NCBI GenBank assembly: GCA_051859825.1 | Contig: JBHYFA010000001.1 | Coordinates: 36,268 to 100,267 of the forward strand | Direction: 5' to 3' | Source: Schleiferiaceae bacterium | GTDB lineage: Bacteria > Bacteroidota > Bacteroidia > Flavobacteriales > Schleiferiaceae | Length of the DNA: 64,000 bases | Shown here: in pieces, positions 1 to 64,000 of the stretch | Numbering within the stretch: the first letter of the stretch is position 1 | Layout of the letters: every line of letters starts with the position of its first letter | Program-made: the position numbers and the translations under genes | The notes under the pieces: model-generated | What the model was told of the DNA's origin: nothing | Database searches by the model: none | Seen by the model: the letters and a program-made list of their open reading frames with translations, nothing else

Positions 1-4
1 AATA

Positions 5-976
5 ATGAGTTCCGCCATTGAAAAATGGTACGATGAAAATAAGCGCGATTTACCCTGGCGAAAAAAACCTAACCCATACATGGTTTGGCTCGCGGAAATC
101 GTTTTTCAACAGACCCGAATCCAACAAGGTCTAAATCACTACAAACGAATCCTTGAATCATTCCCTAAACTAGAAAACCTCGCTCAAGCATCTGAGGATG
201 AGGTGTTAAAACTTTGGGAAGGACTGGGATACTATTCACGTGCTCGCAACCTCCTTAAAGGAGCTAAACAAATTTCAGCTAAAGGAAATTTTCCCTCCAA
301 GGCAGCAGAATGGGAAAAAATCTCTGGCGTTGGCCCATACACGGCAGCCGCAATTAGCTCAGTTTGCTTTCGGGAAAAAATTGCTGTCCTCGACGGAAAT
401 GTGATGCGCGTAATTGCTCGTGTTTTTTTAATCAAAAATGACATCAGGCTAAAAAGCACCCAAGACAAACTCCGGAATCTAGCGCAAAAATTTGTTGATA
501 AATCCGTATATCCTGGAAATCTTAATCAAGGATTAATGGAAATTGGGGCGCTCATTTGCCTACCAAAAAATCCTAAGTGCCAAAAATGTCCCCTAAAAGA
601 CAACTGTCAACTCTATACAAAAAATGAGGCTGCAGCAGACTACCCTTACAAAAGCCCACCCCCTAAAAAAACCGAACGACATATTCATTGGCTCATTGCT
701 TCAAATAGTAAATTTCTAATGTTGCGAAGGCGCAATGAAAAAGATGTGTGGCAAGGACTTTACGAGTTGCCGCAAACACTTAAGCCTCCGGGCTCTATTT
801 ATCCAAACGCTCAACTTATTCATAAAGGCTCGCATATTCTGAGTCATCAGAAGATTTTCTATCATATATGGGATATTGAACAGTGGAGTAAGCTGTCCAT
901 GGAGTTTCAAGCATTTGATATTGACAGGGAGTTGCCGGCTTTGCCAAGGCCGATACAACGATTCCTCAACAAATAG
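5..976 (+). CDS. mutY: A/G-specific adenine DNA glycosylase MutY
   Basis: HhH-GPD core (VWLAEIVFQQTRIQQG, GVGPYTAAAISSVCF). 4Fe-4S cysteine cluster CLPKNPKCQKCPLKDNC. C-terminal NUDIX-like domain. 323 aa. Confidence 0.85.
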   Translation: MSSAIEKWYDENKRDLPWRKKPNPYMVWLAEIVFQQTRIQQGLNHYKRILESFPKLENLAQASEDEVLKLWEGLGYYSRARNLLKGAKQISAKGNFPSKAAEWEKISGVGPYTAAAISSVCFREKIAVLDGNVMRVIARVFLIKNDIRLKSTQDKLRNLAQKFVDKSVYPGNLNQGLMEIGALICLPKNPKCQKCPLKDNCQLYTKNEAAADYPYKSPPPKKTERHIHWLIASNSKFLMLRRRNEKDVWQGLYELPQTLKPPGSIYPNAQLIHKGSHILSHQKIFYHIWDIEQWSKLSMEFQAFDIDRELPALPRPIQRFLNK

Positions 977-1052
977 TGGCTGTCTAGAAAGTCCGAGAGC
1001 TTCGTTATGCTCGTCTGCAAAAGCGGCTTTAGTCTTGCTTGTAGACACTACT
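974..1052. repeat. Short copy of the REP/MITE-like palindromic repeat family (TAGTGGCTGTCTAGAAAGTCCGAGAGCTTCGTTATGCTCG...TAGACACTAC)
   Basis: Same approx. 45-bp core recurs at 3526, 4350, 21597, 24660, 30751, 40104, 41455 and 55679. The TAG at 974-976 is the mutY stop codon. Confidence 0.6.
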
Positions 1053-1134
1053 TAATTTATTAGTGAATAATTAGAATGTAGTTTGTAATTTCGCAAACAC
1101 AATACTTTCATCAGAGATATCATAAAAACAAATT

Positions 1135-1599
1135 ATGGCCGGCACATTAAACAAAGTTATGCTCATTGGGAATCTCGGTACTGATCCCGAAATTCGTAGA
1201 TTTTCCGACGGATCAGCAATTGCAAGATTGGCTGTTGCCACTTCTGAAACCTACACCAACAGAGAAGGTCAGCGCGTAACTAATACAGAGTGGCACAACG
1301 TAATTCTCCGTAGAGGTCTTGCAGATGTTGCGGAAAAATACTTGCATAAAGGCGATAAAGTTTTTATCGAAGGCCGAATCCGAACCAGAAAATGGGAAGA
1401 AAACGGTCAGCCAAGATATACAACGGAAGTACAGGCTGATACCATGACGATGCTCTCTCCTAAAAAGCAAGAAGATGGCGTTCAGCCCGTGAGTTATGCC
1501 CCCGTGAACAATCCTCAAGACCAAAGTTCTATAGCCTCTGACCCGGGAAATAATCCAAGTCAGAGCCAAGAAGTTGATGAAGATGATTTGCCTTTTTAG
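1135..1599 (+). CDS. ssb: Single-stranded DNA-binding protein
   Basis: OB-fold N-terminus (MLIGNLGTDPEIR, WHNV). Disordered Q/P-rich tail ending in the acidic DDDLPF motif typical of SSB. Confidence 0.9.
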   Translation: MAGTLNKVMLIGNLGTDPEIRRFSDGSAIARLAVATSETYTNREGQRVTNTEWHNVILRRGLADVAEKYLHKGDKVFIEGRIRTRKWEENGQPRYTTEVQADTMTMLSPKKQEDGVQPVSYAPVNNPQDQSSIASDPGNNPSQSQEVDEDDLPF

Positions 1600-1617
1600 T
1601 AACGAAATCCAAGCTTA

Positions 1618-2925
1618 GTGGACCCTGACCCGGAACCTTCATTATCTCTTATTCAAGCTATTTCCCTTCCGCCCGGGGGAATCTTTCTCTTTATCTTATT
1701 GGGATTTTTAATTTTTCTCTCTGCCATCATATCTGGCTCTGAGGTGGCTTTCTTTACATGGAATAGTGAGAGTGAGGAAGATGACCATCGAATTGTTACC
1801 TTACAAGAAAACCCCAAGAAGCTACTTGCAACCATACTGGTAAGCAATAACTTCATCAATATAGCTATCGTTATTCTCGCTGCATTTCTCACGGAAGGAA
1901 TGCTCGAATTTACACATAACATTTGGCTTACCTACCTAATACAAATAGCCGGAATTACTTTCGTCCTCCTACTCTTTGGAGAGGTTCTACCGAAAATTTA
2001 CGCGAGTAGAAACCCTAGAAAATTTATGAGTAAGGTAATTAACCTCATCTATTTCCTTTACTTATTGCTCCTACCAATAAGTCGACTACTCGCCAAAACC
2101 ACCCTCCTCTTTAAAGATCGAACTCGAAATCAATCCATTTCCGTTGATGATCTCTCTCAAGCACTCGCTTTGGCAGGAAATGATGAAGAACTCAAAGAAA
2201 ACCAAATTCTCGTGGATATCGTCACTTTTGGTAATACCTCCGCCAGACAAGTTATGACACCCAGAGTGGATATGGTAGCCATACCCGAAACAGCCAATTT
2301 TCACGAAGTACTGAGTAATATCCGAGAAGCGGGTTATTCGCGCTTACCCGTATTTAAAGAAAATCTCGACCAGATTATTGGCGTGCTCTACATCAAAGAC
2401 CTGCTGGCTCATATCAATGAGAGCGTTGATTTTCACTGGCAAAACCTAATTCGCAAGGCTTTCTTCGTTCCCGAAAATAAAAAAATCGACGACCTGCTCC
2501 AAGAATTCCGCATCCGAAAAGTTCACGTTGCTATAGTGGTAGACGAATTTGGAGGCACTTCGGGAATGGTAACTCTGGAAGACATTATTGAAGAAGTAGT
2601 TGGTGAAATCAATGATGAATTTGACCTCGAAGAATCGAACTTTACTACGATCAACGAAAATACTTTTTTGTTTGATGGTAAAATTTCTATTCAAGACTTT
2701 CTTAAATCACTGAAAATAGAAAATGTGGAAGTTTTCGATGAAGCGCGTGGTGATGCTGACACCCTCGCAGGTTTTTTCATTGAGCTCACGGGTGAATTAC
2801 CGGAAATCAACCAAAAAGTTGAATTTTCCAATATCACCTTCAGTATCGAAAGCATGGAAAATAAACGAATCAATCAGCTGCGTGTTGAACTTCCGGCAAA
2901 AGAAAAAACCTCAAACAAAAAATAA
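1618..2925 (+). CDS. gldE: Gliding motility-associated protein GldE (CNNM/DUF21-CBS-CorC_HlyC family)
   Basis: N-terminal four-TM DUF21 domain, tandem CBS domains and C-terminal CorC/HlyC domain. Conserved ssb-gldE-gldD order of Bacteroidota. Apparent GTG start. Confidence 0.75.
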   Translation: MDPDPEPSLSLIQAISLPPGGIFLFILLGFLIFLSAIISGSEVAFFTWNSESEEDDHRIVTLQENPKKLLATILVSNNFINIAIVILAAFLTEGMLEFTHNIWLTYLIQIAGITFVLLLFGEVLPKIYASRNPRKFMSKVINLIYFLYLLLLPISRLLAKTTLLFKDRTRNQSISVDDLSQALALAGNDEELKENQILVDIVTFGNTSARQVMTPRVDMVAIPETANFHEVLSNIREAGYSRLPVFKENLDQIIGVLYIKDLLAHINESVDFHWQNLIRKAFFVPENKKIDDLLQEFRIRKVHVAIVVDEFGGTSGMVTLEDIIEEVVGEINDEFDLEESNFTTINENTFLFDGKISIQDFLKSLKIENVEVFDEARGDADTLAGFFIELTGELPEINQKVEFSNITFSIESMENKRINQLRVELPAKEKTSNKK

Positions 2926-2952
2926 TTCTCCTAGATTCATCACTACCGCGAT

Positions 2953-3528
2953 ATGAACACCATACAACGTATCCTCTTGGTCTTCTTTGCTCTACAATTG
3001 GTCTTTTCGTGCAGTCAAGACCCTATTCCAAAACCCGTAGGCTATTTCCGCATCGAACTACCTCCGGATACATTTACCACTTTTCAAACGGAAACTTGCC
3101 CGTTTAGCTTTGAACATCACGCATTTTCACTGGTAAAACAAAAAAGAGAAAATTGCTGGTACGACATCATTTTTCCGCACCTGAATTCTATGATTCAACT
3201 TACGTATCTTCCCGTTGAAAATGATAATCTGGAAGACCTCCTCGCTGATGCACACAACTTAGTTTTTCGCCATAGCGTAAAAGCCGACGGAATAAAAGAA
3301 GTCTTGTACGTCAACGACCTCAGAAGAGTGTTCGGTATTTTATACAAGGTGCACGGAAACGCAGCCACAGCTACTCAGTTTTACGTCACCGATAGTGTGA
3401 ATCACTTTCTTCGTGGGGTAGTGTATTTTAATGTTGCTCCAAATGAGGACTCGCTGCGCCCGGTGAATGAGTATATGCATGGGCAGGTTCAAGGTCTAAT
3501 AGAAAGCCTAAATTGGTCTGAATATTAG
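2953..3528 (+). CDS. gldD: Gliding motility lipoprotein GldD
   Basis: 191-aa lipoprotein (signal peptide plus lipobox LVFSC). Lies immediately downstream of gldE, as in Flavobacterium johnsoniae. Confidence 0.65.
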   Translation: MNTIQRILLVFFALQLVFSCSQDPIPKPVGYFRIELPPDTFTTFQTETCPFSFEHHAFSLVKQKRENCWYDIIFPHLNSMIQLTYLPVENDNLEDLLADAHNLVFRHSVKADGIKEVLYVNDLRRVFGILYKVHGNAATATQFYVTDSVNHFLRGVVYFNVAPNEDSLRPVNEYMHGQVQGLIESLNWSEY

Positions 3529-3566
3529 TGGCTGGCTAGAAAGTCCGAGAGCGGCGTTATGCTCGT
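3526..3566. repeat. REP/MITE-like repeat copy (TAGTGGCTGGCTAGAAAGTCCGAGAGCGGCGTTATGCTCG)
   Basis: Near-identical to the copy at 974. Its TAG is the gldD stop codon. Confidence 0.6.
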
Positions 3567-3626
3567 TAAAAAACCAAGCCATTATGCGTTGTAAAAGTGA
3601 AATTGATTATTTAAGAGAGCGCGTCA

Positions 3627-4202
3627 TCAACGAAACATTACTTGTTCCCACAAAGGATACGGCATTTTCTCCTTCTCAAGATCATACTCAAACTCCGTCA
3701 TGAGCTCCCCCGTTTGCCAATCGATCCACGCCCACAATCCATCTCGTTTTACGGCAACATAGGTAAAATACTTTTTGTAGCTTCCGTAACCATCACGGTC
3801 GTTCATCGTACGGCCTACTTCGAAAATTTTATAATCATCATAAAGACAATCAACACTCTGACGAACGTCTTCTTCCGCAAACGACCACGGAGAAGTATAA
3901 ATGCCCACTTTGCCTGCTATCCATACGCCTGTTAAATAAGCGTTGAACCCAAAGAAGTCTATGGAGTCATACTGCATTGGAATCTTTTCTTCAATTACCT
4001 TTTCACTGTAAGCTTGAAACATGCCCCACTTTTTGGTCTTACGATGTTGAGCAATGAATACTCCATCTCCATTATTCATGTCAAGCTTATAATCGATTGC
4101 CCGGATTTTCTTTAACATCTTCTTAGTCACCCACTCATCATCATCTTGAGCATAAACCGTAAATCCCAAAAACAACCCAAAAAATAAAAGCAAAGTCCGC
4201 AT
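3627..4202 (-). CDS. Hypothetical secreted protein with W-rich (WG-like) repeats
   Basis: Cleavable signal peptide MRTLLLFFGLFLGFTVYAQ. Repeated KWG/W-containing segments. No recognisable catalytic motif. Confidence 0.5.
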   Translation of the reverse strand: MRTLLLFFGLFLGFTVYAQDDDEWVTKKMLKKIRAIDYKLDMNNGDGVFIAQHRKTKKWGMFQAYSEKVIEEKIPMQYDSIDFFGFNAYLTGVWIAGKVGIYTSPWSFAEEDVRQSVDCLYDDYKIFEVGRTMNDRDGYGSYKKYFTYVAVKRDGLWAWIDWQTGELMTEFEYDLEKEKMPYPLWEQVMFR

Positions 4203-4349
4203 AGTAAAAACGATTAGATTAGTATAAAAGTCATCATTATTGAAAGCTTATCTCATAATGAAGTCTTAATGAAACGCAAAAAAACATAATATATTTTTTA
4301 GCTCACCATCGTTTCTTCAAAAATAGCGGTAAAATGACTTTATTCATAT

Positions 4350-4381
4350 CGCTGTCATCGGACTTTATAGACAGACATTAT
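4350..4381. repeat. REP/MITE-like repeat end in inverted orientation (GCTGTCATCGGACTTTATAGACAGACATTA)
   Basis: Reverse complement of the TAATGTCTGTCTATAAAGTCCGATGACAGC core. Directly follows the stop of the minus-strand 246-aa ORF. Confidence 0.5.
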
Positions 4382-5122
4382 TTATTCACGTCGTGCTTTC
4401 TTATCCTTCTTCCTCCGCTTCTTCGACTTCTTCTTTTTCTTACTTGAAGAAAAGGAATTTTGCAAATGAGTAAGCGGCTGATAAACGTTAAAATAAAGAG
4501 TCAATATAGTGTCATTATCCTCCGTGATTTCTGGTTCCTTTAAGGTCATCGCGTCAACCTGGCCGATCAAAGCTTGTCGCGAAATTTCAAGGTCGTACTG
4601 TTCGAGTAGCGTGTACTCATCCGAAACTCTATTAACCACAAAAGCCGATTCAATTTCGAGACCATCGCCACTTTCACTTATAATATCTAAAAATCGATAA
4701 AATAAATTTCCGTAAAAATGTGCGGTAATGGTATCGCCTAATTCATGATGAGCAATCATTAAATAATATAGGGCTTGAAGATTTACTGGATCATCGTCCC
4801 AAACCTTTTTGGCTGGACTAATTGCATTTTCCCACTCTTTTTCTCTTAAAAAAGACACACTCTTTCTTAAACCAGGGTCGCGAAAATAAGGTTTATAGTC
4901 TCCCGAATACGCCCATCCGTAGTACAAATGAACCATCTCTTGCTTGTGCAGCATTTCTTTGGAACGCATCTTTTTCACTAAGGATGGGTAATAAAGGTCG
5001 CTTTTTTTATCGGTAACCGCCGCTTCAATTGCAGCTAAATCGATGGAGGTAGGTACTTGGGCAAACAAACTATTTGCTATAAAAAAAAGCACCACAATTG
5101 CGAATAAAGTATTCTTGCTCAT
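4382..5122 (-). CDS. Hypothetical secreted protein with a lysine-rich C-terminal tail
   Basis: Signal peptide MSKNTLFAIVVLFFIANSLFAQ. C-terminus SSSKKKKKSKKRRKKDKKARRE. Possibly a DUF4919-like Bacteroidota family. Confidence 0.5.
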   Translation of the reverse strand: MSKNTLFAIVVLFFIANSLFAQVPTSIDLAAIEAAVTDKKSDLYYPSLVKKMRSKEMLHKQEMVHLYYGWAYSGDYKPYFRDPGLRKSVSFLREKEWENAISPAKKVWDDDPVNLQALYYLMIAHHELGDTITAHFYGNLFYRFLDIISESGDGLEIESAFVVNRVSDEYTLLEQYDLEISRQALIGQVDAMTLKEPEITEDNDTILTLYFNVYQPLTHLQNSFSSSKKKKKSKKRRKKDKKARRE

Positions 5123-5217
5123 GTTAAAGAATTTTGAATGGGTAAATATAAAAAAAAATCAACACTCGACCTTTAATAATCTTCTTATTTGTGCATAACA
5201 AGGTATGTGTATTGCAT

Positions 5218-5225
5218 TATATTTG
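5218..5225 (+). promoter_or_regulatory. Candidate Bacteroidota sigma-A -7 element (TAnnTTTG: TATATTTG)
   Basis: Motif about 65 nt upstream of the TPR-protein ATG, in a divergent intergenic region. Confidence 0.3.
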
Positions 5226-5288
5226 TTTCTTGTACCGATTGTGTAAAAAAATTCGTTTTATCATAGTCACCAATTCCAATCCCATCGA

Positions 5289-8200
5289 ATGTATCAACAA
5301 AAAATTCGACTGATTGCCGTTATTCTAGGAATGCTCCCCGTGTGGGTTTTCGGCCAAATTACCGAGGCTCAACGACGGGCCGACACCAAATTCCAGACTG
5401 CACTAACAGCATTTGATCAGCAAATATTTGCCAACGCCCGTGAAGGTTTTGAGCAAGCTTTGGCAACGCAATCGCTAAGTCCAGAGCGCACCGTGGAGGC
5501 ATACTACTACCGTGCAATCTCCGCCTTGGAGCTCTTCCACTCCGACGCCGAAAACCTCATGCAGGCCTTCATCGAGTCATACCCAACGAGCTCATTGGTG
5601 AATCAGGCTCGACGCTATCTGGGACAATTCTTCTTTCGCAACAGAAACTATCGCAAAAGCGAAAAATACCTCTCCGAAGTGGATATGCGAAATATCGATC
5701 GTGAAGACCGTCCGGAAATTCGCTTTCAACTCGGGTATTCGTATTTCATCAATGAAAAAATAGACCCTGCAAAAGACATTTTCGTACTGCTGAAAGAACA
5801 AAGCGGACCTTTTGCTGCCTCAGCACGCTACTACTACGCGCACATCGTGTATGAAGAGGAGAATTACAGCGAGGCTCTCATCAACTTTGAAGCCCTGCGG
5901 AACGACCAAGCATTTTCTCGTATGGTCCCGTTCTACCTCGCCCACGTGTACTACCAAATGCGCGAGTACGATAGCTTGTTTGTTTATGCCAAAGAAATCC
6001 TCTCCGACGATGAAGCCCCGCGAAGAGCAGAAATTGCCAAACTCGTAGGCGACGCGCACTACCGATTGGAGAATTTTAAAAAAGCCGTTGAATATTTCGA
6101 ACTATACCGCGAAGAAGGTGGAAAACCCAGTCGCAACGACCACTACGAATTGGGTTTTAGCTACTACAAAATTGGGAACTTTGAAAAAGCCATCGAACAC
6201 TTTTCAAGAGTGTCCATGGGGCAAGACGAACTTGCACAGGTAACCTATTACCACCTCGGCGATTGTCATTTGCAAAAAGGAGATAAACAATCTGCCCTTA
6301 CCGCCTTCGCCGCCGCCTCGAAAATAGATGCCGATGTTAGCATACGCGAAGATGCCGCCTTCCAGTTTGTAAAGCTAAACTACGAATTAGGCGGCGTATT
6401 TGCCGACGTAGTAACCTCCCTTACACAATTTCAACGCAGCTTCCCCGAAAGTGATAATCTGCGAAAAATCAATACCCTATTAGCAGATGCTCACCTGCGT
6501 TCCCGTAATTATGCCCGAGCTGCACAAGCACTCAGAGATGCCGGACTCCGCACCATTGAGCAACAAGGCATTTTTCAAAAAGTATCATACTTCCTCGGTG
6601 TAGAAGCCTACCAACAAGAGCGCTACACCACCGCCGTGGCGCATTTTGCCGAATCGAGAAAATACCCCATCGATCAAGCCTACGTGGGACTCGCTCTCTA
6701 CTGGGCAGCCGAATCTTTTTACCAATTGATGGAGTACGACGCCGCCATTGGTGCGTATCTGGAATTTCAAGCCAGCCCGGGAGCGTATCAATCTCCCTAT
6801 TTTTCCTATTCGTACTATGGCCTGGGTTACGCTTATTACATGGCCGGCAAACTCGAAGAAGCCGCCACCACCTTCCGTCGTTTCTCCCGTGAAAAAGGTG
6901 TTTCGGGTGGAAGATTCCGTGATGGTCTGCTTCGCTTAGCTGATGTGTATTTTCTACTGAGAACATACCCACAAGCCTTAGAATTCTACGATAAATCCAT
7001 TACCGAATCTGGCGGAAAAAACACCTACGCCATTTTCCAGAAAGCCATTTGTCAGGGATTGATTGGTGAAGAAAGACAAAAGATTGCCACCCTCGACGGA
7101 TTAATTAAAAATTTCCCCAGCGATCCCTTAGCTCTCGATGCTCGTTTTGAAAAAGCATCTTCTTACATCAAACTCGAAGCCTACGACGACGCTATCCGAA
7201 TTTACCAAGCATTCAATCTAGAGCACCCCAATCACCCCAATGTGCCACGAGCAAAGCTCAATATGAGCTTGGCCTATCGCAATACCCAACGATACGACCA
7301 AGCCATCAAGTTGCTGAAAGACATTGTGGAAAGTTACCCCAATACCCCAGAATCTTCCGAAGCCATACGCTTTGGTCAAAACGTGTTTAGCGAAGCCGAC
7401 AGAATGGGTGAGTACGTTTCGTGGGTGCAATCAAGCGGAGCGAAAGACGTAGAGCAAGGTCGCCTTGATTCTGCCCTTTATTTCTCCGCCTTCGACCAGT
7501 ACTCCGTGGGGAACTACCAAGCAGCTCTAAGAGGCTTCCGCGACTACGCCGACCGCTTCCCGAACGGACTCTTCCGCTTACAAACCGTTTTCTACAGAGG
7601 AGATTCACATTTCCGTCTAAAGGAAGATGACAAAGCGCTGGAGTTCTTCGAAGAGGTCTTAACCACACCCCGTTCTCCCTTCTACGACAGAGCCTTAGAA
7701 CGAGCAGCTCAACTGCGCTATTTGGCAAAAGATTACCCCCAAGCAGCCAATTATTATCGGCAAATCTTGGAACGAAACCCCATGGAGGAAACCCGAATGC
7801 TAGCCACCGAACGACTGATGCGCATCGCCTTTAGTCAGGAAGACTGGCCTAAGTTGGAAGATTGGAGTCAGAGGGTATTGAAGTCTAACCCTGAACAAGC
7901 CAAACTACGAAGAGACGCCCGCTGGTATCGTGCCCTTTCGCTTTACCATCAACATCGCAGACCCGAAGCCGACTCTGCTCTAGCAGATATTGCCAATACC
8001 TACCAAGGCAACGAAGCCGCTCAGGCCATGTACTACTTAGCCGAATTTTTCTGGGAAGACCGACTTTTGGAGGAAACCAAAAAGCAGGTGTATGCTTTAA
8101 TTGAAAAACATCCCGGTGAAGTGGAGTTGCGCGACCGAGCTTTGATTCTTTTGGCGAGAGTATTTATAGAAGAGGAAGACTTTTTCCAAGCAGAATTCTC

Positions 8201-8375
8201 GCTCGACTTTGTAATTCAATCCAACTCCGACGAGAAGGTGACTAAAGAAGCACAAGACCTCCTCGACTCGCTCAAACAGCAAGAGCAAGACGCTCAAAAA
8301 AAATCAGATAACGACGCTTGGGAGGTAAATCCTAGCGGAGATAACAATTTACCAAACGAATCAGATGAAGAATAA
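5289..8375 (+). CDS. Large tetratricopeptide-repeat (TPR) protein
   Basis: 1028 aa with an N-terminal signal peptide. Many 34-aa TPR-like units (AxxYYxxG.., YxLGxxYYxxGxxxxA). Acidic tail. Confidence 0.7.
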   Translation: MYQQKIRLIAVILGMLPVWVFGQITEAQRRADTKFQTALTAFDQQIFANAREGFEQALATQSLSPERTVEAYYYRAISALELFHSDAENLMQAFIESYPTSSLVNQARRYLGQFFFRNRNYRKSEKYLSEVDMRNIDREDRPEIRFQLGYSYFINEKIDPAKDIFVLLKEQSGPFAASARYYYAHIVYEEENYSEALINFEALRNDQAFSRMVPFYLAHVYYQMREYDSLFVYAKEILSDDEAPRRAEIAKLVGDAHYRLENFKKAVEYFELYREEGGKPSRNDHYELGFSYYKIGNFEKAIEHFSRVSMGQDELAQVTYYHLGDCHLQKGDKQSALTAFAAASKIDADVSIREDAAFQFVKLNYELGGVFADVVTSLTQFQRSFPESDNLRKINTLLADAHLRSRNYARAAQALRDAGLRTIEQQGIFQKVSYFLGVEAYQQERYTTAVAHFAESRKYPIDQAYVGLALYWAAESFYQLMEYDAAIGAYLEFQASPGAYQSPYFSYSYYGLGYAYYMAGKLEEAATTFRRFSREKGVSGGRFRDGLLRLADVYFLLRTYPQALEFYDKSITESGGKNTYAIFQKAICQGLIGEERQKIATLDGLIKNFPSDPLALDARFEKASSYIKLEAYDDAIRIYQAFNLEHPNHPNVPRAKLNMSLAYRNTQRYDQAIKLLKDIVESYPNTPESSEAIRFGQNVFSEADRMGEYVSWVQSSGAKDVEQGRLDSALYFSAFDQYSVGNYQAALRGFRDYADRFPNGLFRLQTVFYRGDSHFRLKEDDKALEFFEEVLTTPRSPFYDRALERAAQLRYLAKDYPQAANYYRQILERNPMEETRMLATERLMRIAFSQEDWPKLEDWSQRVLKSNPEQAKLRRDARWYRALSLYHQHRRPEADSALADIANTYQGNEAAQAMYYLAEFFWEDRLLEETKKQVYALIEKHPGEVELRDRALILLARVFIEEEDFFQAEFSLDFVIQSNSDEKVTKEAQDLLDSLKQQEQDAQKKSDNDAWEVNPSGDNNLPNESDEE

Positions 8376-10110
8376 CATTCGCATTTTCGCCACTGTGGCA
8401 TTCTCACTGATGGCGCTGATAAGCTTTGCTCAGGGCGACTTGGGGAATATTCAACTCGAAGTTACCCGCGCCTTTGAAGGAAGGGTACAGCAAGCGAGAA
8501 AAATAAACGACCTCCCCCGAATTACCGACACCATTCGTAGCGAGGTGAAGCTCGACTACCAAATTAGACCACGAACGGTATTCACCAATTTCTCCCCCGA
8601 ACCCTTATCGCCCGCCCGCATTCGCAGGGTCACCGCCGATAAGCTCCCCAAGTTTATGCTAAGCTTAGGTGGAGGAAACTTCCTCACCACAAGCTTCGAT
8701 CTTTCTTTTAATAGCGACAGATCGCGAAACCAATCTTGGGGCTTCAAAGCAAAGCACTTTTCTACCCATAGCGGTGTACCCGATCTTATTTTTGCTGAAG
8801 GAGATAATAAGGCCAGCAATGCAAATTTTCTCAGTGAAAATCGTCTTGCCGGACACTACCGTCGCTTTTTCCGCAATTACACCCTAACTACCCGTGCAGA
8901 AGGATTTTACGACGCCCTCAATTTCTATGGCGTCCCTATGCTTGATGGGGTAAATTCCGACCTATTCTTTGGCGATATTCAACGCCAATATTATCTCGGG
9001 GCCAAGGCTGAAATCGATTTTGAAAGCACCCGCAGAAAGGCCGATAGCTGGTTCGACCAAGGAACGCTGAGCTACCACTTTGTAACCGACGCCTTCAGTT
9101 CACAGGAAAATCGCATTCACCTTCCTACTCGCTGGTCGTTTCCCGTGGATGACAATCTAGTAAATATTGATTTGCGAACCACGTATCAGCAAACCTCCGC
9201 CGACTCCAACGAGCTTTCTGCGCAATACCTAAACGTACACCTCTTTCCAAACATCGAATACGTTAAAGATAATCTGGTTTTAAAACTGGGGCTGAATTTC
9301 ATTTACAACGACAATGATGTGAGCTACCGCGGTGCACAGGAAGACGTTGACAATCTTTATGTAATGCCTAGTTTGACCGGTAGATTAACCGTTGTACCTA
9401 ACGCTTTAGAGGTATTCGGAGGTTTCGACTATGACTTCACACTAAACAACGCACTCGATCTTTCCCGCGAAGTTCCTTGGCTGAATCCGGGGGTATTGGT
9501 TCGTCCTACTAGGAAAAATGAATTTTTCTTTGGAACCTCTTTCTTAGTGATGGCCGGTCTCAACGTTGAAGCTCGCGCTCACTACACCCGTTGGCTCGAT
9601 CGTGCACTTATCTATAGAGATCCCGGTTTTATCGACAACGTAAACATCCTTCAAGGTTTGGATGTCCGTTATCTCAATGGAGATGAAATTGGTCTAAATG
9701 CTAGAATTCGCTATCAGATAAATGATGACTTACGTTTGGGAGCTAATCTTGCTTATTCGCGCTACGAAAACTTCACCTACCAAGGAGAGGCTACTGCTCC
9801 GTATCACTTAGCTCCGTGGAGAGGAGGCTTAGATGCCCAGTACACGTTTCGCAAAAAACTTGGTATTCAAGCTCGTTTAATTTACGTAGGTGTTCGTGAG
9901 GCCTTTGGTGAAGACTTCCAAGGAGTTGCTCAAATAGATCCTGAACTCCCCGGATTCTGGGATATGGATTTGAGCTTTGACTATTACTTCAACGATAATC
10001 TCACGGGATTCCTCCGCATTCACAACGCCTTTGCCTCTAGATATGACCTCTATCTTGGCTACGGAGCCCAGCGCTTCTTGGCTCTCGGAGGATTCAAATT
10101 CCGTCTTTAA
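8365..10110 (+). CDS. Putative outer-membrane beta-barrel porin
   Basis: Signal peptide MKNNIRIFATVAFSLMALISFAQ. Alternating hydrophobic/aromatic beta-strand pattern over 581 aa. C-terminal ...GGFKFRL. Confidence 0.55.
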   Translation: MKNNIRIFATVAFSLMALISFAQGDLGNIQLEVTRAFEGRVQQARKINDLPRITDTIRSEVKLDYQIRPRTVFTNFSPEPLSPARIRRVTADKLPKFMLSLGGGNFLTTSFDLSFNSDRSRNQSWGFKAKHFSTHSGVPDLIFAEGDNKASNANFLSENRLAGHYRRFFRNYTLTTRAEGFYDALNFYGVPMLDGVNSDLFFGDIQRQYYLGAKAEIDFESTRRKADSWFDQGTLSYHFVTDAFSSQENRIHLPTRWSFPVDDNLVNIDLRTTYQQTSADSNELSAQYLNVHLFPNIEYVKDNLVLKLGLNFIYNDNDVSYRGAQEDVDNLYVMPSLTGRLTVVPNALEVFGGFDYDFTLNNALDLSREVPWLNPGVLVRPTRKNEFFFGTSFLVMAGLNVEARAHYTRWLDRALIYRDPGFIDNVNILQGLDVRYLNGDEIGLNARIRYQINDDLRLGANLAYSRYENFTYQGEATAPYHLAPWRGGLDAQYTFRKKLGIQARLIYVGVREAFGEDFQGVAQIDPELPGFWDMDLSFDYYFNDNLTGFLRIHNAFASRYDLYLGYGAQRFLALGGFKFRL

Positions 10111-10128
10111 CCTCTAATCTACCTCCTC

Positions 10129-10833
10129 ATGTCTGAAGCAGCCACACCGAATGATCTTCCGCTTATTTCCCTTGAGCACGCCTACATCTCACAGGTGAAT
10201 AACCTCGTGCTATCAGATGTGAACATGAGCATTTATCCAGGTGATTTTGTTTATCTTATCGGAGCTACGGGCAGCGGAAAATCCTCGTTGTTAAAAACCC
10301 TCTATGCAGATTTACCCCTAAAGGAAGGAAAAGCCTCCGTTGTGGGTTTTGATTTAGATAAACTCAAAGAAAAAGACATCCCTTTTTTACGCAGAAAAAT
10401 AGGCATTGTATTCCAGGATTTCCAACTCCTACCAGACCGCTCCGTGCGCGACAATCTTTTGTTTGTACTAAAAGCAACCGGCTGGAAAGATAAAAAGAAA
10501 ATAGACGACCGTATTCGTTATGTGCTCGAACGGGTAGATATGGGTACCAAGCACTTCAAAATGCCACACCAACTTTCGGGAGGAGAGCAGCAAAGAATCG
10601 CCATTGCGCGTGCCCTACTCAACGATCCCGAACTCATCATCGCCGATGAACCAACAGGAAATCTCGACCCCTCCACCAGTGAGGAAATCATGCTCCTGAT
10701 GAAGGAAATATGCAGCAACGGAAGAGCTATTCTGATGGCAACCCACGACTATTCCCTCATTCTAAAATTCCCTTCACGTACCCTAAAATGTGAAGATGGG
10801 AAAATCTTCGAGACCCTACAAACCCGGCTGTAA
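10129..10833 (+). CDS. ftsE: Cell division ABC transporter ATP-binding protein FtsE
   Basis: Walker A GATGSGKSS. ABC signature LSGGEQQRIAIARAL. Walker B IIADEPTGNLD. H-loop. 234 aa. Confidence 0.8.
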   Translation: MSEAATPNDLPLISLEHAYISQVNNLVLSDVNMSIYPGDFVYLIGATGSGKSSLLKTLYADLPLKEGKASVVGFDLDKLKEKDIPFLRRKIGIVFQDFQLLPDRSVRDNLLFVLKATGWKDKKKIDDRIRYVLERVDMGTKHFKMPHQLSGGEQQRIAIARALLNDPELIIADEPTGNLDPSTSEEIMLLMKEICSNGRAILMATHDYSLILKFPSRTLKCEDGKIFETLQTRL

Positions 10834-10835
10834 AA

Positions 10836-11726
10836 ATGCTGTCGATTCTCATTCCTACCTATAAATACGTGCCCGAGCCTCTCGTACGTGCATTGGTAAT
10901 CCAACTTAAGAAAGTGAGCTTTTCGTGGGAAATCATCGTATCAGACGACTGTTCGGGTACACCCAGCGAAAACGACTTTCAAGTTCTTTCATCTATCCAT
11001 CCAGCAGTGCGTTTTAACATCTTATCAGAAAATCGCGGGCGCTTCGAAAACCGTAGATCCTTAGCACAGCTAGCAAAATATGACAGACTACTATACCTCG
11101 ACGACGACGCGGTACTAGACGAAAGCTTCATAGAAATATACTCGTCTTGGATATCTAAGAAAGAAACGGTTTTTGGCGGGATGAAGTACGCAGAGCGAAT
11201 ACCTGAAGATCCAAAACTTCACCTTCGTTGGAAAGTGGGGAAAAAACGCGAAGAAATTCCCGCCCGCTTACGCAACGAAAAGCCCTACGCGGGAATTCAA
11301 ACTTGCAACTTTATGATTTCCAAAGAAGCGATGTTGGCACTTCCGCAACACAAAGAAATTTACGGATACGGACATGAAGACACTATGATGGGCTACGACT
11401 TGCGTTACGCCTTCGTTCCCGTGGTGCATATCGACAACGCCATTGGGCACTCCAAGCTCGACACGGCAGATGTTTTCCTAGAAAAAACCAGTCAGGCAGT
11501 AAAAAACCTCGCCCGCCTCATCAAAGCAGGAAAAGTAGATGAAAATATCCGACTATATCAATTCTACAGTCGGCTTCAAAAAACGCGAACTACCGGACTT
11601 TTACGCTGGTACGGCAGGCAGAGGGCTGGTAACATCATTCACTCTTTACTGAAACCCAATCCGTCGCTTTACCTTTTCGACTGGTATAAATTGGCTTTAC
11701 TCTGTGTTGAAGTAGAAAAACAATAG
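10836..11726 (+). CDS. Glycosyltransferase family 2-like protein
   Basis: N-terminal LSILIPTYK...SDDCS motif and an LDDDA (DxD-like) motif typical of GT2 enzymes. Confidence 0.5.
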   Translation: MLSILIPTYKYVPEPLVRALVIQLKKVSFSWEIIVSDDCSGTPSENDFQVLSSIHPAVRFNILSENRGRFENRRSLAQLAKYDRLLYLDDDAVLDESFIEIYSSWISKKETVFGGMKYAERIPEDPKLHLRWKVGKKREEIPARLRNEKPYAGIQTCNFMISKEAMLALPQHKEIYGYGHEDTMMGYDLRYAFVPVVHIDNAIGHSKLDTADVFLEKTSQAVKNLARLIKAGKVDENIRLYQFYSRLQKTRTTGLLRWYGRQRAGNIIHSLLKPNPSLYLFDWYKLALLCVEVEKQ

Positions 11727-11784
11727 CCGCACAAAAATCATAATTAGAAGAAGAAAAGAATCCGAGAATACAATTGCTCTAAAC

Positions 11785-11792
11785 TACTTTTG
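11785..11792 (+). promoter_or_regulatory. Candidate -7 promoter element TACTTTTG
   Basis: Matches Bacteroidota TAnnTTTG. About 45 nt upstream of ddl. Confidence 0.35.
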
Positions 11793-11838
11793 CAAATAAC
11801 AATTCATCATAATCATAACCAAGTCTTTCCTCATAAAT

Positions 11839-12825
11839 ATGGGCAAAATAAATATAGCCGTAGTAATGGGCGGCTACTCCGGGGAGTTTGAAGTTAGCAT
11901 GGGCAGTGGCTCCATCGTTGTAGAACACCTTAAACGAGTACGCAATTGGAGTATTTACCCAGTTTACATTACCAATGAGGGTTGGTTTGCTGGAGAAAAT
12001 AAATATGATGTAGATAAATCCAACTTCACCTTTATTGACGGCTCTGGTGATAGAATAGTCTTTGACGGTGTTTTTGTTGCTGTTCACGGCACTCCCGCAG
12101 AAGACGGAAAACTTTTGGCTTACTTCGACCTACTAGATATTCCCTATACCACATCCTCGCATTTCGCATCAGCGCTTACTTTCAATAAAGCTGAATGTAA
12201 TATGGTTTTAGCTTCTGGCGGCTTCCGGGTGGCTAAGGCCATGTATTTCACTCCGGGAATGACCATTGACCCACAAGAAGTAATCAAAAAATTAGGGCTT
12301 CCGGTTTTTGTAAAGCCCAACTGTAGTGGTTCGAGTTTAGGCGTAAGTAAAGTTAAGAGCCTCGAAGGTTTGCTTCCGGCATTTGAAGCGGCAAGAAAGG
12401 AAAGTCCGCAGGTACTTATTGAGTCTGGAATTACCGGGACTGAATTGGCGTGCGGCATACATAATCTCAGAGGAAAACCCACTGCGATGGCGGTAACAGA
12501 AGTTGTTCCCAAGAATGAGTTTTTCGACTACGAATCGAAGTACAGTGGGATGTCGGAAGAGATTACGCCCGCCCGCATTTCTCAGGAAAATATCGACAAA
12601 ATTATGCGTACTACGGAAGAAGTCTATGCGCTTTTGCAGCTAAATGGATTAGCTCGCGTTGACTATATCCTCACTCCGGAGGGTGAAGCTTTCTTAATTG
12701 AAGTCAACACCGTTCCTGGGTTGTCTGCGGAATCCATTATTCCGAAGCAAGTACGTTATTTAGGGATAGATTTGGGTGAATTGTTCGCTGGCTTGGTATC
12801 TACAGCATGTAATCTTGCCAACTAA
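11839..12825 (+). CDS. ddl: D-alanine--D-alanine ligase
   Basis: N-terminal KINIAVVMGGYSGEFEVSMGSG. ATP-grasp motifs FVKPNCSGSSLGVSKV and ARVDY. 328 aa. Confidence 0.85.
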   Translation: MGKINIAVVMGGYSGEFEVSMGSGSIVVEHLKRVRNWSIYPVYITNEGWFAGENKYDVDKSNFTFIDGSGDRIVFDGVFVAVHGTPAEDGKLLAYFDLLDIPYTTSSHFASALTFNKAECNMVLASGGFRVAKAMYFTPGMTIDPQEVIKKLGLPVFVKPNCSGSSLGVSKVKSLEGLLPAFEAARKESPQVLIESGITGTELACGIHNLRGKPTAMAVTEVVPKNEFFDYESKYSGMSEEITPARISQENIDKIMRTTEEVYALLQLNGLARVDYILTPEGEAFLIEVNTVPGLSAESIIPKQVRYLGIDLGELFAGLVSTACNLAN

Positions 12826-14459
12826 AACCGACTGATATATCCAACGTGCAGGGTGGCCGCCTGGAAGTCGAAGTTAGCATCGCCCTGTTTACCCACCGCG
12901 TAAATAAGTTGCAAAACCCCAAGTTCGGTTTGAAAACTCATACCTGCACCGATGGCGTAGCGGTTTTGTTGACCAGCGAGAAAGGCGCTTTTATTTTCCA
13001 AAAAGCCTACATCACCAAGTAGCTGAATATAGCTAAAACGGTCGAGGGCAAAGCGTAATTCGGTACTTTGGATAAAGAACGCGCTGGCAAAAAGACTTTG
13101 CTCATTTACTCCGCGTAAACTCTGAATACCACCGGTTCGAAAGACTTCGTTAGGAAGGTAAGTTTCACTTTGTAGCCATCCCGCCTGCGTTCTACTGTAG
13201 GCACTAAAACGCCCCCAGATGGGTTGAAAATATTCCAAGCGAGTACGTCCAATCCACTGGTTGGCGCGGTTTTCTCCAGCTCTTGTACCCGTACCAATAT
13301 TTCCACTAAATCGAACACCTTTGGTTGGAAGAAAGAAGTGGTCGGTATTATCCACTTCGAGTCCGAGGCGCACAAACTGTGCAGAAAAACCTTGAGCTCC
13401 TTCAATAAAACTTTCGTCTGATAAAATCACCGAGCGACGTCCTTCGTAAAGCAATCGCAGGCGCGCGTCTTTTGAAACCCAAAATCGCAATCCAGCTTCA
13501 AAATCAATATTCACAAATGAGGAATCTTGACGAAGAAACTCGAGTCCGCCCGTAATTCCAATTGGCAAATCAAAGGGGAAAGGAATACTCAAGTCTAAAT
13601 CCAGCATTTGCATTTCCACTCCCGGGCGACGCCATTGGATTTCCACGCGTTCACCTTTATTAAGGGTGTTTTGCAAAAGAACATCCACTTCGCCCGTTAC
13701 TGTAACCCCACCACCTTGGAGCGAGTTGAGCCCCGCGATACCATTAAATCGATTGTTCTTTTCCTTTTCAACATAAAGGAAAACCACATTTTTCTCTTTA
13801 GAAAAAAGCACTTGCGGGGGTCGGGCAAAACCGATATACGGAATACGCTCTACCCTTCGTGTGAGGGCTTGAATGTTTTTCTCACTGTAAGGCATACCCG
13901 TACGCAATCCCAGTTCAAAACGCAACAAAGACTTTCGCACTTTATCATAACCCTTTAACGATATAGAGTCTATGCGAATGTACGGCCCTGGATTAAGACT
14001 TGCCTTTCCACTGAGCACGCCTTCAGAAACGTTGAAATCCGTAATCGACAAATTAGCAAAAGGATAGCCGTTATTCTCATAAAACTTTAGCACATCCACC
14101 ATCCACTCGGTAGGGTGTTTATCGGGACTTTCGGCTTTCAGACGTTTTATTATTCGCTGAGAAACGGAATCGAGTTCGAGGTTTTCCCAGCCAAAGTTTG
14201 GGCCTTTAAAAAGTTGGATTTGCACGGTATCCAATATGGTATCGGTTTGAAAACGAGCAAGCCAATGCAAATCTTTCTGAGCGTCCGAAACCCATTTTTC
14301 CAGTACGGCTTGCCATGTACTAGGAGGTTTTTTTTCCAAATCAGAAATTTCATTTTCCGAAATATGCTCGTCGGCGGGAATCCATTTCACGTGATATTCT
14401 TGTCCACACAGAGCAAGCGAACAAAAGAAAAAGAGAAAGAAAAATACGAAGCGGTTCAT
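12822..14459 (-). CDS. BamA/TamA-family (surface antigen D15) outer-membrane protein
   Basis: Signal peptide. POTRA-like N-terminal region. C-terminal beta-barrel with aromatic-rich strands (LGLEVDNTDHFFLPTKG, GAGMSFQTELG). 545 aa. Confidence 0.6.
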   Translation of the reverse strand: MNRFVFFFLFFFCSLALCGQEYHVKWIPADEHISENEISDLEKKPPSTWQAVLEKWVSDAQKDLHWLARFQTDTILDTVQIQLFKGPNFGWENLELDSVSQRIIKRLKAESPDKHPTEWMVDVLKFYENNGYPFANLSITDFNVSEGVLSGKASLNPGPYIRIDSISLKGYDKVRKSLLRFELGLRTGMPYSEKNIQALTRRVERIPYIGFARPPQVLFSKEKNVVFLYVEKEKNNRFNGIAGLNSLQGGGVTVTGEVDVLLQNTLNKGERVEIQWRRPGVEMQMLDLDLSIPFPFDLPIGITGGLEFLRQDSSFVNIDFEAGLRFWVSKDARLRLLYEGRRSVILSDESFIEGAQGFSAQFVRLGLEVDNTDHFFLPTKGVRFSGNIGTGTRAGENRANQWIGRTRLEYFQPIWGRFSAYSRTQAGWLQSETYLPNEVFRTGGIQSLRGVNEQSLFASAFFIQSTELRFALDRFSYIQLLGDVGFLENKSAFLAGQQNRYAIGAGMSFQTELGVLQLIYAVGKQGDANFDFQAATLHVGYISRF

Positions 14460-14743
14460 TGAAAATCACGTGAAAATATTTCAACGCTATAAAGTACGCA
14501 AAAGTGCTGTTTTTATTTCAGAAAACAATACTTCAGCAAAGATTTTTTAGACCAAATGCGAAAGCGCGTTAAACAAGTCGATTTTTACTGTATTTTTGTA
14601 TATTGTTTTTCTCTTTAGTCATTCGATGTTCGATTGAATAGCTTGAAAAATATTTTTGGATAAAAAGAGTTGTAAACAAAAGCTCGTATATCTACTGTTT
14701 AATATTTGAATAGGTTAAAAACCTACGCATAATTTTTTTGCTT

Positions 14744-14863
14744 ATGAAGAAGCTACTTTTCGGTCTATTAGGCATTATGATGCTATTAAGCGCTTGTGGT
14801 TCTAAAGAAAAATGTCCTGCATTTGTTGATTCTGAATTTGATCGTACGGAGGTAAAAAGTTAA
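14744..14863 (+). CDS. Small putative lipoprotein (39 aa), not in the supplied ORF track
   Basis: ATG at 14744. MKKLLFGLLGIMMLLSACGSKEKCPAFVDSEFDRTEVKS. Classic lipobox LSAC. Stop at 14861-14863. Confidence 0.35.
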   Translation: MKKLLFGLLGIMMLLSACGSKEKCPAFVDSEFDRTEVKS

Positions 14864-14883
14864 AATTTCGTATTAGTTCGTGT

Positions 14884-15636
14884 ATGAAGAGTTGGATGCA
14901 GATTTACTTTTTGGTTATCGCTGCGGGTTTGTTTTTATCAAGCCCCGGCACTGCCTATGCACAACTCACAACCGATGCTGACTTCAAGCGGCAGGTTTAC
15001 GATAAAGATTATTCGATAGGGTTACTTCTTCATACTCGTGGTTTTGGAGTTACAGGCAGATACGGAATTCTCACCAGTGGGTTCAGCAAAAATGCCATTG
15101 AATTTGATATTGTAAATATGCGGCATCCCAAGGAGACCCGTACTTTTACAGATTTGCTTTCCAACTCAACAGGTTTTGTTTTTGGAAGACTCAATAGTTT
15201 TTTTGTGATTCGCACGGGATATCATCGAGAGCGAATTATGTACGACAAAACAGATCAAGGTACATTATCTGCTTCATGGTTTTACAGTATTGGAGCATCA
15301 TGGGGGTTTTTAAAACCGGTATATTTGGAAATAGAGGACTTCGAAACACGAGTGGTGCGAACGGAGCGTTACGATCCTCAGAATACGGAAGGTTTTGTGC
15401 GTGGGCAAGCTCGATTTGGAACTGGCCTAGGAGAAACACAAATTCGCCCTGGTATTTATGTTAAATCTGGTTTCAGTATTGACAACCACGAGGCGGATAA
15501 TCGAATCCGCAGTTTAGAAATGGGAGTAATTGTTGACGCCTATCCGAGTGAGATACCCATCATGCACGACACTTCAAACAATCAGATTTTTTTTCAGTTA
15601 TATATGGCAATAAACTTTGGTAAAAAATGGAATTAA
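14884..15636 (+). CDS. Hypothetical outer-membrane protein
   Basis: Signal peptide [27 protein letters not shown]. Beta-strand-like alternation. Ends in ...INFGKKWN. Confidence 0.45.
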
Positions 15637-16514
15637 ATATCCAAGAGAATACACAACCAAAAGAACGCGTAAATAAAGGAAAGCCCAAATGGCTTAGGGT
15701 TAAATTACCTGTTGGGCAAAACTATAAGGCCGTTCGCAAGTTGGTCGATGAGTACAAATTGCACACGATATGCGAAAGTGGCAACTGTCCTAATATGGGC
15801 GAATGCTGGGGTGCAGGCACAGCCACTTTCATGATATTAGGTAACACTTGCACACGCTCGTGTGGGTTTTGCGCGGTACACACCGGCAGACCCGATACGG
15901 TTGAATGGGATGAACCAGAAAAGGTAGCGCTTTCTGTTAAGCGAATGAAAATAAAGCATGCGGTAATCACTTCGGTTGATCGTGATGATTTAGCGGATGG
16001 CGGGAGTATTATTTGGGCCGAAACTGTTCGAGCCATTCGTAGAATATCTCCGGGCACCACTTTAGAAACGCTGATTCCCGACTTCAAGGGTGAAAAACAC
16101 AATATTGCTAGAGTTGCGGCGGTAAAGCCAGAGATTGTCTCTCACAATATGGAAACGGTTCGCCGCTTGACTCGCAAAGTAAGAATTCAAGCGCAGTACG
16201 ATCGTAGTTTGGGTGTGCTAGCATACCTAAAAGACTGCGGTGTTGAACGTACAAAAAGTGGTATTATGCTCGGTTTGGGTGAGCATCAGGAAGAAGTGCT
16301 TGAGTCATTGCATGATTTAAGAAAAAACGATGTAGATATTATTACTCTTGGTCAGTATCTGCAACCAACAACAAAACACCTTCCGGTGGTGGAATATATT
16401 GAACCGGAAATTTTTGATTTTTATAAGGCCGAAGGTCTAAAAATGGGCTTCAAATATGTGGAAAGTGGACCGCTTGTTCGCTCTTCATATCATGCGGAAA
16501 AACATTTGTTTTAG
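15627..16514 (+). CDS. lipA: Lipoyl synthase
   Basis: [13 protein letters not shown]-terminal Fe-S cluster motif and radical-SAM CTRSCGFC motif. 295 aa. Confidence 0.9.
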
Positions 16515-16611
16515 ATATTTCGTCAAATAAAAATTTTGTATTAACTTAGCGTTTACGTTTGAAGAACGGCTACATTACTTACCAACCCATTGGGTTATAA
16601 TCATTTAAAAC

Positions 16612-19600
16612 ATGAAGAAGAGAACAGTATTCTTGAGTTCGCTCGCCGCATTTGTGGCTTTTGGCGCCATTTTATTGAGCACTCAACGAAACGAAATGAA
16701 AGAGGAAGGCCCTCTTTACCAGCCCCGCAATGCTTCGATGAATCAGAGCTGGGATGCTAAAGGTTCGGCTGAATGGCTACACGCAATCCGTGCAAATCAA
16801 GTTACCGGTGAAATTGATCCTCAGGATTTTTTCAACGCACGGGAAGCAGCTAAACTTATGCGTCAACAAGAAAATGTTGGAAGCCTAAGTTGGGAGGAAT
16901 TAGGTCCTGATAATGTTGGTGGTAGAACGCGTGCATTTTTAATTGATCGAAATGATCCCAATTTACTATATGCTGGAGGTGTAAGCGGTGGTCTTTTTTA
17001 CTCAAACACCAGAGGATCGTCTTGGCTGAAAGTGAATGACTTCCAAGAAAACCTAGCCGTTGTATCCATAGCCCAAGCCGTTAACGGGGATATTTATTAT
17101 GGAACCGGTGAAGGTATGTATTATTTTACAAGCGGAACTGGAACGGGTGGTATTTTAGGTGGGGGTTTATTCAGAAAACTAGCCAATGGAAACGAGTTCA
17201 ACGTAATACCTTCTACCATTCCAACACCTTCGAATGCAACCGGAGTAAATTTTGCTTCAATTGGAGTAGTTATAACGGATTTAGTAGATTCTAATAAATT
17301 ATGGATTGGTACCAACCAAGGTTATTTCATTTCTACTGACGCAGGAGCTACATGGAATAATGCTATTGGAATATCTGGAAATGCAACGGATGGTGTAATG
17401 GATAAAAATGGCGGGCACTGGATATCTGTTGGAACGCGTGGTTTTTATTCTCCAACAGGTGACCCCCAAACATTTGTCGAAATAACTTCCCCAACACCAG
17501 GAGCGGGTCAATTACCTCGCTCAATAGGAAGAATGGTTTTCGCCGTATCGCCTCAAGACGCTGATTATGTTTACTGTGTTCAAACCACTGGCTTTGGCTC
17601 TTCCAATTCGCAATTTCATGAAGCTTATCGTACTACAGATGGTGGAACAACTTGGACTCGTATTGGAGTGCGTACAAGCTCATTCAATCCACATGGTCGT
17701 CAGGGAGGTTTTGACCACGCAGTTACGGTTGACGCTTGGAACAAAGACCGCGTGTTTGTAGGTGGCGTCGATTTCTATGAGTGGTCTTTATCCGGCGGAT
17801 GGCAGCAAGTTGCTTCACGCTTCCGCGGCTCGCCATTTTATGTGCACGTTGACCACCATAGATTTGTTTGCGACACTACCCAGCCAGGCTTGATTTACGC
17901 AGTAAATGATGGTGGAATCTTCCGCAGCACAAACTTTGGCAATACTTGGGTAGATATAAGTAAAAACTATATTACCTCACAATTTTACGGAATTGGCTTT
18001 TCTTCCACTGGGGGTAAGGTAATGGGTGGAACGCAAGATAACGGGACAATTCTTATTGATGGTACGGGAAACACTAAAAAGGCAGGTATTCGTACTCCGG
18101 GAATTGACTACAGAGGAGGAATACGTGACGGTGATGGTGGATTCGCCGAAATCAGTAGCTTTAACTCAAATGTAATGGTCAAAGCTATGCAATACGGAAT
18201 CCTTGGAAGATCAAATAATGGAGGCGAAACCTTTAATGAGTTCTACAACTTTGTTAGAATGGATCCCGATCAAATATCTGCTGGGCTAAGTCCAGTATTC
18301 GCACCCTTTGTTACTCCTTTCTTACTTTGGGAAGATCAATTTGATGAAAATTCTCAAGACACTCTTCGTTTTATCGCTAGAGACGCATTCAAAAATATAG
18401 GTTTTGGATTGGAAAGAAGCAACTTTAGTGGTTTTATAGACAGGCCTCAAGCTTCTGCTGAATTTGTTCCTGGAACTTTCACAGTTATTGCTACTCCAGA
18501 TACTCTAACAACTGACCTAAACGGAAATATCGTAGGTCCTGGCAGTGGAAGCTTTGATTATAACACTGGTGAATATAATATAACTTTCAACCGTCAAGGT
18601 GGAGTTACAGCTCAAATAAGCGCGACTTGCGCGGTACGTTATAATGCCAATGATACCATAACAGTATTGAGTAGAACCCAAGAGATTCCTATCAGACATG
18701 TATTGGCTACGAATCTTAATCCAAACGATACTATTCCCATTTTGGATAAAGTACAATCCATGTTTGCTGTAGGTCTTAACTCTTATGTCACTTCCAACAA
18801 TAGACTCCGTGGTGGTTTATGGCTTACTCGTGGTCTTTCCGACTTCTCTACTGCAACTCCAGAATGGTATCAAGTTGCTCATTTTGGTGGATCAGTTTCT
18901 GGCAACAATATCACCACTGTAAACATTTCTGCTTTGGCGTTTTCAAGAGACGGTGATATGTTATTGGTTGGTCTTACTAATGGTGGACTACACCGTATCA
19001 CCGGTCTTGCAACAAACCGAGATTTTGCCACCATGGACATTAGTTCCAATGACTATAACCTTCAAGTAGAGCAAATTGGTAGCTTTGGAAGATTTATTAC
19101 AGGTATTGATATTGATCAAACTAATCCTGACAGGGTAATTTTAACACTCGGAGGGTATGGAAACTCAAACAATATTCGATATTCCAACAATGCAACCAGT
19201 TCAAATCCTAGCTTTAATAGCAGGCAAGGAAACTTACCCGCAATGCCTGTTTATAGCGCAGTCTTTAATATAAATGCACCAGATGAAGTTGTAGTTGGAA
19301 CCGACTTTGGAATATTCTCTACTTCCAATATTAATTCAAGTAGTCCAAACTGGGTGGCTGATAAAGGAGACTTTGCCAACGTACCAGTATTTATGTTGAG
19401 ACAACAACGCAATGAAATTGCAAGTAGAGATACCATCAATCAGAGATTCAACGGAGTCTTATATGCTGCATCGCACGGTAGAGGTATGTGGAAAACTGGC
19501 GACCTAGCCACTGCCAATCCTCTTTCGGTAAGAAATGAAGAGTTGATAGAAGACAAGGAAAACCTTTTGGTGTTCCCTAATCCCACCGCAGACTTCACTA

Positions 19601-19809
19601 ATATCCGTCTTGAATTACCAAGACCCGGTGACGTTCGCGTAAGTATTAGAGATATGCAAGGTTCTCAAGTTCGATCCTTAAATATTAAAGGACTAGCTCA
19701 AGGTACTCAAGACGTAGAGGTAAGTCTTGAAGGACTAAAAGCTGGAACCTATATAATCCTAGTTTCTTCGCCTCAAGGTGAACGAACTGCCAAGGTTGTG
19801 AAATTGTAG
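16612..19809 (+). CDS. Large secreted BNR/Asp-box repeat (sortilin/xyloglucanase-like) protein with a T9SS C-terminal sorting domain
   Basis: Signal peptide. Multiple SxDxGxTW Asp-box motifs (STDAGATW, TTDGGTTW, STNFGNTW). C-terminal approx. 90 aa match the T9SS CTD (LLVFPNPTADFTNIRLEL...GTYIILVSS...KVVKL). Confidence 0.7.
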   Translation: MKKRTVFLSSLAAFVAFGAILLSTQRNEMKEEGPLYQPRNASMNQSWDAKGSAEWLHAIRANQVTGEIDPQDFFNAREAAKLMRQQENVGSLSWEELGPDNVGGRTRAFLIDRNDPNLLYAGGVSGGLFYSNTRGSSWLKVNDFQENLAVVSIAQAVNGDIYYGTGEGMYYFTSGTGTGGILGGGLFRKLANGNEFNVIPSTIPTPSNATGVNFASIGVVITDLVDSNKLWIGTNQGYFISTDAGATWNNAIGISGNATDGVMDKNGGHWISVGTRGFYSPTGDPQTFVEITSPTPGAGQLPRSIGRMVFAVSPQDADYVYCVQTTGFGSSNSQFHEAYRTTDGGTTWTRIGVRTSSFNPHGRQGGFDHAVTVDAWNKDRVFVGGVDFYEWSLSGGWQQVASRFRGSPFYVHVDHHRFVCDTTQPGLIYAVNDGGIFRSTNFGNTWVDISKNYITSQFYGIGFSSTGGKVMGGTQDNGTILIDGTGNTKKAGIRTPGIDYRGGIRDGDGGFAEISSFNSNVMVKAMQYGILGRSNNGGETFNEFYNFVRMDPDQISAGLSPVFAPFVTPFLLWEDQFDENSQDTLRFIARDAFKNIGFGLERSNFSGFIDRPQASAEFVPGTFTVIATPDTLTTDLNGNIVGPGSGSFDYNTGEYNITFNRQGGVTAQISATCAVRYNANDTITVLSRTQEIPIRHVLATNLNPNDTIPILDKVQSMFAVGLNSYVTSNNRLRGGLWLTRGLSDFSTATPEWYQVAHFGGSVSGNNITTVNISALAFSRDGDMLLVGLTNGGLHRITGLATNRDFATMDISSNDYNLQVEQIGSFGRFITGIDIDQTNPDRVILTLGGYGNSNNIRYSNNATSSNPSFNSRQGNLPAMPVYSAVFNINAPDEVVVGTDFGIFSTSNINSSSPNWVADKGDFANVPVFMLRQQRNEIASRDTINQRFNGVLYAASHGRGMWKTGDLATANPLSVRNEELIEDKENLLVFPNPTADFTNIRLELPRPGDVRVSIRDMQGSQVRSLNIKGLAQGTQDVEVSLEGLKAGTYIILVSSPQGERTAKVVKL

Positions 19810-19832
19810 TTTTCCAGTAAAGTGAACTTTAA

Positions 19833-19866
19833 AGGGGTGACTTACTTAGTCACCCCTTTTTTTGTG
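19833..19866 (+). terminator. Rho-independent terminator (AGGGGTGACTtacttAGTCACCCCT plus T-run)
   Basis: Perfect 10-bp stem followed by TTTTTTT. 25 nt after the stop of the BNR/T9SS gene. Confidence 0.6.
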
Positions 19867-20055
19867 TCATACGGTGACACAAGGACAAAAACTGGTGGAA
19901 AAAAAATTCAAAAAAAAAGAAAAAAATTTATTTTTAGACAATTTCAGGACACAAAAGTAGAAGGGATTTGACAGACCTTTGGCTTGTTGAAAAAAAGATA
20001 CTTTCTTCAACACAGAAAAAATTCACATTTGTTAAACTGAAATTTTTAGTCATCA

Positions 20056-20522
20056 TGAAAACGTTGAATCAAACCCCAGCTAAAGACAGAAAGCACTACG
20101 TGAAGATTGTTCTTAACCTTCACAAAAAACTAAACTTGCTAAATAAAATTACCAAAGAGTGTACAGCGATTTATCCTACCAATATTAACAAGCCATATTC
20201 ACGAAGAATGCAGAATATTACCAACGATCTAGTTACTACCTTAGTAAACGGATATGAAAAACCACAATTACGATCCACCCTTAGCGTTTTACACAAAAAA
20301 CTACAAAGCTTAAAATTGTGCTGGGAAGATGGACAAGCACGTGGACTCGTTCCTTGCTTAGAAAAGGAAATCGTTATTGATATCATCAAACAGCTTAGAC
20401 GAGAGATAAAAGAAGATCTAGCTTTTATTGTGACTCAAAAGGCTTTTTCAAACGTTGAAAAAACAGAATTCTTGACTTCTTCGAGGCAACAAGCGAGGTC
20501 GAATTCGATATTTGTTTCATAA
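20056..20522 (+). CDS. Hypothetical protein (no recognisable domain) in an AT-rich island
   Basis: ORF 19968-20522 trimmed to the MKTLNQ start at 20056. Basic, K/L-rich. 3' end overlaps the convergent HTH gene. Confidence 0.3.
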
Positions 20523-21396
20523 ACCAATTTTGCAAATCTTGGCAAAAATTGTTCTCATCAATTCTGAGATAATTTATTCCTGCATAAGACACGTAAGCTA
20601 CATTCTTAACCGGAGTGGTAACAAGTCCGTTACTTGCCATCATAAGAAAATCAACTTCGTAAATGCGCCAGGCTTTAGTATCGTGTTCAAATTGCTTCAT
20701 CTCAGAGCAAACTCGATCCATGAGTCGAATAACAGATTGATTGATATCCGTGGCATCCGAATCAGTAAGTTGTCCTAATGTTTGATAGTATTCGATTTGC
20801 CTAGATAAGTTGGTCAAAGTGTTTAAACTCCATATTTCGCAACGATTGAGCCGATTATAACTTTTATAAAACTCACCGCATGCGCGAAAAATCTCGTCGG
20901 GAATAAAATTGAAGTAATGAGAAAAAGTTTTTCCAGGAAGAAGTTCACTCAACCACACAGCAATTTTAAATCGAATAAGCGTAGGATCAGAAAAAAATAA
21001 AAACACCGGCAAATCCCGAGCGGCATAAAAAAACTCGTGAGGAACTGAGGCTAAACGATTCAGCTCTTCGACAGTTAGATTTAAATAATTCAGCAAATCA
21101 TCAATGTCGCGAATAAAATTTGGCCTTCGAACCATAAAATCCGTTTCTGGATTCATTACTAACTGATCCAAAGAAACACCAAAAGCGGAAGCTAATAACA
21201 TATAGTCCCTAGAAGTCAGCGTGGTCTCGCAACGTATTTTTTTATATGCCGCTGACTTCGAAATATCTAAAATATCCGAAACCTCACTACCTAAATTATT
21301 GCTCTCAAAACGTTTCGCCTTTATATGATCAAAGAAAACCCTTTGAATTTCTAGCAATTTATTCTCTTCCATTGTGTCCAATTTGAAAGTTTGCAA
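20425..21396 (-). CDS. Helix-turn-helix (XRE-like) domain protein
   Basis: N-terminal segment SEVSDILDISKSAAYKKIRCETTLTSRDYMLLASAFGVSLDQLV resembles an HTH. A 250-aa C-terminal domain of unknown function follows. Confidence 0.5.
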   Translation of the reverse strand: MQTFKLDTMEENKLLEIQRVFFDHIKAKRFESNNLGSEVSDILDISKSAAYKKIRCETTLTSRDYMLLASAFGVSLDQLVMNPETDFMVRRPNFIRDIDDLLNYLNLTVEELNRLASVPHEFFYAARDLPVFLFFSDPTLIRFKIAVWLSELLPGKTFSHYFNFIPDEIFRACGEFYKSYNRLNRCEIWSLNTLTNLSRQIEYYQTLGQLTDSDATDINQSVIRLMDRVCSEMKQFEHDTKAWRIYEVDFLMMASNGLVTTPVKNVAYVSYAGINYLRIDENNFCQDLQNWFMKQISNSTSLVASKKSRILFFQRLKKPFESQ

Positions 21397-21589
21397 ATAG
21401 AATTACAACAATAAACCTGAATTTTGAATTTTCAATTAATTAATCATCAAACTTTTTTGTCGAATAAATTTACAATCAACTGAAAATTGTTCTACAAAAC
21501 AAACATACATGAAACTTAATACAAACGCAACTTTATTTTAATATTTGTGATAGTTCAGATTAACCAAAAAAATTTACCAACCAGTCAGA

Positions 21590-21905
21590 TTCTAGCTAGT
21601 GACTGTCTATAAAGTAAAGAGTCTGCCTCAGAAAGTTCATAAGCAGGGCTTGCGAAGGTTGAAAAACAGTGAGTCCCGACAAGTCTTTGTCGGGATGACC
21701 TTTTTTCAACCGAGCATAACGCAGCTCTCGGACTTTAAAGACAGACACTAGTTAGAGTCTGTCCATAAAGTGCAAGTGGCTAGGCTAGAAAGTTCGAGAG
21801 CGAGGCTTGCGAAGGTTGAAAAACAGTGAGTTTACATTAGTAAATGACCTTTTTTTCAACCGAGCATAACGAAGCTATCGGACTTTATAGACAGACACTA
21901 GTTAA
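21590..21905. repeat. Tandem array (about 2.5 units of about 150 bp) of the full-length REP/MITE-like palindromic element
   Basis: Each unit carries terminal inverted repeats GTCTGTC(T/C)ATAAAGT...ACTTTA(T/A)AGACAGAC and a central hairpin (GGTTGAAAAACAGTGAGT...ACCTTTTTTCAACC). The last unit supplies the stop codon of the rluA-like gene. Confidence 0.7.
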
Positions 21906-22581
21906 AGCCCCAGGCTGAAAGATAGTTCTGCTTAGTAACAACCTCCACAACATCATCTTTCACCGGATGCTTAAAAATAACTTTAGCTGATTGCAAACAA
22001 ATGCTCATATCTTTATTGGCACGTCGAGCACCATACTTTACATCACCTTTTACCGGATGACCGATTTCACTAAATTGCGCACGAATCTGATGATGCCGCC
22101 CCGTATGCAACTCCACTTCCAAAAGTGTATAACGATCAAAATATTGCAATACTGTAAACGAAAGACGAGCCTCTTTGGCGTCCTTCGAGCCATTAGCAGT
22201 AGCAAATGACTTATTAAGCTTGGAATTCTTTTTAAGATGATGCTTCAATTCCCCCGTCTCGTGGGTCAACTTCCCCTCAACCATAACATGATAATACTTC
22301 TGAACCTCCCTATCGCGAAACATCACGCTTACACGTGAAAGTGCTTTACTGGTTCGGCAAAGCACCAATAGCCCGGAGGTAACGCGATCAAGACGATGAG
22401 GTAGCCCGAGAAAAACTTTGCCTTGTTTATTATAGGTGTCAGCCAAATACCTCTTTCCCTTTTCAAGAATATCTTCATCACCGGTTTTGTCGCCCTGCGC
22501 CAGTTCACCCGCTAATTTATCAACAATCAACAGGTGGTTGTCTTCATATACTATCCTAGAAGAAAAATCAGTACTGCTCAT
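21898..22581 (-). CDS. RluA-family 23S rRNA/tRNA pseudouridine synthase
   Basis: Catalytic motif [13 protein letters not shown]. RluA/C/D-like fold. 227 aa. Confidence 0.8.
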
Positions 22582-23386
22582 TCTCGTTAGGAAAATCCTT
22601 AGATTTCACATCCGCTACATAGCTAGAAATTGCCCCCGTAATTTCTTCATAAAGATTTAAGTACCTCCTCAAAAATCGAGGAGAAAATTGGTGCGTCATA
22701 CCCAGCATATCGTGCAAAACCAATACCTGACCATCCACACCACTTCCCGCACCGATACCAATTACGGGAATATCTAAACTTTCTGCCACACGCGCTGCTA
22801 AAGCCGCGGGAACCTTTTCCAAAACCAAACTAAAACAACCAGCCTCTTGCAGCGCTACCGCATCTTCAATTAGCTTCTGAGCCTCCTCTTCTTCTTTGGC
22901 GCGAACAGTGTAAGTGCCAAATTTGTAAATACTTTGAGGCGTTAAACCTAAATGTCCCATCACAGGGATTCCGGCGGTAAGTATTCGTTTAATAGAATCT
23001 ATGACCTCTACACCTCCTTCCAACTTCACCGCATGAGCTCCAGCCTCCTTCATAATACGTATTGCGGAATTGAGCGCCTGCTTTGAATCTCCTTGATAGG
23101 AGCCAAAAGGCAAATCAACCACAATCAATGCGCGCTCAGCAGCACGAACCACCGAGCTAGCATGATATATCATCTGATCAAGGGTGATGGGCAAAGTAGT
23201 TTCGTGACCCGCCATTACATTCGAAGCAGAGTCACCAACGAGTATTACGTCAATTCCCGCTGCATCAACCATGCGAGCTAAGGTATAATCATAAGCAGTG
23301 AGCATTGAAATCTTCACGCCTTTACGCTTCATTTCCTGAACACTATGGGTAGTCATTCGTTTATTTGATGGTCGAATTGCAGACAT
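22568..23386 (-). CDS. panB: 3-methyl-2-oxobutanoate hydroxymethyltransferase (ketopantoate hydroxymethyltransferase)
   Basis: [29 protein letters not shown] and GHLGLTPQS motifs. 272 aa. Confidence 0.9.
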
Positions 23387-23522
23387 ATTTTGCTTTTTTA
23401 TTACCTCGCAAAGCTAAACAAAAAATAACAGCTTCATTGAATTATCAAATATATCTTTGCAAGTTCACAACGATTTGTTGAAAACAAAGAAACACACTCC
23501 GGATTTCCTGAGAATAATAAAT

Positions 23523-24662
23523 ATGAAGCACTTCACTCCTTCAAAAAATAAAACGCCCATAACTATGTTAGGAAGGTTATTCCTCATCGCCCTAATAGGC
23601 TTGACAAGTATTTTCTCATCGTGCAACAACGAAGTACCCGTAAACGCTGAGTGGCAAGATATTGCCTATGTATATGGTATTCTAAATGCGGCGGCAGACA
23701 CCCAATTTGTGCGCATTGGCAAAGCTTTTCTCGGAGACGGCCCACCCTCAGAATTTGCGCAAATCCCTGATTCTATCTACTACGAAAATATCAATGTTTC
23801 AATGGAAGAACTCAGTGGAGACAGAGTAGATCGAAGTTTTTCTTTGGAAAAAATCAATCGCCCAGGACAATTGCAGCCAGGATTCTTTACTACAGAAGGA
23901 TTTCATCTGTATTACACCACCGAGCAACTCGACACTTCCAAAACCTACCGCCTTGTCATAGAAAAACCCGATGGTGGCCCAACAGTCACGGCCGAAACCC
24001 GCCTTACTTTTTGGAGAAGAAACCTGAACACGGGAAACGTAATTGAACCTTTCACCGATAGGTTAGCGTTTATTAATACATTTGGAGAACCAAATGTTGT
24101 TAGATTTGTATGGGAGAAAGCGTTCAACTCAGGTGCACACGAAGGTCGGCTCATATTCCGATACAAGGAGCAAAATCGCAGCAATCGAAATGACATAAAA
24201 ACCAAAACCATTGTTTATCAAGTTCCAGCAGCTGAACGAAGAGACGATATTTTAATTGAGATCAGTGATGCCAATTTCTACGGATTTATCGCTTCAAATA
24301 TCCAGCCCGACCCAAATGTGTTTCGCTACTTCGACACCATATTCTTCGATGCCATTGCCGGTGGCGACGATATGCGCTTATACGCTGAAATCAATAGACC
24401 TTCGGGCGGAATTGCCCAAGAAAGACCCACGTTCACAAATGTAGAAAACGGCGTTGGCCTCTTCTCAAGCATGGCCGAAACCAGAGCATTAATCAACGGT
24501 AGAGTTAAGCGGTTTATGCTAAATAACAACTCCTATAATGCCCTTGTAATGGACCTCTGCGACCTTAACTTCGTCAAACTATCCTTTACCGACTCTTGCT
24601 ATTGCGATGGTGGGGTGGTGCAGAGGATTGGGAATACTACCGGGAACTGCAACATTAATTAG
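23523..24662 (+). CDS. Hypothetical lipoprotein, possibly DUF4249-like
   Basis: Lipobox LTSIFSSC. Start placed at MKHF (23523) inside ORF 23457-24662. Lies upstream of the TonB-dependent receptor gene. Confidence 0.45.
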   Translation: MKHFTPSKNKTPITMLGRLFLIALIGLTSIFSSCNNEVPVNAEWQDIAYVYGILNAAADTQFVRIGKAFLGDGPPSEFAQIPDSIYYENINVSMEELSGDRVDRSFSLEKINRPGQLQPGFFTTEGFHLYYTTEQLDTSKTYRLVIEKPDGGPTVTAETRLTFWRRNLNTGNVIEPFTDRLAFINTFGEPNVVRFVWEKAFNSGAHEGRLIFRYKEQNRSNRNDIKTKTIVYQVPAAERRDDILIEISDANFYGFIASNIQPDPNVFRYFDTIFFDAIAGGDDMRLYAEINRPSGGIAQERPTFTNVENGVGLFSSMAETRALINGRVKRFMLNNNSYNALVMDLCDLNFVKLSFTDSCYCDGGVVQRIGNTTGNCNIN

Positions 24663-24724
24663 AGTCTGTCCATAAAGTCAAAGTGACTAGGCTATAAAGT
24701 CCGAGAGCTTCGTTATGCTCCGGC
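24660..24724. repeat. REP/MITE-like repeat copy (TAGAGTCTGTCCATAAAGTCAAAGTGACTAGGCTATAAAGTCCGAGAGCTTCGTTATGCTCCGGC)
   Basis: Carries both the left-end (GTCTGTCCATAAAGT) and right-end motifs. Its TAG is the stop codon of the upstream ORF. Confidence 0.6.
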
Positions 24725-24774
24725 TAAAACTTTACTAAATAGACACTTGCATTTATAAACCGTTTTTCATTAAG

Positions 24775-24806
24775 AAGTTGCCTTAGAAATGGGGCAACTT
24801 TTTTTA
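24775..24806 (+). terminator. Putative rho-independent terminator (AAGTTGCC...GGCAACTT plus T7)
   Basis: 8-bp stem plus a TTTTTTT run between the lipoprotein gene and the receptor gene. Confidence 0.45.
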
Positions 24807-24940
24807 TGGATAGTTATAAATCTTCACACCCCCTCCCCCAATCATTCTTTAACATTTTTTTAATGGAAACGCTAGAAACAATAATCGTTTCCAAGGGTCT
24901 TATTCGTATTACTTTTGACAACCAAACACAATCACACATC

Positions 24941-27322
24941 ATGCTACGAAACCTACTCGTCTTTGCATTGTTTATCAGTGCAATACAGCTTTGGGGACAA
25001 AAAAAATTTACCATTAGTGGAGAGCTCCAAGATGACTCAAATGGTGAGTATATGATTGGAGTAAGCATTTTTGCTGAAGGCACAACCATGGGTACAACGT
25101 CTAACGCCTACGGTTTTTATTCTCTGAGTCTGCCCCCAGGAGAATACACCATTGCTTATCAATTTATCGGTTATGAAACCATTCGGAAAAAAGTTAAGCT
25201 TGAAAAAGATGTAATTATTGATTTAAAAATGAAGGAAGAAGGCAAAACTTTGGATGCCGTTGACATTACTACCCGCCGAGTTGATGCAAATGTGCGTAGT
25301 ATGGAAATGAGCGTTACCGAAGTTACGGCCAAGGAAATCGCAAAAATTCCCCAGCTCTTGGGCGAAATTGATGTAATTCGAAGTCTAACTCTCCTGCCAG
25401 GTGTTTCTGTTGTGGGCGAAGGAGCAAACGGTTTTAACGTACGTGGTGGAAATGTCGATCAAAACCTCATCCTCCTCGATGGCGCGCCGGTTTATAACTC
25501 CTCCCACCTTTTTGGTTTTTTCTCGGTCTTTAATGCCGACGCCATTCAGTCTTTTAAACTCTACAAAGGTGGTATTCCCGCAGAATATGGAGGCCGGCTA
25601 TCTTCGGTACTTGACGTACGCCAACGTGAGGGAAACTCCAAGCGCTTTAGTGGACAAGGAGGAATCGGGATTTTATCGAGTAGAGCAACCTTTGAAGGCC
25701 CCATCATTAAAGATAAAATGAGCTTCCTTGTCTCCGGCCGTCGCTCCTACGCCGATGTATTTACTTCGCTATCATCCAACGAAAACCTCAACGGAAACAT
25801 CCTTTACTTCTACGACTTCAATGGAAAAGTCAATTACCGTATCAACCGTAAGCACCGTATTTTCCTCGCGGGATACTTCGGAAGGGATGTACTGGGAATT
25901 CGTGATTTTGTAAACTTCAACTGGGGAAACGCCACCGGCACCTTGCGTTGGAACTGGACCATCAACAACCGACTTTTCTCCAATGCTACCATGGTATATA
26001 GTGATTACGACTACGCTATTGGCTCTGGTGATATCGATGAATTGGGACCAAGCGGATTTGCTTTTCGTCTCCAATCGCGTTTAAAAAACTACAAACTCTC
26101 ACAGCAATTTACCTACTTCGCTAATTCCGACCTAAAGTTTGATTTTGGCTATGAAGCTATCTACTACGATGTACAACCCGGAGTTGCAACCTTAGTAACC
26201 AATGAATCGCGAGACGTCAACACTTTCCGTTCGGAATTTGCTCTGGAGCCAGCGCTTTTTGCTAGTGCCGAACACAAAGTAAACGGATGGCTTTCTTTTC
26301 AGTACGGACTACGATTCAGTTCATTCTATAACCTCGGTCCGCGTGACGTAATATTGTATGATGGCCTGCCGGCAAACAGCGACAGCATTGGCATACAATC
26401 CTTTGGAAGAGGAGAAACCGTGGCCGCTTTTAATGATTTAAACGGTTTAGAACCTCGTTTTTCGGTAAATATTGGTCTTGATGAATCATCATCCATCAAA
26501 GCAAGTTACAACCGCACTCGTCAATACATTCACCTTATCTCCAACACCACCTCCCCCACCCCACTCGATACTTGGCGACCTTCCGGAAAGTATATCCAAC
26601 CAGCAACTGCCAATCAAGGAGCGGTAGGATATTTCAAAAACTTAAAAGAAAATACCTACGAGCTATCAGTAGAAGCCTTCTATAAGTATTTCAACAACTT
26701 AGTAGATTATCGCGATGGGGCAAACATTCTTATCGACGATGTTGAAACTTCATTGCTCAATGGCGATGGCCGCTCCTATGGTTTGGAATTTTTGCTTCGC
26801 AAGCAAACGGGCAAACTCCAAGGATGGATTGCCTACACGCTTTCGCGCGCTGAACGTATTGTGCCCGGTGACGATCCATTTATCAGCATAAATAACGGTG
26901 AGTGGTATTTGGCAAACTTCGACCGTCTGCACGATCTAACTCTAGTTGTTACCTACGAATTAAACGAACGCTGGGATTTTGGACTCAACTTCGCCTACCA
27001 AACCGGCCACCCCGTCACCTTCCCCGTTGGAAGAGCAGAGGTGGACAACAATATTTTTGTACCCGTAAACTCGGTCCGAAATTCCACACGAATCCCCGAT
27101 TTTCACCGCTTGGATTTGAGTGCAAACTACACCCCGCGAAAAAAGGAAGGTAGAAAATGGGAATCTTCATGGTCATTTGGTGTGTACAACGCCTATGCCC
27201 GTAGAAACCCCTTCTCTGTATTCTTCCGCAACGACCCAGACAACCCGGCAGTGAACCAAGCAGTGCGCCTCGCCATCTTCGGAACCATCATACCATCGGT
27301 AACCTATAACTTCAAATTCTAA
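24941..27322 (+). CDS. TonB-dependent receptor with an N-terminal carboxypeptidase-regulatory-like domain
   Basis: Start at MLRNLLVF (24941) with signal peptide. CarbopepD_reg-like segment GEYMIGVSIFAEGTTMGTTSNAYGFYSLSLPPGEYTIAYQFIGY. Plug domain. Long beta-barrel ending in ...YNFKF. Confidence 0.8.
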   Translation: MLRNLLVFALFISAIQLWGQKKFTISGELQDDSNGEYMIGVSIFAEGTTMGTTSNAYGFYSLSLPPGEYTIAYQFIGYETIRKKVKLEKDVIIDLKMKEEGKTLDAVDITTRRVDANVRSMEMSVTEVTAKEIAKIPQLLGEIDVIRSLTLLPGVSVVGEGANGFNVRGGNVDQNLILLDGAPVYNSSHLFGFFSVFNADAIQSFKLYKGGIPAEYGGRLSSVLDVRQREGNSKRFSGQGGIGILSSRATFEGPIIKDKMSFLVSGRRSYADVFTSLSSNENLNGNILYFYDFNGKVNYRINRKHRIFLAGYFGRDVLGIRDFVNFNWGNATGTLRWNWTINNRLFSNATMVYSDYDYAIGSGDIDELGPSGFAFRLQSRLKNYKLSQQFTYFANSDLKFDFGYEAIYYDVQPGVATLVTNESRDVNTFRSEFALEPALFASAEHKVNGWLSFQYGLRFSSFYNLGPRDVILYDGLPANSDSIGIQSFGRGETVAAFNDLNGLEPRFSVNIGLDESSSIKASYNRTRQYIHLISNTTSPTPLDTWRPSGKYIQPATANQGAVGYFKNLKENTYELSVEAFYKYFNNLVDYRDGANILIDDVETSLLNGDGRSYGLEFLLRKQTGKLQGWIAYTLSRAERIVPGDDPFISINNGEWYLANFDRLHDLTLVVTYELNERWDFGLNFAYQTGHPVTFPVGRAEVDNNIFVPVNSVRNSTRIPDFHRLDLSANYTPRKKEGRKWESSWSFGVYNAYARRNPFSVFFRNDPDNPAVNQAVRLAIFGTIIPSVTYNFKF

Positions 27323-27325
27323 GCT

Positions 27326-28216
27326 ATGAAGACGAACTTCCTACGCTCATTGTATACTCAAGTAAGCAAAAATAGCATTCGCGCAATAGCCATATTTTCT
27401 ATTGTTTTCTCCCTATCTTCGTGTGAAGATGTCATTGATGTAGAACTGGAGGAAGGCCCTCTACAATTGGTGGTAAACGGGAGAATCACCGATGAAGCAC
27501 CGGCATCGGTAACCCTTAGCACAACCGCTCCTTTCTTTGAATCAGGACCAACCCCGAGAGTTTCCGGAGCCATTGTTCAATTATTTGAAGATGACAATCC
27601 ACTGGAAGCCCTAACCGAAGATCCTTCTAATCCCGGAAACTATATTGGAACAACGCCTGCCGAAATAGGCAAATCATACCATATCGAGATTCAATTACCC
27701 GAATCAGCTAGTCATTTTCAAGAGACATTTTGGAAGTCTATTCCAGAAAGGGTTTTTCCAATTTTTGAAATTGATTCCGTGTATTTGACTTTCATTCGCA
27801 CCCCTCCGCTCCCCGTTGGTCTTTACCTAAATTTTCAATTTCTTCGTCCTTTTCCATTCCCCTCAGGTGCGGCGTACCGCATTCAGAGAGAACTCAACGA
27901 TAGTGCTTTTTTGCAAGATTTCCTCTTCATCGAAAGTGCCGACGACCTTGAGTCGTTTCGTTTCCGTCCTCTTATAAACCAACTTATTGAGCCTGGAGAT
28001 ACCATTGCGCTTACCTTCAGCTCAATTACCTTACGATATCTCGAATATTTGACGGTAGTGTTTCAGCAGCTCAATTCCGGCGGACTATTCGACCCTCCAC
28101 CAGCACCTATACGCGGAAATGTTCAGCGTCAGGGTGGTGACGAGCGCGTAGCTCTAGGGTATTTTCACGCTTCATCCATTCGGCGAGCGGGGCTGAGAAA
28201 AGAGGAGGACGAGTAA
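27326..28216 (+). CDS. DUF4249-family lipoprotein (partner of the TonB-dependent receptor)
   Basis: Lipobox LSSC followed by EDVIDVELEEGPLQLVVNGRITDE, typical of the DUF4249 N-terminus. Directly downstream of the receptor gene. Confidence 0.55.
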   Translation: MKTNFLRSLYTQVSKNSIRAIAIFSIVFSLSSCEDVIDVELEEGPLQLVVNGRITDEAPASVTLSTTAPFFESGPTPRVSGAIVQLFEDDNPLEALTEDPSNPGNYIGTTPAEIGKSYHIEIQLPESASHFQETFWKSIPERVFPIFEIDSVYLTFIRTPPLPVGLYLNFQFLRPFPFPSGAAYRIQRELNDSAFLQDFLFIESADDLESFRFRPLINQLIEPGDTIALTFSSITLRYLEYLTVVFQQLNSGGLFDPPPAPIRGNVQRQGGDERVALGYFHASSIRRAGLRKEEDE

Positions 28217-29217
28217 TTCTTCCCCGCATTTTGCAATTTTTCTGCTATTCTCATACGAAGTTTTGGAGGCCCTAGCACTTCGATTGCATCACCAAACCCG
28301 AGTATCAAACGCTCTAGTTCGAAGTTCAATTGAACATTAATGGTAATTATGATACTCCGGTTTTCAAATTCTTTTTGTAGTTCCTGAGTATGATGAAGGG
28401 GCTTGGTGAGCACGTATGGTGCATTGGAAGAATTTACTTTTAAAGTTACCTTCCGAACCCTTGAATTGGGTGTTACGGTAACACCATATACCTTGGCAAA
28501 ATGAGCATCAAGATCGAAGTCTTCTTCCAAATACGGCGTTTTGAAATCATAATCCAACGCTTCAATGCGGTCTAAGGCCAAATTATTGACGGGGTGGGAA
28601 GCTTGGCGTTTACCCAGCACAAACCATCGATTATTGAACTCCTTCAGTGCGAAGGGGTGAAACAAAAAGCTGCTGGATTCCCTAGCCACGAAAGAACGGT
28701 AGGTAACAACCAGCACAACCTTTTTGATGATGGCTTGATAAATTTCGTCTAGGTAATGAAGCCCCTTTAGTCTTTCGTTTTTGTCGAAGTGAATAACCTG
28801 TCGCGACTGGTTTTTCTCCGCGTAAATTTTATCCTCCAACCGCTGAACGATATCCGAAACATCGCTAAAAAGGGAAAAATCTTTAAACTGCTTGAGCATG
28901 GAAACCGCTTCAGTCAACGTGTTGATGTCGGTATCATTAAGTGGTGTATCCGTAATGCTAAAATCGTCGTCGGCATAGCGGTAATACTTACGTTCGTAAA
29001 CTTCGATGGGCGCATTGTATCCCAACTTTTCACTGCGCATCAACTGTATATCGAGCTGTACGGTGCGCTTGCTGATGGGCACTTTTTTTCCTTCAAACTC
29101 GTACAGCGCATCCGAACAGGCTTCAATCAAATCTTCCAACGTCCACCTTCTAAAGCGGTTTTGCAGGCACTTATCAATTGTTTTATAACGGATTAAGGCG
29201 TTCTTGTTTTGCGGCAT
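28165..29217 (-). CDS. WYL-domain transcriptional regulator (wHTH-WYL-WCX architecture)
   Basis: N-terminal winged HTH (ALIRYKTIDKCLQ...KRTVQLDIQLMR). Central WYL-like region (...LVVTYRSF...HPFALKEFNNRWFVLG). 350 aa. Divergent from rtcB. Confidence 0.6.
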   Translation of the reverse strand: MPQNKNALIRYKTIDKCLQNRFRRWTLEDLIEACSDALYEFEGKKVPISKRTVQLDIQLMRSEKLGYNAPIEVYERKYYRYADDDFSITDTPLNDTDINTLTEAVSMLKQFKDFSLFSDVSDIVQRLEDKIYAEKNQSRQVIHFDKNERLKGLHYLDEIYQAIIKKVVLVVTYRSFVARESSSFLFHPFALKEFNNRWFVLGKRQASHPVNNLALDRIEALDYDFKTPYLEEDFDLDAHFAKVYGVTVTPNSRVRKVTLKVNSSNAPYVLTKPLHHTQELQKEFENRSIIITINVQLNFELERLILGFGDAIEVLGPPKLRMRIAEKLQNAGKNYSSSSFLSPARRMDEA

Positions 29218-29316
29218 TGCTGTTTATTTTCCACAAAAAAACAACCCCACAAGAAACTACGCAAATAGATTGCGCAGTCGTTTTAAAATATTTGCCCAAT
29301 CAAAAAAACGAACGTT

Positions 29317-30726
29317 ATGAAAACGATTACCGGAAAAGATTTGCGAAACATTGGATGGGAAGAAAATGCCAGTTTGGGACAAGCACTTAAAATCATCGAG
29401 TGCAGTAAAGTGAACATGTCGCTTGATACGTTGACGTTGTTGTACCAAAACCCGGAAGATTTTGTCATCAACCCCGTTTACGGTGAAATGGCCGAAATGC
29501 TGATTGCACATCGCGAAAGCATAAAAGACGACATTATTCCCATAGCCGAATCAGGTGGAGAATACAAAAAGTACGGCGAAGAACACATTGAAGAAGGTGC
29601 TCGTAAACAAATGGAAGTGGCCATGCGCTTGCCGGTAACGCGTGCGGGCGCCCTTATGCCCGATGCGCATCAAGGTTACGGCTTGCCCATTGGTGGGGTT
29701 TTGGCAACCAATAACGCCGTTATACCCTTTGGTGTAGGGGTGGATATTGGGTGTAGAATGGCGTTATCGGTATTCGATATGCCGGAAGATGATTTTTATC
29801 TCAACCACGATAAATTCAAACGTGAACTCATCGCTCATACGCGCTTTGGCGCGGGCCACGGGTTTGTACGCAAGCATCGCAGCGAACACGAAATCCTCGA
29901 CCATAAATTGTTTGACGAAAATCACTTCGTAGGCAATTTAAAAGACAAAGCCTGGAGTCAACTTGGGTCTTCTGGTGGAGGGAATCACTTTGTGGAATTT
30001 GGTATTCTGGATTTTGCCGAAGACGATGCCGAATTGAACATCCCTAAAGGAAAATACGTAGCCTTGCTTACCCACTCCGGATCACGCGGGTTGGGGGCAA
30101 CCATTGCCGGACATTACACCAAGCTCGCTAAGGAAGTGTGTAAACTCCCCGACGAAGCCAAGAATCTCGCCTATTTGGATTTAAACTCCGAACTCGGTCA
30201 GGAGTACTGGGCAGCGATGAACTTGGCCGGCGATTATGCGTCGGCTTGTCACGAGATCATCCACCAAAAACTGACCAAAGCGCTGGGATTAATCCCGTTG
30301 GCAAAAGTGGAAAACCACCACAACTTCGCCTGGAAGGAAACCATCAACGGCGAGGAAGTGATTGTTCATCGCAAAGGCGCAACACCGGCAGCCAAGGGTG
30401 TTATGGGCATCATTCCCGGCAGCATGACCGCCCCCGGATTTTTGGTACGCGGAAAGGGTGAAGCAGAAGCCATCAATTCCGCTTCGCACGGTGCAGGCCG
30501 ACAAATGAGTCGAACTAAAGCCAAGAAGTCGGTAACCCGCACCGAGCTTAAGCAGGTACTAAAAGACCACGGCGTTACCCTCATCGGTGCCGGGTTAGAC
30601 GAAGCGCCAATGGCCTATAAAGACATCCATTTGGTGATGGAAGCCCAAAAGGATTTGGTCGATGTCGTTGCCAAGTTTAGTCCAAAAATGGTTCGCATGG
30701 CCGATGATGGTAGTCGTGAAGATTAG
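29317..30726 (+). CDS. rtcB: RNA-splicing ligase RtcB
   Basis: Metal/GTP-binding motifs DAHQGYGLPIGGV, GGGNHF, HRKGAT, SHGAGR (His nucleophile region). 469 aa. Confidence 0.9.
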   Translation: MKTITGKDLRNIGWEENASLGQALKIIECSKVNMSLDTLTLLYQNPEDFVINPVYGEMAEMLIAHRESIKDDIIPIAESGGEYKKYGEEHIEEGARKQMEVAMRLPVTRAGALMPDAHQGYGLPIGGVLATNNAVIPFGVGVDIGCRMALSVFDMPEDDFYLNHDKFKRELIAHTRFGAGHGFVRKHRSEHEILDHKLFDENHFVGNLKDKAWSQLGSSGGGNHFVEFGILDFAEDDAELNIPKGKYVALLTHSGSRGLGATIAGHYTKLAKEVCKLPDEAKNLAYLDLNSELGQEYWAAMNLAGDYASACHEIIHQKLTKALGLIPLAKVENHHNFAWKETINGEEVIVHRKGATPAAKGVMGIIPGSMTAPGFLVRGKGEAEAINSASHGAGRQMSRTKAKKSVTRTELKQVLKDHGVTLIGAGLDEAPMAYKDIHLVMEAQKDLVDVVAKFSPKMVRMADDGSRED

Positions 30727-30750
30727 GCAATCCATGCGACACCGTAAAAT

Positions 30751-30876
30751 CATAGTTGCTAGGCTAAAAATTTCGAGAGCAAGGCTTGCGAATGATTAAA
30801 AAGCGGAGTTTACGTTTGGTAAATGAGCATTTTTAAGCATTCGCGTAACGCAGCTATCGGAATTTTTAGACAGCAA
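30751..30876. repeat. Full-length variant of the REP/MITE-like element with a compensatory central hairpin
   Basis: TAGTTGCTAGGCTAAAAATTTCGAGAGC...GCGAATGATTAAAAA / TTTTTAAGCATTCGC...CAGCTATCGGAATTTTTAGACAGCAAC. The stem halves co-vary relative to the 21.6-kb copies. Starts 25 nt after the rtcB stop. Confidence 0.65.
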
Positions 30877-31011
30877 CAAATATTGAGGGAGGCTTGATGC
30901 GTGTTTCTGTATAGCACCATTGCCGTGTGCGCTCCACGTGGGTGGATTGCGCTTCACCGTTCACCTCCTCTTGATGGTTTTCGGTCGTTTTCCTCAAAAT
31001 GACCACCAAGC

Positions 31012-31110
31012 GCTATATGTCGTGGGTTCGATTCCCACCTGTGATTTTCACAGTAGCTCAGTTGGTTAGAGCAATAGTTTATGGCGGAGGTTCGAATCCT
31101 CCACGCAGTT
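31012..31110 (+). pseudogene. tRNA-derived fragments: X 3'-half (anticodon 3'-stem, variable loop, T-arm GTGGGTTCGATTCCCAC, acceptor), then X 5'-half (acceptor, D-arm TAGCTCAGTTGGTTAGAGC), fused to Y T-arm (GGAGGTTCGAATCCTCC) and acceptor
   Basis: Canonical D-arm and T-arm consensus on the + strand, but no complete cloverleaf. 31047-31053 pairs with 31039-31045, and 31103-31109 pairs with 31116-31122, so the 3' halves precede their cognate 5' halves. Confidence 0.4.
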
Positions 31111-31115
31111 GTAAA

Positions 31116-31190
31116 GTTGCGTTAGCTCAGTGGCAGAGCACTACACTGTTAATGTAGTTTGACTGGAGGTTGTATTCGCTCCTTAAACGA
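31116..31190 (+). tRNA. Degenerate tRNA-Asn(GTT)-like gene (probable pseudogene)
   Basis: Acceptor GTTGCGT. D-arm TAGCTCAGTGGCAGAGC. Intact anticodon stem-loop CTACA-CTGTTAA-TGTAG (anticodon GTT). The T-arm is corrupted (GGAGGTTGTATTCGCTCC, an apparent local inversion of the TTCGAAT loop) and no matching 3' acceptor follows. Confidence 0.35.
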
Positions 31191-31453
31191 ATACGCTTTT
31201 GAGAAACGCGTTGGATGTGGCCGGTTGCGGCAAATGGCACAAGTGGTCATTTGCACAACAGCCCAAATCCAACCAGCAAGGAAACCTCTGTTCGTCCAGA
31301 CGCGGCAAATCCTTGGGGTATGACAATGCTATGACTTGAAAAAGACCCGCAAGCATTTGCTGTGAAACGACCGCAAGCTTCCTTCCGTTGCGATGAAGGT
31401 GGCTTACATTCAATGCGTTTCTTTTTTTATTAACCCTTAAAACCTCAACGATT

Positions 31454-32548
31454 ATGAAAATTGTTACCATCAAAACCGCTCAGATTGGTTTACTTATTAG
31501 AAACCGTAAAGTTGATCGACTTCTTTACGAAGGCACCCACTTGACTTTGGGTTTGCACAAGGTAGAAATACACGAAACCCGCGAATTATTTATCTCCCAA
31601 ATCGACATCGACATCTTGTTGGAAAGCCCTTTAATGGCGAAGGCTTTAGAAATTGTTGACGTTCCCGAAAGTCACATCTGCATGGTGTTTAAAAAAGGCA
31701 ATTTGCACAACGTATTGCCCGAAGGGAAGTACGCCTTCTGGAAAGATAAACACCCTTTCAGCTTTCGCGTATTGAACACTGCCGGTATGGATATCCCTGC
31801 CGATCTTCCCCGTCATCAGTTGGAGCACTACCTCATGCAACCTTTTGTACGGAAGTTTAACGTGGCCAATGCGCATACCGGGGTGTTGTTTGTGGACGGG
31901 AAATTTCACAGCACTTTCAAATCAGGAAGCGTGTTTTTCTGGAACAACCGCACTTCCATGGAGATGCAAAGCGTTGACTTGCGTCGTCAGCATTTGGAAA
32001 TATCCGGGCAAGAATTGCTTACCAAGGACAAGGCCGGCATTCGGATCAACTTCTTTGTGCAATTCCGCGTGGTGGACATTGAAAAAGCCATCATTGACAA
32101 CAAGGATTTCCGCAATCAGTTGTACGTATTGATGCAGTTGGCTTTGCGTGCCTACATAGGCGGCTACAATCTCGACGAGTTGTTGAGCAAAAAAGACCGC
32201 ATTACCGACATGATATTGGAGGCCACCGCCGAGAAGATTGCTGCTTTAGGTATTGAAGTTTCCGACGCCGGTATTCGCGACATCATTTTGCCCGGCGACA
32301 TGAAGGAGATTATGAATCAGGTGTTGATTGCGGAGAAAAAGGCGCAGGCCAACAGCATTTTGCGTCGTGAAGAAACCGCATCCACCCGAAGCTTACTCAA
32401 CACCGCCAAGTTGATGCAAGACAACGACATGTTGTGGAAGCTCAAGGAGATGGAGTACGTGGAAAAAATATCCGAACGCATTGGCGAAATCACCATTTCC
32501 GGAAGGGGAAATGTAGTGAATGAGTTGAAGGAAATTTTTGTGAAGTAA
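31454..32548 (+). CDS. SPFH/band-7 (stomatin-prohibitin-like) domain protein with an N-terminal extension of about 170 aa
   Basis: C-terminal half has the SPFH fold pattern (TKDKAGIRINFFVQFRVVDIEKAI...ALRAYIGGYNLDELL...KIAALGIEV). 364 aa. Confidence 0.7.
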   Translation: MKIVTIKTAQIGLLIRNRKVDRLLYEGTHLTLGLHKVEIHETRELFISQIDIDILLESPLMAKALEIVDVPESHICMVFKKGNLHNVLPEGKYAFWKDKHPFSFRVLNTAGMDIPADLPRHQLEHYLMQPFVRKFNVANAHTGVLFVDGKFHSTFKSGSVFFWNNRTSMEMQSVDLRRQHLEISGQELLTKDKAGIRINFFVQFRVVDIEKAIIDNKDFRNQLYVLMQLALRAYIGGYNLDELLSKKDRITDMILEATAEKIAALGIEVSDAGIRDIILPGDMKEIMNQVLIAEKKAQANSILRREETASTRSLLNTAKLMQDNDMLWKLKEMEYVEKISERIGEITISGRGNVVNELKEIFVK

Positions 32549-32588
32549 AAAAAAGCCGAACAACAAAATTGCTGTTCGGCTTTTTACT
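32547..32588. terminator. Bidirectional rho-independent terminator (AAAAAAGCCGAACAAcaaaattGCTGTTCGGCTTTTT)
   Basis: 10-bp stem flanked by an A-run and a T-run. Sits between the convergent SPFH gene and secG. Confidence 0.6.
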
Positions 32589-32604
32589 ATCTTGAAACGA
32601 GATA

Positions 32605-32982
32605 TTATTCTGCTTCTTGCTCGGTCATATCGATCAAGTCAATCATTTGCTCTTCGGTGCCCATTTGCATTTCACCCGGAGCCGAGAAGTTTTCCTGAGG
32701 AGATGATGAAGCATCACGCTCTAAAATTACACTACCATCTTCGGCTACGCCACCTTTAAAAATGTTCAAGTTCATAAACAAAGCGAGGGCACAAAGGGCA
32801 ATTGCTAAACCCCAAGTGGTACGATCTAGTACGTCACCGGCTTTTTTTACACCGCCAAATAACTGTGTACCTCCACCACCAAAGGTAGAAGACAACCCGC
32901 CTCCTTTGGGATTTTGAACCATAATAATAACAATGAGCAATAAGCTCACGAGAATAATCAATATGCTGAAAAGTTGAATCAT
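32605..32982 (-). CDS. secG: Preprotein translocase subunit SecG
   Basis: MIQLFSILIILVSLLLIVIIMVQNPKGGGLSSTFGGGGTQLFG is a classic SecG N-terminus. Start trimmed to MIQL (32982) within ORF 32605-33030. Confidence 0.8.
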   Translation of the reverse strand: MIQLFSILIILVSLLLIVIIMVQNPKGGGLSSTFGGGGTQLFGGVKKAGDVLDRTTWGLAIALCALALFMNLNIFKGGVAEDGSVILERDASSSPQENFSAPGEMQMGTEEQMIDLIDMTEQEAE

Positions 32983-32986
32983 TGTA

Positions 32987-34507
32987 CTACTTTTTGTTTT
33001 GTTTCTTGAGGGATTGAATTTGCCGTGCAAATAAACTACTTTTTTCTGGCATTTTCAACATTAATATTTCATAGGCTTTTATTGCCTTATCAACGTGGCC
33101 TTGCTCAATGTATATGCGGGCTAGCGTCTCGGTGACTAGGTCACTGTCCTCCTCTATTCCGGTAGAAAAGGCCACTGGTGAAAGCCTGAAATCGTCGTGT
33201 TTAACTTTTTTTGGACCCACAATCTCGGGTAATTTGTCTAAAAACGCATCAATCTTTTTGCGATTTTCTATAATCTTTTCGCTGCTTGGCGGCAGAACTT
33301 CCTCCTCTTTGGCCTCTTGAGAAACACTAGAGCCTGTATCATCCGGTTTTTCCTCATTAGTGGCTTTCGTTTCATCTGATAATGAACGAGAACGAAGCCA
33401 AGCAAAAAAGTCACCTGAAGAAGTAGGTTGCGAAGAAGTCTCCGGAAGCTCTTCGGTTTGAGCTTTGGCAAGAGGACTACTCTCTTCCTCAGTCTCTACT
33501 TTATCCTCTACTTGCGGTATTTCTTCTTGAGTGCTTGGTTCTTCAGGCAGACTAACTTTTTCTTGTTGTATATCGGTTAGGTCTAATACAAAATCAACTT
33601 CCTCTTCTTGCTCAACTTGCCCAGGAATTTCGGCCTGAACGGAGTCGAGTTTTTCATCGGCAAGTAAAGGTTGGTCTTGATCATCTTGCTTCTTCGGCTC
33701 TGTATCTGGCTCTATTTCGTCCGTAGATGTAAATGTCTCTTTTTTACTACTCTCATCAAAATCATCAAGCTTTTCATTTATTTCGACTTCTTCGGAAGGG
33801 GGTTCTTCGGAAGGAACTTCTTCAGGTATGACTTCTTTTTGTTTCGGTTTATTCTCTTCCAAATTTTGAGAAATCTTACCAATCACTTCTTCCGATTTTT
33901 TGCGCAGAGCAGCTATTCTATCCGCCCATTCTTCATTTCCACCAGAAGATTTTTTGGCTACCGGAGATGAGGCTTCTTGGGAAATATCGGTTTTTTCTTC
34001 AACCACAGGTTCTGGCTTCATTTCTTTTACCGGCTCAACTTCCGGCTCGGGTTCTTCAACCGCAGGCACTTCTACAGGTGCTTCTTCTTGCACTGGCATT
34101 TCCGAAACGGAGGGCGTATCCTTGGATGGAGGTACTTCTTCAATAAGTTCTTTGGAAATTTCAGGAGTTTCTAATTCTTCTTTAACGGGTGTTTCAACTT
34201 CTGGCGAAGCCACTTCTTCCGTAATTACCGCTTCGTGCGGGTCGAAATCTAAGACTGGTTTTTCAGATATCTTTTGTGCACCATGAACGTAATCGTGCAG
34301 CAATTCACGGTTTGGACAATACAGAGCCGCCCATTTAAGTTGTTTGTTAAAATGGTAATCTGCCCTATCGTGCAGCGCTTTGGTGTACAACATTTGTCCG
34401 GCAGCGAAAAAAGGATTATTCAAGCAGATGTTGCGAAGTTCACTAAGGTCTTCGTCCCTAACTTCAGCGGGGTTACTCCACAAATGCTTAAACCTTTTTG
34501 CGTCCAT
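32987..34507 (-). CDS. Hypothetical protein with a long acidic P/E-rich disordered region and a TPR-like C-terminus
   Basis: 506 aa. Structured N-terminus (about 80 aa). About 350 aa of E/P/V/K low complexity (PEEVP, EPEPEVEP). C-terminal ...LARIYIEQGHVDKAIKAYEILMLKMPEK. Confidence 0.5.
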   Translation of the reverse strand: MDAKRFKHLWSNPAEVRDEDLSELRNICLNNPFFAAGQMLYTKALHDRADYHFNKQLKWAALYCPNRELLHDYVHGAQKISEKPVLDFDPHEAVITEEVASPEVETPVKEELETPEISKELIEEVPPSKDTPSVSEMPVQEEAPVEVPAVEEPEPEVEPVKEMKPEPVVEEKTDISQEASSPVAKKSSGGNEEWADRIAALRKKSEEVIGKISQNLEENKPKQKEVIPEEVPSEEPPSEEVEINEKLDDFDESSKKETFTSTDEIEPDTEPKKQDDQDQPLLADEKLDSVQAEIPGQVEQEEEVDFVLDLTDIQQEKVSLPEEPSTQEEIPQVEDKVETEEESSPLAKAQTEELPETSSQPTSSGDFFAWLRSRSLSDETKATNEEKPDDTGSSVSQEAKEEEVLPPSSEKIIENRKKIDAFLDKLPEIVGPKKVKHDDFRLSPVAFSTGIEEDSDLVTETLARIYIEQGHVDKAIKAYEILMLKMPEKSSLFARQIQSLKKQNKK

Positions 34508-34510
34508 AAT

Positions 34511-35029
34511 TTACCAGTTTACAATGGCTCGGTTGAGAATATTCTCTGCCAGTTCTTCGTTGATGATGCGCACCAAATTGTCTTCAATATTACTAAAACT
34601 TTCGGCAGCATCAAAATCTGCGAAACGCGAAAACCGCTCTTCGTAACTTTTTTTTGGCTCAAGGCGGTTTTCAAATTGCACTTGTATGGCAATGGTCAAG
34701 CGGCTTTGCGCGGCAACCTGCCCAGCTGTGGGAGCAATGGGCGTAATTCGATACTCAACAATGCTCCCCGAAAAATGAAAATCACCTTCATCGTCATCAA
34801 CAAGACGAAGATTGGTTTGCTGTAAAAAAATGTCTTTTACAGCCTCAGTGAGAAATTGGCTGAGGTTTGGATTTACCAGCGGGGCGTTGTTGGGAAAACG
34901 CTCTACACTAAAGGTTTTTGCATCACCCACATCACCGCCTGTAAAGGAGTACCCACCGGTGCATTGGTAGAAAACAATGCTTAGAAGCGCGATGAGTGGA
35001 AGAGCGATTATTTTTAACTTAGAGGTCAT
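34511..35029 (-). CDS. LptE-like lipoprotein (hypothetical)
   Basis: Start at MTSKLKIIALPLIALLSIVFYQC (lipobox). Conserved position between the sigma-54 regulator and secG in Flavobacteriia-type synteny. Confidence 0.45.
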   Translation of the reverse strand: MTSKLKIIALPLIALLSIVFYQCTGGYSFTGGDVGDAKTFSVERFPNNAPLVNPNLSQFLTEAVKDIFLQQTNLRLVDDDEGDFHFSGSIVEYRITPIAPTAGQVAAQSRLTIAIQVQFENRLEPKKSYEERFSRFADFDAAESFSNIEDNLVRIINEELAENILNRAIVNW

Positions 35030-36254
35030 ACTGCTTGATTTTTCGGTAGAGCGTTCGTTCAGAAATCCCCAATTCTTGAGCGGCAGCTTTACGTTTACCA
35101 TTGTTTTTCTCCAGAGATTTCCGAATGAGCTCCTTCTCGTGATCTTCCAACGAAAGACTTTCTTCTACCTCTTCAAAACTTGATTCACTCTCCGAAATAC
35201 TCGGAATGCTCATAGGGGGTGATTTATAATGATTATCGTCAAAGTCGTCATCCATTACATCATTGCTGAATACTCGTTTCATCATTTTCGGATGACGCTG
35301 CAGCATTTGAACGTTATCAGCACCATTGAGCAACTCGTAGGTAATTGATTTTAAGTCTTCCACCTCTTTTCTAAGATCGAAAAGAAAGGATAGAAGCATT
35401 TCTCTTTCAGCGGCAAAATCGTTAGTCTGCTCTTGTTTACGGGAAATGGGTGCGGGAAGCGTAGGGTCGCTAATTTGTGGTAAATATTTTCGCAGGGTAT
35501 CGGCACTGATTTCTTTGTTTACCTCCAAAACCGACATTTGTTCTACTAAATTCCGGAGCTGACGGATATTGCCTGGCCAGCGATACTTGAGAAGCAAATG
35601 CTTGGCTTCTTCGGTAAGTTGAATGGGCGTGGTGTGGTATTTCACACTGAAATCGGAGGCGAACTTGCGAAAAAGCAATTGAATATCTTCAAAGCGGTCG
35701 CGCAGGGGTGGAATACTAATTTCTACCGTGTTGAGACGATAGTACAAGTCTTCACGGAATTTGCCTTTTTCCACCGCACCAAGCATATTCTCGTTGGTAG
35801 CGGCTACGATGCGCACATTGGTTTTTTGAATCTTCGATGATCCTACCTTGATAAATTCACCGGTTTCTAGTACACGCAATAATCGCACTTGGGTGGCGTG
35901 CGGAAGTTCCACCACTTCATCCAGAAAAATAGTGCCGCCATCAGCCTCTTCAAAGTAGCCTTTGCGGGTGCCGGTAGCCCCGGTGAAGGCTCCCTTTTCG
36001 TGACCAAAGAGCTCACTGTCAATAGTACCCTCAGGGATAGCACCGCAGTTTACCGCAATATACGGATTGTGCTTACGGTGCGATAAATGATGAATAATGC
36101 GGGGGATGCTTTCCTTTCCTACACCACTTTCTCCCGACACCAATACGGAAATATCGGTAGGTGCAACCCTCCTTGCCTTTTCCAATGCACGATTAAACAA
36201 GTCGGAATTTCCAATGAGGCCAAATCGCGATTTAATAGATTGTATGTCGCTCAT
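35019..36254 (-). CDS. Sigma-54-dependent transcriptional activator (AAA+ enhancer-binding protein, Fis-type HTH) lacking an N-terminal receiver domain
   Basis: Walker A GESGVGKE. GAFTGA motif (ELFGHEKGAFTGA). C-terminal HTH AAQELGISERTLYRKI. The AAA+ core starts within the first 30 aa. Confidence 0.85.
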   Translation of the reverse strand: MSDIQSIKSRFGLIGNSDLFNRALEKARRVAPTDISVLVSGESGVGKESIPRIIHHLSHRKHNPYIAVNCGAIPEGTIDSELFGHEKGAFTGATGTRKGYFEEADGGTIFLDEVVELPHATQVRLLRVLETGEFIKVGSSKIQKTNVRIVAATNENMLGAVEKGKFREDLYYRLNTVEISIPPLRDRFEDIQLLFRKFASDFSVKYHTTPIQLTEEAKHLLLKYRWPGNIRQLRNLVEQMSVLEVNKEISADTLRKYLPQISDPTLPAPISRKQEQTNDFAAEREMLLSFLFDLRKEVEDLKSITYELLNGADNVQMLQRHPKMMKRVFSNDVMDDDFDDNHYKSPPMSIPSISESESSFEEVEESLSLEDHEKELIRKSLEKNNGKRKAAAQELGISERTLYRKIKQYDL

Positions 36255-36649
36255 CGAACGAAGTGTTTGAGTTCAATAGGTTCGTCTTGATAAATACGCG
36301 TAGTGGTGCGTTTGTTCACCACGTAAGGGGCTCTAGCCCGAATGATGACGTAATGGGCGTTGGGAAGTTTGTTGTCGAATTTGACTCTCATGCTTTGTCC
36401 ACTCCAAATAGATGCCCATATTTCCTTATTCGAATTATCGTAAACCAGAATTTCATATCCGGTAAGGAGATTTTCAATACAGCGCTTATCGCTATTCGTA
36501 ATGCAAATTTCAATAACACCTGTGCGTTTCACATTTTCTTCAACAACGTAAAATTGCAGATCGTTATCGTAATATTTGCCATCAATAAGTTCCTGGCTCT
36601 TTGCAAGGCCGGGAAGCATAAGAATGAGAGCAATTATTCTGTAAACCAT
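36251..36649 (-). CDS. Hypothetical secreted protein
   Basis: Signal peptide MVYRIIALILMLPGLAKSQ. 132 aa. No recognisable domain. Confidence 0.45.
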   Translation of the reverse strand: MVYRIIALILMLPGLAKSQELIDGKYYDNDLQFYVVEENVKRTGVIEICITNSDKRCIENLLTGYEILVYDNSNKEIWASIWSGQSMRVKFDNKLPNAHYVIIRARAPYVVNKRTTTRIYQDEPIELKHFVR

Positions 36650-36653
36650 TTAG

Positions 36654-38099
36654 TTAAGATTGAAGTGTGCCTAATAGCGTAGCGCTTGTACAATCTTCTA
36701 TTTTTACCATCACAAAATCTCCGGGTTTTTCGTTTGCAACTTTAGGAAATACCACCACTGCATTTTGTGAGTTTCGACCATACCAGTGTGCATCGCTGCG
36801 TTTGGAGTTACCCTCGATGAGTACTTCCTCAACATTACCAATATGTTGCTGATAGCGCTCCAGAGAGTGCTTGTTTTGCTTTTCAATAATCTCGGTAAGT
36901 CTGCGGGTTTTTACTTCATCGGGAACATCATCTTGAAATTTTCGTGCCGCGAAGGTGTTTGGTCTTTCGGAATATTTAAACATATAGCCAAAATGATACT
37001 TCACGTAATCCATCAGGCTTAATGTGTCTTGATGATCTTCTTCGGTTTCACCGGGAAAACCCGTAATCATATCGTGAGAAATGGCGCAATCGGGGATGAT
37101 TTTGCGAATACGATCAATCAGACCGATGTATTCTTCACGCGAATGCCCACGATTCATATCCTTGAGAATGCGCGTTGAGCCCGACTGCACGGGAAGGTGA
37201 ATGTAATTGCAGATATTGGGATGCGCAGCGATAGCATGCAAAACATCGTCGGTCATATCCTGTGGGTTGGATGTACTAAAACGAATGCGCATCTTCGGAA
37301 GTGCTTCGGCAATCATTTTCAATAAATCGGCAAAGTACACCGCACTGGCTTTGGCTATATCCGAAGCTTTCTCAAAATCTTTTTTAAGTCCACCACCATA
37401 CCAAAGGTAGCTATCCACGTTTTGACCGAGTAGGGTGACTTCACGGTAGCCATTTTCCCAAAGTTGGGTACACTCTTCGAGGATGGTTTGCGGGTTGCGA
37501 CTTCTTTCTCGACCTCTGGTAAATGGAACTACACAAAAGGTGCACATATTATCGCAACCACGGGTGATGGAAACGAAGGCGGTAACCTTGTTGTTGCCTA
37601 AACGTACCGGGTTTACATCGGCATACGTTTCTTCCTTAGAAAGAATCACGTTTACGGCCTTACGCCCCGACTCTACTTCGGTGATAAGATTGGGCAGATC
37701 GCGGTAGGCATCAGGGCCAACCACTAGGTCAACCAGTTTTTCTTCATCGAGAAGTTTATCTTTCACCCGTTCGGCCATACAACCCAATACACCAATCTTC
37801 AAATTGGGATTATCGGCTTTCACCTGATGGAAGGCTTTCAGTCTTTTACGTACGGTTTGCTCCGCCTTATCACGGATGGAACAGGTGTTTAATAGCACCA
37901 AATCCGCCTCTTCCATATTACGCGTGGTAGAATAGCCTTTTTCACTTAGAATGGATGCTACCACCTCAGAATCAGCAAAATTCATCTGACAACCGTAGCT
38001 TTCAATATAAAGTTTTCGCGCGCCTTCACCTTCTAAAGACAAAGCCTCACCTTGTCTGTTTTCATCGATAACCTTGTTACCTACATGATATCCGCTCAT
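36654..38099 (-). CDS. miaB: tRNA-2-methylthio-N6-dimethylallyladenosine synthase (methylthiotransferase MiaB)
   Basis: MTTase N-terminal cluster ([15 protein letters not shown]). Radical-SAM CDNMCTFC motif. C-terminal TRAM domain. 481 aa. Confidence 0.9.
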
Positions 38100-38196
38100 G
38101 GTATATTTTCGTTTTTTTAATCAGACCCTAAATTAGGGTGCAAAAGTACGAAAGAAATATGCCATAATGTCCGATAATGGCATTAAACCAAATAAT

Positions 38197-38538
38197 CTAG
38201 GAACGAAGCTTCTTTGGCAACTTAGAAAAGACCAAGTCGTAGGAATGGTCGATCCACTCTTTGATTTTTTGGGGAGGGATTCCTTCGGTGTAAACGGTGT
38301 TCCAATGTTTTTTATTGGAATGATAGCCAGGAATCACTTTTTCCGGATAGGCTTCGCGAAGTTCAATGGCTTTTTCTGGATCGCACTTAAGGTTAATGGC
38401 GGTATTTTCCCACTCTAAACCAACCAAGGCAAACATTTTCCCGTGCACTTTAAACACCAATGTAACTTCATCAAAAGGGAAGCTTTCGGTGGTATGTGGT
38501 TTTTGCAAGCAGTATACTCGAAGCGCTTCTTTATCCAT
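38197..38538 (-). CDS. MmcQ/YjbR-family DNA-binding protein
   Basis: 113 aa. ...ESFPFDEVTLVFKVHGKMFALVGLEWENTAINLKCDPEKAIELRE... matches the MmcQ/YjbR family. Confidence 0.6.
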   Translation of the reverse strand: MDKEALRVYCLQKPHTTESFPFDEVTLVFKVHGKMFALVGLEWENTAINLKCDPEKAIELREAYPEKVIPGYHSNKKHWNTVYTEGIPPQKIKEWIDHSYDLVFSKLPKKLRS

Positions 38539-38971
38539 GATTTTGTTGTTCTTTGTTTGGCTTTTTTACTAGGTAGTAGCCTACGGCTAAAGCGAGAATA
38601 AGGCTGGCTAAACCAATATTTGTCCAGCCATCCAAGTGTCCTACATCCAGTACTAAGAGTTTTCGCCCAATTGCAATGAGACCTATAAGCAAGATACTCT
38701 GCACCTTTAGGCTGTGGTCTTTGATAAAGACGTTTAGTGTATCGATGAGTTCAACAGCGATGAGGATATTAAAAAAAACGGGAAGTACGATATGCGTTTG
38801 CTCTTTGGTAATAAGCAAGCGAGTTGAGTCGGATGACATGGCTATCATAGATTTACCCATCTGATAAATGAGCTCAATGGTTTCCACTGTGATGTAAATC
38901 ATCAACACCCCGGTAAGAATCACAAAAATCCACTGGGTAAATCCTTCCGAGATTTTCATTATTTGCTTCAT
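38531..38971 (-). CDS. PsiE-like (phosphate-starvation-inducible) membrane protein
   Basis: Four predicted TM helices. Length and GLIAIGRKLLVLD segment are consistent with the PsiE family. Confidence 0.45.
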   Translation of the reverse strand: MKQIMKISEGFTQWIFVILTGVLMIYITVETIELIYQMGKSMIAMSSDSTRLLITKEQTHIVLPVFFNILIAVELIDTLNVFIKDHSLKVQSILLIGLIAIGRKLLVLDVGHLDGWTNIGLASLILALAVGYYLVKKPNKEQQNHG

Positions 38972-39026
38972 AACTACGATTTTTTTTTATCTCAAACCCT
39001 CACCTCCTCACCACCTAACCTCTCCC

Positions 39027-40076
39027 TCAAAGCCCCTGAAAAACAAACGGTTTTGCATTTTGAAAATGCTTTGATGATTCACCGTTGTAAACTTGGTTAT
39101 TGTCGAGACTCAATTTGCGTACTTTAGCTTTTGGTCTAAAATCGAGGTTACTAAAATCTACCCAAACGGTATTTGGTGTAAGTACATTTTCAAAGTAATA
39201 CACTTTATTTTTTTGATCAGCTACAGTACGCCAGCGGGTGCTTGATAAGTTAGGGAAGCCTTCGGTAGAAATTCCGTAGGGAACGGAACAATTGCGAATT
39301 ACGCTGAATACGCTGGCCACGGCAACGTAGGTATTATCCGTTTGGGGAATAGCCTCGATATAAAATGAAGCTCTGGCAAAACGATCAGGGGGATTGTTGG
39401 TACCTGGAAGAAAGATTTTACCGGGAATGGTTTTCCAATAGTTGCTTATAGCCAGTTGATCTTCGTATTTAGGATCGTTAGTCATTACGGTATAGGATGG
39501 GTCGTGGTGAATAACCAATTTACCTTTAATGTATTCAAATATTGCGTTATCACCGGTAGCGTCAGACATGGAAAGGTGCACGGTTGTGTATTTATCAGTT
39601 CCGGGTATAAAATCGGTAACAACCACAAATTCATTTTTTTCAAAATGTTCTACAGCTTCCGCAACGGTGGCAAAATTATCGAGTACATATTGTGCCCACA
39701 GCGAAACAGAGAGTCCCTTTTGATCTCCATCTTTTTCGAATCTAGGATACTCTGAATTCACTAGCCACAGCATGTTGGCAACCAATCCTTCTTCGTTCAT
39801 ACCGTCGGAAGTGCCAATATCCCAAGAACTTGCAATTACACTTCCGTACTTAGAAACCCACTCTACAGAATTTCTACCCACAGCTCCGTTGCGCTCCATT
39901 CCCCGTGGAAATAACCAAAGATTTGCCGGTATATCAATGGAAAAATCCATACTTCTTGCAGTAATAACGGTATTACTTGGGCCTTTATATACTACTCGCG
40001 TGCACGCTTCAGATGGTGTAGTCGTTGTCAAGAAAAAGCCTGATACTAAAAGGCAGGAAAGAAAAAATTTGTTCAT
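39027..40076 (-). CDS. Choloylglycine hydrolase / penicillin V acylase-family Ntn hydrolase
   Basis: Signal peptide ending ...PSEA, followed by Cys (CTRVVYKG), the N-terminal nucleophile. Length and motifs match linear amide C-N hydrolases. Confidence 0.7.
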   Translation of the reverse strand: MNKFFLSCLLVSGFFLTTTTPSEACTRVVYKGPSNTVITARSMDFSIDIPANLWLFPRGMERNGAVGRNSVEWVSKYGSVIASSWDIGTSDGMNEEGLVANMLWLVNSEYPRFEKDGDQKGLSVSLWAQYVLDNFATVAEAVEHFEKNEFVVVTDFIPGTDKYTTVHLSMSDATGDNAIFEYIKGKLVIHHDPSYTVMTNDPKYEDQLAISNYWKTIPGKIFLPGTNNPPDRFARASFYIEAIPQTDNTYVAVASVFSVIRNCSVPYGISTEGFPNLSSTRWRTVADQKNKVYYFENVLTPNTVWVDFSNLDFRPKAKVRKLSLDNNQVYNGESSKHFQNAKPFVFQGL

Positions 40077-40103
40077 AGTTTTATTTCAAAGATTAACATT
40101 ATT

Positions 40104-40140
40104 TAGTGTCTGTCTATTAAGTCCGATGACAGTGTTATGA
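40104..40140. repeat. REP/MITE-like repeat copy (TAGTGTCTGTCTATTAAGTCCGATGACAGTGTTATGAAG)
   Basis: Core motif shared with the copies at 4350 and 21597. Confidence 0.5.
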
Positions 40141-40260
40141 AGAAGTATAATTAACAGCCTTAAAAGTAGTAAACACAATTGATTGAATGGCGGTAAATAA
40201 AAATATTTTTTTATGATACTATTTTTTGTAAGTTTGCATTCTAACCCATTAATAATTAGC

Positions 40261-41457
40261 AAAATGAAAAATGTTTTACTTTTTTGTAGTTTTTCTTTCT
40301 CTTTTGGGCTTGCTGCGCAAATACCCTCTAGTCACTTTGAGTTACCCATTTTCCCAGATTCTGCAACTTCAATGTTATTTGAAGACAATGTCGGAGCATT
40401 GAGTCTGCCTGCACATGGCGGAAGTCAAGTTTATGATTACACTAATATTGTGGATGAATCTAGCTTTGGTAGCTATTACGAAGCATCAGATAACAATCCC
40501 AATTTTCCCAATGCGGATGCCATGCAAACTTACTCCTCCTTTTTAAGTACACTAGAAATTACCGGTAATCGAGCTTATTACAAAAAAGATCAAAACGCTT
40601 TGTATTATTTAGGCTTTGAAACTCCTGTAGGCTCGTATGAAATTGGCTCTGTTTCCATGCATCCGGAAGACTCAATATGGTTTGTTGGGTCGCACACCTA
40701 CCACGGAACGAATGTTCCAATAATTGAGTATCCAATTACTGTAGCTCCGCAGAATTCTTCCTGGGCAGCAAGTTATGATGAAATCACTGATTTTGAGATT
40801 ACAGTTACCATGGCGAATATCATTCAAGCCCCGGGGCAATTGAAACAAAGTGTTCAACAGCACGATACAGTGGTAGGATATGGAATACTCACTCTTCCAT
40901 CTACGGCAAACATTCCTTCAAACGGATACTTCACTAAATTAGTTCGAGAAACTGTCACCACGGTAGATAGTTTCTTTTTAGGTGGTCAACCTGCTCCGCC
41001 AGCGTTATTGGCTCAATTTAGCTTAAGTCAAGGCGAAGTAAATACTATCCATCGATATAAGTTTTTTGCTCACGACCCACTGCAGCCCAAAATGCGCTCA
41101 ACCTTGATGGTGTTAAATCTGAATTCTGCCGCAAACGCAGTAATTGGAGGAAGTTATGATTTGGATTTTTATTCAAGCGTGTCCGTTCAGAAGTTTGGCG
41201 AAGAATTTTCACCGGTAATATCTCCAAATCCAGCCGCTTCTCGCACTGCTTTACAATTTCAGAGACCTCTCGATCAAAATATTAAACTAGTGGTAATGGA
41301 TATGCACGCTAAGGTTGTGAAGGAGATTAACGGAAAAAGGGGTTCCGATGAAGTCACTATTGAAGTAGATGGTTTAGGTTCAGGCATGTACTTAGTGTAC
41401 GTGTACGATGAAGGAGGTGCGTTTCTTGCGAGCCGAAAACTCATCAAAAACGATTAG
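40261..41457 (+). CDS. Hypothetical secreted protein with a T9SS C-terminal sorting domain
   Basis: Start trimmed to MKNVLLF (signal peptide). C-terminus ISPNPAASRTALQF...GMYLVYVYDEGGAFLASRKLIK matches the T9SS CTD pattern. Confidence 0.6.
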   Translation, partial: KMKNVLLFCSFSFSFGLAAQIPSSHFELPIFPDSATSMLFEDNVGALSLPAHGGSQVYDYTNIVDESSFGSYYEASDNNPNFPNADAMQTYSSFLSTLEITGNRAYYKKDQNALYYLGFETPVGSYEIGSVSMHPEDSIWFVGSHTYHGTNVPIIEYPITVAPQNSSWAASYDEITDFEITVTMANIIQAPGQLKQSVQQHDTVVGYGILTLPSTANIPSNGYFTKLVRETVTTVDSFFLGGQPAPPALLAQFSLSQGEVNTIHRYKFFAHDPLQPKMRSTLMVLNLNSAANAVIGGSYDLDFYSSVSVQKFGEEFSPVISPNPAASRTALQFQRPLDQNIKLVVMDMHAKVVKEINGKRGSDEVTIEVDGLGSGMYLVYVYDEGGAFLASRKLIKND

Positions 41458-41485
41458 TGGCTGGCTAGAAAGTCCGGTTCTTCGC
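41455..41485. repeat. REP/MITE-like repeat copy (TAGTGGCTGGCTAGAAAGTCCGG...)
   Basis: Its TAG is the stop codon of the upstream T9SS gene. Truncated relative to the copies at 974 and 3526. Confidence 0.55.
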
Positions 41486-41545
41486 TAATTCATAAAGGCC
41501 ATTGCTTGAGATAGTAATGGCCTTTATGCAATAAGAATTATCGAA

Positions 41546-43663
41546 TTACTTTTCGATATTCACTTTGTAGGTATTCCTCACACCATTCATTTCAACCTTG
41601 AGTATATACATACCTGCTGCGAAATTGCTTAAATCCAGTTGATGTTGATTATTAGCATTTGGCCTAACGTGTTCGGAAAGCAGCGTCTTTCCGTTGAGAT
41701 CCGTAATGTCTAACTTTGCCGTTTCACCTATTGCCTCAAAAAATTCTACTGTTACTTTTCCTGATGATGGATTTGGAAATACATGTATAAAATTTTTCTG
41801 GGCATCCATGGTATTTACACTAACAAAGCATCCATGAAGAAGGTACGAAGGACATAATAGTAATGTGAGATGTGGCCGACTGAAGTTTCTAGAGAAAGAA
41901 AATCTGCTAAACCAATCACTTGAACCTAAATCGTACATGAGCGATTGATAAGGCGGCTCTGTTGTTCTATCATTCTTAACCATCACAGGAAACTGACCTG
42001 ATGAAGAGTATAGCTCGGCTACCAGCCAAAAGGCTGAATCTTTAATGGCGTGACTCCAAATTGGATTAGGGGTAGGATACTCGAAGGCAATCGAACCATT
42101 ATTTAAACCATAAGAGTCGAATATCATCTCGATATACTGATTGGTTATATCTGCTGCAGAAATGGTTTTTCGAGCGCTAAATAGAGGAGTATCATTTGTT
42201 AATAAATCATTATTCCGATATATTTTAAATTCTACTTCACCGCCAGCAATACTCTGGGGGGATAATCCAAGTCTTGCTCCAACAATTTCACCTCTAGAGC
42301 CTTCTTTTACTTCAAATCTCATAGCAATAGCGGATCCATCATCACCCAATTGGTTAGTTCCTATCGAGTTGTCAAATTTGTTAAAATGTAATCCAAGATT
42401 GTAGAACTGTCTTTCAAAGCTGAGCGTATCAGGAGCGTCAGTAACAGTATTGGGACTATTATCTGCGGCATCCAAACTATCGGATATTATTTTTACCACT
42501 ACGTCATATACGCCATTGGTAGTCGGCGACCAAGGTGACGTTTTCAACAGATTCGAATTTACAATTTGCCCCGGCGTTATTGTTCTTGGACTACTACTAA
42601 TAACAGATGAAAGCATTCCATTAGAATAAACTTCTGCTATAATTCGAACGTTGGTTTGAGTACTCGTACCAATGTTTCTAATATTCCCTCCAAATGAATA
42701 TCCACGTGTTTGCATATCTGTATAAGAGGGATACACGCCAGGGTTAACTATACCCCCACCAAAAAAGTTATACCAAACAGTTGGATTTTCAGCTTCAATA
42801 ACAAATGATTCAACATCTGAATTGAAGAGTGTTGACTTTTCAAACGCAAATAAGGTATTGGGCGCAGTTTTTATGGCAATATCATCTACCATCCAATAAT
42901 AGTATCCGTGGCTAGAAGAAGAAGTATCTATAACTCTATTTTTTCCGTCAAAAATGAGCTTAAAACGGGCGTTACTTTCTCCGCCTATGAATGTGCTTAC
43001 ATTAGCAATTGTTCGGTAATCTCGAGGTGTGATAGTATTAATTAAAAATTCATTCGCGACTTCAATGGTATCGGGGTAAGTGTTCCCTCCATCAGAACTA
43101 AAGGCAATAAAGCGTCTGGCGTTATAAGATCTGGCAAAACTAAATAACTCTATTATCACATCTGGGTGGTTAGATAGGTCTATAATTGGCGATTCTAAGG
43201 TTCCCATGTGAGGTGTAGGTGAAACCCCAGAGCCGGGGACATTGGTATTGCCATTATCCAAATAGTCTGAATCAAAAATCACGAAACCGTTGGCAGCAGT
43301 AGGAGAGGCGATAGGAAGGTTAGTTGGAGGTACATTATTAATTCCGGAGAAAAAACCTCGACTGCCAACTGAATTATCAGGAGAAGAATTTGGGCCACGA
43401 TATTCCCATAAAGCATTAGAATCAATAGTTATGCTATCCAAATAGCCAAGGTTATTCCATCCTGCTAAACCGTTAGAAAAGTCTTCAAACCAAATAGTGC
43501 TCGTTTCCGCACCATTAGTTTGAATAGGTTGGATATGGCTTCGTTTACTAACGTCTAAGTGGTGTTCTAAAGTTGCTTTTGCTTTACCTAGCTGAGTTGG
43601 TACAGATTGAGCAAACATTCCAACAGAAAGCAAGCAGAATGAAAAAGTATGGAGTTTTTTCAT
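41546..43663 (-). CDS. T9SS-CTD secreted protein, paralog 1 of a tandem triplet (MAM/choice-of-anchor-J-like conserved N-terminal domain)
   Basis: Signal peptide. Conserved block WFEDFSNGLAGWNN...WEYRGP...GSRGFFSGINN...NGFVIFDSDYLDNGNT...PHMGTLESPIIDLS...WMVDDIAIKTAPN. C-terminal T9SS CTD ending ...GMYILKVEMNGVRNTYKVNIEK. Confidence 0.65.
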   Translation of the reverse strand: MKKLHTFSFCLLSVGMFAQSVPTQLGKAKATLEHHLDVSKRSHIQPIQTNGAETSTIWFEDFSNGLAGWNNLGYLDSITIDSNALWEYRGPNSSPDNSVGSRGFFSGINNVPPTNLPIASPTAANGFVIFDSDYLDNGNTNVPGSGVSPTPHMGTLESPIIDLSNHPDVIIELFSFARSYNARRFIAFSSDGGNTYPDTIEVANEFLINTITPRDYRTIANVSTFIGGESNARFKLIFDGKNRVIDTSSSSHGYYYWMVDDIAIKTAPNTLFAFEKSTLFNSDVESFVIEAENPTVWYNFFGGGIVNPGVYPSYTDMQTRGYSFGGNIRNIGTSTQTNVRIIAEVYSNGMLSSVISSSPRTITPGQIVNSNLLKTSPWSPTTNGVYDVVVKIISDSLDAADNSPNTVTDAPDTLSFERQFYNLGLHFNKFDNSIGTNQLGDDGSAIAMRFEVKEGSRGEIVGARLGLSPQSIAGGEVEFKIYRNNDLLTNDTPLFSARKTISAADITNQYIEMIFDSYGLNNGSIAFEYPTPNPIWSHAIKDSAFWLVAELYSSSGQFPVMVKNDRTTEPPYQSLMYDLGSSDWFSRFSFSRNFSRPHLTLLLCPSYLLHGCFVSVNTMDAQKNFIHVFPNPSSGKVTVEFFEAIGETAKLDITDLNGKTLLSEHVRPNANNQHQLDLSNFAAGMYILKVEMNGVRNTYKVNIEK

Positions 43664-43733
43664 AACCTAATTGATAGACATTGTTTATACAACTTCATTT
43701 GTGCGATAAATATACATTGTTTCTTCTTAAGTT

Positions 43734-45902
43734 TTACACTCGAAAAAAATAAAGGCCATTACTATAGAAAGCAATGGCCTTTAGGACATAAGAAGGTTTA
43801 TCGACGTAGGTGTCGATATTCACTGAGTGGGTGTGGATTGCTCCATCAATTTCCACGCTAAGGATGTACATTCCCGAAGCGAGGTGCCCAAGTTCCATTT
43901 GGTGGTGGGTACTATTGATGTTGCGTGCGGTTTCTGTTTGAACAACTTTACCGCTTAGATCGGTTACTCGTAATATAGCTGACGAGCCTTTTACATCATT
44001 AAACTCTAAAAGTAATCTGCCCGTTGTAGGGTTGGGATAGTAGCGAACATTACTTTTACTTGCATCAATTTCAGAAACACTTAAGTTGCATAGAGAAGCG
44101 GAAGAGCAAGTAACAAGTCTTAAATGAGGTCGTGCAAAATTTCTAGAACCGGTATAGCGGCTAAACCAGTTGCCAGAGTTTGAGTTAAACATCAACGATT
44201 GAAATGGTGATGCGGTTGTACGATCATTTCTTACCATCAGAGGAAACTGGTTATTATTTGAAGTAAATTCAGCTACTAACCAAAAAGCGGAATCTTGGAA
44301 AGCGGTAACCGGTGTAGGGGTTGGATATTCCATATCTACATGTCCAGAATTTGTAGCAGGATTGTAGAAATCAACTTCAACAAAACCTTGCGATATATCG
44401 GCAGCTGTAATTGTCTTACTTGCCACAGCGATAGGGAATCCTCCTGATAGATCAAGGTTTCTAAAGATCTGGAATTCTAAGGTTGCTCCTGCTTGAGTGA
44501 GGGCTGATAAGCCTAGTCTTGCGGCGCTCACCTGATCACGTGATCCTTCTACAGGCTCGAAACGAATAGCCATTTTTGACCCATCTGCTCCAAGCTGATT
44601 GGTTCCAAGCGCATTATTAAAGCGGTTGAAATCGTGCCCGAATAAATTATCCGTTACATTTATAAACACGGTATCTGGTCGTCCATCAATAGAATTAGGC
44701 CCATTTTGAGATGCGGTTAGGCTATCGGAAAGCACTTTAAACACGCAGCCAAAAAGTCCCTTCTGGGTAGGGTTCCAAAAATTTGTCTCTAAAACAGCAG
44801 CTGTTGCTATGTCACCAGATGCAAGTAATGGTACTGCTGGGCTTTGCAGAGTGGTTACCAAAGTTCCACCTTGGTATATTTCAACTGCCAAACTCACATT
44901 CGTTTGTGGTAATGCTCCAATGTTTCTGACGTTGGAATTAAAGCTAAAGCCTCGTTCCTGACGCAAAGTAGTAATAGGATACACACCTGGTGGAACGGTA
45001 CCTCCTCCAAAAAAGTTATACCAAACCATCGGATTATCGGCTTTTACATCAAAGAGTTCAATGGGATTGCCATTTGCATCAGTAGCTTCTTGAAAAGAGA
45101 ATAGGGTATTAGGTGCGGTTTTGATAGCAATATCGTCAACCATCCAGAAGTATAAGCCAGGATTAGCGGTTGCGCTTCTTGGGTTTCTTCCGTCAAAAAC
45201 CAGTTTAATACGTGCATTACTTTGACCTCCTATGAAAGCACTAACGTTTGCAAGTGTCCGAAAATCTCGGGGAGTTGCGGTATTTACTGGAAATTGAGGT
45301 GCAACCCTTATGGAGTCTGGGTAGGTGGTTCCACCATCTGAACTAAAAGCAACGTAGAAGAAAGAGTTGAACATGCGTGCGTAGCTATATAACTCAAGAA
45401 CTACCTCCGGATGACCAGATAAATTGATAATAGGCGATTCCAATGTGCCAATGTGTGGCGCCGGAGCACTGCCTGCTCCTACTGTACTCGTATTACCATT
45501 GTCGAGGTAATCAGAATCAAAAATCACGAAGCCATTCGAAGCCGAAGGTGAAAGTATGGGGTTGTTGGTGGGGGTTGCGTTATTTACTCCCGAGTAAAAA
45601 CCTCTACTTCCTTGGGAAACGTCGGGATTAGTATTGGGCCCACGATACTCCCAAACTGCGTTGGCGTTTGGGGCACCTGTACCAGTAAAGCCCGCGTTTG
45701 TCCATCCAGATAGTCCATTAGAAAAATCTTCTGACCAAATGGGCGTTTCCTTTCCATCGACGAAAAGAGGGCTTTCATTTCGGAGATTATCGGTATCGTA
45801 GTTTAATTCAGGCACATCAGGCATGGTATGAACAGATACCGGAGATTGTGCTATGGCAACGGCACTAAAGCTCAACGCCATTCCAAGGTAGATTTTTTTC
45901 AT
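43734..45902 (-). CDS. T9SS-CTD secreted protein, paralog 2, with a 26-aa C-terminal extension caused by loss of the stop codon
   Basis: Same conserved N-terminal block and CTD as paralogs 1 and 3. The CTD ends ...HTHSVNID, then reads on (TYVDKPSYVLKAIAFYSNGLYFFRV) through the terminator hairpin. Confidence 0.65.
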   Translation of the reverse strand: MKKIYLGMALSFSAVAIAQSPVSVHTMPDVPELNYDTDNLRNESPLFVDGKETPIWSEDFSNGLSGWTNAGFTGTGAPNANAVWEYRGPNTNPDVSQGSRGFYSGVNNATPTNNPILSPSASNGFVIFDSDYLDNGNTSTVGAGSAPAPHIGTLESPIINLSGHPEVVLELYSYARMFNSFFYVAFSSDGGTTYPDSIRVAPQFPVNTATPRDFRTLANVSAFIGGQSNARIKLVFDGRNPRSATANPGLYFWMVDDIAIKTAPNTLFSFQEATDANGNPIELFDVKADNPMVWYNFFGGGTVPPGVYPITTLRQERGFSFNSNVRNIGALPQTNVSLAVEIYQGGTLVTTLQSPAVPLLASGDIATAAVLETNFWNPTQKGLFGCVFKVLSDSLTASQNGPNSIDGRPDTVFINVTDNLFGHDFNRFNNALGTNQLGADGSKMAIRFEPVEGSRDQVSAARLGLSALTQAGATLEFQIFRNLDLSGGFPIAVASKTITAADISQGFVEVDFYNPATNSGHVDMEYPTPTPVTAFQDSAFWLVAEFTSNNNQFPLMVRNDRTTASPFQSLMFNSNSGNWFSRYTGSRNFARPHLRLVTCSSASLCNLSVSEIDASKSNVRYYPNPTTGRLLLEFNDVKGSSAILRVTDLSGKVVQTETARNINSTHHQMELGHLASGMYILSVEIDGAIHTHSVNIDTYVDKPSYVLKAIAFYSNGLYFFRV
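43750..43782 (-). terminator. Terminator hairpin (AAAGGCCATTgctttctatagtAATGGCCTTT plus T-run) now lying inside the paralog-2 reading frame
   Basis: Same hairpin as at 41492-41528 after paralog 1. Followed on the minus strand by TTTTTTT. Confidence 0.45.
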
Positions 45903-45982
45903 AGTAGTGGGTTTAAAAAATCAAAACGATTTAACGGTATCAAATGTATGGATTTTTTCAATAGAAAAATAATTTGTGCAAA

Positions 45983-46010
45983 AAAAAACTGCCTCAATGA
46001 GGCAGCTTTT
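45983..46010 (-). terminator. Rho-independent terminator of paralog 3 (AAAGCTGCCTCattgaGGCAGTTTTTTTTT on the minus strand)
   Basis: 8-bp GC-rich stem plus T9 run, 25 nt after the gene's stop. Confidence 0.6.
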
Positions 46011-46032
46011 AATTCGTTGTATCGAAAATTAA

Positions 46033-48123
46033 TTATTTTTCGATGCTCACTTTATAGGTGTTAACCTTTCCACCAATCTCTACACTTAAAATGTAGATGC
46101 CAGAAGCCAAGTGTCCGAGATCCATTTGGTGATGTCCAACAGTATGAGCGAACTCGCTGTGAACAACTTTACCACTTAAATCAGTAACACGAAGATTAGC
46201 TCTATTGGCAGCAGGGTTTTCAAAATCCAGTACTAGACGACCTGTGGTTGGGTTAGGGTAGTAACGAATTCCAGCAAAATTAGCGTCAACAGTCTCAACG
46301 TTAAAGTTACATGCTTCTGCAGAAGAACAGGTAAACAAACGAAGATGAGGACGAGCAAAGTTACGTGAACCTGCAAAAGAACTAAACCAAGAACCTTGAT
46401 CAGGGATAAACATAAGAGACTGCAAAGGAGATGGAGTCGTTGCATCATTACGAATAGCAACGGGGAACTGAGCGTTCTGTGAAGTAAACTCAGCAACTAC
46501 CCAGAAGGCAGAATCTTGGAAATTGGTCACAGGGGTAGGGGTTGGATACTCCATATCGATTTGACCAAAGTTGGTAACAGGATTATAAAAGTCTGCATCA
46601 ACAAAACCCTGAGAAATATCGGCAGCTGTAAGCGTTTTAGAAGCAACGGCAATTGGGAAACCACCAGCTAAGTCAAGGTTACGGAAAACTTTGAACTCAA
46701 CTACACCACCAGCAACGGAAGCAGCAGAAAGACCTAGACGAACACCTAATGCTTGGTCTCTTGAACCTTCTTTGATTTCGTAACGTACAGCAACAGCAGA
46801 ACCATCATTACCTAAGTTATTAGTACCAATTGCATTATTGAAACGCATAAAGTCATGACCAAAGAACTCATCACCAATATTAAAGAATACCGTATCAGGA
46901 CGTGCAGTAATGTTATTAGGGCCATTGTTCGAGGCTGTTAAATCAGATGAAATAACCTTGAAAACACATGCATGAAGACCCTTTTGTGTAGGTGTCCAGA
47001 AGTTGGTTTCCATAATGCTTGCTGGAGCGATGTCTAACACAGGCACAAGTGGAGTAGTGGGAGAAGAAAGCGTAGTTTCTAAAGCACCACCGCGATAAAT
47101 TTCCACTACAAGACCAACGTTTGATTGTGGCGTTGCACCAATATTTCTAATGTTAGCGTTAAATGCAATCGCTCTTGTTTGACGTAGAGTAGTAATAGGG
47201 TAAACTCCGGGAGGAACTGTTCCTCCGCCAAAGAAATTATACCAAACAACAGGATGATTTGCCAACACATCAAATACAGGGGTTGGATCACCAGCAGCAT
47301 TCACAAAAGGCTCGAAGGAGAAGAGTACGTTTGGAGCTGGTTTAATAGCGATATCATCAACCATCCAGAAGTAGTAACCAGGAGCACTTGCAGAATTCAA
47401 TGTGCTATTTCCATCAAAAATCAATTTTATTTTTACGTTGCTTTCACCTCCAACAAAATTACTAATGTTAGCAACAGTGCGGAAATCACGAGGAGTTGCG
47501 CCATTAACACCTAATGCTGAAGCAATTCTGATTGAATCAGGGTAAGTGGTACCACCATCCTTACTGAAGGCAACATAGAAGCTTGAGTTAAATGTACGAG
47601 CATAGCTATATAGCTCAATAATTACTTGAGGGTGTGAAGCTAAGTTAATCGTTGGTGACTCCAAGGTTCCGATATGAGGAGCTTCTGAAGCACCTGCACC
47701 AAAGGTCGAGGTATTATCATTATCCAAATAGTCAGAATCAAAGATAACAAAACCGTTGTCTTTAGTTGGAGAAGCAATAGGGAAATTACTTGGTGTTGGA
47801 TTATTCACACCTGAGAAAAAACCACGACTACCTTGTGAAGTATCGGGGTTCGTGTTAGGCCCACGATATTCCCACTGAGCATTTTGGTCAGGAGCACCTG
47901 TGCCAGTAAAACCAGCATTTGTCCAGCCGGTTAAACCGTTGGCAAAATCCTCTGACCAGATGGGCGTTTCTGCGCCATCAACAAAAATAGGCGATTCATA
48001 AGTGCGCATTGATACACCATCAAACACCTCAAGTACTGGTGTTGCTTCAGGTGCATTAACAGGAGCCTGCGCGAAAACAGAACCAGTGGCAAGCATCGCT
48101 GCAATTACATAAATTCTTTTCAT
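46033..48123 (-). CDS. T9SS-CTD secreted protein, paralog 3 of the tandem triplet
   Basis: About 70% identical to paralog 2 across the N-terminal block (PIWSEDFANGLTGWTNAGFTGTGAP...HIGTLESPTINLASHP...). CTD ends ...YKVSIEK. Confidence 0.65.
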   Translation of the reverse strand: MKRIYVIAAMLATGSVFAQAPVNAPEATPVLEVFDGVSMRTYESPIFVDGAETPIWSEDFANGLTGWTNAGFTGTGAPDQNAQWEYRGPNTNPDTSQGSRGFFSGVNNPTPSNFPIASPTKDNGFVIFDSDYLDNDNTSTFGAGASEAPHIGTLESPTINLASHPQVIIELYSYARTFNSSFYVAFSKDGGTTYPDSIRIASALGVNGATPRDFRTVANISNFVGGESNVKIKLIFDGNSTLNSASAPGYYFWMVDDIAIKPAPNVLFSFEPFVNAAGDPTPVFDVLANHPVVWYNFFGGGTVPPGVYPITTLRQTRAIAFNANIRNIGATPQSNVGLVVEIYRGGALETTLSSPTTPLVPVLDIAPASIMETNFWTPTQKGLHACVFKVISSDLTASNNGPNNITARPDTVFFNIGDEFFGHDFMRFNNAIGTNNLGNDGSAVAVRYEIKEGSRDQALGVRLGLSAASVAGGVVEFKVFRNLDLAGGFPIAVASKTLTAADISQGFVDADFYNPVTNFGQIDMEYPTPTPVTNFQDSAFWVVAEFTSQNAQFPVAIRNDATTPSPLQSLMFIPDQGSWFSSFAGSRNFARPHLRLFTCSSAEACNFNVETVDANFAGIRYYPNPTTGRLVLDFENPAANRANLRVTDLSGKVVHSEFAHTVGHHQMDLGHLASGIYILSVEIGGKVNTYKVSIEK

Positions 48124-48229
48124 ATTAGATTACGTTTAGATTATCTGAACGTCAAAAGTACAAAAAGAAAATAAGCCAACACACTTTTTTAAAAAAAAAT
48201 ATGCTAGCTTATTATTTTAGTTGCAACCG

Positions 48230-51085
48230 TTACTGATAACTCTCAATAGGCGCACACGTACAAACGAGGTTTCGATCGCCATAAGCATCATCAACACGGC
48301 GAACACTAGGCCAGAACTTATTGTCTTTCAAATAGTCCATAGGAAATGCCGCCTTCGACCTGCTGTACGGGAAATTCCATTCATCGGCTGTAATAAGCTC
48401 CATCGTGTGAGGAGAATTTTTCAAAACATTATTAGCAATGTCGGCCTTTCCTTCCGCAATTTCATCAATTTCTTGGCGAATTTGAATCATCGCATCAGCA
48501 AATCTGTCGAGTTCATGCTTACTTTCACTCTCCGTAGGCTCAATCATCATGGTTCCAGCAACAGGGAAGGATACCGTTGGAGCATGATAACCATAATCCA
48601 TCAATCTCTTGGCAATATCGGTAACTTCAATACCAGCCATTTTCTTAAATGGACGGCAATCAATGATCATTTCGTGAGCTACACAATCCATCTCGCCAGT
48701 ATAGAGCGTATCATAATATCCTTTGAAACGAGCCTTGATGTAATTGGCATTTAAAATCGCTAATTCCGTCGATTTTGTCAATCCTTCAGAACCAAGCATT
48801 TTCATGTAACCATACGAAATAAGTAAAATCAAACCACTTCCCCATGGTGCACCACTAATTGGTGTAATTCCCGTTTTTCCTCCCGTTTTTACAATGGGAT
48901 GACCCGGTAAGAAAGGTACAAGCTGTGGTGCCACACAAATGGGGCCCATGCCAGGACCTCCTCCTCCATGAGGAATAGCAAAAGTCTTGTGTAGGTTGAG
49001 GTGGCAAACATCAGCTCCAATACTTCCCGGACTAGTAAGTCCTACCTGAGCATTCATGTTTGCACCATCCATATATACTTGTCCGCCGTGATCGTGAATG
49101 ATCTTGGTGATTTCTTTAACCGCGGCTTCAAAAACTCCGTGGGTAGATGGATATGTAATCATCAATGCCGATAATTCCGAACTGTGCTTTTCGGCTTTAG
49201 CTCTTAGGTCTTCAACATCGATATTTCCTTGATCATCACATTTTACTACCACTACCTTCATTCCGGCCATTACCGCACTTGCAGGATTGGTTCCGTGTGC
49301 ACTCGATGGAATAAGTACAATATTGCGATGATGGTCGCCTCGTGAATGATGATACGCACGAATAACCATTAAACCTGCATATTCGCCCTGCGCCCCAGAG
49401 TTTGGCTGCAAACTCACTCCGGCAAAACCGGTGATTTCCGCCAAATAACGCTCCATTTCACGGATTACATACTGGTACCCTTCTGCCTGATTTAAGGGGG
49501 CAAACGGGTGAATATTCGCCCATTGCGGCCAAGTAACGGGAATCATTTCTGCAGCAGCATTGAGCTTCATCGTGCATGAACCCAAAGGAATCATAGAATG
49601 ATTTAAAGACAAGTCTTTGCGCTCAAGCTTTTTGATGTAGCGCATCATTTCCGTTTCGCTATGGTAGCGGTTGAAAACTTCGTAGGTTAAAACTTCGTCC
49701 TTGCGAAGCAAATCTTCCGGAATAATTACCAAATCAAGCTCTTTGGCTGAGATAAAGTCCAATTCCGCAGCCTCGGCAAAAACTTGCAAAATATCTTGAA
49801 CAGTATCCATTGTGCAGGTTTCGTTCAAACTAATCCCCACCTTATGATTGCTTATATATCGGAAGTTCATTTTCGCTTCTTCCGCAAATTTGCGCACACG
49901 TGCAATGTCGATGGTGTCTAATTCAACTTCCAGCGTATCAAAAAACTCGGAACTTCCTAGTTCAAAGCCTAATTTACGCAAACCATCGGCTAAACTTACA
50001 GTCAATTTGTGAATACGTGTGGCAATCTTTCTTAATCCTTGTGGACCATGATACACACCATACATACCGGCCATTACGGCAAGTAGTACCTGGGCAGTAC
50101 ATATATTAGAGGTCGCTTTATCACGCTTGATATGCTGCTCACGCGTTTGTAATGCCATTCGCAGAGCTGGACTTCCATCTTTATCAATAGTTTGACCAAT
50201 GATTCTTCCTGGTACAAAGCGCTTCATTGATTCGTGGGTAGCAAAGTAAGCCGCGTGTGGACCACCATAACCCAAGGGAATTCCGAAACGTTGAGTGGTG
50301 CCCACTACAACATCAGCGCCCCACTTTCCGGGAGCCTCCAATAATACCAAAGCCATGATATCAGCCGCTACAGCAATCTTCACATTCTCAGCTTTGGCTC
50401 TCTCTACAAATTCACGGTAATTGAAAATTGCACCATCACCAGCAGGATACTGTAACAAAGCTCCGAAGAAACGATTATCAAGATTTACTTCTCTGTGGTC
50501 GCCAATTACCAATTGAATTCCAATAGGCTCAGCACGAGTTTCGAGTAAAGCAATGGTTTGTGGCAAACAATGACGAGAAACGAAGAATAAGTTAGCATCC
50601 TTCTGCTCTCGGGGTTTGGCACTGTATAACATACTCATCGCTTCTGCCGCCGCGGTGGGCTCGTCGAGAAGCGAGGAGTTTGACATCTCCATTCCGGTGA
50701 GATCGGTAATCATCGTTTGGAAATTGATCAAGGCTTCTAAACGACCCTGAGCAATCTCTGCTTGATAAGGCGTGTAAGCCGTGTACCAACCGGGGTTTTC
50801 TAAAATATTTCTCTGAATTACTCCAGGCAATACCGTATCGTGGTAGCCCATTCCAATAAAGTTACTGAAAACTTTATTCTTTCCGGCAACTTCGTGAAGA
50901 TGCTTGATGTATTGATGTTCGCCTAAGGCTGGGTCAAGTTCGAGAGGACTATCTAGTCGAATGCTATCGGGGATACTGCGCTGCAATAATTCTTCAACAG
51001 TATCAACGCCAATTACTGAAAGCATTTCCTGGATTTCGGTATCGCGAGGACCTATATGCCTGGATGCAAATGATTGATCGGACAT
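48230..51085 (-). CDS. gcvP: Glycine dehydrogenase (decarboxylating), glycine cleavage system P protein
   Basis: 951 aa, single-chain alpha-beta fusion. N-terminus [20 protein letters not shown]-binding region ...[23 protein letters not shown]. Confidence 0.95.
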
Positions 51086-51148
51086 AATAAAAAGGGTATT
51101 AAAATTTGTGTAGCTAACAAGAAAAGGTCATAAGGTGTTTACCAAAAA

Positions 51149-51577
51149 TCAGATTTCGGCAATACACTTTAACTCAATGGCAATTGGAGTAGGCAACCTG
51201 TTGATTTCTACTGTTGTTCTGCAAGGTTGATTGTCCTTAAAATACTCGGCGTAAATGCGATTAAATGTTTTAAAATCTCTACGCATATCTACCAAGAATA
51301 CCGTTACGTCAATAAGTTTGTCCCAAGAAGACCCACTCGCTTCCAGAATTTCTTTCACATTCTGAAAAACCGAGTGCACCTGAGCTTCAAAATCAAACTG
51401 TGCAAAGTTGCCGTTGTGATCGAGCTCTAGACCAGGAACACCACTATCGTTGCTGTCGCTACCCGCCACACGAGGACCTACGCCCGATAGGAAAAGAAGA
51501 TTTCCAACTTTTCGAGCATGAGGGTAAAGTCCTACGGGTTTGGGAGCCCTATTTGTATTGATGCGTTCGTTGCTCAT
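51149..51577 (-). CDS. ridA: RidA/YjgF-family reactive-intermediate deaminase
   Basis: 142 aa. ...FLSGVGPRVAG...VFQNVKEILEASGSSWDKLIDVTVFLVDM... matches the RidA signature. Confidence 0.8.
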   Translation of the reverse strand: MSNERINTNRAPKPVGLYPHARKVGNLLFLSGVGPRVAGSDSNDSGVPGLELDHNGNFAQFDFEAQVHSVFQNVKEILEASGSSWDKLIDVTVFLVDMRRDFKTFNRIYAEYFKDNQPCRTTVEINRLPTPIAIELKCIAEI

Positions 51578-52557
51578 GAGTTCACGTACATTACGTCTTT
51601 AACCGATTGAACGATGTTTTCCACTTTAGGCAAGAAAGCTTCTACCAAATTAGGTGCATATCCAATGGGTGTATCGGTACAAGTTACACGGCGAATTGGC
51701 GCATCGAGGTAATCAAAGGCCAAACGCTGAACAGCGAAGGCAATCTCCGTAGCAATACTACCCAAAGGCCAAGCTTCTTCAACACATACAAGTCTGTTGG
51801 TCTTCTTTACGGATTCAATTACGGTATCGTAATCAATAGGACGTACAGTGCGTAGGTCAATCACTTCGCAAGAAATTCCTTCTTCGGCTAATTTTTCAGC
51901 AGCCTCATAGACTCTCTTGATGATTTTTCCAAAAGATACGATAGTTACATCGCTACCCTCACGCTTGATGTCGGCCTTGCCAATTTCGATGAGGTATTCT
52001 TCCTCGGGAATTTCCATTTTATCACCATACATCTGCTCAGATTCCATGAAGATAACTGGGTCGTTATCACGAATTGCAGATTTCAATAGACCTTTGGCGT
52101 CGAGTGGGTTGGATGGAACAACTACTTTCAAACCGGGACAGTTGGCGTACCAGCTCTCGAATGCTTGTGAGTGCGTAGCTCCAAGCTGACCCGCAGATGC
52201 AGTTGGTCCGCGGAAAACGATGGGGATGTTGAATTGTCCGCCCGACATCTGCTTCATTTTTGCCGCGTTGTTGATGATTTGATCAATGGCGACCAATGAG
52301 AAGTTGAAAGTCATAAACTCAATAATGGGTCGCAAGCCGTTCATGGCAGAACCCACACCAATACCTGCAAATCCAAGTTCGGAAATTGGGGTGTCAATTA
52401 CGCGCTTGGCACCAAACTCATCCAACATTCCTTTGGAAGCTTTGTAGGCACCATTGTATTCAGCCACTTCTTCTCCCATCAAATAAATGCTATCGTCGCG
52501 ACGCATTTCTTCACTCATCGCCTCTGCTATGGCTTCTCTAAAGGTTACTTCTTTCAT
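51574..52557 (-). CDS. Pyruvate/2-oxoacid dehydrogenase E1 component beta subunit (transketolase-like)
   Basis: 327 aa. EEVAEYNGAYKASKGMLDEFGAKRVIDTPISELGFAGIGVGSAMNGLRPIIEFMTFNF matches the E1-beta pyrimidine-binding domain. C-terminal transketolase domain. Confidence 0.85.
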   Translation of the reverse strand: MKEVTFREAIAEAMSEEMRRDDSIYLMGEEVAEYNGAYKASKGMLDEFGAKRVIDTPISELGFAGIGVGSAMNGLRPIIEFMTFNFSLVAIDQIINNAAKMKQMSGGQFNIPIVFRGPTASAGQLGATHSQAFESWYANCPGLKVVVPSNPLDAKGLLKSAIRDNDPVIFMESEQMYGDKMEIPEEEYLIEIGKADIKREGSDVTIVSFGKIIKRVYEAAEKLAEEGISCEVIDLRTVRPIDYDTVIESVKKTNRLVCVEEAWPLGSIATEIAFAVQRLAFDYLDAPIRRVTCTDTPIGYAPNLVEAFLPKVENIVQSVKDVMYVNS

Positions 52558-52765
52558 ATGTAAATGATTTGTTTTTTAGTTGTCATATAGAATGTCCTAG
52601 TCAATTTTCATTGGAGTTTGTGAAGGCTACTACATGGACATTTCATATTTTAACGGATTATCGCTCTCTAAACAAGTATTCAGATTGCGGGTATACATTG
52701 GCCTTTAATTCGGACTTGGCTTTTTGGGTTTGCAAAAATACGTGTCAAATACCAGCTAAAGGGAA

Positions 52766-53752
52766 TTAACTTAAACGAGTTAATTCGGCTAGAGCAAGTT
52801 TTCTTTCCTCAAGTTCGGCAGGGTTTACTTCCAATAATTTTTCAATACCAAACTTCTCTACACAGAATGAAGCCATGGCAGTTGCGTGGGCAACGGCGCG
52901 CTTCATAGATTCCCAAGAAATTTCACCGTGATGGGCTAAGTAACTCACAAATCCTCCTGCAAAGGTATCTCCCGCTCCCGTAGGATCAAGCACATCGGCT
53001 AATGGGAAAGCCGGAGCAAAGAATATATGGTCGTTATCAAACAACATAGCGCCGTGTTCTCCTTTTTTAATAATGAGGTACTTGGGACCCATTTTCATAA
53101 TACGTTGAGCGGCTTTCACCAAAGAGTATTCGCCAGATAGTTGACGTGCTTCTTCATCGTTGATAGTTAAAACATCGACTCCTTTAAGTGCTTCTGCCAA
53201 ATCACCCATAAAATGATCCATCCAGAAATTCATGGTGTCGAGGACAACCAGCTTGGGGCGTTTATTCATCTGGTCTAGGACTTTTTGCTGCACAGATGGC
53301 ATAAGATTTCCCAGCATCAGAAATTCGGCGTCACGAAAGTTCTCGGGAACAAAGGGATCGAAGGTTTCCAAAACATTCAACTGGGTATCCATGGTGTCAC
53401 GTGTATTCATATCGCGATGGTACTTTCCCGACCAGAAAAAGGTTTTTTCACCTTTCTTGATTTGCAATCCTTCGGTATCCATTCCTTTAGATTGCATCAA
53501 TTTTATGGTCTCCTCAGGGAAGTCTTCCCCTACTACGCTTACCAACATAGATTTATCCAAAAGCGCTGAGGCTGAAAGACCTATATACGTAGCAGCACCA
53601 CCAATAATCTTATCTGTTTTCCCGTAGGGAGTCTCAATAGCGTCGAAGGCAACTGTGCCCACAATAAGTAAACTCATGTAAAAAAATTTGTCGGCAAATA
53701 TATTGTTCAGCAAGCATCTAAGCCTCTCATTTTTCCCGTAAAACATTTGCAA
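52766..53752 (-). CDS. PfkB-family carbohydrate kinase (ribokinase-like)
   Basis: GGAATYIGL N-terminal motif. C-terminal DPTGAGDTFAGGF ATP-binding signature. 328 aa. Confidence 0.75.
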   Translation of the reverse strand: MQMFYGKNERLRCLLNNIFADKFFYMSLLIVGTVAFDAIETPYGKTDKIIGGAATYIGLSASALLDKSMLVSVVGEDFPEETIKLMQSKGMDTEGLQIKKGEKTFFWSGKYHRDMNTRDTMDTQLNVLETFDPFVPENFRDAEFLMLGNLMPSVQQKVLDQMNKRPKLVVLDTMNFWMDHFMGDLAEALKGVDVLTINDEEARQLSGEYSLVKAAQRIMKMGPKYLIIKKGEHGAMLFDNDHIFFAPAFPLADVLDPTGAGDTFAGGFVSYLAHHGEISWESMKRAVAHATAMASFCVEKFGIEKLLEVNPAELEERKLALAELTRLS

Positions 53753-53795
53753 AATAATATTCGGTAGAGGTCAACCTCAAAGGCCTCTTTGTTGT

Positions 53796-53803
53796 TATTT
53801 TTG
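53796..53803 (+). promoter_or_regulatory. Candidate -7 promoter element TATTTTTG upstream of lepA
   Basis: Matches TAnnTTTG. About 70 nt upstream of the lepA start. Confidence 0.3.
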
Positions 53804-53875
53804 CAACTTGCTTTCCTAGGTAGTTTTAGGACGCAAGATTTTCTTAACTACTTAAAAATAGGGAGTTTGTTAGAT

Positions 53876-55678
53876 ATGAAAATGAAGAACATTCGTAACT
53901 TTTGCATCATTGCTCACATTGATCACGGAAAAAGCACACTGGCTGATCGTTTATTAGACGAAACGCAGAGTGTTAGCGTAAGGGAAAAGAAAGACCAATT
54001 GCTCGACAATATGGACTTAGAGCGCGAGCGTGGTATCACTATTAAAAGTCACGCCATTCAGATGAATTACGAATTGAATGGTGAAAAATATACCCTAAAC
54101 TTGATCGACACTCCCGGGCACGTTGATTTTTCTTACGAGGTGAGTCGCTCTATCGCCGCATGTGAAGGAGCTTTACTCATTGTTGATGCCGCTCAGGGTA
54201 TTCAGGCGCAAACCATTTCCAATCTTTACTTAGCATTGGAGCACGATTTGGAAATCATTCCCATTCTCAACAAGATTGATCTCCCCGGCGCGAGTCCGGA
54301 AGAAGTTACAGATCAGATCGTTGACTTACTAGGCTGTAGTCCTGACGAAGTGATTCCTGCAAGTGGAAAAACAGGAATCGGCGTACCCGCCATTCTTGAG
54401 GCTATTGTTGATCGGATTCCCGCGCCCGAAGGAGACCCAGACGCTCCATTGCAGGCGCTCATTTTTGATAGTGTCTTTAATCCATTCCGCGGAATTGAAG
54501 CCTACTTCAAGGTAGTTAATGGAACCATCCGTAAGGGTCAGAAAGTGAAATTTATGGCGACGGGCAGGCAATATGACGCCGACGAAATTGGGGTTTTGAA
54601 ATTGAAGCAGGAGCCACGTAGTGAAATTTCTGCAGGAGATGTTGGCTATATTATCTCTGGAATTAAGGAGGCACGTGAGGTAAAAGTGGGTGATACCATT
54701 ACTGCGGTGGAGAAGCCTGCTGATAAAGCCATTGCGGGTTTTGAAGATGTAAAGCCAATGGTTTTTGCGGGGATTTACCCTGTGGATACCGAGGAGTTTG
54801 AAGAATTGCGCGCCTCTTTAGAGAAATTACAACTGAACGACGCCTCGCTCATTTACGAGCCGGAATCATCTGCGGCTTTGGGCTTTGGTTTTCGCTGTGG
54901 CTTTTTAGGGATGCTCCACATGGAAATCATTCAGGAGCGCTTGGAGCGGGAATTTAATATGACGGTCATTACCACCGTTCCCAACGTATCCTATCGGGCT
55001 TTCCTTAAAAAAGACCCAACGAAGATGGTACCGGTAAACAACCCTACCGACTTCCCTGATCCCTCCGTTTTGGATAGAATTCAAGAGCCATATATCCGTG
55101 CACAAATTATCACAAAGGCTGATTTTGTTGGGGCTGTTATGACTTTGTCTATTGAGAAACGGGGAATTTTAAAGAACCAGGTTTATCTCACATCAGATCG
55201 GGTAGAGTTGACTTTCGACATGCCCTTAGCGGAAATTGTTTTTGACTTTTACGATCGCTTAAAAACTATTTCCCGCGGTTATGCCTCATTTGACTACCAG
55301 CCTATCGATTATCAAGATTCAGAGTTGGTAAAAGTTGACGTGCTAATCAATGGTGATCCCGTTGATGCTCTATCGGCCCTTATTCATCGCACTAATGCGT
55401 ACGATATTGGAAAAAAGATGTGTTTGAAGCTAAAAGAATTGATTCCTCGTCAGCAGTTTGTCATTGCTATTCAGGCAGCCATTGGTGCAAAAATTATCGC
55501 CCGTGAAACGGTGAGTGCTTTGCGAAAAGATGTTACTGCGAAGTGTTACGGTGGTGATATCAGTCGTAAGCGCAAACTATTAGAAAAGCAAAAGGCCGGT
55601 AAGAAGCGTATGCGTCAGGTAGGAAATGTGGAGATTCCGCAGCAGGCTTTTATGGCGGTGCTTAAATTGAACGATTGA
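53876..55678 (+). CDS. lepA: Translation elongation factor 4 (LepA)
   Basis: Start trimmed to [27 protein letters not shown] (G1 motif). DTPGHVDF and NKID GTPase motifs. LepA-specific C-terminal domain. 600 aa. Confidence 0.9.
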
Positions 55679-55705
55679 TATAGTCTGTCGAGAAAGCTCT
55701 AAGAG
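55679..55705. repeat. Degenerate REP/MITE-like repeat remnant (TATAGTCTGTCGAGAAAGCTCTAAGAG)
   Basis: Weak match to TAGTGGCTGTCTAGAAAGTCCGAGAG. Immediately after the lepA stop. Confidence 0.3.
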
Positions 55706-55825
55706 TAAATTTGTGAGGTGGGTTGAAATACCGGGAATGCCTCGTGACCTGACATACGTTTTTATAAAGTAGAGACGTACAGCAAGCCGTGCGTCTTATT
55801 CATCAATCATCCCGTCTCAAAGCAC

Positions 55826-55860
55826 TAAAAAAGCCCGTTGGATTTCAACGGGCTTTTTTA
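55826..55860. terminator. Bidirectional rho-independent terminator (AAAAAAGCCCGTTGgatttCAACGGGCTTTTTT)
   Basis: 9-bp GC-rich stem with an A-run before and a T-run after. Sits between lepA (+) and the convergent T9SS type-B gene (-). Confidence 0.65.
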
Positions 55861-55882
55861 CAGTTATAAATTGAGAGGAAGA

Positions 55883-58234
55883 TTATCTGCTTCCGCTAAA
55901 AATTTGGATTGCACCAGTTTCTTCAACATCTGGAAGACCTAGAACGCTTCCGCGTAGGCGGATGATATAGAAATAGGTCCCGTCAGATACCATTTGGCCG
56001 GTACGCATATCTCTTCCGTCCCATTCGTTATCACGGTGGAAACGATCATTTTGATATACTACATTACCCCAACGATTGGTAAATACAACTTCTGCAGAGC
56101 GGAAGCCTTCAATACCTTTAATTGTAAAGATGTCGTTTTTACCATCACCGTTTGGTGTAAATACATTCGGAATATTCAAATCCTCAACAGGCCAAGCATC
56201 TGGTGGTGGTGGTGGTGGTGGTACATTTGGAACAGTTAGATAGATGTAATTTGAGCTCGCTGTGTAGTCAATACCCGAGAAGTTAGGGTCTTTTGCATCA
56301 ATTCGCAAAGCAAAATTATCTCCTTGTCTATCGGCAACGGTCAAATAATCAAACTGCATGGTGTTCGCTTGTGTAGGATTACCCGGCTGTGCAACTGGAT
56401 CCCAAGTTCCTGTTGAATCAATATCCCACATCATGAGTGTATATTCGGGGTCTGCCCATCCATCATACTCATTCCACTCGATATTCCAGCTTGTTCCTGT
56501 TCCGTAGCCTGGACCTTTTTCGAGGAAGATTGAGGTAATATCACGGGTAAAGTGGAAGAATGTACCACTGATTTCCATTTGAATTTGGTAGCGGTGGTTT
56601 CTACTGTTTACATCATCATTATCAACGCTAAAGTCGATCCAGTCATCCTGGAAACCAGCGGTTGGTCCACGACGGTCGCCCACTCTATTAAAGGTATTAC
56701 CGTTATCATCTGAACGGAAGAAATACCATCCGCTTACTGCGAAACGTGGGAAAGTGGTTGTATCAGGTTCCCAGAAGATTTGGATGTGGTCGTTGTTAAC
56801 CACGCTCACGTTGGTGATGTCATACTCGGGGTCTGGACAGTTGTTAACTCGAATTACGAGCAAGAAGAATTCCTCCATTTCAAAATCACAAGCATTAAGT
56901 AAGGTATTACCATCGTCACCTTCTTTAATGTACATATAATAATCACCTTCTACAGCCATTGGGGTTAGTAAGTGGAGGTCAACCTGCCTGGTTTCCAAAG
57001 CGGCGTTACAGTTTTTAGTTACTCGATTAATAGGGACTAAATTAGAGTCAGGGCCTGTAAGGCGGAACTCCGATCCATTAGGTGTAATAGAAGGGCACTG
57101 TACAAAAGTTGCGAAATGTAATGTAATTACAGAATCGAAACAAGGATAATTGATAATTGGTAGTTCCATAGAATACCCTGTGGATGAATTGGGATCGGGA
57201 ACGGAGTCTTTATTTGGGTGCGGATAATTATTTCCAACAACTCCTAAAGCAGATGTACTAATTAAGCCCATAGTAGTAGATGAGTGAGCCAAATCAAAAG
57301 TCGGCCCATTTTGCACACCCGGCAAACAGTTATCTACAAGGTTTACGAGCATTTCCCGCATTACAGATCCTACTTCATAATAGAAACCTCCTGTTGGATG
57401 CAGGCGCAATTCTTTAACTATTACAACAATAATATAGTTTCCAGGAATCGTTCCTGTTGTAAATTCTATGATACCATTAGTTCTTACTACCATTGAAGTT
57501 CCAGGAGCCATATTCAAAGGTTCTAAACGAGAGTAAGGTGCCGCAAAAATCATATTTTGACCAGGAGCACAAGGCCCCGTAGCATTCATTGCAGTACCAA
57601 GATCATATTGAATAGAATCATTATCTGGCTCAGCAGCACCTTGACTCCAATTAAAGAAATTGTTTAAGCAGAAAGATTTAGCTGGGGGTGCTAAAAAGGA
57701 AGCTGAAGTGTTGTGACCTTGAGTATTGTTCAATTTCGCTTCAATGTAGTTTCTTGAACCACCAGTTCCATTTCCACTATAGTTGGTAATGTTATTAACT
57801 CCAATTCTACAGCAAACAAACACATAACCAAATGTATAATCTGCACACAAACCAGGTAAGTCTACAGTACCCTCAAGAAAATGCTCAATTACAGGAGTAA
57901 AGTTTGGGTTATTACTTTGTACACACTCAGCCTGATTGGGAACTGGCTGACCTTGAGCTGGTGTTCCAGGTTTTACAGCAAGAGGCACATTTTGATTGGG
58001 AAAACATGAAGACCTAACACAAAGCGCTCCTCCCATTACACCATCAAAAGTGGTCCAGCGCGTAGTTCTGTGCAATACTACCGTTACTCGATAGCGATGA
58101 GGGTTCGCGGCATTACCAATGTATTCGTAGGTAATTTCCCCACCAATAAGGTGAGCGGCTTGTGTTTCACTTGGCCATAACCCTATCAATGAGAAGGCTG
58201 CGCCTAAAAGTAAAAAGTGAAAAAATCTTTTCAT
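55883..58234 (-). CDS. Large secreted adhesin-like protein with a T9SS type-B (gliding-motility-associated) C-terminal domain
   Basis: Signal peptide. 783 aa. Poly-proline linker PPPPPPPD. C-terminus NIPNVFTPNGDGKNDIFTIKG...YFYIIRL matches the type-B CTD. Confidence 0.7.
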   Translation of the reverse strand: MKRFFHFLLLGAAFSLIGLWPSETQAAHLIGGEITYEYIGNAANPHRYRVTVVLHRTTRWTTFDGVMGGALCVRSSCFPNQNVPLAVKPGTPAQGQPVPNQAECVQSNNPNFTPVIEHFLEGTVDLPGLCADYTFGYVFVCCRIGVNNITNYSGNGTGGSRNYIEAKLNNTQGHNTSASFLAPPAKSFCLNNFFNWSQGAAEPDNDSIQYDLGTAMNATGPCAPGQNMIFAAPYSRLEPLNMAPGTSMVVRTNGIIEFTTGTIPGNYIIVVIVKELRLHPTGGFYYEVGSVMREMLVNLVDNCLPGVQNGPTFDLAHSSTTMGLISTSALGVVGNNYPHPNKDSVPDPNSSTGYSMELPIINYPCFDSVITLHFATFVQCPSITPNGSEFRLTGPDSNLVPINRVTKNCNAALETRQVDLHLLTPMAVEGDYYMYIKEGDDGNTLLNACDFEMEEFFLLVIRVNNCPDPEYDITNVSVVNNDHIQIFWEPDTTTFPRFAVSGWYFFRSDDNGNTFNRVGDRRGPTAGFQDDWIDFSVDNDDVNSRNHRYQIQMEISGTFFHFTRDITSIFLEKGPGYGTGTSWNIEWNEYDGWADPEYTLMMWDIDSTGTWDPVAQPGNPTQANTMQFDYLTVADRQGDNFALRIDAKDPNFSGIDYTASSNYIYLTVPNVPPPPPPPDAWPVEDLNIPNVFTPNGDGKNDIFTIKGIEGFRSAEVVFTNRWGNVVYQNDRFHRDNEWDGRDMRTGQMVSDGTYFYIIRLRGSVLGLPDVEETGAIQIFSGSR

Positions 58235-58521
58235 AATATCTGCTTTTCAAATTAAAAAGGAAACCCTTATTTTGAATAGCCAAAATTATAACATTTTTTG
58301 TTAATAAATTAGATTTTTTGATTTAACGAGCGAAAAAAATTATTTTAAGGCCATAACATACGATTTAGCGAAATCAGGTTTGATTTAACGAAAATGTTGT
58401 GAGGAAACGTTTTGATCATTGAATAGAGCTTAATAATTAAGGAGAATTAAAACTAAGATTGCTCACTACATTCAATCTAGATTCCGCTCTGATTTATAAA
58501 CTTCACATGCCCTTTGAGGTT

Positions 58522-58529
58522 TACTTTTG
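58522..58529 (+). promoter_or_regulatory. Candidate -7 promoter element TACTTTTG upstream of the acyl-CoA dehydrogenase gene
   Basis: Matches TAnnTTTG. 16 nt upstream of the MAKDDL start. Confidence 0.35.
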
Positions 58530-58544
58530 CAAAAAATTTATTTT

Positions 58545-59726
58545 ATGGCTAAAGACGATCTTTTTCAAGCTCCTGATTACTACCTACTCGACGAACTTCT
58601 CTCTGATGAACACAAAATGGTGCGCGATGCTACGCGTTCTTTCGTGAAAAAAGAGGTGAGTCCTATTATTGAAGACTATGCTCAAAAGGCTGAGTTTCCA
58701 CGTGAACTATTACCTAAACTTGCTGAAATTGGCGCTTTTGGTCCTTACATACCACAAGAATATGGTGGGGCAGGACTCGATCAGATTTCCTATGGTTTGA
58801 TGATGCAGGAAATCGAGCGCGGTGATAGTGGTATTCGTTCAACCTGTTCCGTACAGTCGTCTTTGGTGATGTTCCCCATTCACGCATACGGTTCAGAAGA
58901 GCAGAAGCAAAAGTTTTTACCTAAACTCGCCTCGGGAGAGATGCTCGGTGCATTCGGACTTACCGAACCAGATTTTGGTAGTAATCCCGGAGGCATGGTT
59001 ACCAATTACGTGGACAAAGGTGATCACGTTGTTCTTAATGGTGCAAAAATGTGGATCTCCAACGCGCCATTCTGTGATGTTGCCGTAGTATGGGCAAAAA
59101 ATGAAGAAGGACGCATCCACGGGGTTATTGTGGAAAGAGGAATGGAAGGCTTTACCACCCCGGAAACACATAATAAATGGAGTTTACGCGCCTCCGCTAC
59201 CGGTGAGCTCGTTTTTGATAATGTAAAAGTTCCTAAGGAAAATATCCTCCCTGGACGAAGCGGTTTAGGCGCTCCTTTATCTTGCTTAGATTCTGCTCGT
59301 TACGGAATTGCTTGGGGTGTAATTGGCGTGGCAATGGACTGCTACGATACGGCACTTCGTTACTCAAAAGAGCGCATTCAATTTGGAAAACCCATTGGCG
59401 GCTTCCAGCTTCAACAGAAGAAATTGGCCGAAATGATTACCGAGATTACCAAAGCTCAGATGCTTACTTGGCGCTTGGGTGTTCTAAAAAATGAAGGCAG
59501 AGCCACCTCAGCGCAAATTTCAATGGCCAAGAGAAACAACGTTGACATGGCCTTGACCATTGCACGTGAAGCTCGTCAAATGCTTGGAGGCATGGGTATT
59601 ACCGGCGAGTATCCGATTATGCGCCACATGATGAACTTAGAATCAGTAGTAACCTACGAGGGTACGCACGATATTCATTTGTTGATTACCGGTCTGGACG
59701 TAACGGGCTTGAATGCCTTCGTATAA
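58545..59726 (+). CDS. Acyl-CoA dehydrogenase family protein (glutaryl-CoA dehydrogenase-like)
   Basis: Start trimmed to MAKDDLF. ...EYGGAGLDQISYGLMMQEIERGDSGIRS..., ...ITEPDFGSNPGGMVT...GAKMWISNAPFCDVAVVWAK. C-terminal ...YEGTHDIH. Confidence 0.8.
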   Translation: MAKDDLFQAPDYYLLDELLSDEHKMVRDATRSFVKKEVSPIIEDYAQKAEFPRELLPKLAEIGAFGPYIPQEYGGAGLDQISYGLMMQEIERGDSGIRSTCSVQSSLVMFPIHAYGSEEQKQKFLPKLASGEMLGAFGLTEPDFGSNPGGMVTNYVDKGDHVVLNGAKMWISNAPFCDVAVVWAKNEEGRIHGVIVERGMEGFTTPETHNKWSLRASATGELVFDNVKVPKENILPGRSGLGAPLSCLDSARYGIAWGVIGVAMDCYDTALRYSKERIQFGKPIGGFQLQQKKLAEMITEITKAQMLTWRLGVLKNEGRATSAQISMAKRNNVDMALTIAREARQMLGGMGITGEYPIMRHMMNLESVVTYEGTHDIHLLITGLDVTGLNAFV

Positions 59727-59758
59727 CAAGACGTCAAAGACGTATAAATTAGCTTGTT

Positions 59759-59766
59759 TACTTTTG
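59759..59766 (+). promoter_or_regulatory. Candidate -7 promoter element TACTTTTG immediately upstream of dusB
   Basis: Identical octamer to the one at 58522. 4 nt before the ATG, which implies a very short leader. Confidence 0.3.
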
Positions 59767-59770
59767 CAAA

Positions 59771-60769
59771 ATGAAAGACGTTAAAATTGCGGATATTTCT
59801 TTGGGGGAATTTCCCCTTTTGCTTGCTCCTATGGAGGACGTGAGCGATCCGCCTTTTCGTGCCCTTTGCAAAAGTGAAGGTGCCGACCTAATGTACACGG
59901 AGTTTATTTCTTCCGAAGGTCTGATTCGTGATGCCGCCAAAAGTGTTCAAAAGCTCGATATTTTTGAGTACGAGCGCCCCATCGGTATTCAGATTTTTGG
60001 AAGTGAAATTGAATCCATGCGGCAGGCAGCGCAAATTACCGAAGAAGCCAATCCCGATATCATTGACATCAATTATGGTTGTCCGGTAAAAAACGTTGCC
60101 TGTAAAGGTGCCGGCGCGGGTATTCTGCAAGATGTGCCAAAGATGGTACGCATGACGGCAGAGATTGTTAAGAGCACCTCGAAACCGGTAACCGTAAAAA
60201 CCCGTCTTGGCTGGGACGAGGACACCAAGTACATCGTGGAAGTAGCGGAGCGTTTACAAGATGTGGGTATTAAAGCCATTAGCATTCACGGACGCACGCG
60301 CAAACAGATGTATAAGGGTGAGGCCGACTGGTCTTTGATTGCCGAAGTGAAAAACAATCCACGTATGCACATACCCGTATTTGGTAATGGCGACGTGGAT
60401 TCTCCACAGAAAGCCTTAGAAATGAAATTGAAGTACGGTGTAGATGGCGTAATGATTGGTAGGGCATCTATCGGATATCCGTGGATTTTTCGAGAGATCA
60501 AGCACTTTTTAAAAACCGGAGAATTATTAGCTCCTCCTACGCTTGAAGAAAGACTTTCGGCAGCATCGCGACATATCACTATGGCGGTAGATTGGAAGGG
60601 AGAAAAAACCGGAATCTTTGAAACGCGTCGGCACTACACTAACTATTTCAAAGGCTTAGATCATTTCAAGCCTTTTCGTACCCGTTTGGTAACCGCAGAA
60701 AGTTTGGAAGAAATTACCGGAATCTTTGAGGAAATCCAAGCATATTACACCGAAGAAGTTTTAGGGTAA
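59771..60769 (+). CDS. dusB: tRNA-dihydrouridine synthase (DusB-like)
   Basis: LLLAPMEDVSDPPFRALCKSEGADLMYTEFISSEG FMN-binding N-terminus. Catalytic GCPVKNV. 332 aa. Confidence 0.85.
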   Translation: MKDVKIADISLGEFPLLLAPMEDVSDPPFRALCKSEGADLMYTEFISSEGLIRDAAKSVQKLDIFEYERPIGIQIFGSEIESMRQAAQITEEANPDIIDINYGCPVKNVACKGAGAGILQDVPKMVRMTAEIVKSTSKPVTVKTRLGWDEDTKYIVEVAERLQDVGIKAISIHGRTRKQMYKGEADWSLIAEVKNNPRMHIPVFGNGDVDSPQKALEMKLKYGVDGVMIGRASIGYPWIFREIKHFLKTGELLAPPTLEERLSAASRHITMAVDWKGEKTGIFETRRHYTNYFKGLDHFKPFRTRLVTAESLEEITGIFEEIQAYYTEEVLG

Positions 60770-60804
60770 AAAAAATGGTCACCAGTTGGTGACCATTTTT
60801 TTTA
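60768..60804. terminator. Bidirectional rho-independent terminator (AAAAAAAATGGTCACCagttGGTGACCATTTTTTTT)
   Basis: Perfect 10-bp stem with an A8 run before and a T8 run after. Sits between dusB (+) and the convergent small acidic lipoprotein gene (-). Confidence 0.65.
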
Positions 60805-60820
60805 ATTTGCAAGAGCTAAC

Positions 60821-61072
60821 TTAGATAGCTTCTTCACGAATTTCTTCTGAAACTTCTTCAGCGGCCTCATCAGCAGCTTCAGCAGCTTCGTCAGCTTCTT
60901 CCATGATTTCTTCAGCTACTTCTTCAGCCTCTTCGATAAGTTCTTCAGTAGCGTCAACTACTTCTTCAACAGTTTCTTCAACATCGTTAGAAACTTCTTC
61001 GGTGCTAGCGCTGCTGCAAGCAGTAAATGCTACAAGAGCAAAAGCAGCCATGAAAAGATTTACTTTTTTCAT
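60821..61072 (-). CDS. Small highly acidic E/A-rich lipoprotein
   Basis: 83 aa. Lipobox AFTAC. The remaining about 60 aa are roughly 45% Glu in EE(V/A) repeats. Confidence 0.5.
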   Translation of the reverse strand: MKKVNLFMAAFALVAFTACSSASTEEVSNDVEETVEEVVDATEELIEEAEEVAEEIMEEADEAAEAADEAAEEVSEEIREEAI

Positions 61073-61287
61073 CTGTACAGTGATTTATTGGTTGTTCATT
61101 AATGAGCGGCCAAAGATAGTCAAATATTTGTTAATACAAAAAATAATTTCTGTAATACGCTTGATATCATCAAAAAAGTTGATGGGGAGCTGCGGTGGTG
61201 CGTTATGGGTCATGAGTTTTGAGTTATGAGTTATGACACCTCCTCATGATATAAGGTTGCCTTCGGTTAGTCAACTTCAGCTAACTT

Positions 61288-61948
61288 CTACTTAAATGTT
61301 AAAGGAAATAAGTAGTTGAGCTGTGCTGTAACTTGGTTCATGGGAGAAAAAACCACATCCCTTATAGCTAAAGGGTTAGTTACCATCATAAATTCTATAG
61401 CACCATAATCTCGCATGTTTTTTCTTAACCTTCCTCCAATCGAAAAAGCTGGTCCTAAAGTTATGTTGTGACGAAATAAAAAGTTGCGGAAGCGTGGTTT
61501 GATTTTCAGTGGTTAACAGCGTTTTATATCCGTCGTGTGCAATGTCGTATGCGAGCACACCACCAAGTTCTAAACGCGTAAAACGACCAGCATGTCAAGC
61601 ATAAGTTACCGGGACTGCTATGGTGCTAATCATATTCCCAAATCCGGGATTGTAGTAAACCAAAGGAGGAATTAATGGTCGAATATCCGGATTGTAAGCT
61701 GTAACAGCTTTAAGCTCTGTTATAGCGTAAGAGAGCCCAATAGAATAAGAACTATTACGCCCAAGTGGTTTAAAATACTCTCCAAACAATTTCACTGGAG
61801 TAGCGAGAACCGCACCATCAAGTTTGTGAAAATTACCTTGAAGTCCTGTCTCCAATGAAATGGCCCATTTTGGACTATTTAGTGCATTGTGCTGGGCATT
61901 TAGCCCATAAGAAATACACGCAACGATTGATAGAAAAATATACTTCAT
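61288..61948 (-). pseudogene. Disrupted outer-membrane beta-barrel protein gene (in-frame TGA at 61595-61597 plus a downstream frameshift)
   Basis: 117-aa signal-peptide ORF (MKYIFLSIVACISYGLNAQ...) continues in the same frame after TGA as HAGRFTRLELGGVLAYDIAHDG.... It then continues in another frame as ...MMVTNPLAIRDVVFSPMNQVTAQLNYLFPLTFK. Confidence 0.45.
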
Positions 61949-61949
61949 T

Positions 61950-62335
61950 TTTTATAGCTTTAAAGTTAGAGTAAAACCACTTTCCATGTTTTTTCTTGCT
62001 TACCTATTCGTATCCGCAAGAAATATGTTCCAGATGGAAATGCAGAAACATCCACAGTAATAGAATTATTTCTCATTTCTGGAATTTCCATTTTCTTTCC
62101 AGATATATCGTAAAAGAGCTATTCTATCAGGAGTTTGCTCACAATCGATATGTAGCCAATCAGAAGCTGGGTTTGGATAAAGCTTTATCGAATAATCCAT
62201 TATGGATGTTTCGATTTCTTTATTGTCTAATGAATTACTCGATCGGAGAACCAAAAACTGGCGTTCAATTCGGTTACCGGCATTGTCATGATTATATACA
62301 TACCTTTGGGCAAAGGTTTTGTTACTAACCATCAA
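61950..62335 (-). pseudogene. Remnant of a T9SS-CTD-containing gene (N-terminally truncated, frameshifted CTD)
   Basis: Frame A: ...SIKLYPNPASDWLHIDCEQTPDRIALLRY. Frame B continues ISGKKMEIPEMRNNSITVDVSAFPSGTYFLRIRIGKQEKTWKVVLL*. Together these reconstruct a canonical T9SS CTD. Confidence 0.5.
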
Positions 62336-62416
62336 TGCTAAGGCTTAAAGTACAAAATAGTGGATTTTCATAACAAAAAAATTAAAGTTAAACGATGACT
62401 TATTATCCATTATTCG

Positions 62417-62959
62417 TTAAGGAATAAAAGGATTAGCACTACTGGGCTTGGGACTAAATTCACGGAAACGGAAGAGCTCTTCGCGTTCTCTCACATTGGT
62501 TCGCCCGCCGTTTTCAAACTTAAACGCACGTTCAATGAGAAAAGTAGTGTCATTCAAAATAGTGCCTTCCCGCGCAAATGCCTCGTGCCACCCCGGGGAT
62601 GCGGAATACCACTTTTCAAAAATGATGGTACTGTCTTGGATTTGGTAGAGACCCCAGCTTGATTTATACCGCACCGAAGTATTATGATATTCTCCGGAAA
62701 TAACATCTTCTATTAATGTACTTTCCCAGTTACTACCGGGGTAATTGAAACCTCCAAGGATTATCCCATTTGAATAAAGGAAAAATACTTTGGTGGAATT
62801 TGTACTTTCTATTGTTTGGTAATAGAAGCCGTCAATACGAAGTTCATTGCCTGAGTAAGGGATTTGTTGAAGATTGAGCTCTTCGTCGTGGCGGTCTTTT
62901 TTGCAAGAAACAAGAAAAACGGAAATCAATAAAATGTAGATGATATTCACATGCCTCAT
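62417..62959 (-). CDS. Hypothetical lipoprotein
   Basis: Start trimmed to MRHVNIIYILLISVFLVSC (lipobox). 180 aa. No recognisable domain. Confidence 0.4.
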   Translation of the reverse strand: MRHVNIIYILLISVFLVSCKKDRHDEELNLQQIPYSGNELRIDGFYYQTIESTNSTKVFFLYSNGIILGGFNYPGSNWESTLIEDVISGEYHNTSVRYKSSWGLYQIQDSTIIFEKWYSASPGWHEAFAREGTILNDTTFLIERAFKFENGGRTNVREREELFRFREFSPKPSSANPFIP

Positions 62960-63222
62960 AGCGCTGAATGGGTAAAGGTTAAAAAGGGCTAGTTGTCGTA
63001 AATACATATTAAATTATAAAACATGCAACAAATGTAAGAAATAGTTTTCAAAAAAAACAAGATTATACAAGCAGAATTTCACACCGCACCCTGAAAATGT
63101 GTTAAGGATTATCCTATTCAGTTATGAATGTAGCTGAAGAAAACGCAGATGATATTCGCGGATCTCATAGCGTTGAATGTGTATAACATCATGCTTTATT
63201 GTTATACAAATGCCGTTATCAT

Positions 63223-64000
63223 TTATGCGTTCTCAATAATGTTTATTTCTTCCTCCATTAAATCGTAAAGCTGATAAACCAATTGGTCGATTTGGGATTC
63301 TATGTCAGAGGTGTCTGCTGTGGGGTTTTGTTTTTTGGCCTCAATAATAATATCAAGCAAAGAACAAATTTCGTTTTCTTGTTCATCTGTTGGTATTGGA
63401 ACTCTTAGCGGATTTAATGCTTGTACGCTAATAATTAAATCACCTGTTCCTGTTTTTGGTGAAAGTCTAAAAAGCTCTTTGTTACACAATTTAGAATTTA
63501 ATACTGCAGATAAGAATTTAACTTTTGAACCAGTTGCAATACAAGTGCTATCAAGGCAATATGCGCCACTTTCATCATAGCAAAAGCGAAGTATTGAACC
63601 TATTCGTTTCCAAACTAATTTTGGTTTCTCGAAGTCTTGCCAAAACGCAATATTATCTTGAGTTTCAAACCATTTGTGAGAGGTCTTTTTTCTTGAACCT
63701 TTTTCACCAGTTTGGTGAATTGTTTTACCAAATGATAGCAGGTAGTCTTTGATTGAAGTGTAATCTTCAATATCAATTTTCTTACTTGGAAAAGTTCCAA
63801 CAACCCATTTAACAACTTCATCTGCAACATACTTCTGAATATCTCTTCCTCTTAGTAATGGCTTAATTATTTCTGCTGACTTTGGGTCGGCTTCAATTAG
63901 TTGATTTTTCTTTGATTCGTCAATAATAAATGCTTCGTTGTAGCCTGTTTTTATGCCAAAGTTAATAGTTATATCCCATTCACTTAAAGGAATACCATTA
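63223..64000 (-). CDS. C-terminal part (at least 259 aa; gene continues beyond the window end) of a type IIG restriction enzyme / BREX PglX-like N6-adenine DNA methyltransferase (TaqI_C-like target-recognition region)
   Basis: An uninterrupted minus-strand frame runs from 64000 to the stop at 63223. Motifs: TGYNEAFIID, LLRGRDIQKY, KWFETQD, KPKLVWKRI, FLSAVLNSKL, PIPTDEQENEI, and terminal IDQLVYQLYDLMEEEINIIE, a conserved C-terminal tail (IDxLVYxLYGLTEEEIxIIE) I recognise from type IIG/gamma-class methyltransferases. Confidence 0.6.
   Translation of the reverse strand, partial: NGIPLSEWDITINFGIKTGYNEAFIIDESKKNQLIEADPKSAEIIKPLLRGRDIQKYVADEVVKWVVGTFPSKKIDIEDYTSIKDYLLSFGKTIHQTGEKGSRKKTSHKWFETQDNIAFWQDFEKPKLVWKRIGSILRFCYDESGAYCLDSTCIATGSKVKFLSAVLNSKLCNKELFRLSPKTGTGDLIISVQALNPLRVPIPTDEQENEICSLLDIIIEAKKQNPTADTSDIESQIDQLVYQLYDLMEEEINIIENA

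Follow-up and report, generated by a model that had tools for sequence, protein, structure and literature searches.

A putative MITE with a stop-codon-like TANNTA target at gene 3' ends in uncultured Flavobacteriales

Introduction

Bacterial MITEs, including the Correia/NEMIS, RUP and ERIC repeats, are elements of <200 bp with terminal inverted repeats (TIRs), TA junctions, a target-site duplication (TSD) and transcripts predicted to form long stem-loops (PMC2229807). RUP inserts at TA-containing targets and has been linked to IS630-Spn1, and RPEs are inserted in-frame inside open reading frames (ORFs) and translated (PMC2229807). A survey of prokaryotic MITEs reported them as abundant in Flavobacteriales and did not mention stop codons (PMC11602168). 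According to Di Nocera et al. 2013 (PMC3733652), the terminus of GTAG-REPs supplies a TAG to the flanking ORF, and many of these repeats lie near or overlap ORF ends.

Here we describe a family of short non-coding repeats in the window, by which we mean the whole 64-kb stretch of DNA that was analysed, and in related genomes. Like bacterial MITEs, which are mostly intergenic, often lie just past genes and contain stop codons (PMC2229807), this repeat is frequently found at gene 3' ends; it differs from them by an apparent 6-bp TANNTA duplication, asymmetric ends and an uncultured Flavobacteriales host.

Materials and methods

Gene identities were taken from Pfam matches on record and from domain scans. 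Fusions between genes and the repeat were judged by reading the ORF table against the window sequence. The genome scan covered one genome per species and used a search pattern without the TAG.

Results and discussion

Repeat finding joined family copies on both strands of the window, in which the core CTGTCTANAAAGTCCGA had 11 matches at ≤3 mismatches versus 0.5 expected; about 10 family loci lie within the 64 kb. The genome scan recovered at least 61 loci in seven species-level MAGs, labelled Cryomorphaceae, Schleiferiaceae, Flavobacteriales or Bacteroidia, and a metagenome scan added 20 further loci, giving at least 81 loci in at least seven Cryomorphaceae/Schleiferiaceae species in all. Near-identical copies were spread over many contigs, many matches lay at contig ends, and contigs often broke at the element. 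No Rfam family reached the gathering score anywhere in the window, the array after rluA gave nothing beyond noise (E = 0.96), and ARAGORN found no tRNAs.

The element is usually 145–160 nt long (range 117–205, mode 147–161) and carries TIRs of 17–19 nt, GTGKCTGTCYAKAAAGT, at both ends. The two ends are not alike. At the A end there is one terminal repeat, GTGKCTGTCTAKAAAGT, with ~20 nearly invariant nt behind it, CCGAKAGCTKCGTTATGCT; across species, the A arm hardly varies over 38 nt. The B end holds the 19-nt repeat twice, in tandem and inverted, and in the consensus fold the A repeat pairs with the inner of the two. Read from the A end, stops occur as TAG at +0, TAA at +13 and TAG at +23, which closes all three frames within 26 nt.

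The 36 full elements share the layout TANNTA/G...C/TANNTA. Perfect 6-bp direct repeats flank 22 of the 36, including the non-palindromic TAAGTA, TAGTTA, TAACTA, TAAATA and TATTTA, and the central NN matches in 22 of 25 cases versus 0.17 expected (p = 1.6e-14). Because the central dinucleotide is directly repeated, the flanking hexamers represent a target-site duplication and not a part of the inverted repeat. Sequence alone does not separate a 6-bp duplication from a shorter one combined with TA-ended repeats, and 6 bp is therefore given as the apparent length. The target consensus, Y/TA(A>G)(T>A)TA/R, is symmetric; the logo of 111 ends shows Y at -7 and then T A (A64 G18 T20 C9) (T61 A22 C18 G10) T A, and the B-side logo is the mirror image of the A-side logo.

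Since the element proper starts with G, the "TAG" at its A end combines this G with the final TA of the duplicated target. The original prediction, that the element donates the stop codon to the upstream gene, accordingly failed at this point: the TA comes from the duplicated TANNTA, only the G belongs to the element, and at recQ (see below) a native TAG or TAA occupies the same codon in alleles without it.

A small non-coding sequence with TIRs, a fixed-length TSD, filled and empty sites and many dispersed copies has the features of a MITE, and on these sequence features we classify the element as a bacterial MITE, a known kind of element, here in uncultured Flavobacteriales. The original prediction compared the element with RPE and Correia elements; it is a mobile repeat of the MITE kind, but it differs from Correia in its duplication, which is longer than TA, and from RPE in the lack of in-frame coding insertions. 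The element's first bases, TAGTGG, may resemble the Correia repeat, whose duplication is a 2-bp TA. Correia elements belong to Neisseria and duplicate only the TA, whereas the repeats described here occur in Flavobacteriales MAGs and have the NN directly repeated; the longer duplication sets them apart from Correia. RPEs are likewise palindromic mobile repeats of ~100–150 nt fused to genes, but the element here touches ORFs only at the last codon and carries stops in three frames within 26 nt. No read-through copies were seen, ORFs ending at offset 0, -4 or +13 relative to the element, and the lack of in-frame coding insertion argues against an RPE.

Another reading is a REP-like or IS200/IS605-type palindromic element, moved as a single strand by a tyrosine/HUH enzyme, whose TAG head happens to supply stops as in GTAG-REPs. 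A strand-specific mechanism of this kind could in principle yield the orientation bias reported below, although no such bias was found for copies 5–60 nt from stops. GTAG-REPs (PMC3733652) are RAYT-associated palindromes of 20–40 nt without a duplication, whereas the present element measures 145–160 nt, has TIRs and a TSD, and takes the TA of its TAG from the target. The base before the TAG belongs to the variable duplication, and there is consequently no conserved GTAG head. IS200/IS605-derived elements also make no duplication and insert 3' of a fixed tetra- or pentanucleotide, in contrast to the 6-bp repeats on both sides and the symmetric target seen here. Given the duplication and the missing GTAG head, we consider a REP or IS200/IS605 derivative very improbable and retain the MITE classification.

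An autonomous parent was sought as TIR pairs 300–4000 nt apart in the window and the 81 loci, and no transposase-bearing pair was found; a plasmid search for such a parent gave no match, and a scan of viral contigs gave none either. The sole candidate, a TIR pair in locus L064, encloses TetR/Crp/MBL genes. A ends without a partner were considered as edges of a parent and rejected, as they lead into ordinary genes, such as RelA/SpoT in L019. A 191-aa ORF between two A ends of the window (3630–4202) was also dismissed as a transposase, having a signal-peptide-like N-terminus and no family match.

Seven stop fusions had been proposed in the window. Five are exact (at 974, 3526, 24660, 41455 and, on the minus strand, 21898–21900), and those at 4382 and lepA are not as described. 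The focal copy (974..1052, +) is a 79-nt internally deleted derivative whose A end adjoins mutY; the mutY stop TAG (974–976) is composed of the target-derived TA (974–975) and the element's first base, G (976), and the right end is a degenerate GTAGACACTA near 1041–1050 without a clean TSD. The next copy (3526..3584, +) has its A end fused to the gldD stop TAG (3526–3528), also without a clean TSD. It has lost 66 nt internally compared with the 124-nt copy in the near-identical strain JGI 3300059090 (3.1-Mb contig); this copy is full in L001–L003, and L004 has the window version. The shrinkage looks like decay and not like a maintained terminator or stabiliser.

A shortened copy (4320..4384, -) points its A end toward a 246-aa DUF4919 ORF (4382..5122, -). 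The ORF's stop TAA (4384–4382, -) starts with the first TA of the hexamer TAAATA that flanks the element (4384–4379) and lies 4 nt before the element's first triplet, which we call the -4 mode. It is thus not the fusion claimed at 4382. In place of the element's TAG, this copy has TAA 4380–4378, which follows the stop at a distance of 4 nt and in another frame; the element's first base has mutated from G to A (4378).

The array after rluA consists of two full units of ~150 nt each. Unit A (21753..21900, -) is a full 144-nt element plus flanking TAs, with the TSD TAACTA on both sides, and is exactly fused to the rluA stop TAG (21900–21898, -). Unit B (21597..21750, -) is a second full element in tandem with unit A, has the TSD TAACTA/TAGCTA, and is followed immediately downstream by a terminator-like site (21600–21576, -). 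Because the unit B TSD is followed by G, the ancestral rluA stop was probably a TAG at the same codon. Unit A is missing from the JGI strain, which has one unit where the window has two (L069/70), with TAACTA at each junction. We downgraded this polymorphism as proof of fresh transposition: the single unit of L069 is itself a mosaic of units A and B, which makes unequal crossover as likely as a fresh insertion, and gene conversion may also explain it.

The copy at 24660..24765 (+) is decayed. The stop of a DUF4249 ORF (24660–24662) is fused to its outer 19-nt repeat, TAGAGTCTGTCCATAAAGT, behind which comes another repeat, this one with an A-type arm, GTGACTAGGCTATAAAGTCCGAGAGCTTCGTTATGCTC. The rtcB copy (30753..30879, -) is diverged and full-length, with its A end at 30879 (-) and its B side toward rtcB. 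It begins 26 nt past the rtcB stop (30724–30726), between rtcB and a Y-RNA-like locus, roughly in agreement with the original prediction, which had singled out rtcB as an exception with its stop ~25 nt before the element. At 41455..41477 (+), a solo remnant comprising 23 nt of the A-end inverted repeat is fused to the stop TAG (41455–41457) of a Por_Secre_tail ORF.

Not every copy is at a gene 3' end, as had been supposed. The link to stops is real, but an A-end fragment (40104..40145, +) lies between the divergent genes 39027..40076 (-) and 40213..41457 (+) and adjoins no gene 3' end. Near lepA, a doubtful degenerate TIR-like string (55681..55700, +), TAGTCTGTCGAGAAAGCTC (TAGTCTGTCGAGAAAG), was not picked up by the TIR searches and is not confidently a family member. 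It lies 5 nt past the lepA TGA (55676–55678); lepA itself is the ORF 53789..55678 on the plus strand, with a LepA_C domain reaching residue 626/629, and not a minus-strand gene fused to the element. The window copies are mostly old and decaying. The 40104 fragment and the second tandem unit (21597–21750) had been left out of the original prediction.

A strong hairpin after each gene, also anticipated, was found for the full-length copies only. The rluA array folds at -48.8 kcal/mol (z = -6.5 versus shuffled sequence) and the rtcB copy at -49.9 kcal/mol (z = -7.2), within a general range for full copies of -46 to -58 kcal/mol and z = -5 to -8.5. For the focal copy (974–1052), the fold reaches only -22.6 kcal/mol (z = -0.9); z is -0.6 for the copy at 3526, -0.4 for that at 4380, -1.6 for that at 24660 and +0.35 for the 40104 fragment. 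A terminator scan of 21300–25000 revealed no consistent sense-strand site; apart from a site beyond the array, it flagged only the central hairpin of one unit, in the direction antisense to rluA. Read from A to B, the central stem is followed by a U run only after 7–9 nt and not directly, a layout unlike that of an intrinsic terminator. The Bacteroidetes-type promoter TTTG...TAnnTTTG had no match in the element, and a -7-like box occurred only on the B>A strand of one subfamily. A role in termination or mRNA stability, as the original prediction suggested, is not borne out in the window: of the five copies with an exact fusion, four are shortened and fold no better than shuffles. With insertions unconserved between species and decaying between strains, there is no evidence that the window copies act as terminators or stabilisers.

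Filled and empty sites were compared at recQ. The filled site (L047) reads ...GTT GCA AAC TA/G[157 nt]C/TAACTA/GGG, and the empty sites, at 84–86% identity, read ...GTT GCG AAT TAG ATC (L093/L095) and ...GTA GCC AAC TAA ACA (L097/L099). The protein end, ..EVAN*, is identical in the filled and empty alleles; the recQ stop was re-created at the same codon and not displaced.

The mutY and gldD ends were examined in the nearest relatives, L066 and L067 (68% and 63% MutY identity), which share the syntenic order hupB-mutY-ssb-corC-gldD. Both genes end there without the element, at a native TAA or TGA, and the TAGTG motif is absent from these ends. Insertions are thus not conserved at orthologous sites between species (mutY, gldD, recQ). 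L066 and L067 are too distant for reconstructing the exact mutY and gldD sites, and since these two copies lack a clean duplication, a loss of 3–4 C-terminal codons is possible there. A comparison of MutY C-termini was set aside because homolog ends differ in length and the read-through NK-YLIY* is too weakly like ..KKYLHIK of P0007.

These comparisons bear on whether the repeat is mobile at all. A native, immobile terminator or regulatory motif conserved at gene ends would account for the position of the repeat directly after ORFs and for the hairpin potential of full copies. However, orthologs that lack the element lack TAGTG as well, which removes the alternative of a conserved terminator motif; the element-free ends of mutY, gldD and recQ carry unrelated sequence. 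Variable 6-bp direct repeats flank the element, some copies form tandem arrays or, as at 40104, lie where two gene starts diverge, the near-identical copies are dispersed over many contigs that often break at the element, and no consistent terminator site was found in the sense orientation. The native-motif reading is already refuted by the empty sites, and we regard it as extremely improbable compared with a mobile MITE.

The association of this MITE with stop codons was quantified across species. For ORFs of ≥100 codons (124–134 ends), stop offsets peaked at 0 (16) and -4 (16–18), with a few at -5, -2 and +13 and the remainder scattered; in the +13 cases, the stop is the element's own TAA in the next frame. 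With greedy gene calls, 32 of 134 element ends among the matches listed (81 loci) lay exactly on a stop (offset 0 or -4), and 20 further ends of the 134, again among the matches listed, lay ≤60 nt downstream of one. The unoccupied YTANNTAR strand-sites comprised 9 exact, 17 other 3'-proximal, 134 other non-coding and 304 coding sites. Relative to other non-coding sites, exact positions were enriched among the element ends (32/134 ends versus 9/160 sites; odds ratio 5.3, p = 7e-6), as were all 3'-proximal positions taken together (odds ratio 3.3, p = 2e-5); relative to other 3'-proximal positions, the odds ratio for exact ones was 3.0 (p = 0.03). In the window, 6 of 12 ends lie on a stop versus ~5% of target-like sites (p = 1.4e-5), and chance does not account for this pattern. 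With a cruder TANNTA null that made no use of gene calls, there had seemed to be no excess; this null was dropped in favour of the greedy-gene-call null because spurious ORFs were overcounted.

Even with about half of the copies located elsewhere than at stops, the ~5-fold enrichment persists across species. The proposed preference for, or selection at, the stop codon is upheld to that extent, selection beyond the motif being probable, and is extended by a second, equally common mode in which the stop lies 4 nt upstream. Neither the copies away from stops nor the orthologous ends, none of which carries TAGTG at mutY, gldD or recQ, overturns the association. The target motif explains much of the enrichment, although not all of it. 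The remainder is most simply attributed to purifying selection, which would have acted against insertions in coding and 5' regulatory regions.

The target itself suggests how both modes may arise. On each strand it contains two TAR triplets 4 nt apart, an arrangement that predicts two modes of stop overlap, and two were seen. Target sites could probably not sit in-frame inside genes, whereas each gene end with TAA or TAG would present one such site. Insertion via the stop's own TA re-creates the stop at the same codon and leaves the protein unchanged, as was seen at recQ. The outcome is either a TA joined to the element's G (offset 0) or an intact native TAR 4 nt upstream (offset -4), and purging from coding and 5' regulatory DNA would leave a 3–5-fold excess at gene ends over the motif. 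We hold it likely that the repeat is a MITE with the stop-like target TANNTA, that gene ends are tolerated landing sites, and that the window copies need no function.

The copies that touch stops are strongly biased in orientation. Of the 36 full elements, 14 have the A end on a stop and one has the B end there (p = 0.001); in the set of all typed ends, exact positions account for 30 of 91 A ends but 2 of 37 B ends (p = 7e-4). At a distance of 5–60 nt from a stop, the A:B ratio of 15:6 equals the detection ratio and indicates no bias. Three causes were tried and rejected: an asymmetric target, as the A- and B-side flanks share one logo; operon polarity, as exact insertions are followed by co-directional and convergent genes in a ratio of 12:12; and a promoter motif, as TTTG...TAnnTTTG had no match. 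What is left is that some feature of gene ends orients the insertion, or that selection favours one orientation in elements touching a stop. That stop-overlapping copies are not neutral, being either inserted in an oriented way or kept only with the A end abutting the stop, strikes us as unlikely. If it were true, insertion at gene ends would be linked to the way in which transcription or translation runs there, or the A-first hairpin would have an effect as RNA, on termination, ribosome stalling or mRNA decay, that makes one orientation tolerated or useful.

A more specific proposal is that the repeat is a selected 3'-end module, in which the RNA of a stop-adjoining element would act on the upstream gene through termination, stalling, 3' stability or RNase processing. 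The bias is indeed specific to stop-overlapping copies (14:1 in full elements and 30:2 in typed ends, versus 15:6 at 5–60 nt), the 3–5-fold enrichment remains after motif matching, the A-first stem starts at nt 1–4 and so takes in the stop codon, and the A arm of 38 nt is nearly invariant across species. ERIC effects are orientation-dependent (PMC2229807), and REPs or hairpins ≤15 nt from a stop are reported to stall ribosomes and act as translational brakes in work cited in PMC12306157. Comparable actions are also attributed to Correia and ERIC transcripts. Full A-first copies share with these brakes a stem at or next to the stop, but most stop-fused window copies have lost it. The insertions, moreover, are not conserved at orthologous sites; the stop-fused window copies are shortened and fold no better than shuffles, one of them having lost 66 nt between strains; the only covarying pair sits in the transposase-type repeats, besides one block swap in the central-loop hairpin; no consistent terminator or Bacteroidetes promoter motif is present; and half of the elements lie away from any stop. 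On balance, we consider a selected module unlikely and keep to the reading of gene ends as tolerated landing sites.

A stop-like target, with a first element base that restores the stop, would give a simple sequence-level reason for the build-up of a transposon on stop codons, the gene end thereby being a neutral landing site. For annotation, it warns that many TAG stops in these genomes are hybrid junctions and that MAG contigs break at the repeat. A search for the transposase could start from the asymmetric ends and the apparent 6-bp duplication of TANNTA. Should the orientation bias hold genome-wide, it would hint, in a testable way, at an interplay between a MITE and translation termination in Bacteroidota, whose 3'-end biology is poorly known.

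A separate palindrome was observed beside one of the copies. The stable fold at 41455–41535 is owed not to the 23-nt remnant but to a different palindrome that follows it, and this hairpin (41492–41537) is common to 43749–43794.

Element architecture and subfamilies

In the alignment of element copies (A1), the A arm was much more conserved than the B side, and its segment CGTTATGCT was nearly invariant (columns 30-38; e.g. window 21871-21863, minus strand). The ATG within this segment starts an ORF of only 3-9 codons. The main family carries optionally inserted G+C hairpins (CCCCGATAGCTATCGGGG; TCTCGCCACTGGCGAGA). A second subfamily of 195-205 nt was found at related loci from other genomes (L032 1405-1599, L038 3217-3421, L016, L017, L022, and L057), sharing the terminal repeat of the main family and differing in its interior (GTCTCTCGCC...GGCGAGACGATCGTCCT). 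The L032 element is a single copy flanked by two convergent genes; each copy of its target duplication is used as a stop codon. At L034 (3884-4065), the B end has offset 0, with the gene stop formed by the target TA and the element's G, whereas at the A end the offset is -4, with the native stop 4 nt upstream. Numerous MAG contigs among L005-L065 (e.g. L018, L025, L036, L038, L055, and L060) start or stop 20-50 nt inside the element, indicating that the repeat fragments short-read assemblies of these organisms.

Differences between near-identical strains

The gldD copy differed between near-identical strains by a 66-nt internal deletion (window 3526-3584 versus L001 10574-10699). On the 3' side of rluA (window 21597-21900), the window has two tandem units and L069/L070 have one. 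This lone unit combines sequence from both tandem units as a mosaic, a pattern suggestive of unequal crossover or gene conversion among the copies after rluA.

Loci adjacent to element copies

Two inward-facing A ends (3526, plus; 4380, minus) flank a 191-aa ORF (window 3630-4202, minus) with a signal-peptide-like N-terminus and no match in Pfam or NCBIfam. A composite element enclosing this ORF was disfavoured; the arrangement looks like two separate insertions by coincidence.

Downstream of rtcB, window 30992-31157 (plus) scored 49 bits against the Y-RNA-like family YrlA (RF02553; E = 6e-10), a match that falls short of the family's gathering score, 69. The match is overlapped by tRNA-like fragments (31054-31102 and 31125-31157), at which ARAGORN called no tRNA. 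This region seems likely to be an RtcB-associated Y-RNA-like locus. A MITE copy (30753-30879) sits between it and rtcB.

Window 41546-48123 (minus) holds three paralogous genes in tandem, each encoding ~700 aa, that recur every 2221-2251 nt (repeat families D1-D7 of the window). A Por_Secre_tail domain is present in at least one of them. A terminator-like palindrome, AAAGGCCATT...AATGGCCTTT, is common to 41492-41537 and 43749-43794.

Follow-up and report, generated by a model that had tools for sequence, protein, structure and literature searches.

The Correia elements (NEMIS) of Neisseria and the ERIC/IRU sequences of enterobacteria are MITEs of about 100-150 nt that form long hairpins, lie near genes and are co-transcribed; both duplicate the dinucleotide TA (2 bp), and effects at the RNA level have been shown experimentally. 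Among insertion sequences (IS) of the ISNCY family, the ISDol1 subgroup is entered in the ISfinder table with duplications of 6-7 bp. Dispersed palindromes of another kind are the GTAG REPs, which measure 20-40 nt, possess a GTAG or CGTC head, are linked to a Y1 transposase and make no duplication; in many cases the open reading frame (ORF) beside them takes its TAG stop codon from their termini (PMC3733652). An automated catalogue of prokaryotic MITEs comprises 81,380 distinct MITEs in Bacteroidota (PMC11602168).

Here we describe a repeat family from a 64-kb stretch of a Schleiferiaceae genome (64,000 nt, hereafter the window), with emphasis on an array at 21593-21904. The family resembles the Correia and ERIC elements as a short MITE with a long hairpin and a position near genes, but its duplication comprises six instead of two base pairs, sequences and host phyla are unrelated, and in contrast to those experimentally studied elements it is known from sequence alone. 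With the GTAG REPs it has dispersed palindromes and stop-supplying termini in common, whereas their length, head, missing duplication and Y1 link set them apart. Element class and phylum are the same as in the catalogue, which may hold unnamed copies of the family. Its terminal sequence matches that of ISSydi1-type ISNCY elements (Candidatus Symbiothrix dinenymphae and unnamed Bacteroidota relatives), in which the flanking 6-mer is likewise of the TANNTA type; unlike these IS, the full copies are only 141-168 nt long (a few reach 194-195 nt), possess no ORF and an unrelated interior, carry an extra inner end motif on the left and fold as one long hairpin. We regard it as very probable that the array consists of two independently inserted MITE copies, most likely mobilised in trans by an ISSydi1-related ISNCY-family DDE transposase.

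The two-unit array and its relatives

The preliminary description of this locus had counted about 2.5 units, which nhmmer and a direct reading of the sequence reduce to exactly two, u1 and u2 (Table 1); no extra partial unit was detected with nhmmer on either flank. According to blastn, the two units are 80% identical, are arranged head-to-tail and have one 6-bp repeat in common, and a perfect TAGTTA duplication encloses u2. With a similarity of just 80% and indels between its units, the array escaped Tandem Repeats Finder.

In the plan of the family, the outer left end G(A/T)GNCTGTC(C/T)ATAAAGT is followed about 4 nt inward by a second, inner copy and then by the right end, and pairing of the inner-left motif with the right arm closes a long imperfect hairpin. 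The ends are imperfect inverted repeats (left GAGCCTGTCCATAAAGT, right ACTTTATAGACAG(A/C)CAC): reverse-complemented, the right end reads GTG(G/T)CTGTCTATAAAGT and agrees with the left end at 14-15 of 17 positions. These terminal inverted repeats are conserved across 56 aligned copies. The left end of u1 is GTGACTGTCTATAAAGT, succeeded by the inner second copy of the end motif, and its right end is ACTTTAAAGACAGACAC; the apical stem is GC-rich in u1 (CCCGACAAG/CTTTGTCGGG) and reads TTTAC/GTAAA in u2.

Both the terminal inverted repeats and the internal palindrome had been recognised before, and both lie far above chance expectation in shuffled sequence, with eight matches of the terminal 15-mer at up to two mismatches (0.09 expected) and three matches of an internal 20-mer (0 expected). 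The unit had also been described as devoid of an ORF, and indeed no ORF of at least 80 aa starts within u1 or u2. The folding check proposed at the same time gave a clear result: both strands fold far better than shuffled controls (z = -4.8 to -6.5 for u1 and u2 on either strand; RNA fold of u1, z = -4.9 on the plus and -6.5 on the minus strand). A scan for tRNA and tmRNA genes found none.

Including u1 and u2, nhmmer recovered nine copies of the family in the window, and a density of about one copy per 6-7 kb is established for the window together with its flanks. Seven of the eight further copies that had been listed earlier were recovered with blastn or nhmmer; the eighth, at 55679, has 3 mismatches in 17 and went undetected by nhmmer up to E = 10, and is left unsupported. 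The copy at 30751-30877 displays several compensatory changes in the alignment with the consensus. Most of the so-called solo ends are right-end fragments, which by themselves fold no better than shuffled sequence (z = -0.15 to +1.1). Their origin can be traced at 3528-3583 by comparison with the JGI contigs Ga0573892_08 (3.1 Mb) and Ga0573892_45, which are 99.4-99.9% identical to the window, with 99.5-99.9% for Ga0573892_08: a JGI contig keeps a complete 127-nt hairpin at this site, of which 66 nt are missing in the window, and therefore solo ends arise by deletion within the hairpin.

Table 1. Positions of the array, of the other family copies in the window and of the candidate autonomous elements (the latter in coordinates of their metagenome contigs)
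Feature	Position	Strand	Description	Evidence
Outer duplication copy TAGCTA	21593-21598	.	One base off the other two copies	Direct read
u1	21599-21748	+	Full-length MITE, 150 nt	nhmmer E = 5.5e-31
Duplication copy TAGTTA	21749-21754	.	Common to u1 and u2	Direct read
u2	21755-21898	+	Full-length MITE, 144 nt, near family consensus	nhmmer E = 5.4e-41
Duplication copy TAGTTA	21899-21904	.	Right of u2	Direct read
Right-arm fragment	976-1023	-	Degenerate remainder to ~1050; first base completes TAG stop of ORF 5-976	blastn, nhmmer
Internal-deletion derivative	3528-3583	-	Right arm + last 6 nt of left arm; adjoins TAG stop of GldD-like gene (2953-3528)	
Right-end fragment	4345-4378	+	Beside TAA stop of ORF 4382-5122 (minus strand)	blastn, nhmmer
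Rearranged, degenerate copy	24662-24760	+	Outer left end intact; family D12; adjoins TAG stop of ORF 23457-24662	
Hairpin core	30751-30877	+	Complete core, outer left end decayed	nhmmer E = 7e-27; fold z = -7.5
Right-end fragment	40106-40139	-	Divergent intergenic region	nhmmer E = 1.5e-4
Short right-end fragment	41457-41484	-	Weak match; adjoins TAG stop of ORF 40213-41457	E = 0.02
Candidate autonomous element L099	17-1735		1719 bp; perfect duplication TATTTA	
Candidate autonomous element L049	106-1617		1512 bp; perfect duplication TAATTA	
Candidate autonomous element L075	323-1968		1646 bp; perfect duplication TAAATA	

Several observations concern the surroundings of these copies. The short-read contig L214 of a near-identical strain (SRR12738921) starts at 4356, inside the right-end fragment at 4345-4378, which is consistent with assembly breakage at the MITE repeat; two others, L217 (SRR12738921) and L218 (SRR35644364), share a start at 52620, a position without a family copy. 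The fragment at 41457-41484 is followed by a native terminator-like hairpin. Beyond it, on the minus strand, lie three tandem paralogous genes of about 700 aa each (41546-43663, 43734-45902 and 46033-48123), spaced by about 2.2 kb and 60-75% identical at the DNA level, of which the one examined encodes a C-terminal Por_Secre_tail domain (type IX secretion); near-identical terminator-like hairpins follow two of them (41492-41537 and 43749-43794). A fused restriction-modification protein of 1287 aa with MmeI/Eco57I-type methyltransferase domains, DUF7149 and DUF7814 starts at the edge of the window (63223-64000) and continues on contig L216 (13453-17316).

The gene content of the window is of the Bacteroidota type (Por_Secre_tail, GldD, DUF4249, TonB-type receptors). 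In a collection with one genome per species, a 25-nt right-arm pattern occurs in 34 stretches from six MAGs, all of them Cryomorphaceae/Flavobacteriales, and nhmmer identified family members in 49 of 120 metagenome stretches among the matches listed for the right-end pattern. A scan of IMG/VR with the end motif returned 51 stretches, all of them chance matches without a family member, and the PLSDB plasmids gave no blastn match. Rfam was searched as had been proposed, and no Rfam family matches the unit: the whole window has no match at gathering thresholds, and with E values up to 10 the stretch 21550-21950 yields just three chance-level matches to eukaryotic snoRNA/miRNA families (15-19 bits against gathering scores of 50-74). 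The searchable literature offered no relevant context for the MITE end sequences and nothing specific on MITEs in Flavobacteria or on ISSydi1/ISDol1.

The earlier view of a dispersed, non-coding and non-autonomous element mobilised in trans is thus backed by the six MAGs and the metagenome stretches, and also by the duplications and empty orthologous sites considered below. Its label "undescribed" is appropriate as far as Rfam and the relevant searchable literature are concerned, but ends and duplication are those of an annotated ISNCY group near ISSydi1. The MITE family is unnamed, but an ordinary kind of element.

Target duplication, candidate transposase and array formation

Among the 45 distinct copies of full length, 28 have a perfect 6-bp TANNTA duplication and 34 have the same central dinucleotide on both sides, for which shuffles give 8.3 on average and never more than 18. 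If only centres that are not palindromes are considered, the two 6-mers stand in direct orientation in 20 pairs and are inverted in one. The duplicated sequence varies between near-identical copies. The target logo is Y-TA-A/T-rich-TA-R, reconstructed as Y-TA-(A)(T)-TA-R, with TAATTA as the commonest form; the outer Y/R preference is also found at junctions free of stop codons, a G being placed just outside the duplication in 5 of 110 cases, and the flanks outside this 8-bp logo display no conservation. The family combines a small non-coding size with terminal inverted repeats, a target-site duplication and dispersed copies that are present or absent among genomes, and it transposes as a MITE, a non-autonomous class II element.

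With its structure, its length of about 150 nt and its conserved internal loops, the unit could also be taken for a non-autonomous derivative of an RNA-guided element, the loops serving as guides, either of IS110/IS1111 with its bridge/seeker RNA or of IS200/IS605 with its omega-RNA. However, neither the flanks outside the logo nor the duplication of near-identical copies is conserved, a DDE partner with matching ends exists (see below), and we know of no 6-bp duplication made by the IS110/IS1111 or IS200/IS605 families. An RNA-guided origin is barely conceivable.

The preliminary description had named, as one option, REP/REPIN-type elements, which are spread by RAYT, a Y1/HUH transposase related to IS200/IS605. 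Palindromic, dispersed and extragenic copies, solo and doublet-like forms, and hairpins with compensatory changes agree with such an origin, as do termini that supply TAG stops, reported for GTAG REPs (PMC3733652). At about 150 nt, however, the units exceed the 20-40 nt of REPs, and a GTAG or CGTC head is missing, their ends reading TA followed by G(A/T)G; isolated right ends fold no better than shuffled sequence, identical ends bound elements with a DDE transposase, and the Pfam tables for the window and its flanks of about 10 kb list no Y1 transposase family. The copies are moreover flanked by a variable 6-bp direct duplication, and to our knowledge single-strand transposition by Y1/HUH enzymes makes no target-site duplication. 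Duplication, size and missing head dispose of the IS200/IS605-type option, and spread by RAYT appears extremely unlikely.

A first search for the partner of the MITE, confined to loci with a match to the MITE profile and based on end pairs at up to 2-3 mismatches and on clustering of multi-copy ORFs, revealed no autonomous element among the MITE-bearing loci. A relaxed search covered all fetched loci, including those without a MITE interior, and demanded two end-like 17-mers 0.5-3.5 kb apart with a matching 6-mer outside both ends. It yielded three elements of 1.5-1.7 kb in metagenome contigs (L099, L049 and L075; Table 1). Their terminus GTGTCTGTCTATAAAGT(CC), which corresponds to GAGTTTGTCCATACAGTCC in ISSydi1, is found at both ends of L099 and L049 and only at the 3' end of L075, whose left end is divergent; the 3' ends of all three match the MITE right end for 19 nt. 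Each element contains a single ORF of 458-469 aa, which scores 348-355 bits with the NCBIfam model NF033593 "ISNCY family transposase" (cut-off 325), matches Pfam DDE_Tnp_1 above its cut-off and stays far below the cut-offs of the IS5 and IS1182 models. The transposase has 2504 homologues at E < 1e-30; among the matches listed (120 of 2504), those with a name are nearly all from Bacteroidota. One homologue, at 61% identity, bears the name "ISNCY-like element ISSydi1 family transposase", and the ISSydi1 copy ends in ...GGACTGTATGGACAAACTC followed by TAATTA, while a 64%-identical relative (L221) possesses GAGTCTGTCTATAA... at both ends.

MITE and IS are alike in their ends of 17-19 nt alone and have unrelated interiors, so the MITE did not arise from these IS copies by simple deletion. 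The window and the 10 kb to its left and right contain no transposase gene, and none of the 120 homologues listed (of 2504) sits on the 3.1-Mb source contig. Judging from the common ends and duplication type, the ISNCY transposase of an ISSydi1-like IS most likely moves the MITE in trans. The cognate transposase, for which a RAYT-like search had been advised, hence has a candidate in elements that bear a transposase and MITE ends in metagenome contigs, but this candidate is of the DDE/ISNCY and not of the RAYT type.

Two more observations concern other loci. L148, a metagenome contig retrieved with the right-end pattern, carries at 3005-3959 a fragmented and apparently degenerate transposase of ISNCY type, in pieces of 49-65% identity. 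On L040 (2837-3043), an element of about 207 nt has the end motif of the MITE (TA followed by GTGTCTGTCTATAATGT), a degenerate opposite end and an unrelated interior, which suggests a second MITE family served by the same transposase.

In the mechanism that we propose, the 17-19-bp ends G(A/T)GNCTGTC(C/T)ATAAAGT would serve as recognition sites for the transposase, which would cut the palindromic target Y-TANNTA-R with a 6-bp stagger, as the duplication implies, whereby TANNTA would be duplicated. Each insertion would rebuild the target on both sides, and a second element could land in the duplicate; the units of an array would in this way come to have one 6-mer in common. Because every insertion would rebuild the target on both sides, reinsertion beside a resident copy would be expected. 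Adjacent pairs were found at about ten independent loci, all of them head-to-tail and each with a single shared 6-mer; head-to-head pairs are probably filtered out as long unstable palindromes.

The near-identical JGI assembly differs from the window at the array itself: both Ga0573892_08 and Ga0573892_45 have one u1-like unit where the window has two, and u2 is absent. This might indicate that the tandem pair in the window is a local duplication or an assembly artefact. However, u1 and u2 are only 80% identical and possess different apical stems, and therefore recent duplication or assembler stutter fails to account for them. A perfect 6-bp duplication bounds u2, and head-to-tail pairs that share one 6-mer recur at about nine other independent loci, which also argues against duplication or artefact and makes either very unlikely. 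The single JGI unit departs from u1 by three clustered differences, two of which match u2, and the one-unit versus two-unit difference could be due to recombination or assembly collapse and not to a fresh insertion.

Empty sites add to the picture of two independently inserted MITE copies. Three orthologues of the rluA-like gene next to the array (60-76% identity), situated in conserved synteny, are free of the element after their stop codon. The gene order is panB, rluA and then a hypothetical gene (the latter in the two contigs of sufficient length), with gaps to the next gene of 38 and 91 nt, compared with a spacer of about 500 nt in the window; the third contig ends 44 nt past the stop. 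Likewise, L022 carries the element and L032 does not, and both genes end in an identical stop codon. The comparison with related genomes, suggested at the outset, has thus provided orthologous sites without the element as well as near-identical assemblies that differ from each other.

Elements at stop codons

In five genes of the window, the TAG stop codon takes its TA from the end of the duplication and its G from the start of the element (ORFs ending at 976, 3528, 24662, 41457 and, on the minus strand, 21898), and in a sixth gene the stop is the first TAA of the duplication. At the array, the last base of u2 becomes the G of the TAG stop of the pseudouridine synthase (rluA-like) gene at 21898-22581 on the minus strand, and the TAGTTA at 21899-21904 contributes, on that strand, the TA of the first two stop codon positions. 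The RluA-like protein ends in WGFN* in the window and in WGMNK*, WGFSL* and WGMEK* in the orthologues, and the sequence past the array restores AAC TAG.

A called stop codon lies inside the junction at 38 of 104 element sites, whereas among free sites the proportion is 6.6% for non-coding TANNTA and 12% for YTANNTAR (p = 1e-10 for elements against YTANNTAR). When just the zone between the stop and 60 nt downstream is considered, the proportions are 63% for elements and 49% for free sites. A special mechanism of stop targeting was considered and rejected, as the six-fold excess over TANNTA drops to three-fold against YTANNTAR and the proportions near stops are as close as 63% and 49%. Most of the stop-codon excess is therefore explained by the TAR in the target, the G at the start of the element and survival at gene 3' ends. 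Since the target holds TAA or TAG and the element begins with G, insertions on stops keep the stop and the protein. Insertions that overlap a gene stop in this manner would tend to survive, and later decay through deletions inside the hairpin would produce the "solo" right ends. Full copies adjoin a stop codon with their right end 20 times and with their left end 7 times. About 4 kb past the right end of the window (L216, 18164-18295), a copy is placed inside an operon, between atpD (ATP synthase beta), whose stop it adjoins, and atpC (ATP synthase epsilon).

Conservation of the hairpin interior and significance of the family

Covariation was assessed in the alignment of 56 copies, for which the structure was taken over from u2. 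RNAalifold on a MAFFT alignment recovered the outer helix alone because of mid-alignment indels, and therefore the structure mapped from u2 was tested. In this structure 88.6% of the cells are paired, 28 of 44 pairs have changed on both sides, and the covariation score amounts to 0.256, as against 0.112 in shuffles (none of 500 reaches 0.256) and 0.035-0.087 with slid partners. The unpaired part contains two blocks with hardly any variation, GGCTTGCGA and GAGCATAACGCAG. The 14 copies with a decayed outer left end reach a pairing of 0.907, and the 42 full copies one of 0.878. Mispairs of the G·T type (75) and of the A·C type (56) display no asymmetry, so neither strand is marked as RNA. For the consensus unit, no canonical terminator was predicted.

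Different copies also contain GC-rich mini-hairpins of the form CCCGA(N3-14)TCGGG at three different positions, for example at 4729-4885 in L030, 2447-2610 in L101 and 21673-21696 in the window. These mini-hairpins are about 60 times denser inside the elements (24 in 15 kb) than outside (19 in 730 kb), and several of those outside adjoin right-end fragments.

The conservation of the interior can have several explanations: it could reflect a need for the hairpin in transposition, co-evolution of the arms with the transposase, or a function of the RNA or DNA at the level of the host. In the last case, which would add to the MITE reading, the hairpin core would be a functional RNA or DNA module under host-level selection, such as a 3'-end mRNA stabiliser, a terminator, a processing site or a protein-binding site, and transposition just its means of spread. 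The degree of pairing and a covariation above all shuffles, the near-invariant blocks and the equally high pairing after decay of the outer left end all agree with a selected module, as do the interior unrelated to that of the partner IS, the orientation bias at gene ends (20 right-end against 7 left-end junctions) and the copy between atpD and atpC. A purely selfish cut-and-paste element has no obvious need for compensatory changes and invariant blocks, which counts against the plain MITE reading. On the other hand, relaxing the Rfam search to E = 10 brought no match, mispairs of the G·T and A·C types are nearly equal in number, the consensus unit has no predicted canonical terminator, and copies lie in either orientation, some of them in promoter-side regions. 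Covariation of the arms is likewise expected where a single transposase has to accept both ends, or where subfamilies originate in palindromic form. On balance we consider a host-selected module rather unlikely. The more specific idea of a selected hairpin with two near-invariant internal-loop blocks, delivered precisely to stop codons by an ISNCY-type transposase, is unlikely too, and slightly more so.

The findings contain no new principle; they have practical and comparative consequences. The family breaks short-read assemblies and inflates intergenic regions, as in the rluA-like spacer (about 500 nt versus 38-91 nt in relatives), and its overlap with stop codons can mislead gene callers and repeat maskers in MAGs of Flavobacteriales. 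It provides a clean example of how a target containing TAA or TAG and an element starting with G turn stop codons into safe landing sites, and the target rebuilt on both sides also accounts for the build-up of arrays. An unnamed MITE is tied to the poorly studied ISNCY/ISSydi1 group, which in turn gains the target logo Y-TANNTA-R. If the hairpin were selected after all, the family would represent a mobile 3'-end cassette for mRNA stability, termination or processing, a module that the host would keep even once its transposition end has decayed.

Follow-up and report, generated by a model that had tools for sequence, protein, structure and literature searches.

A repair system in which an RtcB ligase is joined by a Band-7 protein and by a tRNA-like RNA acting as cofactor has been predicted by Burroughs and Aravind (2016; as related in bioRxiv 10.1101/312249), and in what that preprint says of such elements a YrlA-like RNA occasionally accompanies a Band-7 protein. 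For WYL factors, detection of RNA ends and control of RNA repair have been predicted (PMC9503650). The locus described here lies in a 64-kb stretch of DNA, analysed as a whole (the window), and is an instance of the genome-predicted RtcB/Band-7/tRNA-like-RNA systems in the form in which these are related (Burroughs and Aravind, NAR 2016). It is a real, coherent RNA-repair module of WYL factor, candidate operator, rtcB, tRNA-like RNA and SPFH gene. The initial annotation had recorded a bare WYL-rtcB pair at 28165-30726; this core is real, and the module reaches at least to 32548, taking in an operator, a tRNA-like RNA of ~550 nt and an SPFH/Band-7 gene that had been overlooked. The features are as follows.

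28165-29217, minus strand: wHTH-WYL-WCX transcription factor, DriD-like, 350 aa (Pfam, PADLOC, AlphaFold, Foldseek)
29256-29278, no strand: candidate operator, 23-bp palindrome ACTACGCAA-ATAGA-TTGCGCAGT (motif search and conservation)
29287-29294, plus strand: Bacteroidota-type -7 box AATATTTG for rtcB, starting 13 nt past the palindrome core
29317-30726, plus strand: rtcB, 3'-phosphate/5'-OH RNA ligase, 469 aa (PF01139, E = 5e-85)
30745-30880, plus strand: long hairpin, copy of a dispersed palindromic repeat (MFE -50.8 kcal/mol, z = -5.8)
30886-31431, plus strand: structured non-coding RNA, or long SPFH leader (covariation, covariance model)
31022-31073, plus strand: tRNA-like module A, YrlA-type permuted topology (Rfam YrlA match, covariation)
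31086-31157, plus strand: tRNA-like module B, complete circularly permuted tRNA mimic (Rfam tRNA partial matches)
31454-32548, plus strand: SPFH/Band-7 protein, predicted soluble, 364 aa (PF01145, E = 7.6e-29)

Both reading frames of the pair were recovered by an ORF check at the coordinates first given (28165-29217, minus strand; 29317-30726, plus strand), so that the claim of a WYL regulator divergent from rtcB at ~100 bp stands, with a spacer of 99 bp (29218-29316). When virtually every ORF of 150 aa or longer in the 64-kb window was scanned against Pfam, none matched RtcA, CARF/RtcR, TROVE/Ro60 or archease. The reported lack of rtcA and RtcR beside rtcB thus holds across the window, where no ORF matched the RTC family and where the canonical arrangement, with RtcR next to the operon and RtcA within it, is not present. 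The sole sigma-54 activator of the window (35019-36254) lies ~4 kb away among lptE-like and miaB housekeeping genes, and a Pfam scan found no N-terminal sensor domain in it. PADLOC profiles matched only generic WYL models at the locus, with no defence system. Downstream, rtcB adjoins the SPFH gene on the same strand, with 727 bp between the two.

The regulator was identified by profile and by fold. Its central WYL domain (the Sm-like beta domain) was matched by PF13280 at 34.9 bits (cut-off 21.8) and its C-terminal WCX domain by PF25583 at 49.6 bits (cut-off 23.9); the generic PADLOC WYL profile gave E = 7.5e-25, and in a PDB profile search the protein matched the WCX regions of DriD and PafC. 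No Pfam match was obtained for the N-terminal HTH, and in the AlphaFold model (mean pLDDT 79) residues 5-81 form three helices and a beta-wing (pLDDT 80-90), followed by three helices that link the wHTH to the WYL domain; residues 150-230 (pLDDT 80-91) align to the DriD C-domain. All 32 significant Foldseek matches were wHTH-WYL-WCX factors, with full-length alignments of 340-350 columns to DriD, PafBC, BrxR and CapW, and the WYL fold, on which the initial annotation had staked its reading, is thereby confirmed. The best matches were DriD (1e-15) and PafBC (3e-12), which exceed the repressors BrxR and CapW (~3e-7) by 8 and 5 orders of magnitude. Homologs of the protein number over 7,700, with 65-68% identity across Flavobacterium.

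The link between regulator and rtcB was given concrete form by the palindrome, which lies at the exact midpoint of the 99-bp intergenic region, its core 43 bp from each ATG. The core pattern CGCAA-N5-TTGCG occurs once in 64 kb, at a chance expectation of 0.13. In a comparison set of 80 genome loci, collected by way of WYL orthologs and drawn mostly from one genus, the same palindrome was present in 77, often in 2-3 copies that each stand before an RNA-repair cassette, and it also precedes SPFH units that have no WYL gene nearby; its extended consensus is ACTRCGCAA-N5-TTGCGYAGT. In a WYL clade of 44% identity both half-sites are changed symmetrically. The pattern AnnTTTG was found at a fixed 13-nt offset from the palindrome at 78 sites across the loci, and the window has the modal spacing. 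On reading the sequence, no TTTG -33 element was found at the canonical distance from the rtcB -7 box; the palindrome occupies its place, with constant spacing to the -7 box that follows, and overlaps the core promoter region. This operator/promoter geometry was not found in the searchable literature. We infer from the motif and its conservation that the candidate operator is bound by the dimeric WYL factor, and it is likely that the factor controls the rtcB/RNA/SPFH cassette through this palindrome; the part of the original claim that placed rtcB under the WYL factor is supported by a conserved site, while its ligand part does not stand as worded.

As to the mode of control, ligand-dependent activation in the manner of DriD and PafBC is considered likelier than de-repression, with a probability a little better than even. 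A repressor of CapW/BrxR type, which when free of ligand would block both divergent promoters at the palindrome and would release them on ligand binding, comes just short of an even chance. The layout is that of CapW and BrxR, in which regulator and operon diverge from a short bidirectional promoter that holds a single palindrome; overlap of the operator with the core promoter region fits repression, and WYL one-component factors are described as negative regulators by the Aravind laboratory (PMC9503650). Against the repressor stand the far greater structural likeness to the activators, the length of 350 aa with three linker helices, which resembles DriD, and the site that stands in for the missing -33 element with constant spacing to the -7 box, as in DriD promoters.

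In the favoured reading of the cassette, a homodimer of the wHTH-WYL-WCX factor (28165-29217) would bind the palindrome at 29256-29278, and a single-stranded nucleic-acid ligand on its WYL domain would switch transcription of rtcB. In this genome the switch would probably extend to the downstream RNA and the SPFH gene, since neither has a further operator ahead of it. RtcB would then reseal 2',3'-cyclic-phosphate or 3'-phosphate ends to 5'-OH ends, while the RNA and the soluble SPFH protein would probably assemble into a particle comparable to Ro60-YrlA, which as scaffold or cofactor would present, mimic or protect damaged tRNAs.

Fragments of cleaved tRNA or rRNA are given an even chance of being the ligand, and are favoured by a regulon made up of RNA-repair genes. 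The phrase 'RNA-damage sensing' in the initial annotation is nevertheless unproven, since every characterised wHTH-WYL-WCX relative (DriD, PafBC and CapW) senses ssDNA. Somewhat below an even chance, accordingly, is a factor that senses ssDNA arising from DNA damage or from phage or prophage, with RNA repair as one branch of the response and RNA damage not the signal. DriD, PafBC and CapW all bind ssDNA via the WYL domain; for ssRNA the binding by DriD is weaker, no binding of poly-U was seen with CapW, and DNA-damaging agents act as inducers of rsr-yrlBA-rtcBA in Salmonella. Residues S175, R197-W198 and D216-R217 are invariant in both WYL clades, and at the level of motifs S175, R197 and R217 with the RW pair resemble the Ser/Arg ligand pocket and the RWHVR sequence of CapW. 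On the other side, all operator-preceded cassettes seen carry RNA-repair or RNA-associated genes and none has recA-type DNA-repair genes, unlike the DriD and PafBC regulons. WYL1, a WYL-domain protein that binds RNA, works with the RNA-targeting Cas13d, and its structure (6oaw) was among the Foldseek matches. WYL domains were also predicted by the Aravind laboratory to sense RNA fragments with cyclic ends (PMC9503650).

The rtcB product aligns with the solved TTHA1785 and PH1602 and has all metal-binding and guanylylation motifs (MPDAHQGYG, GVGVDIGCR, GGGNHFVE, LTHSGSRGLG, ENHHNFAW, SASHGAGR). It carries an N-terminal extension of ~95 aa and scores under the NCBIfam equivalog cut-offs, and it was therefore assigned to a distinct subfamily. 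Between rtcB and the RNA gene stands the repeat hairpin, of which a second copy, ~80% identical, lies at ~21762-21898; it sits where two comparison loci (L008 and L067) have the RNA's own operator and promoter. Since this repeat intervenes, and neither a terminator nor a promoter was assignable in the window, co-transcription is uncertain.

The gap between rtcB and the SPFH gene holds no ORF of note and is empty in public gene calls. Three parts make up the RNA within it: a 5' domain that holds an invariant 22-mer (30901-30922), a core of two tRNA-like modules (31010-31167) and a conserved tail closing in a T-run (31418-31431), 22 nt before the SPFH ATG. Its place ahead of SPFH is conserved in dozens of metagenomic loci, and it precedes the gene wherever the SPFH protein is at least ~51% identical and enough upstream DNA is available. 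RNAalifold returned 57 pairs, 34 of them with compensatory changes; 96.6% of cells were paired, against ~44% with slid partners, and 0 of 500 shuffles reached the observed values. The covariance model found a single copy in the window (135.6 bits, E = 8e-42).

Module A is composed of a T-arm (31022-31038), a closed acceptor-like hairpin (31039-31053) and a D-arm (31054-31073), and all three helices covary. The Rfam YrlA model (RF02553) matched at 30992-31100 with 49.4 bits (E = 6e-10, 851-nt search), under its gathering score of 69. The Ro60-binding terminal stem of YrlA was unsupported, its outer-stem pairs being flagged non-canonical in the cmscan alignment, and Pfam scans of the 64-kb window found no rsr/TROVE gene. 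Module B has a T-arm (31086-31102), a closed acceptor-like hairpin (31103-31122), a D-arm (31123-31140) and an anticodon-like arm (31141-31157) with the Asn-like loop CUGUUAA; its helices covary, and it gave partial matches to the Rfam tRNA model (28.9 and 24.9 bits), with no tRNA called there by ARAGORN. These two modules, with their covariation, make the associated RNA tRNA-like. In homologs the 7-nt loop of module B keeps U33 and a purine at position 37, and the 'anticodon' varies by lineage, being Asn-like (GUU) here and Lys-like (UUU), Leu-like (CAA) or Phe-like (GAA) elsewhere.

The adjoining SPFH protein has its domain at residues 137-306 (PF01145, E = 7.6e-29) and no transmembrane segment (maximum Kyte-Doolittle value over 19 residues, 1.19); without a hydrophobic segment it is predicted to be soluble, unlike members of the stomatin, HflKC and flotillin type. 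Elsewhere, RtcB loci have a Band_7 gene within them, and the SPFH protein is presumably the protein partner of the tRNA-like RNA. Rather unlikely, by comparison, is a reading of 30886-31431 as a structured 5' leader that regulates the SPFH mRNA in cis, or as a processed piece of an rtcB-SPFH transcript. It would suit an element that lies directly upstream of SPFH on the same strand, after the operator and promoter, in every locus with enough upstream DNA (SPFH at least ~51% identical), and it would also suit the lack of a convincing intrinsic terminator ahead of SPFH. The matches of its modules to YrlA and tRNA models argue against a leader, as do related tRNA-like elements that accompany Ro60 and other cargo elsewhere, also downstream of genes, and the conserved T-run that ends the element ahead of the SPFH ATG. 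The Band-7-associated tRNA-like element is, moreover, treated as a trans-acting RNA partner where bioRxiv 10.1101/312249 takes it up.

With the RNA taken as a partner of the SPFH protein, an improbable extension is that the tRNA mimic serves as a sentinel or bait on an SPFH scaffold, with cleavage by a ribotoxin yielding the RNA fragment sensed by the WYL factor; the cassette would thereby detect an attack, induce itself and repair the damage. The module B triplets fit the tRNA kinds targeted by anticodon nucleases, a point that belongs to this bait. If true, it would make the regulator the first RNA-sensing wHTH-WYL-WCX transcription factor.

The neighbourhood analysis was run on the same 80 loci. 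Divergent rtcB within 6 kb of the WYL gene was found in 52 of them and a hallmark RNA-repair gene (RtcB, Ro60, Pnkp/Hen1, RlaP, Rnl1 or SPFH) in 63, while the orthologs from Chitinophagaceae, a second class, were in all three cases divergent from Ro60/Band_7/RlaP/RtcB cassettes; on these counts the WYL-rtcB adjacency is not due to chance, and the pairing has withstood the comparison with relatives by which it was to be judged. The counts over the 80 loci are non-independent because most come from one genus, a bias mitigated by the Chitinophagaceae loci and by the shuffling of the cargo beside WYL orthologs (RtcB, Ro60, Pnkp/Hen1, RlaP, Rnl1, SPFH) among varying flanking genes. Linkage of RtcB with SPFH recurs in L008 and L067, in many metagenomic loci and in one Chitinophagaceae contig. 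That the adjacency is incidental synteny, with the WYL factor regulating, for example, TonB-receptor/DUF4249 genes and the palindrome belonging to another factor, is very improbable: the predominance of one genus favours it, but the flanks differ wholly (TonB receptor/DUF4249 in the window, MarR/FadB in Flavobacterium) and yet the linkage of WYL to repair stays, the shuffling cargo is always RNA-repair genes and the linkage recurs in Chitinophagaceae, the palindrome is kept with the WYL gene and changes symmetrically in the divergent clade, and the DUF4249 gene converges on the WYL gene, which it overlaps at the 3' end, without a promoter link.

Compared with known systems, the locus is closest to those of Burroughs and Aravind, as related in bioRxiv 10.1101/312249 and PMC9503650: rtcB lies next to a Band-7/SPFH gene with a tRNA-like RNA, a candidate b7a-tRNA, between, and the cargo shuffles in modular fashion with Ro60, RlaP and Pnkp/Hen1. 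As in RtcR-RtcBA of E. coli and Salmonella, rtcB is placed beside a dedicated divergent regulator with a nucleic-acid-sensing domain, and the Salmonella rsr-yrlBA-rtcBA operon likewise has a tRNA-like RNA, YrlA. RtcR is a CARF/sigma-54 enhancer-binding protein, whereas the regulator here is of wHTH-WYL-WCX type at a sigma-A type promoter; unlike rsr-yrlBA-rtcBA, the window has no RtcA or Ro60, and SPFH takes the scaffold slot. With DriD (Caulobacter crescentus) and PafBC (mycobacteria) the regulator shares the three-domain fold (C-domain TM-score 0.74-0.77) and an inverted repeat as the putative target, and DriD sites overlap a missing -35 element at a fixed distance from -10 as the palindrome does for -33/-7. 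It differs from both in identity (14-22%), in a regulon of RNA repair rather than DNA repair or cell division, and in a Bacteroidota host with a different promoter consensus. CapW and BrxR have the same domain architecture and the same divergent arrangement around a palindrome in a short bidirectional promoter, with autoregulation likely; they are shorter (~270-290 aa, against 350 aa), belong to phage-defence operons, of which the locus has none, and match only at ~3e-7 in Foldseek. Module A, finally, has the YrlA (RF02553) order of T-arm, closed acceptor-like stem and D-arm (E = 6e-10); it differs from YrlA in its score (49.4 against 69 bits), in the unsupported Ro60-binding stem and in the lack of an rsr gene in the window, and the RNA as a whole goes beyond YrlA in having another permuted tRNA module, this one complete, as well as a large 5' domain that is conserved.

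The locus consisted of the following features:

28165-29217, minus strand, WYL factor gene (350 aa; WYL and WCX domains above Pfam cut-offs)
29256-29278, candidate operator palindrome ACTACGCAA-ATAGA-TTGCGCAGT, exactly centred in the 99-bp intergenic region
29317-30726, plus strand, rtcB (469 aa; RtcB at E = 5e-85, Pfam)
30745-30880, palindromic-repeat hairpin of ~135 nt
30992-31100, sub-threshold YrlA match, lying in the candidate tRNA-like RNA
31454-32548, plus strand, SPFH/Band-7 gene, the next gene after the RNA-containing gap

Both ORFs of the initial annotation, a divergent WYL regulator and RtcB with a spacer of 99 bp, were confirmed exactly as described. In an alignment with solved RtcB proteins every conserved metal-binding and guanylylation motif was kept, and an N-terminal extension of ~95 aa was found, which is common to Flavobacterium orthologs. 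When essentially every ORF of 150 aa or more in the 64 kb was scanned with Pfam, no RtcA, CARF/RtcR, Ro60/TROVE or archease was returned, bearing out the claim that neither rtcA nor RtcR accompanies rtcB. The possibility that a sigma-54 activator at 35019-36254 serves as a remote RtcR was rejected, since this protein carries neither CARF nor another N-terminal sensor domain and its gene lies in a housekeeping context, among lptE-like and miaB genes. Elsewhere the window looked like ordinary Bacteroidota chromosome, encoding T9SS-tailed proteins and a TonB-dependent receptor.

For the WYL protein, an NCBIfam search gave no informative match, and an initial AlphaFold model, built on 16 close homologs, was set aside as too poor (pLDDT 48). 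A repeated homolog search added a Chitinophagaceae clade of only 44% identity, and the model calculated from the resulting 38-sequence alignment reached a mean pLDDT of 79, with 80-92 inside each of the three domains. All 32 significant Foldseek matches of this model in the PDB were wHTH-WYL-WCX transcription factors, in the order DriD (E = 1e-15; TM-score 0.74-0.77 for the DriD C-domain), PafBC (3e-12), BrxR and CapW (~3e-7) and WYL1 (2e-5). The PDB profile search and the generic WYL profiles of PADLOC agreed with this assignment, so that the fold first proposed for the regulator is present. The family comprises more than 7,700 homologs, with 65-68% identity across Flavobacterium. The WYL gene and a convergent DUF4249 gene overlap at their 3' ends by 52 bp (28165-28216); the final ~15 residues of the regulator lack conservation and were modelled with low confidence.

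Conservation of the pairing was assessed in 80 genomic loci fetched around WYL orthologs, in which ORFs were clustered and the clusters annotated by Pfam. On the side divergent from the WYL gene, RtcB was encoded in 52 of the 80 loci, Ro60/TROVE in 14 and, in Ro60's slot, an unannotated 746-aa protein in 34; further cargo on this side included RlaP nucleotidyltransferases, Pnkp/Hen1, a T4 Rnl1-like ligase, SPFH and TatD. At least one hallmark RNA-repair gene was present in 63/80 loci, or 72/80 when the 746-aa protein was counted, although these counts are not independent because most loci come from one genus. The Chitinophagaceae orthologs were divergent from Ro60-DinB-RlaP-RlaP, Ro60-x-RtcB or Band_7-RlaP-RlaP-RtcB cassettes in three of three cases. 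The association of the WYL gene with RNA-repair genes is kept in relatives, the opposite of the outcome that would have refuted the initial annotation. Functional coupling was argued from these three loci, from the cargo, which shuffles yet stays within RNA repair, and from the genes flanking the window module, which are wholly different from those flanking the Flavobacterium loci.

The palindrome core lies 43 bp from the start codons of both the WYL gene and rtcB, and CGCAA-N5-TTGCG matched once in the window (0.13 expected by chance). The motif, with the consensus ACTRCGCAA-N5-TTGCGYAGT, was found in 77/80 WYL loci, often in 2-3 copies per locus, each ahead of a cassette, with one copy ~42 bp 5' of rtcB as in the window. 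It also preceded SPFH units distant from any WYL gene in metagenomic loci, which makes the sites a dispersed regulon. At 78 sites the operator was followed, at a constant offset of 13 nt, by a Bacteroidota-type -7 box (AnnTTTG), the window having the modal spacing; with this offset the palindrome lies 5' of the transcription start, centred near -32. In the rtcB promoter the canonical TTTG -33 element was absent at the position of the palindrome. A sigma-70 promoter and terminator scan scored at the level of shuffled sequence, its model being unsuited to Bacteroidota promoters. At a locus with a 44%-identical WYL ortholog both half-sites carried a symmetric substitution (ACTGTGCAA-N5-TTGCACAGA) with the spacing kept, the outcome that would be expected if a dimeric factor and its site had co-evolved. 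This comparative evidence lends good support to the predicted control of the cassette by the WYL factor.

Several WYL loci differed in their cargo or surroundings. In L005 (1769-5181), L023, L062, L063, L071, L075, L032 and L036, the WYL ortholog and operator front cassettes in which RtcB is replaced by Pnkp/Hen1 or by RlaP together with an Rnl1-like ligase, so that the regulator's link is to RNA repair generally and not to RtcB specifically. The 746-aa protein (L003 2288-4528, L014 2130-4370 and 32 other Flavobacterium loci) occupies an operator-preceded slot, belongs to no Pfam family (weak Prok-RING_4 match only) and is mutually exclusive with Ro60 in this slot; upstream of its gene lies a ~117-nt match to the tRNA model, with ~45 nt inserted into the anticodon region. 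The protein may be an analogue of Ro60. Directly upstream of the WYL gene and on the same strand, 64/80 loci carry a 204-aa gene with no Pfam match (for example L002 5122-5736), which is missing from the window and from L001. In seven Flavobacterium loci (L041, L049, L050, L056, L057, L059 and L064) the WYL gene stands beside SprB/PorP gliding-motility genes and the operator is present in 6/7, but the surrounding 6 kb are free of repair cargo; the regulon presumably lies elsewhere in these genomes. A Flavo-1 RNA (RF01705, 61 bits, above the gathering score) was located just upstream of the WYL gene in the Flavobacterium locus L006 (5895-5976). Two WYL-controlled cassettes (L045 328-957 and L067) include a HEPN AbiV-family gene, a predicted RNase/abortive-infection domain, which hints at a pairing of toxin and repair.

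The 727-bp gap 3' of rtcB contained no credible ORF, and public gene calls are empty there. ARAGORN detected no tRNA in the window, and Rfam gave no match in the window at gathering thresholds, at which the RNA was overlooked; it surfaced only when the gap was searched by E-value, as the YrlA match (49.4 bits against a gathering threshold of 69, E = 6e-10) together with two partial tRNA matches. SPFH was then used as anchor to fetch 80 metagenomic loci. In all of those with enough upstream DNA and an SPFH protein at least ~51% identical, the region 5' of SPFH held the operator, an invariant 22-mer (GTGTTTCTGTATAGCACCATTG) ~100 nt 3' of the operator, and two T-arm motifs. In an alignment of 44 RNA sequences the consensus structure had 57 pairs, of which 34 showed compensatory changes; 96.6% of cells paired in the named structure compared with 41-47% with slid partners, doubly changed cells numbered 313 against 93 in shuffles, and no observed measure was reached by any shuffle (0/500).

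The RNA core consists of two modules in circularly permuted order, as in YrlA: module A runs T-arm, closed acceptor-like hairpin, D-arm, and module B runs T-arm, closed hairpin, D-arm and a complete anticodon-like arm. A bona fide YrlA was rejected, as the match is below the gathering threshold, the Ro60-binding stem is unsupported and no rsr neighbour is present. The 7-nt loop of module B (31146-31152) keeps U33 and purine-37, and its 'anticodon', GUU here, is lineage-variable: homologous positions of the SPFH-anchored loci (L081-L160) gave UUU 14, CAA 13, GAA 6 and GUU ~5, counts that take in some genuine upstream tRNA genes. This variation suggests mimicry of different tRNAs. A covariance model of the core matched the window once, at 135.6 bits, and found weaker relatives beside Ro60, the 746-aa gene and other cargo in most WYL loci; Rfam 15 contains no dedicated family for the tRNA-mimic RNA. 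Two Chitinophagaceae loci (L163 2900-3684, L164 3006-3613) carry 4-5 tandem tRNA-like elements, scoring 19-60 bits with this model, in the gap beside Ro60.

Unlike in the WYL loci L008 and L067, a search between rtcB and the RNA found no second operator; the position taken in those two loci by the RNA's operator and promoter is occupied in the window by the repeat hairpin (MFE -50.8 kcal/mol, z = -5.8). The hairpin belongs to a dispersed palindromic repeat with at least two copies in the window, the other at ~21762-21898, and a weaker partial match at 979-1007. Since no separate operator serves the RNA in the window, it and SPFH, whose protein has no membrane segment, are probably read through from the rtcB promoter. 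Of the two-gene module first proposed, the WYL/rtcB pair is real, but the module is larger and takes in the RNA and SPFH.

With regard to the direction of control, promoters under DriD have no -35 element; the DriD site extends over the place where it would lie and keeps a constant spacing to the -10. The window operator has the same geometry, standing at the missing -33 at a fixed distance from the -7; given this likeness, and a structural similarity of the WYL model to activators much stronger than that to repressors, we lean slightly towards ligand-dependent activation. Repression from the palindrome in the manner of CapW/BrxR is a strong rival, because their layout of a divergent regulator, one palindrome and a bidirectional promoter fits the window equally well, even though the Foldseek ranking speaks for activators. 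As to the ligand, every characterised wHTH-WYL-WCX member senses ssDNA; DriD binds ssRNA weakly and CapW does not bind poly-U. In DriD, Tyr240 and Arg288 are positions that clash with a 2'-OH. To our knowledge, there is as yet no demonstrated case of RNA sensing by such a factor. On the other side, all operator-preceded cassettes in the loci examined were RNA-repair modules, with zero DNA-repair genes, and the Aravind group has predicted that WYL factors sense cyclic-ended RNA fragments and that some regulate RNA repair (PMC9503650). Between these lines of evidence, the RNA-damage sensing put forward in the initial annotation is plausible but unproven, while the WYL control it proposed is upheld by comparison of loci. 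In a literature search most WYL/RtcB co-occurrences were reference-list coincidences, and no expression data on the locus in Flavobacterium were found.

These results bear on the control of RtcB, Ro60 and Y-RNA modules outside the RtcR paradigm and on their repair targets. The WYL subfamily offers a clean test system, with a sharply defined 23-bp operator, a regulon of RNA-repair cassettes only in the loci examined, and conservation across Flavobacteriia and Chitinophagia, including the genetically tractable Flavobacterium johnsoniae, whose locus (L014) comprises the WYL gene, the 204-aa gene, the operator, a tRNA-like RNA, the 746-aa gene and rtcB. The locus in the window gives access to two questions, that of RNA-damage sensing by a WYL transcription factor and that of the role of tRNA-mimic RNAs in RNA repair; the covariation-supported model makes the idea of an RNA-plus-scaffold cofactor (SPFH here, Ro60 elsewhere) testable.

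According to the summary of Burroughs and Aravind 2016 in a preprint on the structure of YrlA (bioRxiv 10.1101/312249), some bacteria encode RtcB beside a Band-7 protein and a predicted 'band 7-associated tRNA', YrlA occasionally adjoins a Band-7 protein gene, and none of these RtcB/Band-7/tRNA-like systems was experimentally validated. The rtc locus of Pseudomonas aeruginosa also embeds an SPFH gene. In the searchable literature, with the 2016 paper represented by summaries, the operator, the DriD-like promoter geometry, the dispersed regulon and the two-module RNA architecture were not found. As RtcR and RtcA were looked for and absent, the window locus is not a canonical Rtc system. Judged by its sequence and by the summarised description, it is a member of the predicted RtcB/Band-7/tRNA-like RNA type, a known kind without experimental characterisation, with the WYL factor filling the place of RtcR.

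Follow-up and report, generated by a model that had tools for sequence, protein, structure and literature searches.

A co-varying hairpin at the end of rtcB is probably one copy of a MITE-like repeat family of Bacteroidota and Desulfobacterales

The window, the 64-kb stretch of Schleiferiaceae DNA analyzed here, carries three full copies and at least four decayed copies of a hairpin-forming repeat (Table 1). One full copy, termed copy c, lies at the end of rtcB, and its first base is overlapped by the rtcB stop codon TAG (30724-30726). The hairpin singled out in an earlier note (30751-30876) is the folded part of this copy, and the inserted element is wider, with the bounds given in Table 1. 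The other two full copies, a and b, stand in tandem at 21.6 kb, where the last base of copy b falls inside the stop codon (21898-21900) of a minus-strand pseudouridine synthase gene. No ORF of ≥60 amino acids in the ORF list is confined to copy a, b, or c. Covariance model scores of the full copies are 90 to 124 bits on the plus strand and only 24 to 35 bits on the reverse complement. The predicted RNA fold of the 126-nt hairpin of copy c has an energy of −49.9 kcal/mol, compared to −25.7 ± 3.2 kcal/mol for shuffled sequences (z = −7.5), and its DNA fold is similarly separated from shuffles (z = −8.1). The ends of copy c are decayed and carry no clear flanking duplication.

Table 1. Copies, parts of copies, and fragments of the repeat in the 64-kb window (CM, covariance model; D and I numbers, direct repeat families and inverted pairs)
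Feature	Position	Strand	Evidence and remarks
Copy a, with longer apical hairpin GTCCCGACAAGTCTTTGTCGGGAT	21599-21748	+	CM 90.3 bits; flanks TAGCTA (21593-21598) and TAGTTA (21749-21754)
Copy b, in tandem with copy a	21755-21898	+	CM 121.2 bits; exact TAGTTA on both sides (21749-21754, 21899-21904)
Copy c, whole inserted element	~30726-30877	+	CM match 30751-30887, 124 bits, E = 1.7e-36
Copy c, unit 1: decayed left terminal unit, including the rtcB stop	30724-30752	+	Read against family consensus TAGTGTCTGTCCATTTAGTC
Copy c, 5' arm of outer and basal stem (unit 2 + TTCGAGAGC)	30754-30780	+	Pairs with 30853-30877; helices 1 and 2 co-vary family-wide
Copy c, 5' junction: AAGGCT loop, then UGC	30781-30789	+	UGC pairs with GCG 30843-30845; conserved
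Copy c, central stem, 5' half (the stem flagged in the earlier note)	30790-30802	+	Helix 4, double changes at 12/12 pairs
Copy c, apical hairpin: GC/GC, tandem G.A/A.G, G.U, UUUAC/GUAAA, 5-nt loop	30803-30829	+	Fold prediction
Copy c, central stem, 3' half, and GCG partner of junction helix	30830-30845	+	Sequence, fold, covariation
Copy c, 3' junction (TAACGCA) and 3' arm of basal and outer stem (GCTATCGGAATTTTTAGACAGCAAC)	30846-30877	+	Sequence, alignment, fold
Decayed short copy	966-1052	-	CM 15.6 bits, E = 0.046; mutY-like stop TAG (974-976) is the repeat's terminal TAG
Right-arm-only fragment	3526-3575	-	Repeat family D9, inverted pairs I2 and I4; gldD stop TAG (3526-3528) is the terminal TAG
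Right-arm fragment, adjoining the stop (4382-4384) of a minus-strand DUF4919 gene	4330-4388	+	Weak: CM 8.9 bits, E = 6.3; D11, I5
Decayed copy with internal deletion	24652-24750	-	CM 19.1 bits, E = 0.0035; DUF4249 gene stop TAG (24660-24662) is the repeat's terminal TAG
Decayed copy	40096-40180	-	Weak: CM 12.4 bits, E = 0.46; repeat families D9, I5, I8
Terminal-unit fragment	41455-41480	-	D9; stop TAG (41455-41457) of a T9SS-sorted protein gene is its first triplet

The central stem arms of copy c, GCGAATGATTAAAAA (30788-30802) and TTTTTAAGCATTCGC (30830-30844), pair at 14 of 15 positions. The mutual complementarity described in the earlier note therefore holds for all but one position, an A30795.G30837 mismatch. 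In the 21.6-kb copies the corresponding arms are GCGAAGGTTGAAAAA and TTTTTCAACCGAGC, of which the inner 10 bp alone pair. Across this common 10-bp stem, two positions that are G-C in the 21.6-kb copies are U-A in copy c, so that both sides changed and pairing was retained, as had been claimed; at one further position U-A is replaced by A.G, with both sides altered and pairing lost. In the right arm of copy c, GAGC is replaced by TTCGC, which closes a GAA/GA internal loop into Watson-Crick pairs. Both stem types have relatives in Cryomorphaceae MAGs (L031 and L005 for the 21.6-kb type; L072, L076, and L018 for the 30.75-kb type), and the difference in stems that first drew attention is therefore one between lineages of the repeat family.

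The family was collected by an exact-pattern scan of 185,579 species genomes for GGCTTGCGAA-N40-70-TAACGNNGCTNTCGGA, in which the junction was fixed and the stems were left free. The scan returned 76 loci, and hosts include Saprospiraceae, Lewinella, and Phaeodactylibacter; Cryomorphaceae and Flavobacteriales; Chitinophagales; and five different Desulfobacterales MAGs. Copy number per host genome is often high. A covariance model of 137 positions, built from 68 copies and searched over the 76 loci and the window, identified 95 copies in these 77 sources. For a gene adjacent to one of the Desulfobacterales copies, the best homologues come from Desulfobacterales, Desulfosarcinaceae, and Desulfonema, and the presence of the repeat in two phyla is therefore real. 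Rfam 15 gave no match to the repeat at the gathering score in the window and none in four copy-bearing loci; with E values of up to 10 allowed between 30650 and 31500, the element is overlapped by MIR1888 alone (E = 1.2), a meaningless match. Literature searches by sequence strings and by topic found general MITE and REP reviews and no description of the family. The repeat family is apparently undescribed and falls among MITE-like palindromic repeats with conserved folds.

Elements are ∼150 to 175 nt long and are built, in order, of a terminal unit (∼20 nt), a short spacer, a second direct unit that opens the hairpin, the hairpin itself, and an inverted closing unit, so that there are two terminal units on the left and one on the right. 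Terminal inverted repeats are formed by the left unit TAGTGTCTGTCCATTTAGTC and the right end GACTATAAAGACAGACACTA, which match as complements at 16 of 20 positions. The Desulfobacterales copies have the same architecture and a different terminal sequence, with the equivalent termini reading GACGRT...AYCGTC. Within the hairpin, the junction is asymmetric and conserved, with AAGGCUUGCGAA on the 5' side and GAGCRUAACGCAGC on the 3' side; its 5' side is invariant in the family alignment, and its 3-bp helix is seen as UG/UA/CG. The asymmetric junction, three fixed G.U pairs, and G.A mismatches are retained across two phyla, although conservation of the core across phyla stems partly from the mode of collection, as 23 core bases were fixed by the search pattern. 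The stop-codon target, the two left terminal units against one on the right, and the junction conserved across phyla are the unusual features of the family.

Selection on the folded structure, beyond sequence, was the central proposal of the earlier note, and it depended on covariation being present in a larger set of copies. In the 95 copies examined here, covariation is clear. With RNAalifold run on an ordinary MAFFT alignment, 27 pairs were predicted, 17 of them with double changes. In the model-based alignment of 43 pairs, 36 have double changes and 89.7% of cells are paired, compared to 31 to 43% when partners are slid by 1 to 3 columns; the 505 doubly changed cells exceed the 155 ± 9 of shuffled alignments, and none of 500 shuffles reached the observed number. 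The structure-blind, MAFFT-only alignment gave double changes at 31 of the 43 pairs, 87.6% of cells paired (33 to 45% with partners slid by 1 to 3 columns), and 294 doubly changed cells against 106 ± 7.5 after shuffling, a number again reached in 0 of 500 shuffles.

The changes extend along the whole hairpin. All 12 pairs of helix 4, the central stem, have double changes, and some positions show all six standard pair types, while the apical stem occurs as UUUAC/GUAAA, CCCGC/GCGGG, or GCGUAC/GUACGC. In a divergent subfamily (L057, 4561-4696), the junction helix UGC/GCR is replaced by CAC/GUG and the basal stem GUUCGAGAGC/GCUAUCGGAC by GUUCAUUAUC/GAGAAUGAAC, with a purine-purine mismatch retained in place. 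Orthologous copies were found in two Cryomorphaceae MAGs (L018 and L073), which have a common downstream tRNA gene and 95.6% identity in the flanking protein. These copies differ by 14 substitutions, among which are three compensated doubles and one C-G to U.G change (simulated P of ∼4e-4 for ≥3 doubles). Matched changes in the two arms, seen between subfamilies, inside single genomes, and at one orthologous locus, thus maintain intramolecular pairing along the whole hairpin.

Conservation in place was also compared in a Desulfobacterales operon in which the element lies between a histidine kinase gene and the gene for its response regulator. The element is 96 to 98% identical there, compared to ∼80% at synonymous-type third positions of the adjacent gene. 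This comparison was given less weight because L084 and L085 diverge within the repeat despite having identical genes, which indicates an assembly chimera or recombination; many of the source genomes are MAGs, in which repeats can be misassembled, as this pair exemplifies. In-situ conservation in the operon is therefore suggestive and is weighed down by a possible assembly or recombination artifact.

Copies of the repeat are bounded by direct duplications. With its flanks, a Bacteroidota copy reads C-TA-NN-TA-[G...C]-TA-NN-TA-G. The NN of TANNTA is equal on both flanks in 22 of 31 well-preserved copies, whereas shuffled partners agree in 4.6 copies on average and in 11 at most. Where NN is not palindromic (n = 22), there are 16 direct matches and no reverse-complement match. 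With the central NN alone varying, the duplication can be read as 2 or 6 bp. Desulfobacterales copies are flanked by direct repeats of 6 to 7 nt (e.g., CATTCAA, ACTATT, and AAGAAA), and 5 of 13 of these copies have an exact 6-mer common to both flanks, where 0.96 would be expected (P of ∼0.001).

An empty site supports insertion at rtcB. In two Schleiferiaceae relatives (L081 and L083; RtcB 76% identical), the ∼150-nt element is absent from the spacer between rtcB and the noncoding RNA, and the rtcB stop TAA stands ∼10 nt before the conserved RNA region that also lies downstream in the window. Taken with the flanking duplications, this identifies the element as inserted DNA. A closer strain (L078; RtcB 99% identical) carries a single copy at the site of the tandem a and b, and this copy looks like a chimera of the two, so the difference in number could as well reflect unequal crossover as insertion. 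At L001 and L065, the surroundings of the stop codons are too diverged for an empty-site comparison.

Copies amplify, form tandems, and decay, and no mobilizing gene was found beside them. All-against-all BLASTP of 750 ORFs from all of the ∼8-kb loci detected no recurrent protein next to the copies, including no Y1 or RAYT transposase. Pfam and NCBIfam searches of the ORFs between the inverted fragments of the window (974-4384 and 40104-41457) detected housekeeping genes only, of which mutY, ssb, corC, and gldD were named. An 11-mer scan for solo terminal units gave matches mostly at chance level. No autonomous insertion sequence with matching ends was found in the ∼8-kb loci, the 64-kb window, plasmids, or viral contigs, and no copy of the element itself was found in viral contigs or PLSDB plasmids.

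The flagged hairpin is therefore probably one copy of a non-autonomous mobile repeat family resembling MITEs, with which it shares small size, the lack of an ORF, inverted repeats at the termini, duplication of the target, a high copy number, and insertion polymorphism. Its terminal units would be bound by a trans-acting transposase, probably of the DDE type.

The end of the element usually supplies or adjoins the stop codon of a gene. In the window, seven genes have their stop in a terminal TAG or TAA of the repeat (at 974, 3526, 4382 on the minus strand, 21898 on the minus strand, 24660, 30724, and 41455). The insertion target is TA rich, short, and roughly palindromic (CTANNTAG) and is very often a gene's stop codon, which the element restores either as TA plus its own G or as a TAA within the duplication. 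These two modes correspond to the offsets of opposite-strand ORFs: among the 80 matches to the search pattern in the loci and the window, ∼30 have such an ORF whose stop lies at exactly +15 (the TA of the duplication and the G of the element) or +19 (a TAA inside the duplication), counted from the right arm. A Desulfobacterales example is L033, where the duplicated TTGAATG contains the TGA stop of the histidine kinase gene and the ribosome-binding site of the next gene follows the second TTGAATG. A SECIS-like or read-through signal was considered and dropped on reading of the sequences, as the host genes are unrelated housekeeping genes and their stops may be TAA, TAG, or TGA.

Orientation relative to genes is biased. 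Of 82 right-hand neighbors, 57 converge on the element (the other 25 being on the plus strand), and 42 of the 57 end within 30 nt of it; only ∼10 cases have a same-strand gene ending beside the left end. Of the two ends, the right one is found facing a gene's stop four times as frequently, a bias that the palindromic target does not explain. Control of orientation by the direction of replication is ruled out by L026 and L061, each of which has two copies facing opposite ways within 4 kb.

The level at which the fold is constrained is less clear than the constraint itself, and the evidence leans slightly to a DNA-level role in propagation. Foldback of the DNA, as an extruded or single-stranded hairpin that places both ends close to each other, may well be required for propagation, although we stop short of favoring it outright. 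A role for the transcribed hairpin at the 3' ends of mRNAs is possible and rather doubtful. A stronger proposal, that the repeat is primarily a structured RNA (a small RNA, or a cis-acting 3'-UTR element that stabilizes or terminates the mRNA or directs its processing) that spreads or persists because the RNA is useful and whose fold is selected in the RNA, is improbable, even though it would account for the very strong covariation, the three fixed G.U pairs, the tandem G.A motifs, and the position of copies right after stops and inside transcription units, as between histidine kinase and response regulator genes. It would also fit the high identity of the orthologous operon copies, the greater stability of one strand (plus-type; mean difference, 8.8 kcal/mol; 86 of 95 copies), and the transcription of other MITEs (bcr1, ERIC, and Correia; PMC3184786). 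However, in ∼70% of copies the strand with the stronger fold lies antisense to its neighboring gene, so that read-through would mostly yield the weaker fold. The Bacteroidetes-type motif TAnnTTTG was not seen in the consensus on either strand when read by eye, decayed and truncated copies are common, and the duplications and empty site mark inserted DNA. Outside the three fixed sites, G.U occurs in 119 cells and A.C in 86, which is unlike a typical RNA family and approaches a constraint of simple Watson-Crick complementarity on both strands. With this ratio, the lack of Rfam matches in the window and the four loci, and the mixed orientation to neighboring genes, the functional structured RNA suggested in the earlier note is not supported.

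Nearly equal use of mismatches on both strands is equally what would be seen if co-variation of the arms were a mutational by-product of within-strand template switching or of gene conversion between copies, with no selection on the fold. The chimeric appearance of the L078 copy likewise suggests recombination between copies, and three doubles among the 14 substitutions of the orthologous pair, whose flanking protein is so similar, would be fast for stepwise compensation. Templated correction should nevertheless erase asymmetries, but the junction loops, bulges, G.A mismatch, and three G.U pairs persist in both phyla and the arms never become perfect palindromes, which leaves this explanation decidedly improbable. 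There is similarly little to be expected from a model in which a single transposase binds the arms in double-stranded form, as long terminal inverted repeats, and the binding sequence co-evolves without formation of a hairpin. The outermost units do behave in this manner, and a second left unit resembles the arrangement at ends that bind several transposase molecules, but complementarity reaches right up to the apical loop of 4 to 8 nt, and the junction sequences differ between the arms in a conserved manner. Furthermore, central stems differ within one genome and between orthologues while remaining complementary, a turnover too fast and varied for protein specificity. The other possibility named in the earlier note was hairpin-recognizing transposition as in IS200/IS605. 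Mobilization of this kind, of single-stranded DNA by an HUH/Y1 enzyme, as for IS200/IS605-derived PATEs or for REP/REPIN elements via RAYT, is very hard to sustain. A conserved hairpin whose fixed mismatches and bulges could serve as recognition features, the location of copies at gene 3' ends, as for REPs, and the occurrence of tandem arrays are compatible with it. It is contradicted by the terminal inverted repeats and flanking direct duplications and by ends that read TAGTG...CACTA, with no GTAG or CGTC head. No Y1 or RAYT gene or other recurrent ORF was found within the ∼8-kb loci, and copies a few kilobases apart can face opposite ways, as in L026 and L061, with orientation not following replication.

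The closest functional analogues of the MITE-like family are bcr1, ERIC/IRU, and Correia, for which folding and compensatory changes are documented (PMC3184786). The bcr1 element of the Bacillus cereus group is ∼155 bp long and has a predicted long fold kept by compensatory changes (Klevan 2007 and Kristoffersen 2011, via PMC3184786). The present family is like bcr1 in its similar size, lack of an ORF, short flanking direct repeats, strain-variable distribution, and predicted long fold with compensatory changes. It differs in having no sequence similarity to bcr1, which makes a 5-bp duplication and is restricted to one Firmicute group, and in occurring in two phyla, on stop codons, and with a doubled terminal unit on the left and a single one on the right. 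ERIC/IRU (127 bp, Enterobacteria) and Correia/NEMIS (Neisseria) are likewise imperfect palindromic, intergenic, MITE-like repeats that duplicate TA-containing targets, and ERIC and Correia are co-transcribed with their neighbors and have orientation-dependent effects on mRNA (PMC3184786 and PMC2229807). Unlike the present family, they duplicate TA only, and their sequences and hosts are different. To our knowledge, neither systematic stop restoration nor an asymmetric core common to several phyla has been reported for ERIC or Correia.

REP/REPIN elements (RAYT) and IS200/IS605-derived PATEs resemble the present family as multicopy hairpins at gene 3' ends, and the likeness extends to the co-varying arms of REPINs and to the recognition of REP and PATE elements by structure rather than sequence. 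Insertion of the IS200/IS605 type occurs 3' of a fixed tetra- or pentanucleotide. REP/REPIN elements and PATEs have no terminal inverted repeats or target duplications and have a GTAG/CGTC head or a fixed target tetranucleotide; in the present family the opposite is found. The GTAG or CGTC identity of the REP head tetranucleotide is taken from PMC3733652. Integron attC sites provide a further parallel: they are imperfect palindromes of 60 to 140 nt located right after, and often overlapping, a stop codon, with conserved ends, a center that is variable but structurally conserved, and a folding strand antisense to the gene. The present family, however, lacks RYYYAAC/GTTRRRY boxes, its ends being TAGTGTCTG.../...CAGACACTA; is scattered beside housekeeping genes (mutY, gldD, the panB operon, and rtcB) rather than in cassette arrays; and inserts alone, without a gene.

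The core, ∼25 nt per arm, is nearly identical in Bacteroidota and Desulfobacterales, whereas the termini and stems are fully turned over. It is conceivable, if unlikely, that this core is a functional module of its own, e.g., an RNA with catalytic or protein-binding activity or a site in folded DNA recognized by an undescribed, structure-specific recombinase, and that the family represents a new class of stop-targeting, stop-restoring, fold-dependent mobile elements. If the fold is needed for mobility, the family points to a structure-reading transposition pathway; a role in mRNA would make it a widespread 3'-end element of phyla with poorly known posttranscriptional control. The family offers a clean example of selection on folding inside a probably mobile repeat, with pairs that co-vary by the dozen, an asymmetric junction that is conserved, and compensated changes between orthologous copies. 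The repeat is abundant in marine Bacteroidota (Saprospiraceae and Cryomorphaceae/Schleiferiaceae) and also occurs in Desulfobacterales, and it has rewritten the last codon and 3' flank of many housekeeping genes, sometimes inside operons.

There are practical consequences for genome analysis. The repeat shifts annotated stop codons, breaks or misjoins metagenome assemblies, and will confuse RNA motif discovery. ARAGORN detected no tRNA; tRNA-like pieces near the repeat are part of a separate RNA downstream of rtcB.

The rtcB gene (29317-30726) is followed by the repeat copy, and directly 3' of both lies a Y-RNA-like, tRNA-like RNA region, within which three stretches were singled out (see the table). 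The region matches YrlA (RF02553) with 49.4 bits (E = 6e-10), which is sub-threshold (gathering score, 69), and also contains two partial tRNA-like matches; ARAGORN called no tRNA in it. The region shows strong conservation in Schleiferiaceae relatives (RtcB identity, 76%). No Ro/Rsr gene adjoining it was found among the annotated ORFs. At the other end of rtcB, a divergently transcribed gene for a WYL/WCX regulator lies upstream, and between the two is an ORF of 84 amino acids, for which the precomputed annotation of a near-identical strain (L078) gives a SocA_Panacea domain match. The ORF is possibly an antitoxin-like module of the rtcB locus.

Features of the window and of other repeat-bearing loci
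Feature	Sequence	Positions	Strand	Remark
WYL/WCX regulator gene	window	28165-29217	-	upstream of rtcB
84-aa ORF	window	29257-29511	-	
84-aa ORF	L078	9698-9952		
RNA region	window	30890-31200	+	
Stretches within RNA region	window	30992-31100, 31054-31102, 31125-31157	+	
Near-identical terminator hairpins	window	41490-41527, 43749-43786		between tandem paralogues
Three tandem paralogues	window	41546-48000	-	each ~2.2 kb
Repeat and putative tRNA gene	L018	2172-2260		tRNA identity read from sequence
Repeat and putative tRNA gene	L073	1300-1390		tRNA identity read from sequence
GC-rich hairpins in repeat	L019	7140-7158, 7218-7236		
Typical and divergent repeat copies	L057	4199-4400, 4561-4696		in tandem

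The repeat itself varies between loci. At L057, a divergent subfamily copy and a typical copy stand in tandem (GTTCATTATCAAGGCGCACGCGGG ... AAACGCCGAGAATGAAC); compared with the typical repeat, the architecture of the divergent copy is unchanged, while the junction and basal stem are changed in a compensated manner. The repeat family is therefore wider than the search pattern captured. In addition, small GC-rich hairpins of the form CCTGCC...GGCAGG (∼19 to 20 nt) occur within some repeat copies of Flavobacteriales MAG28/29 and of one Saprospiraceae MAG, both at L019 and at seven further loci (L002, L022, L024, L017, L021, L063, and L067). They sit as insertions within the junction loops or the outer stem of the element and may constitute a second, tiny palindromic insert nested in the repeat.

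In two Cryomorphaceae MAGs (loci L018 and L073), a spacing of ∼10 nt separates the repeat's right end from the 5' end of a putative tRNA gene, and an additional right-arm fragment is located directly upstream of the full repeat copy.

Two metagenome contigs, L084 and L085, carry a histidine kinase gene that is 100% identical, and their 3' sequences beyond the repeat are unrelated: the contigs part inside the repeat (from position ∼2530 in L084 and ∼2820 in L085). The repeat is probably an assembly or recombination breakpoint, and this divergence is a caveat on inference from MAGs.

Elsewhere in the window, the three paralogous genes in tandem share 60 to 75% DNA identity (direct-repeat families D1 to D10). 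The gene at 41546-43663, the one paralogue scanned, encodes a T9SS C-terminal sorting domain.
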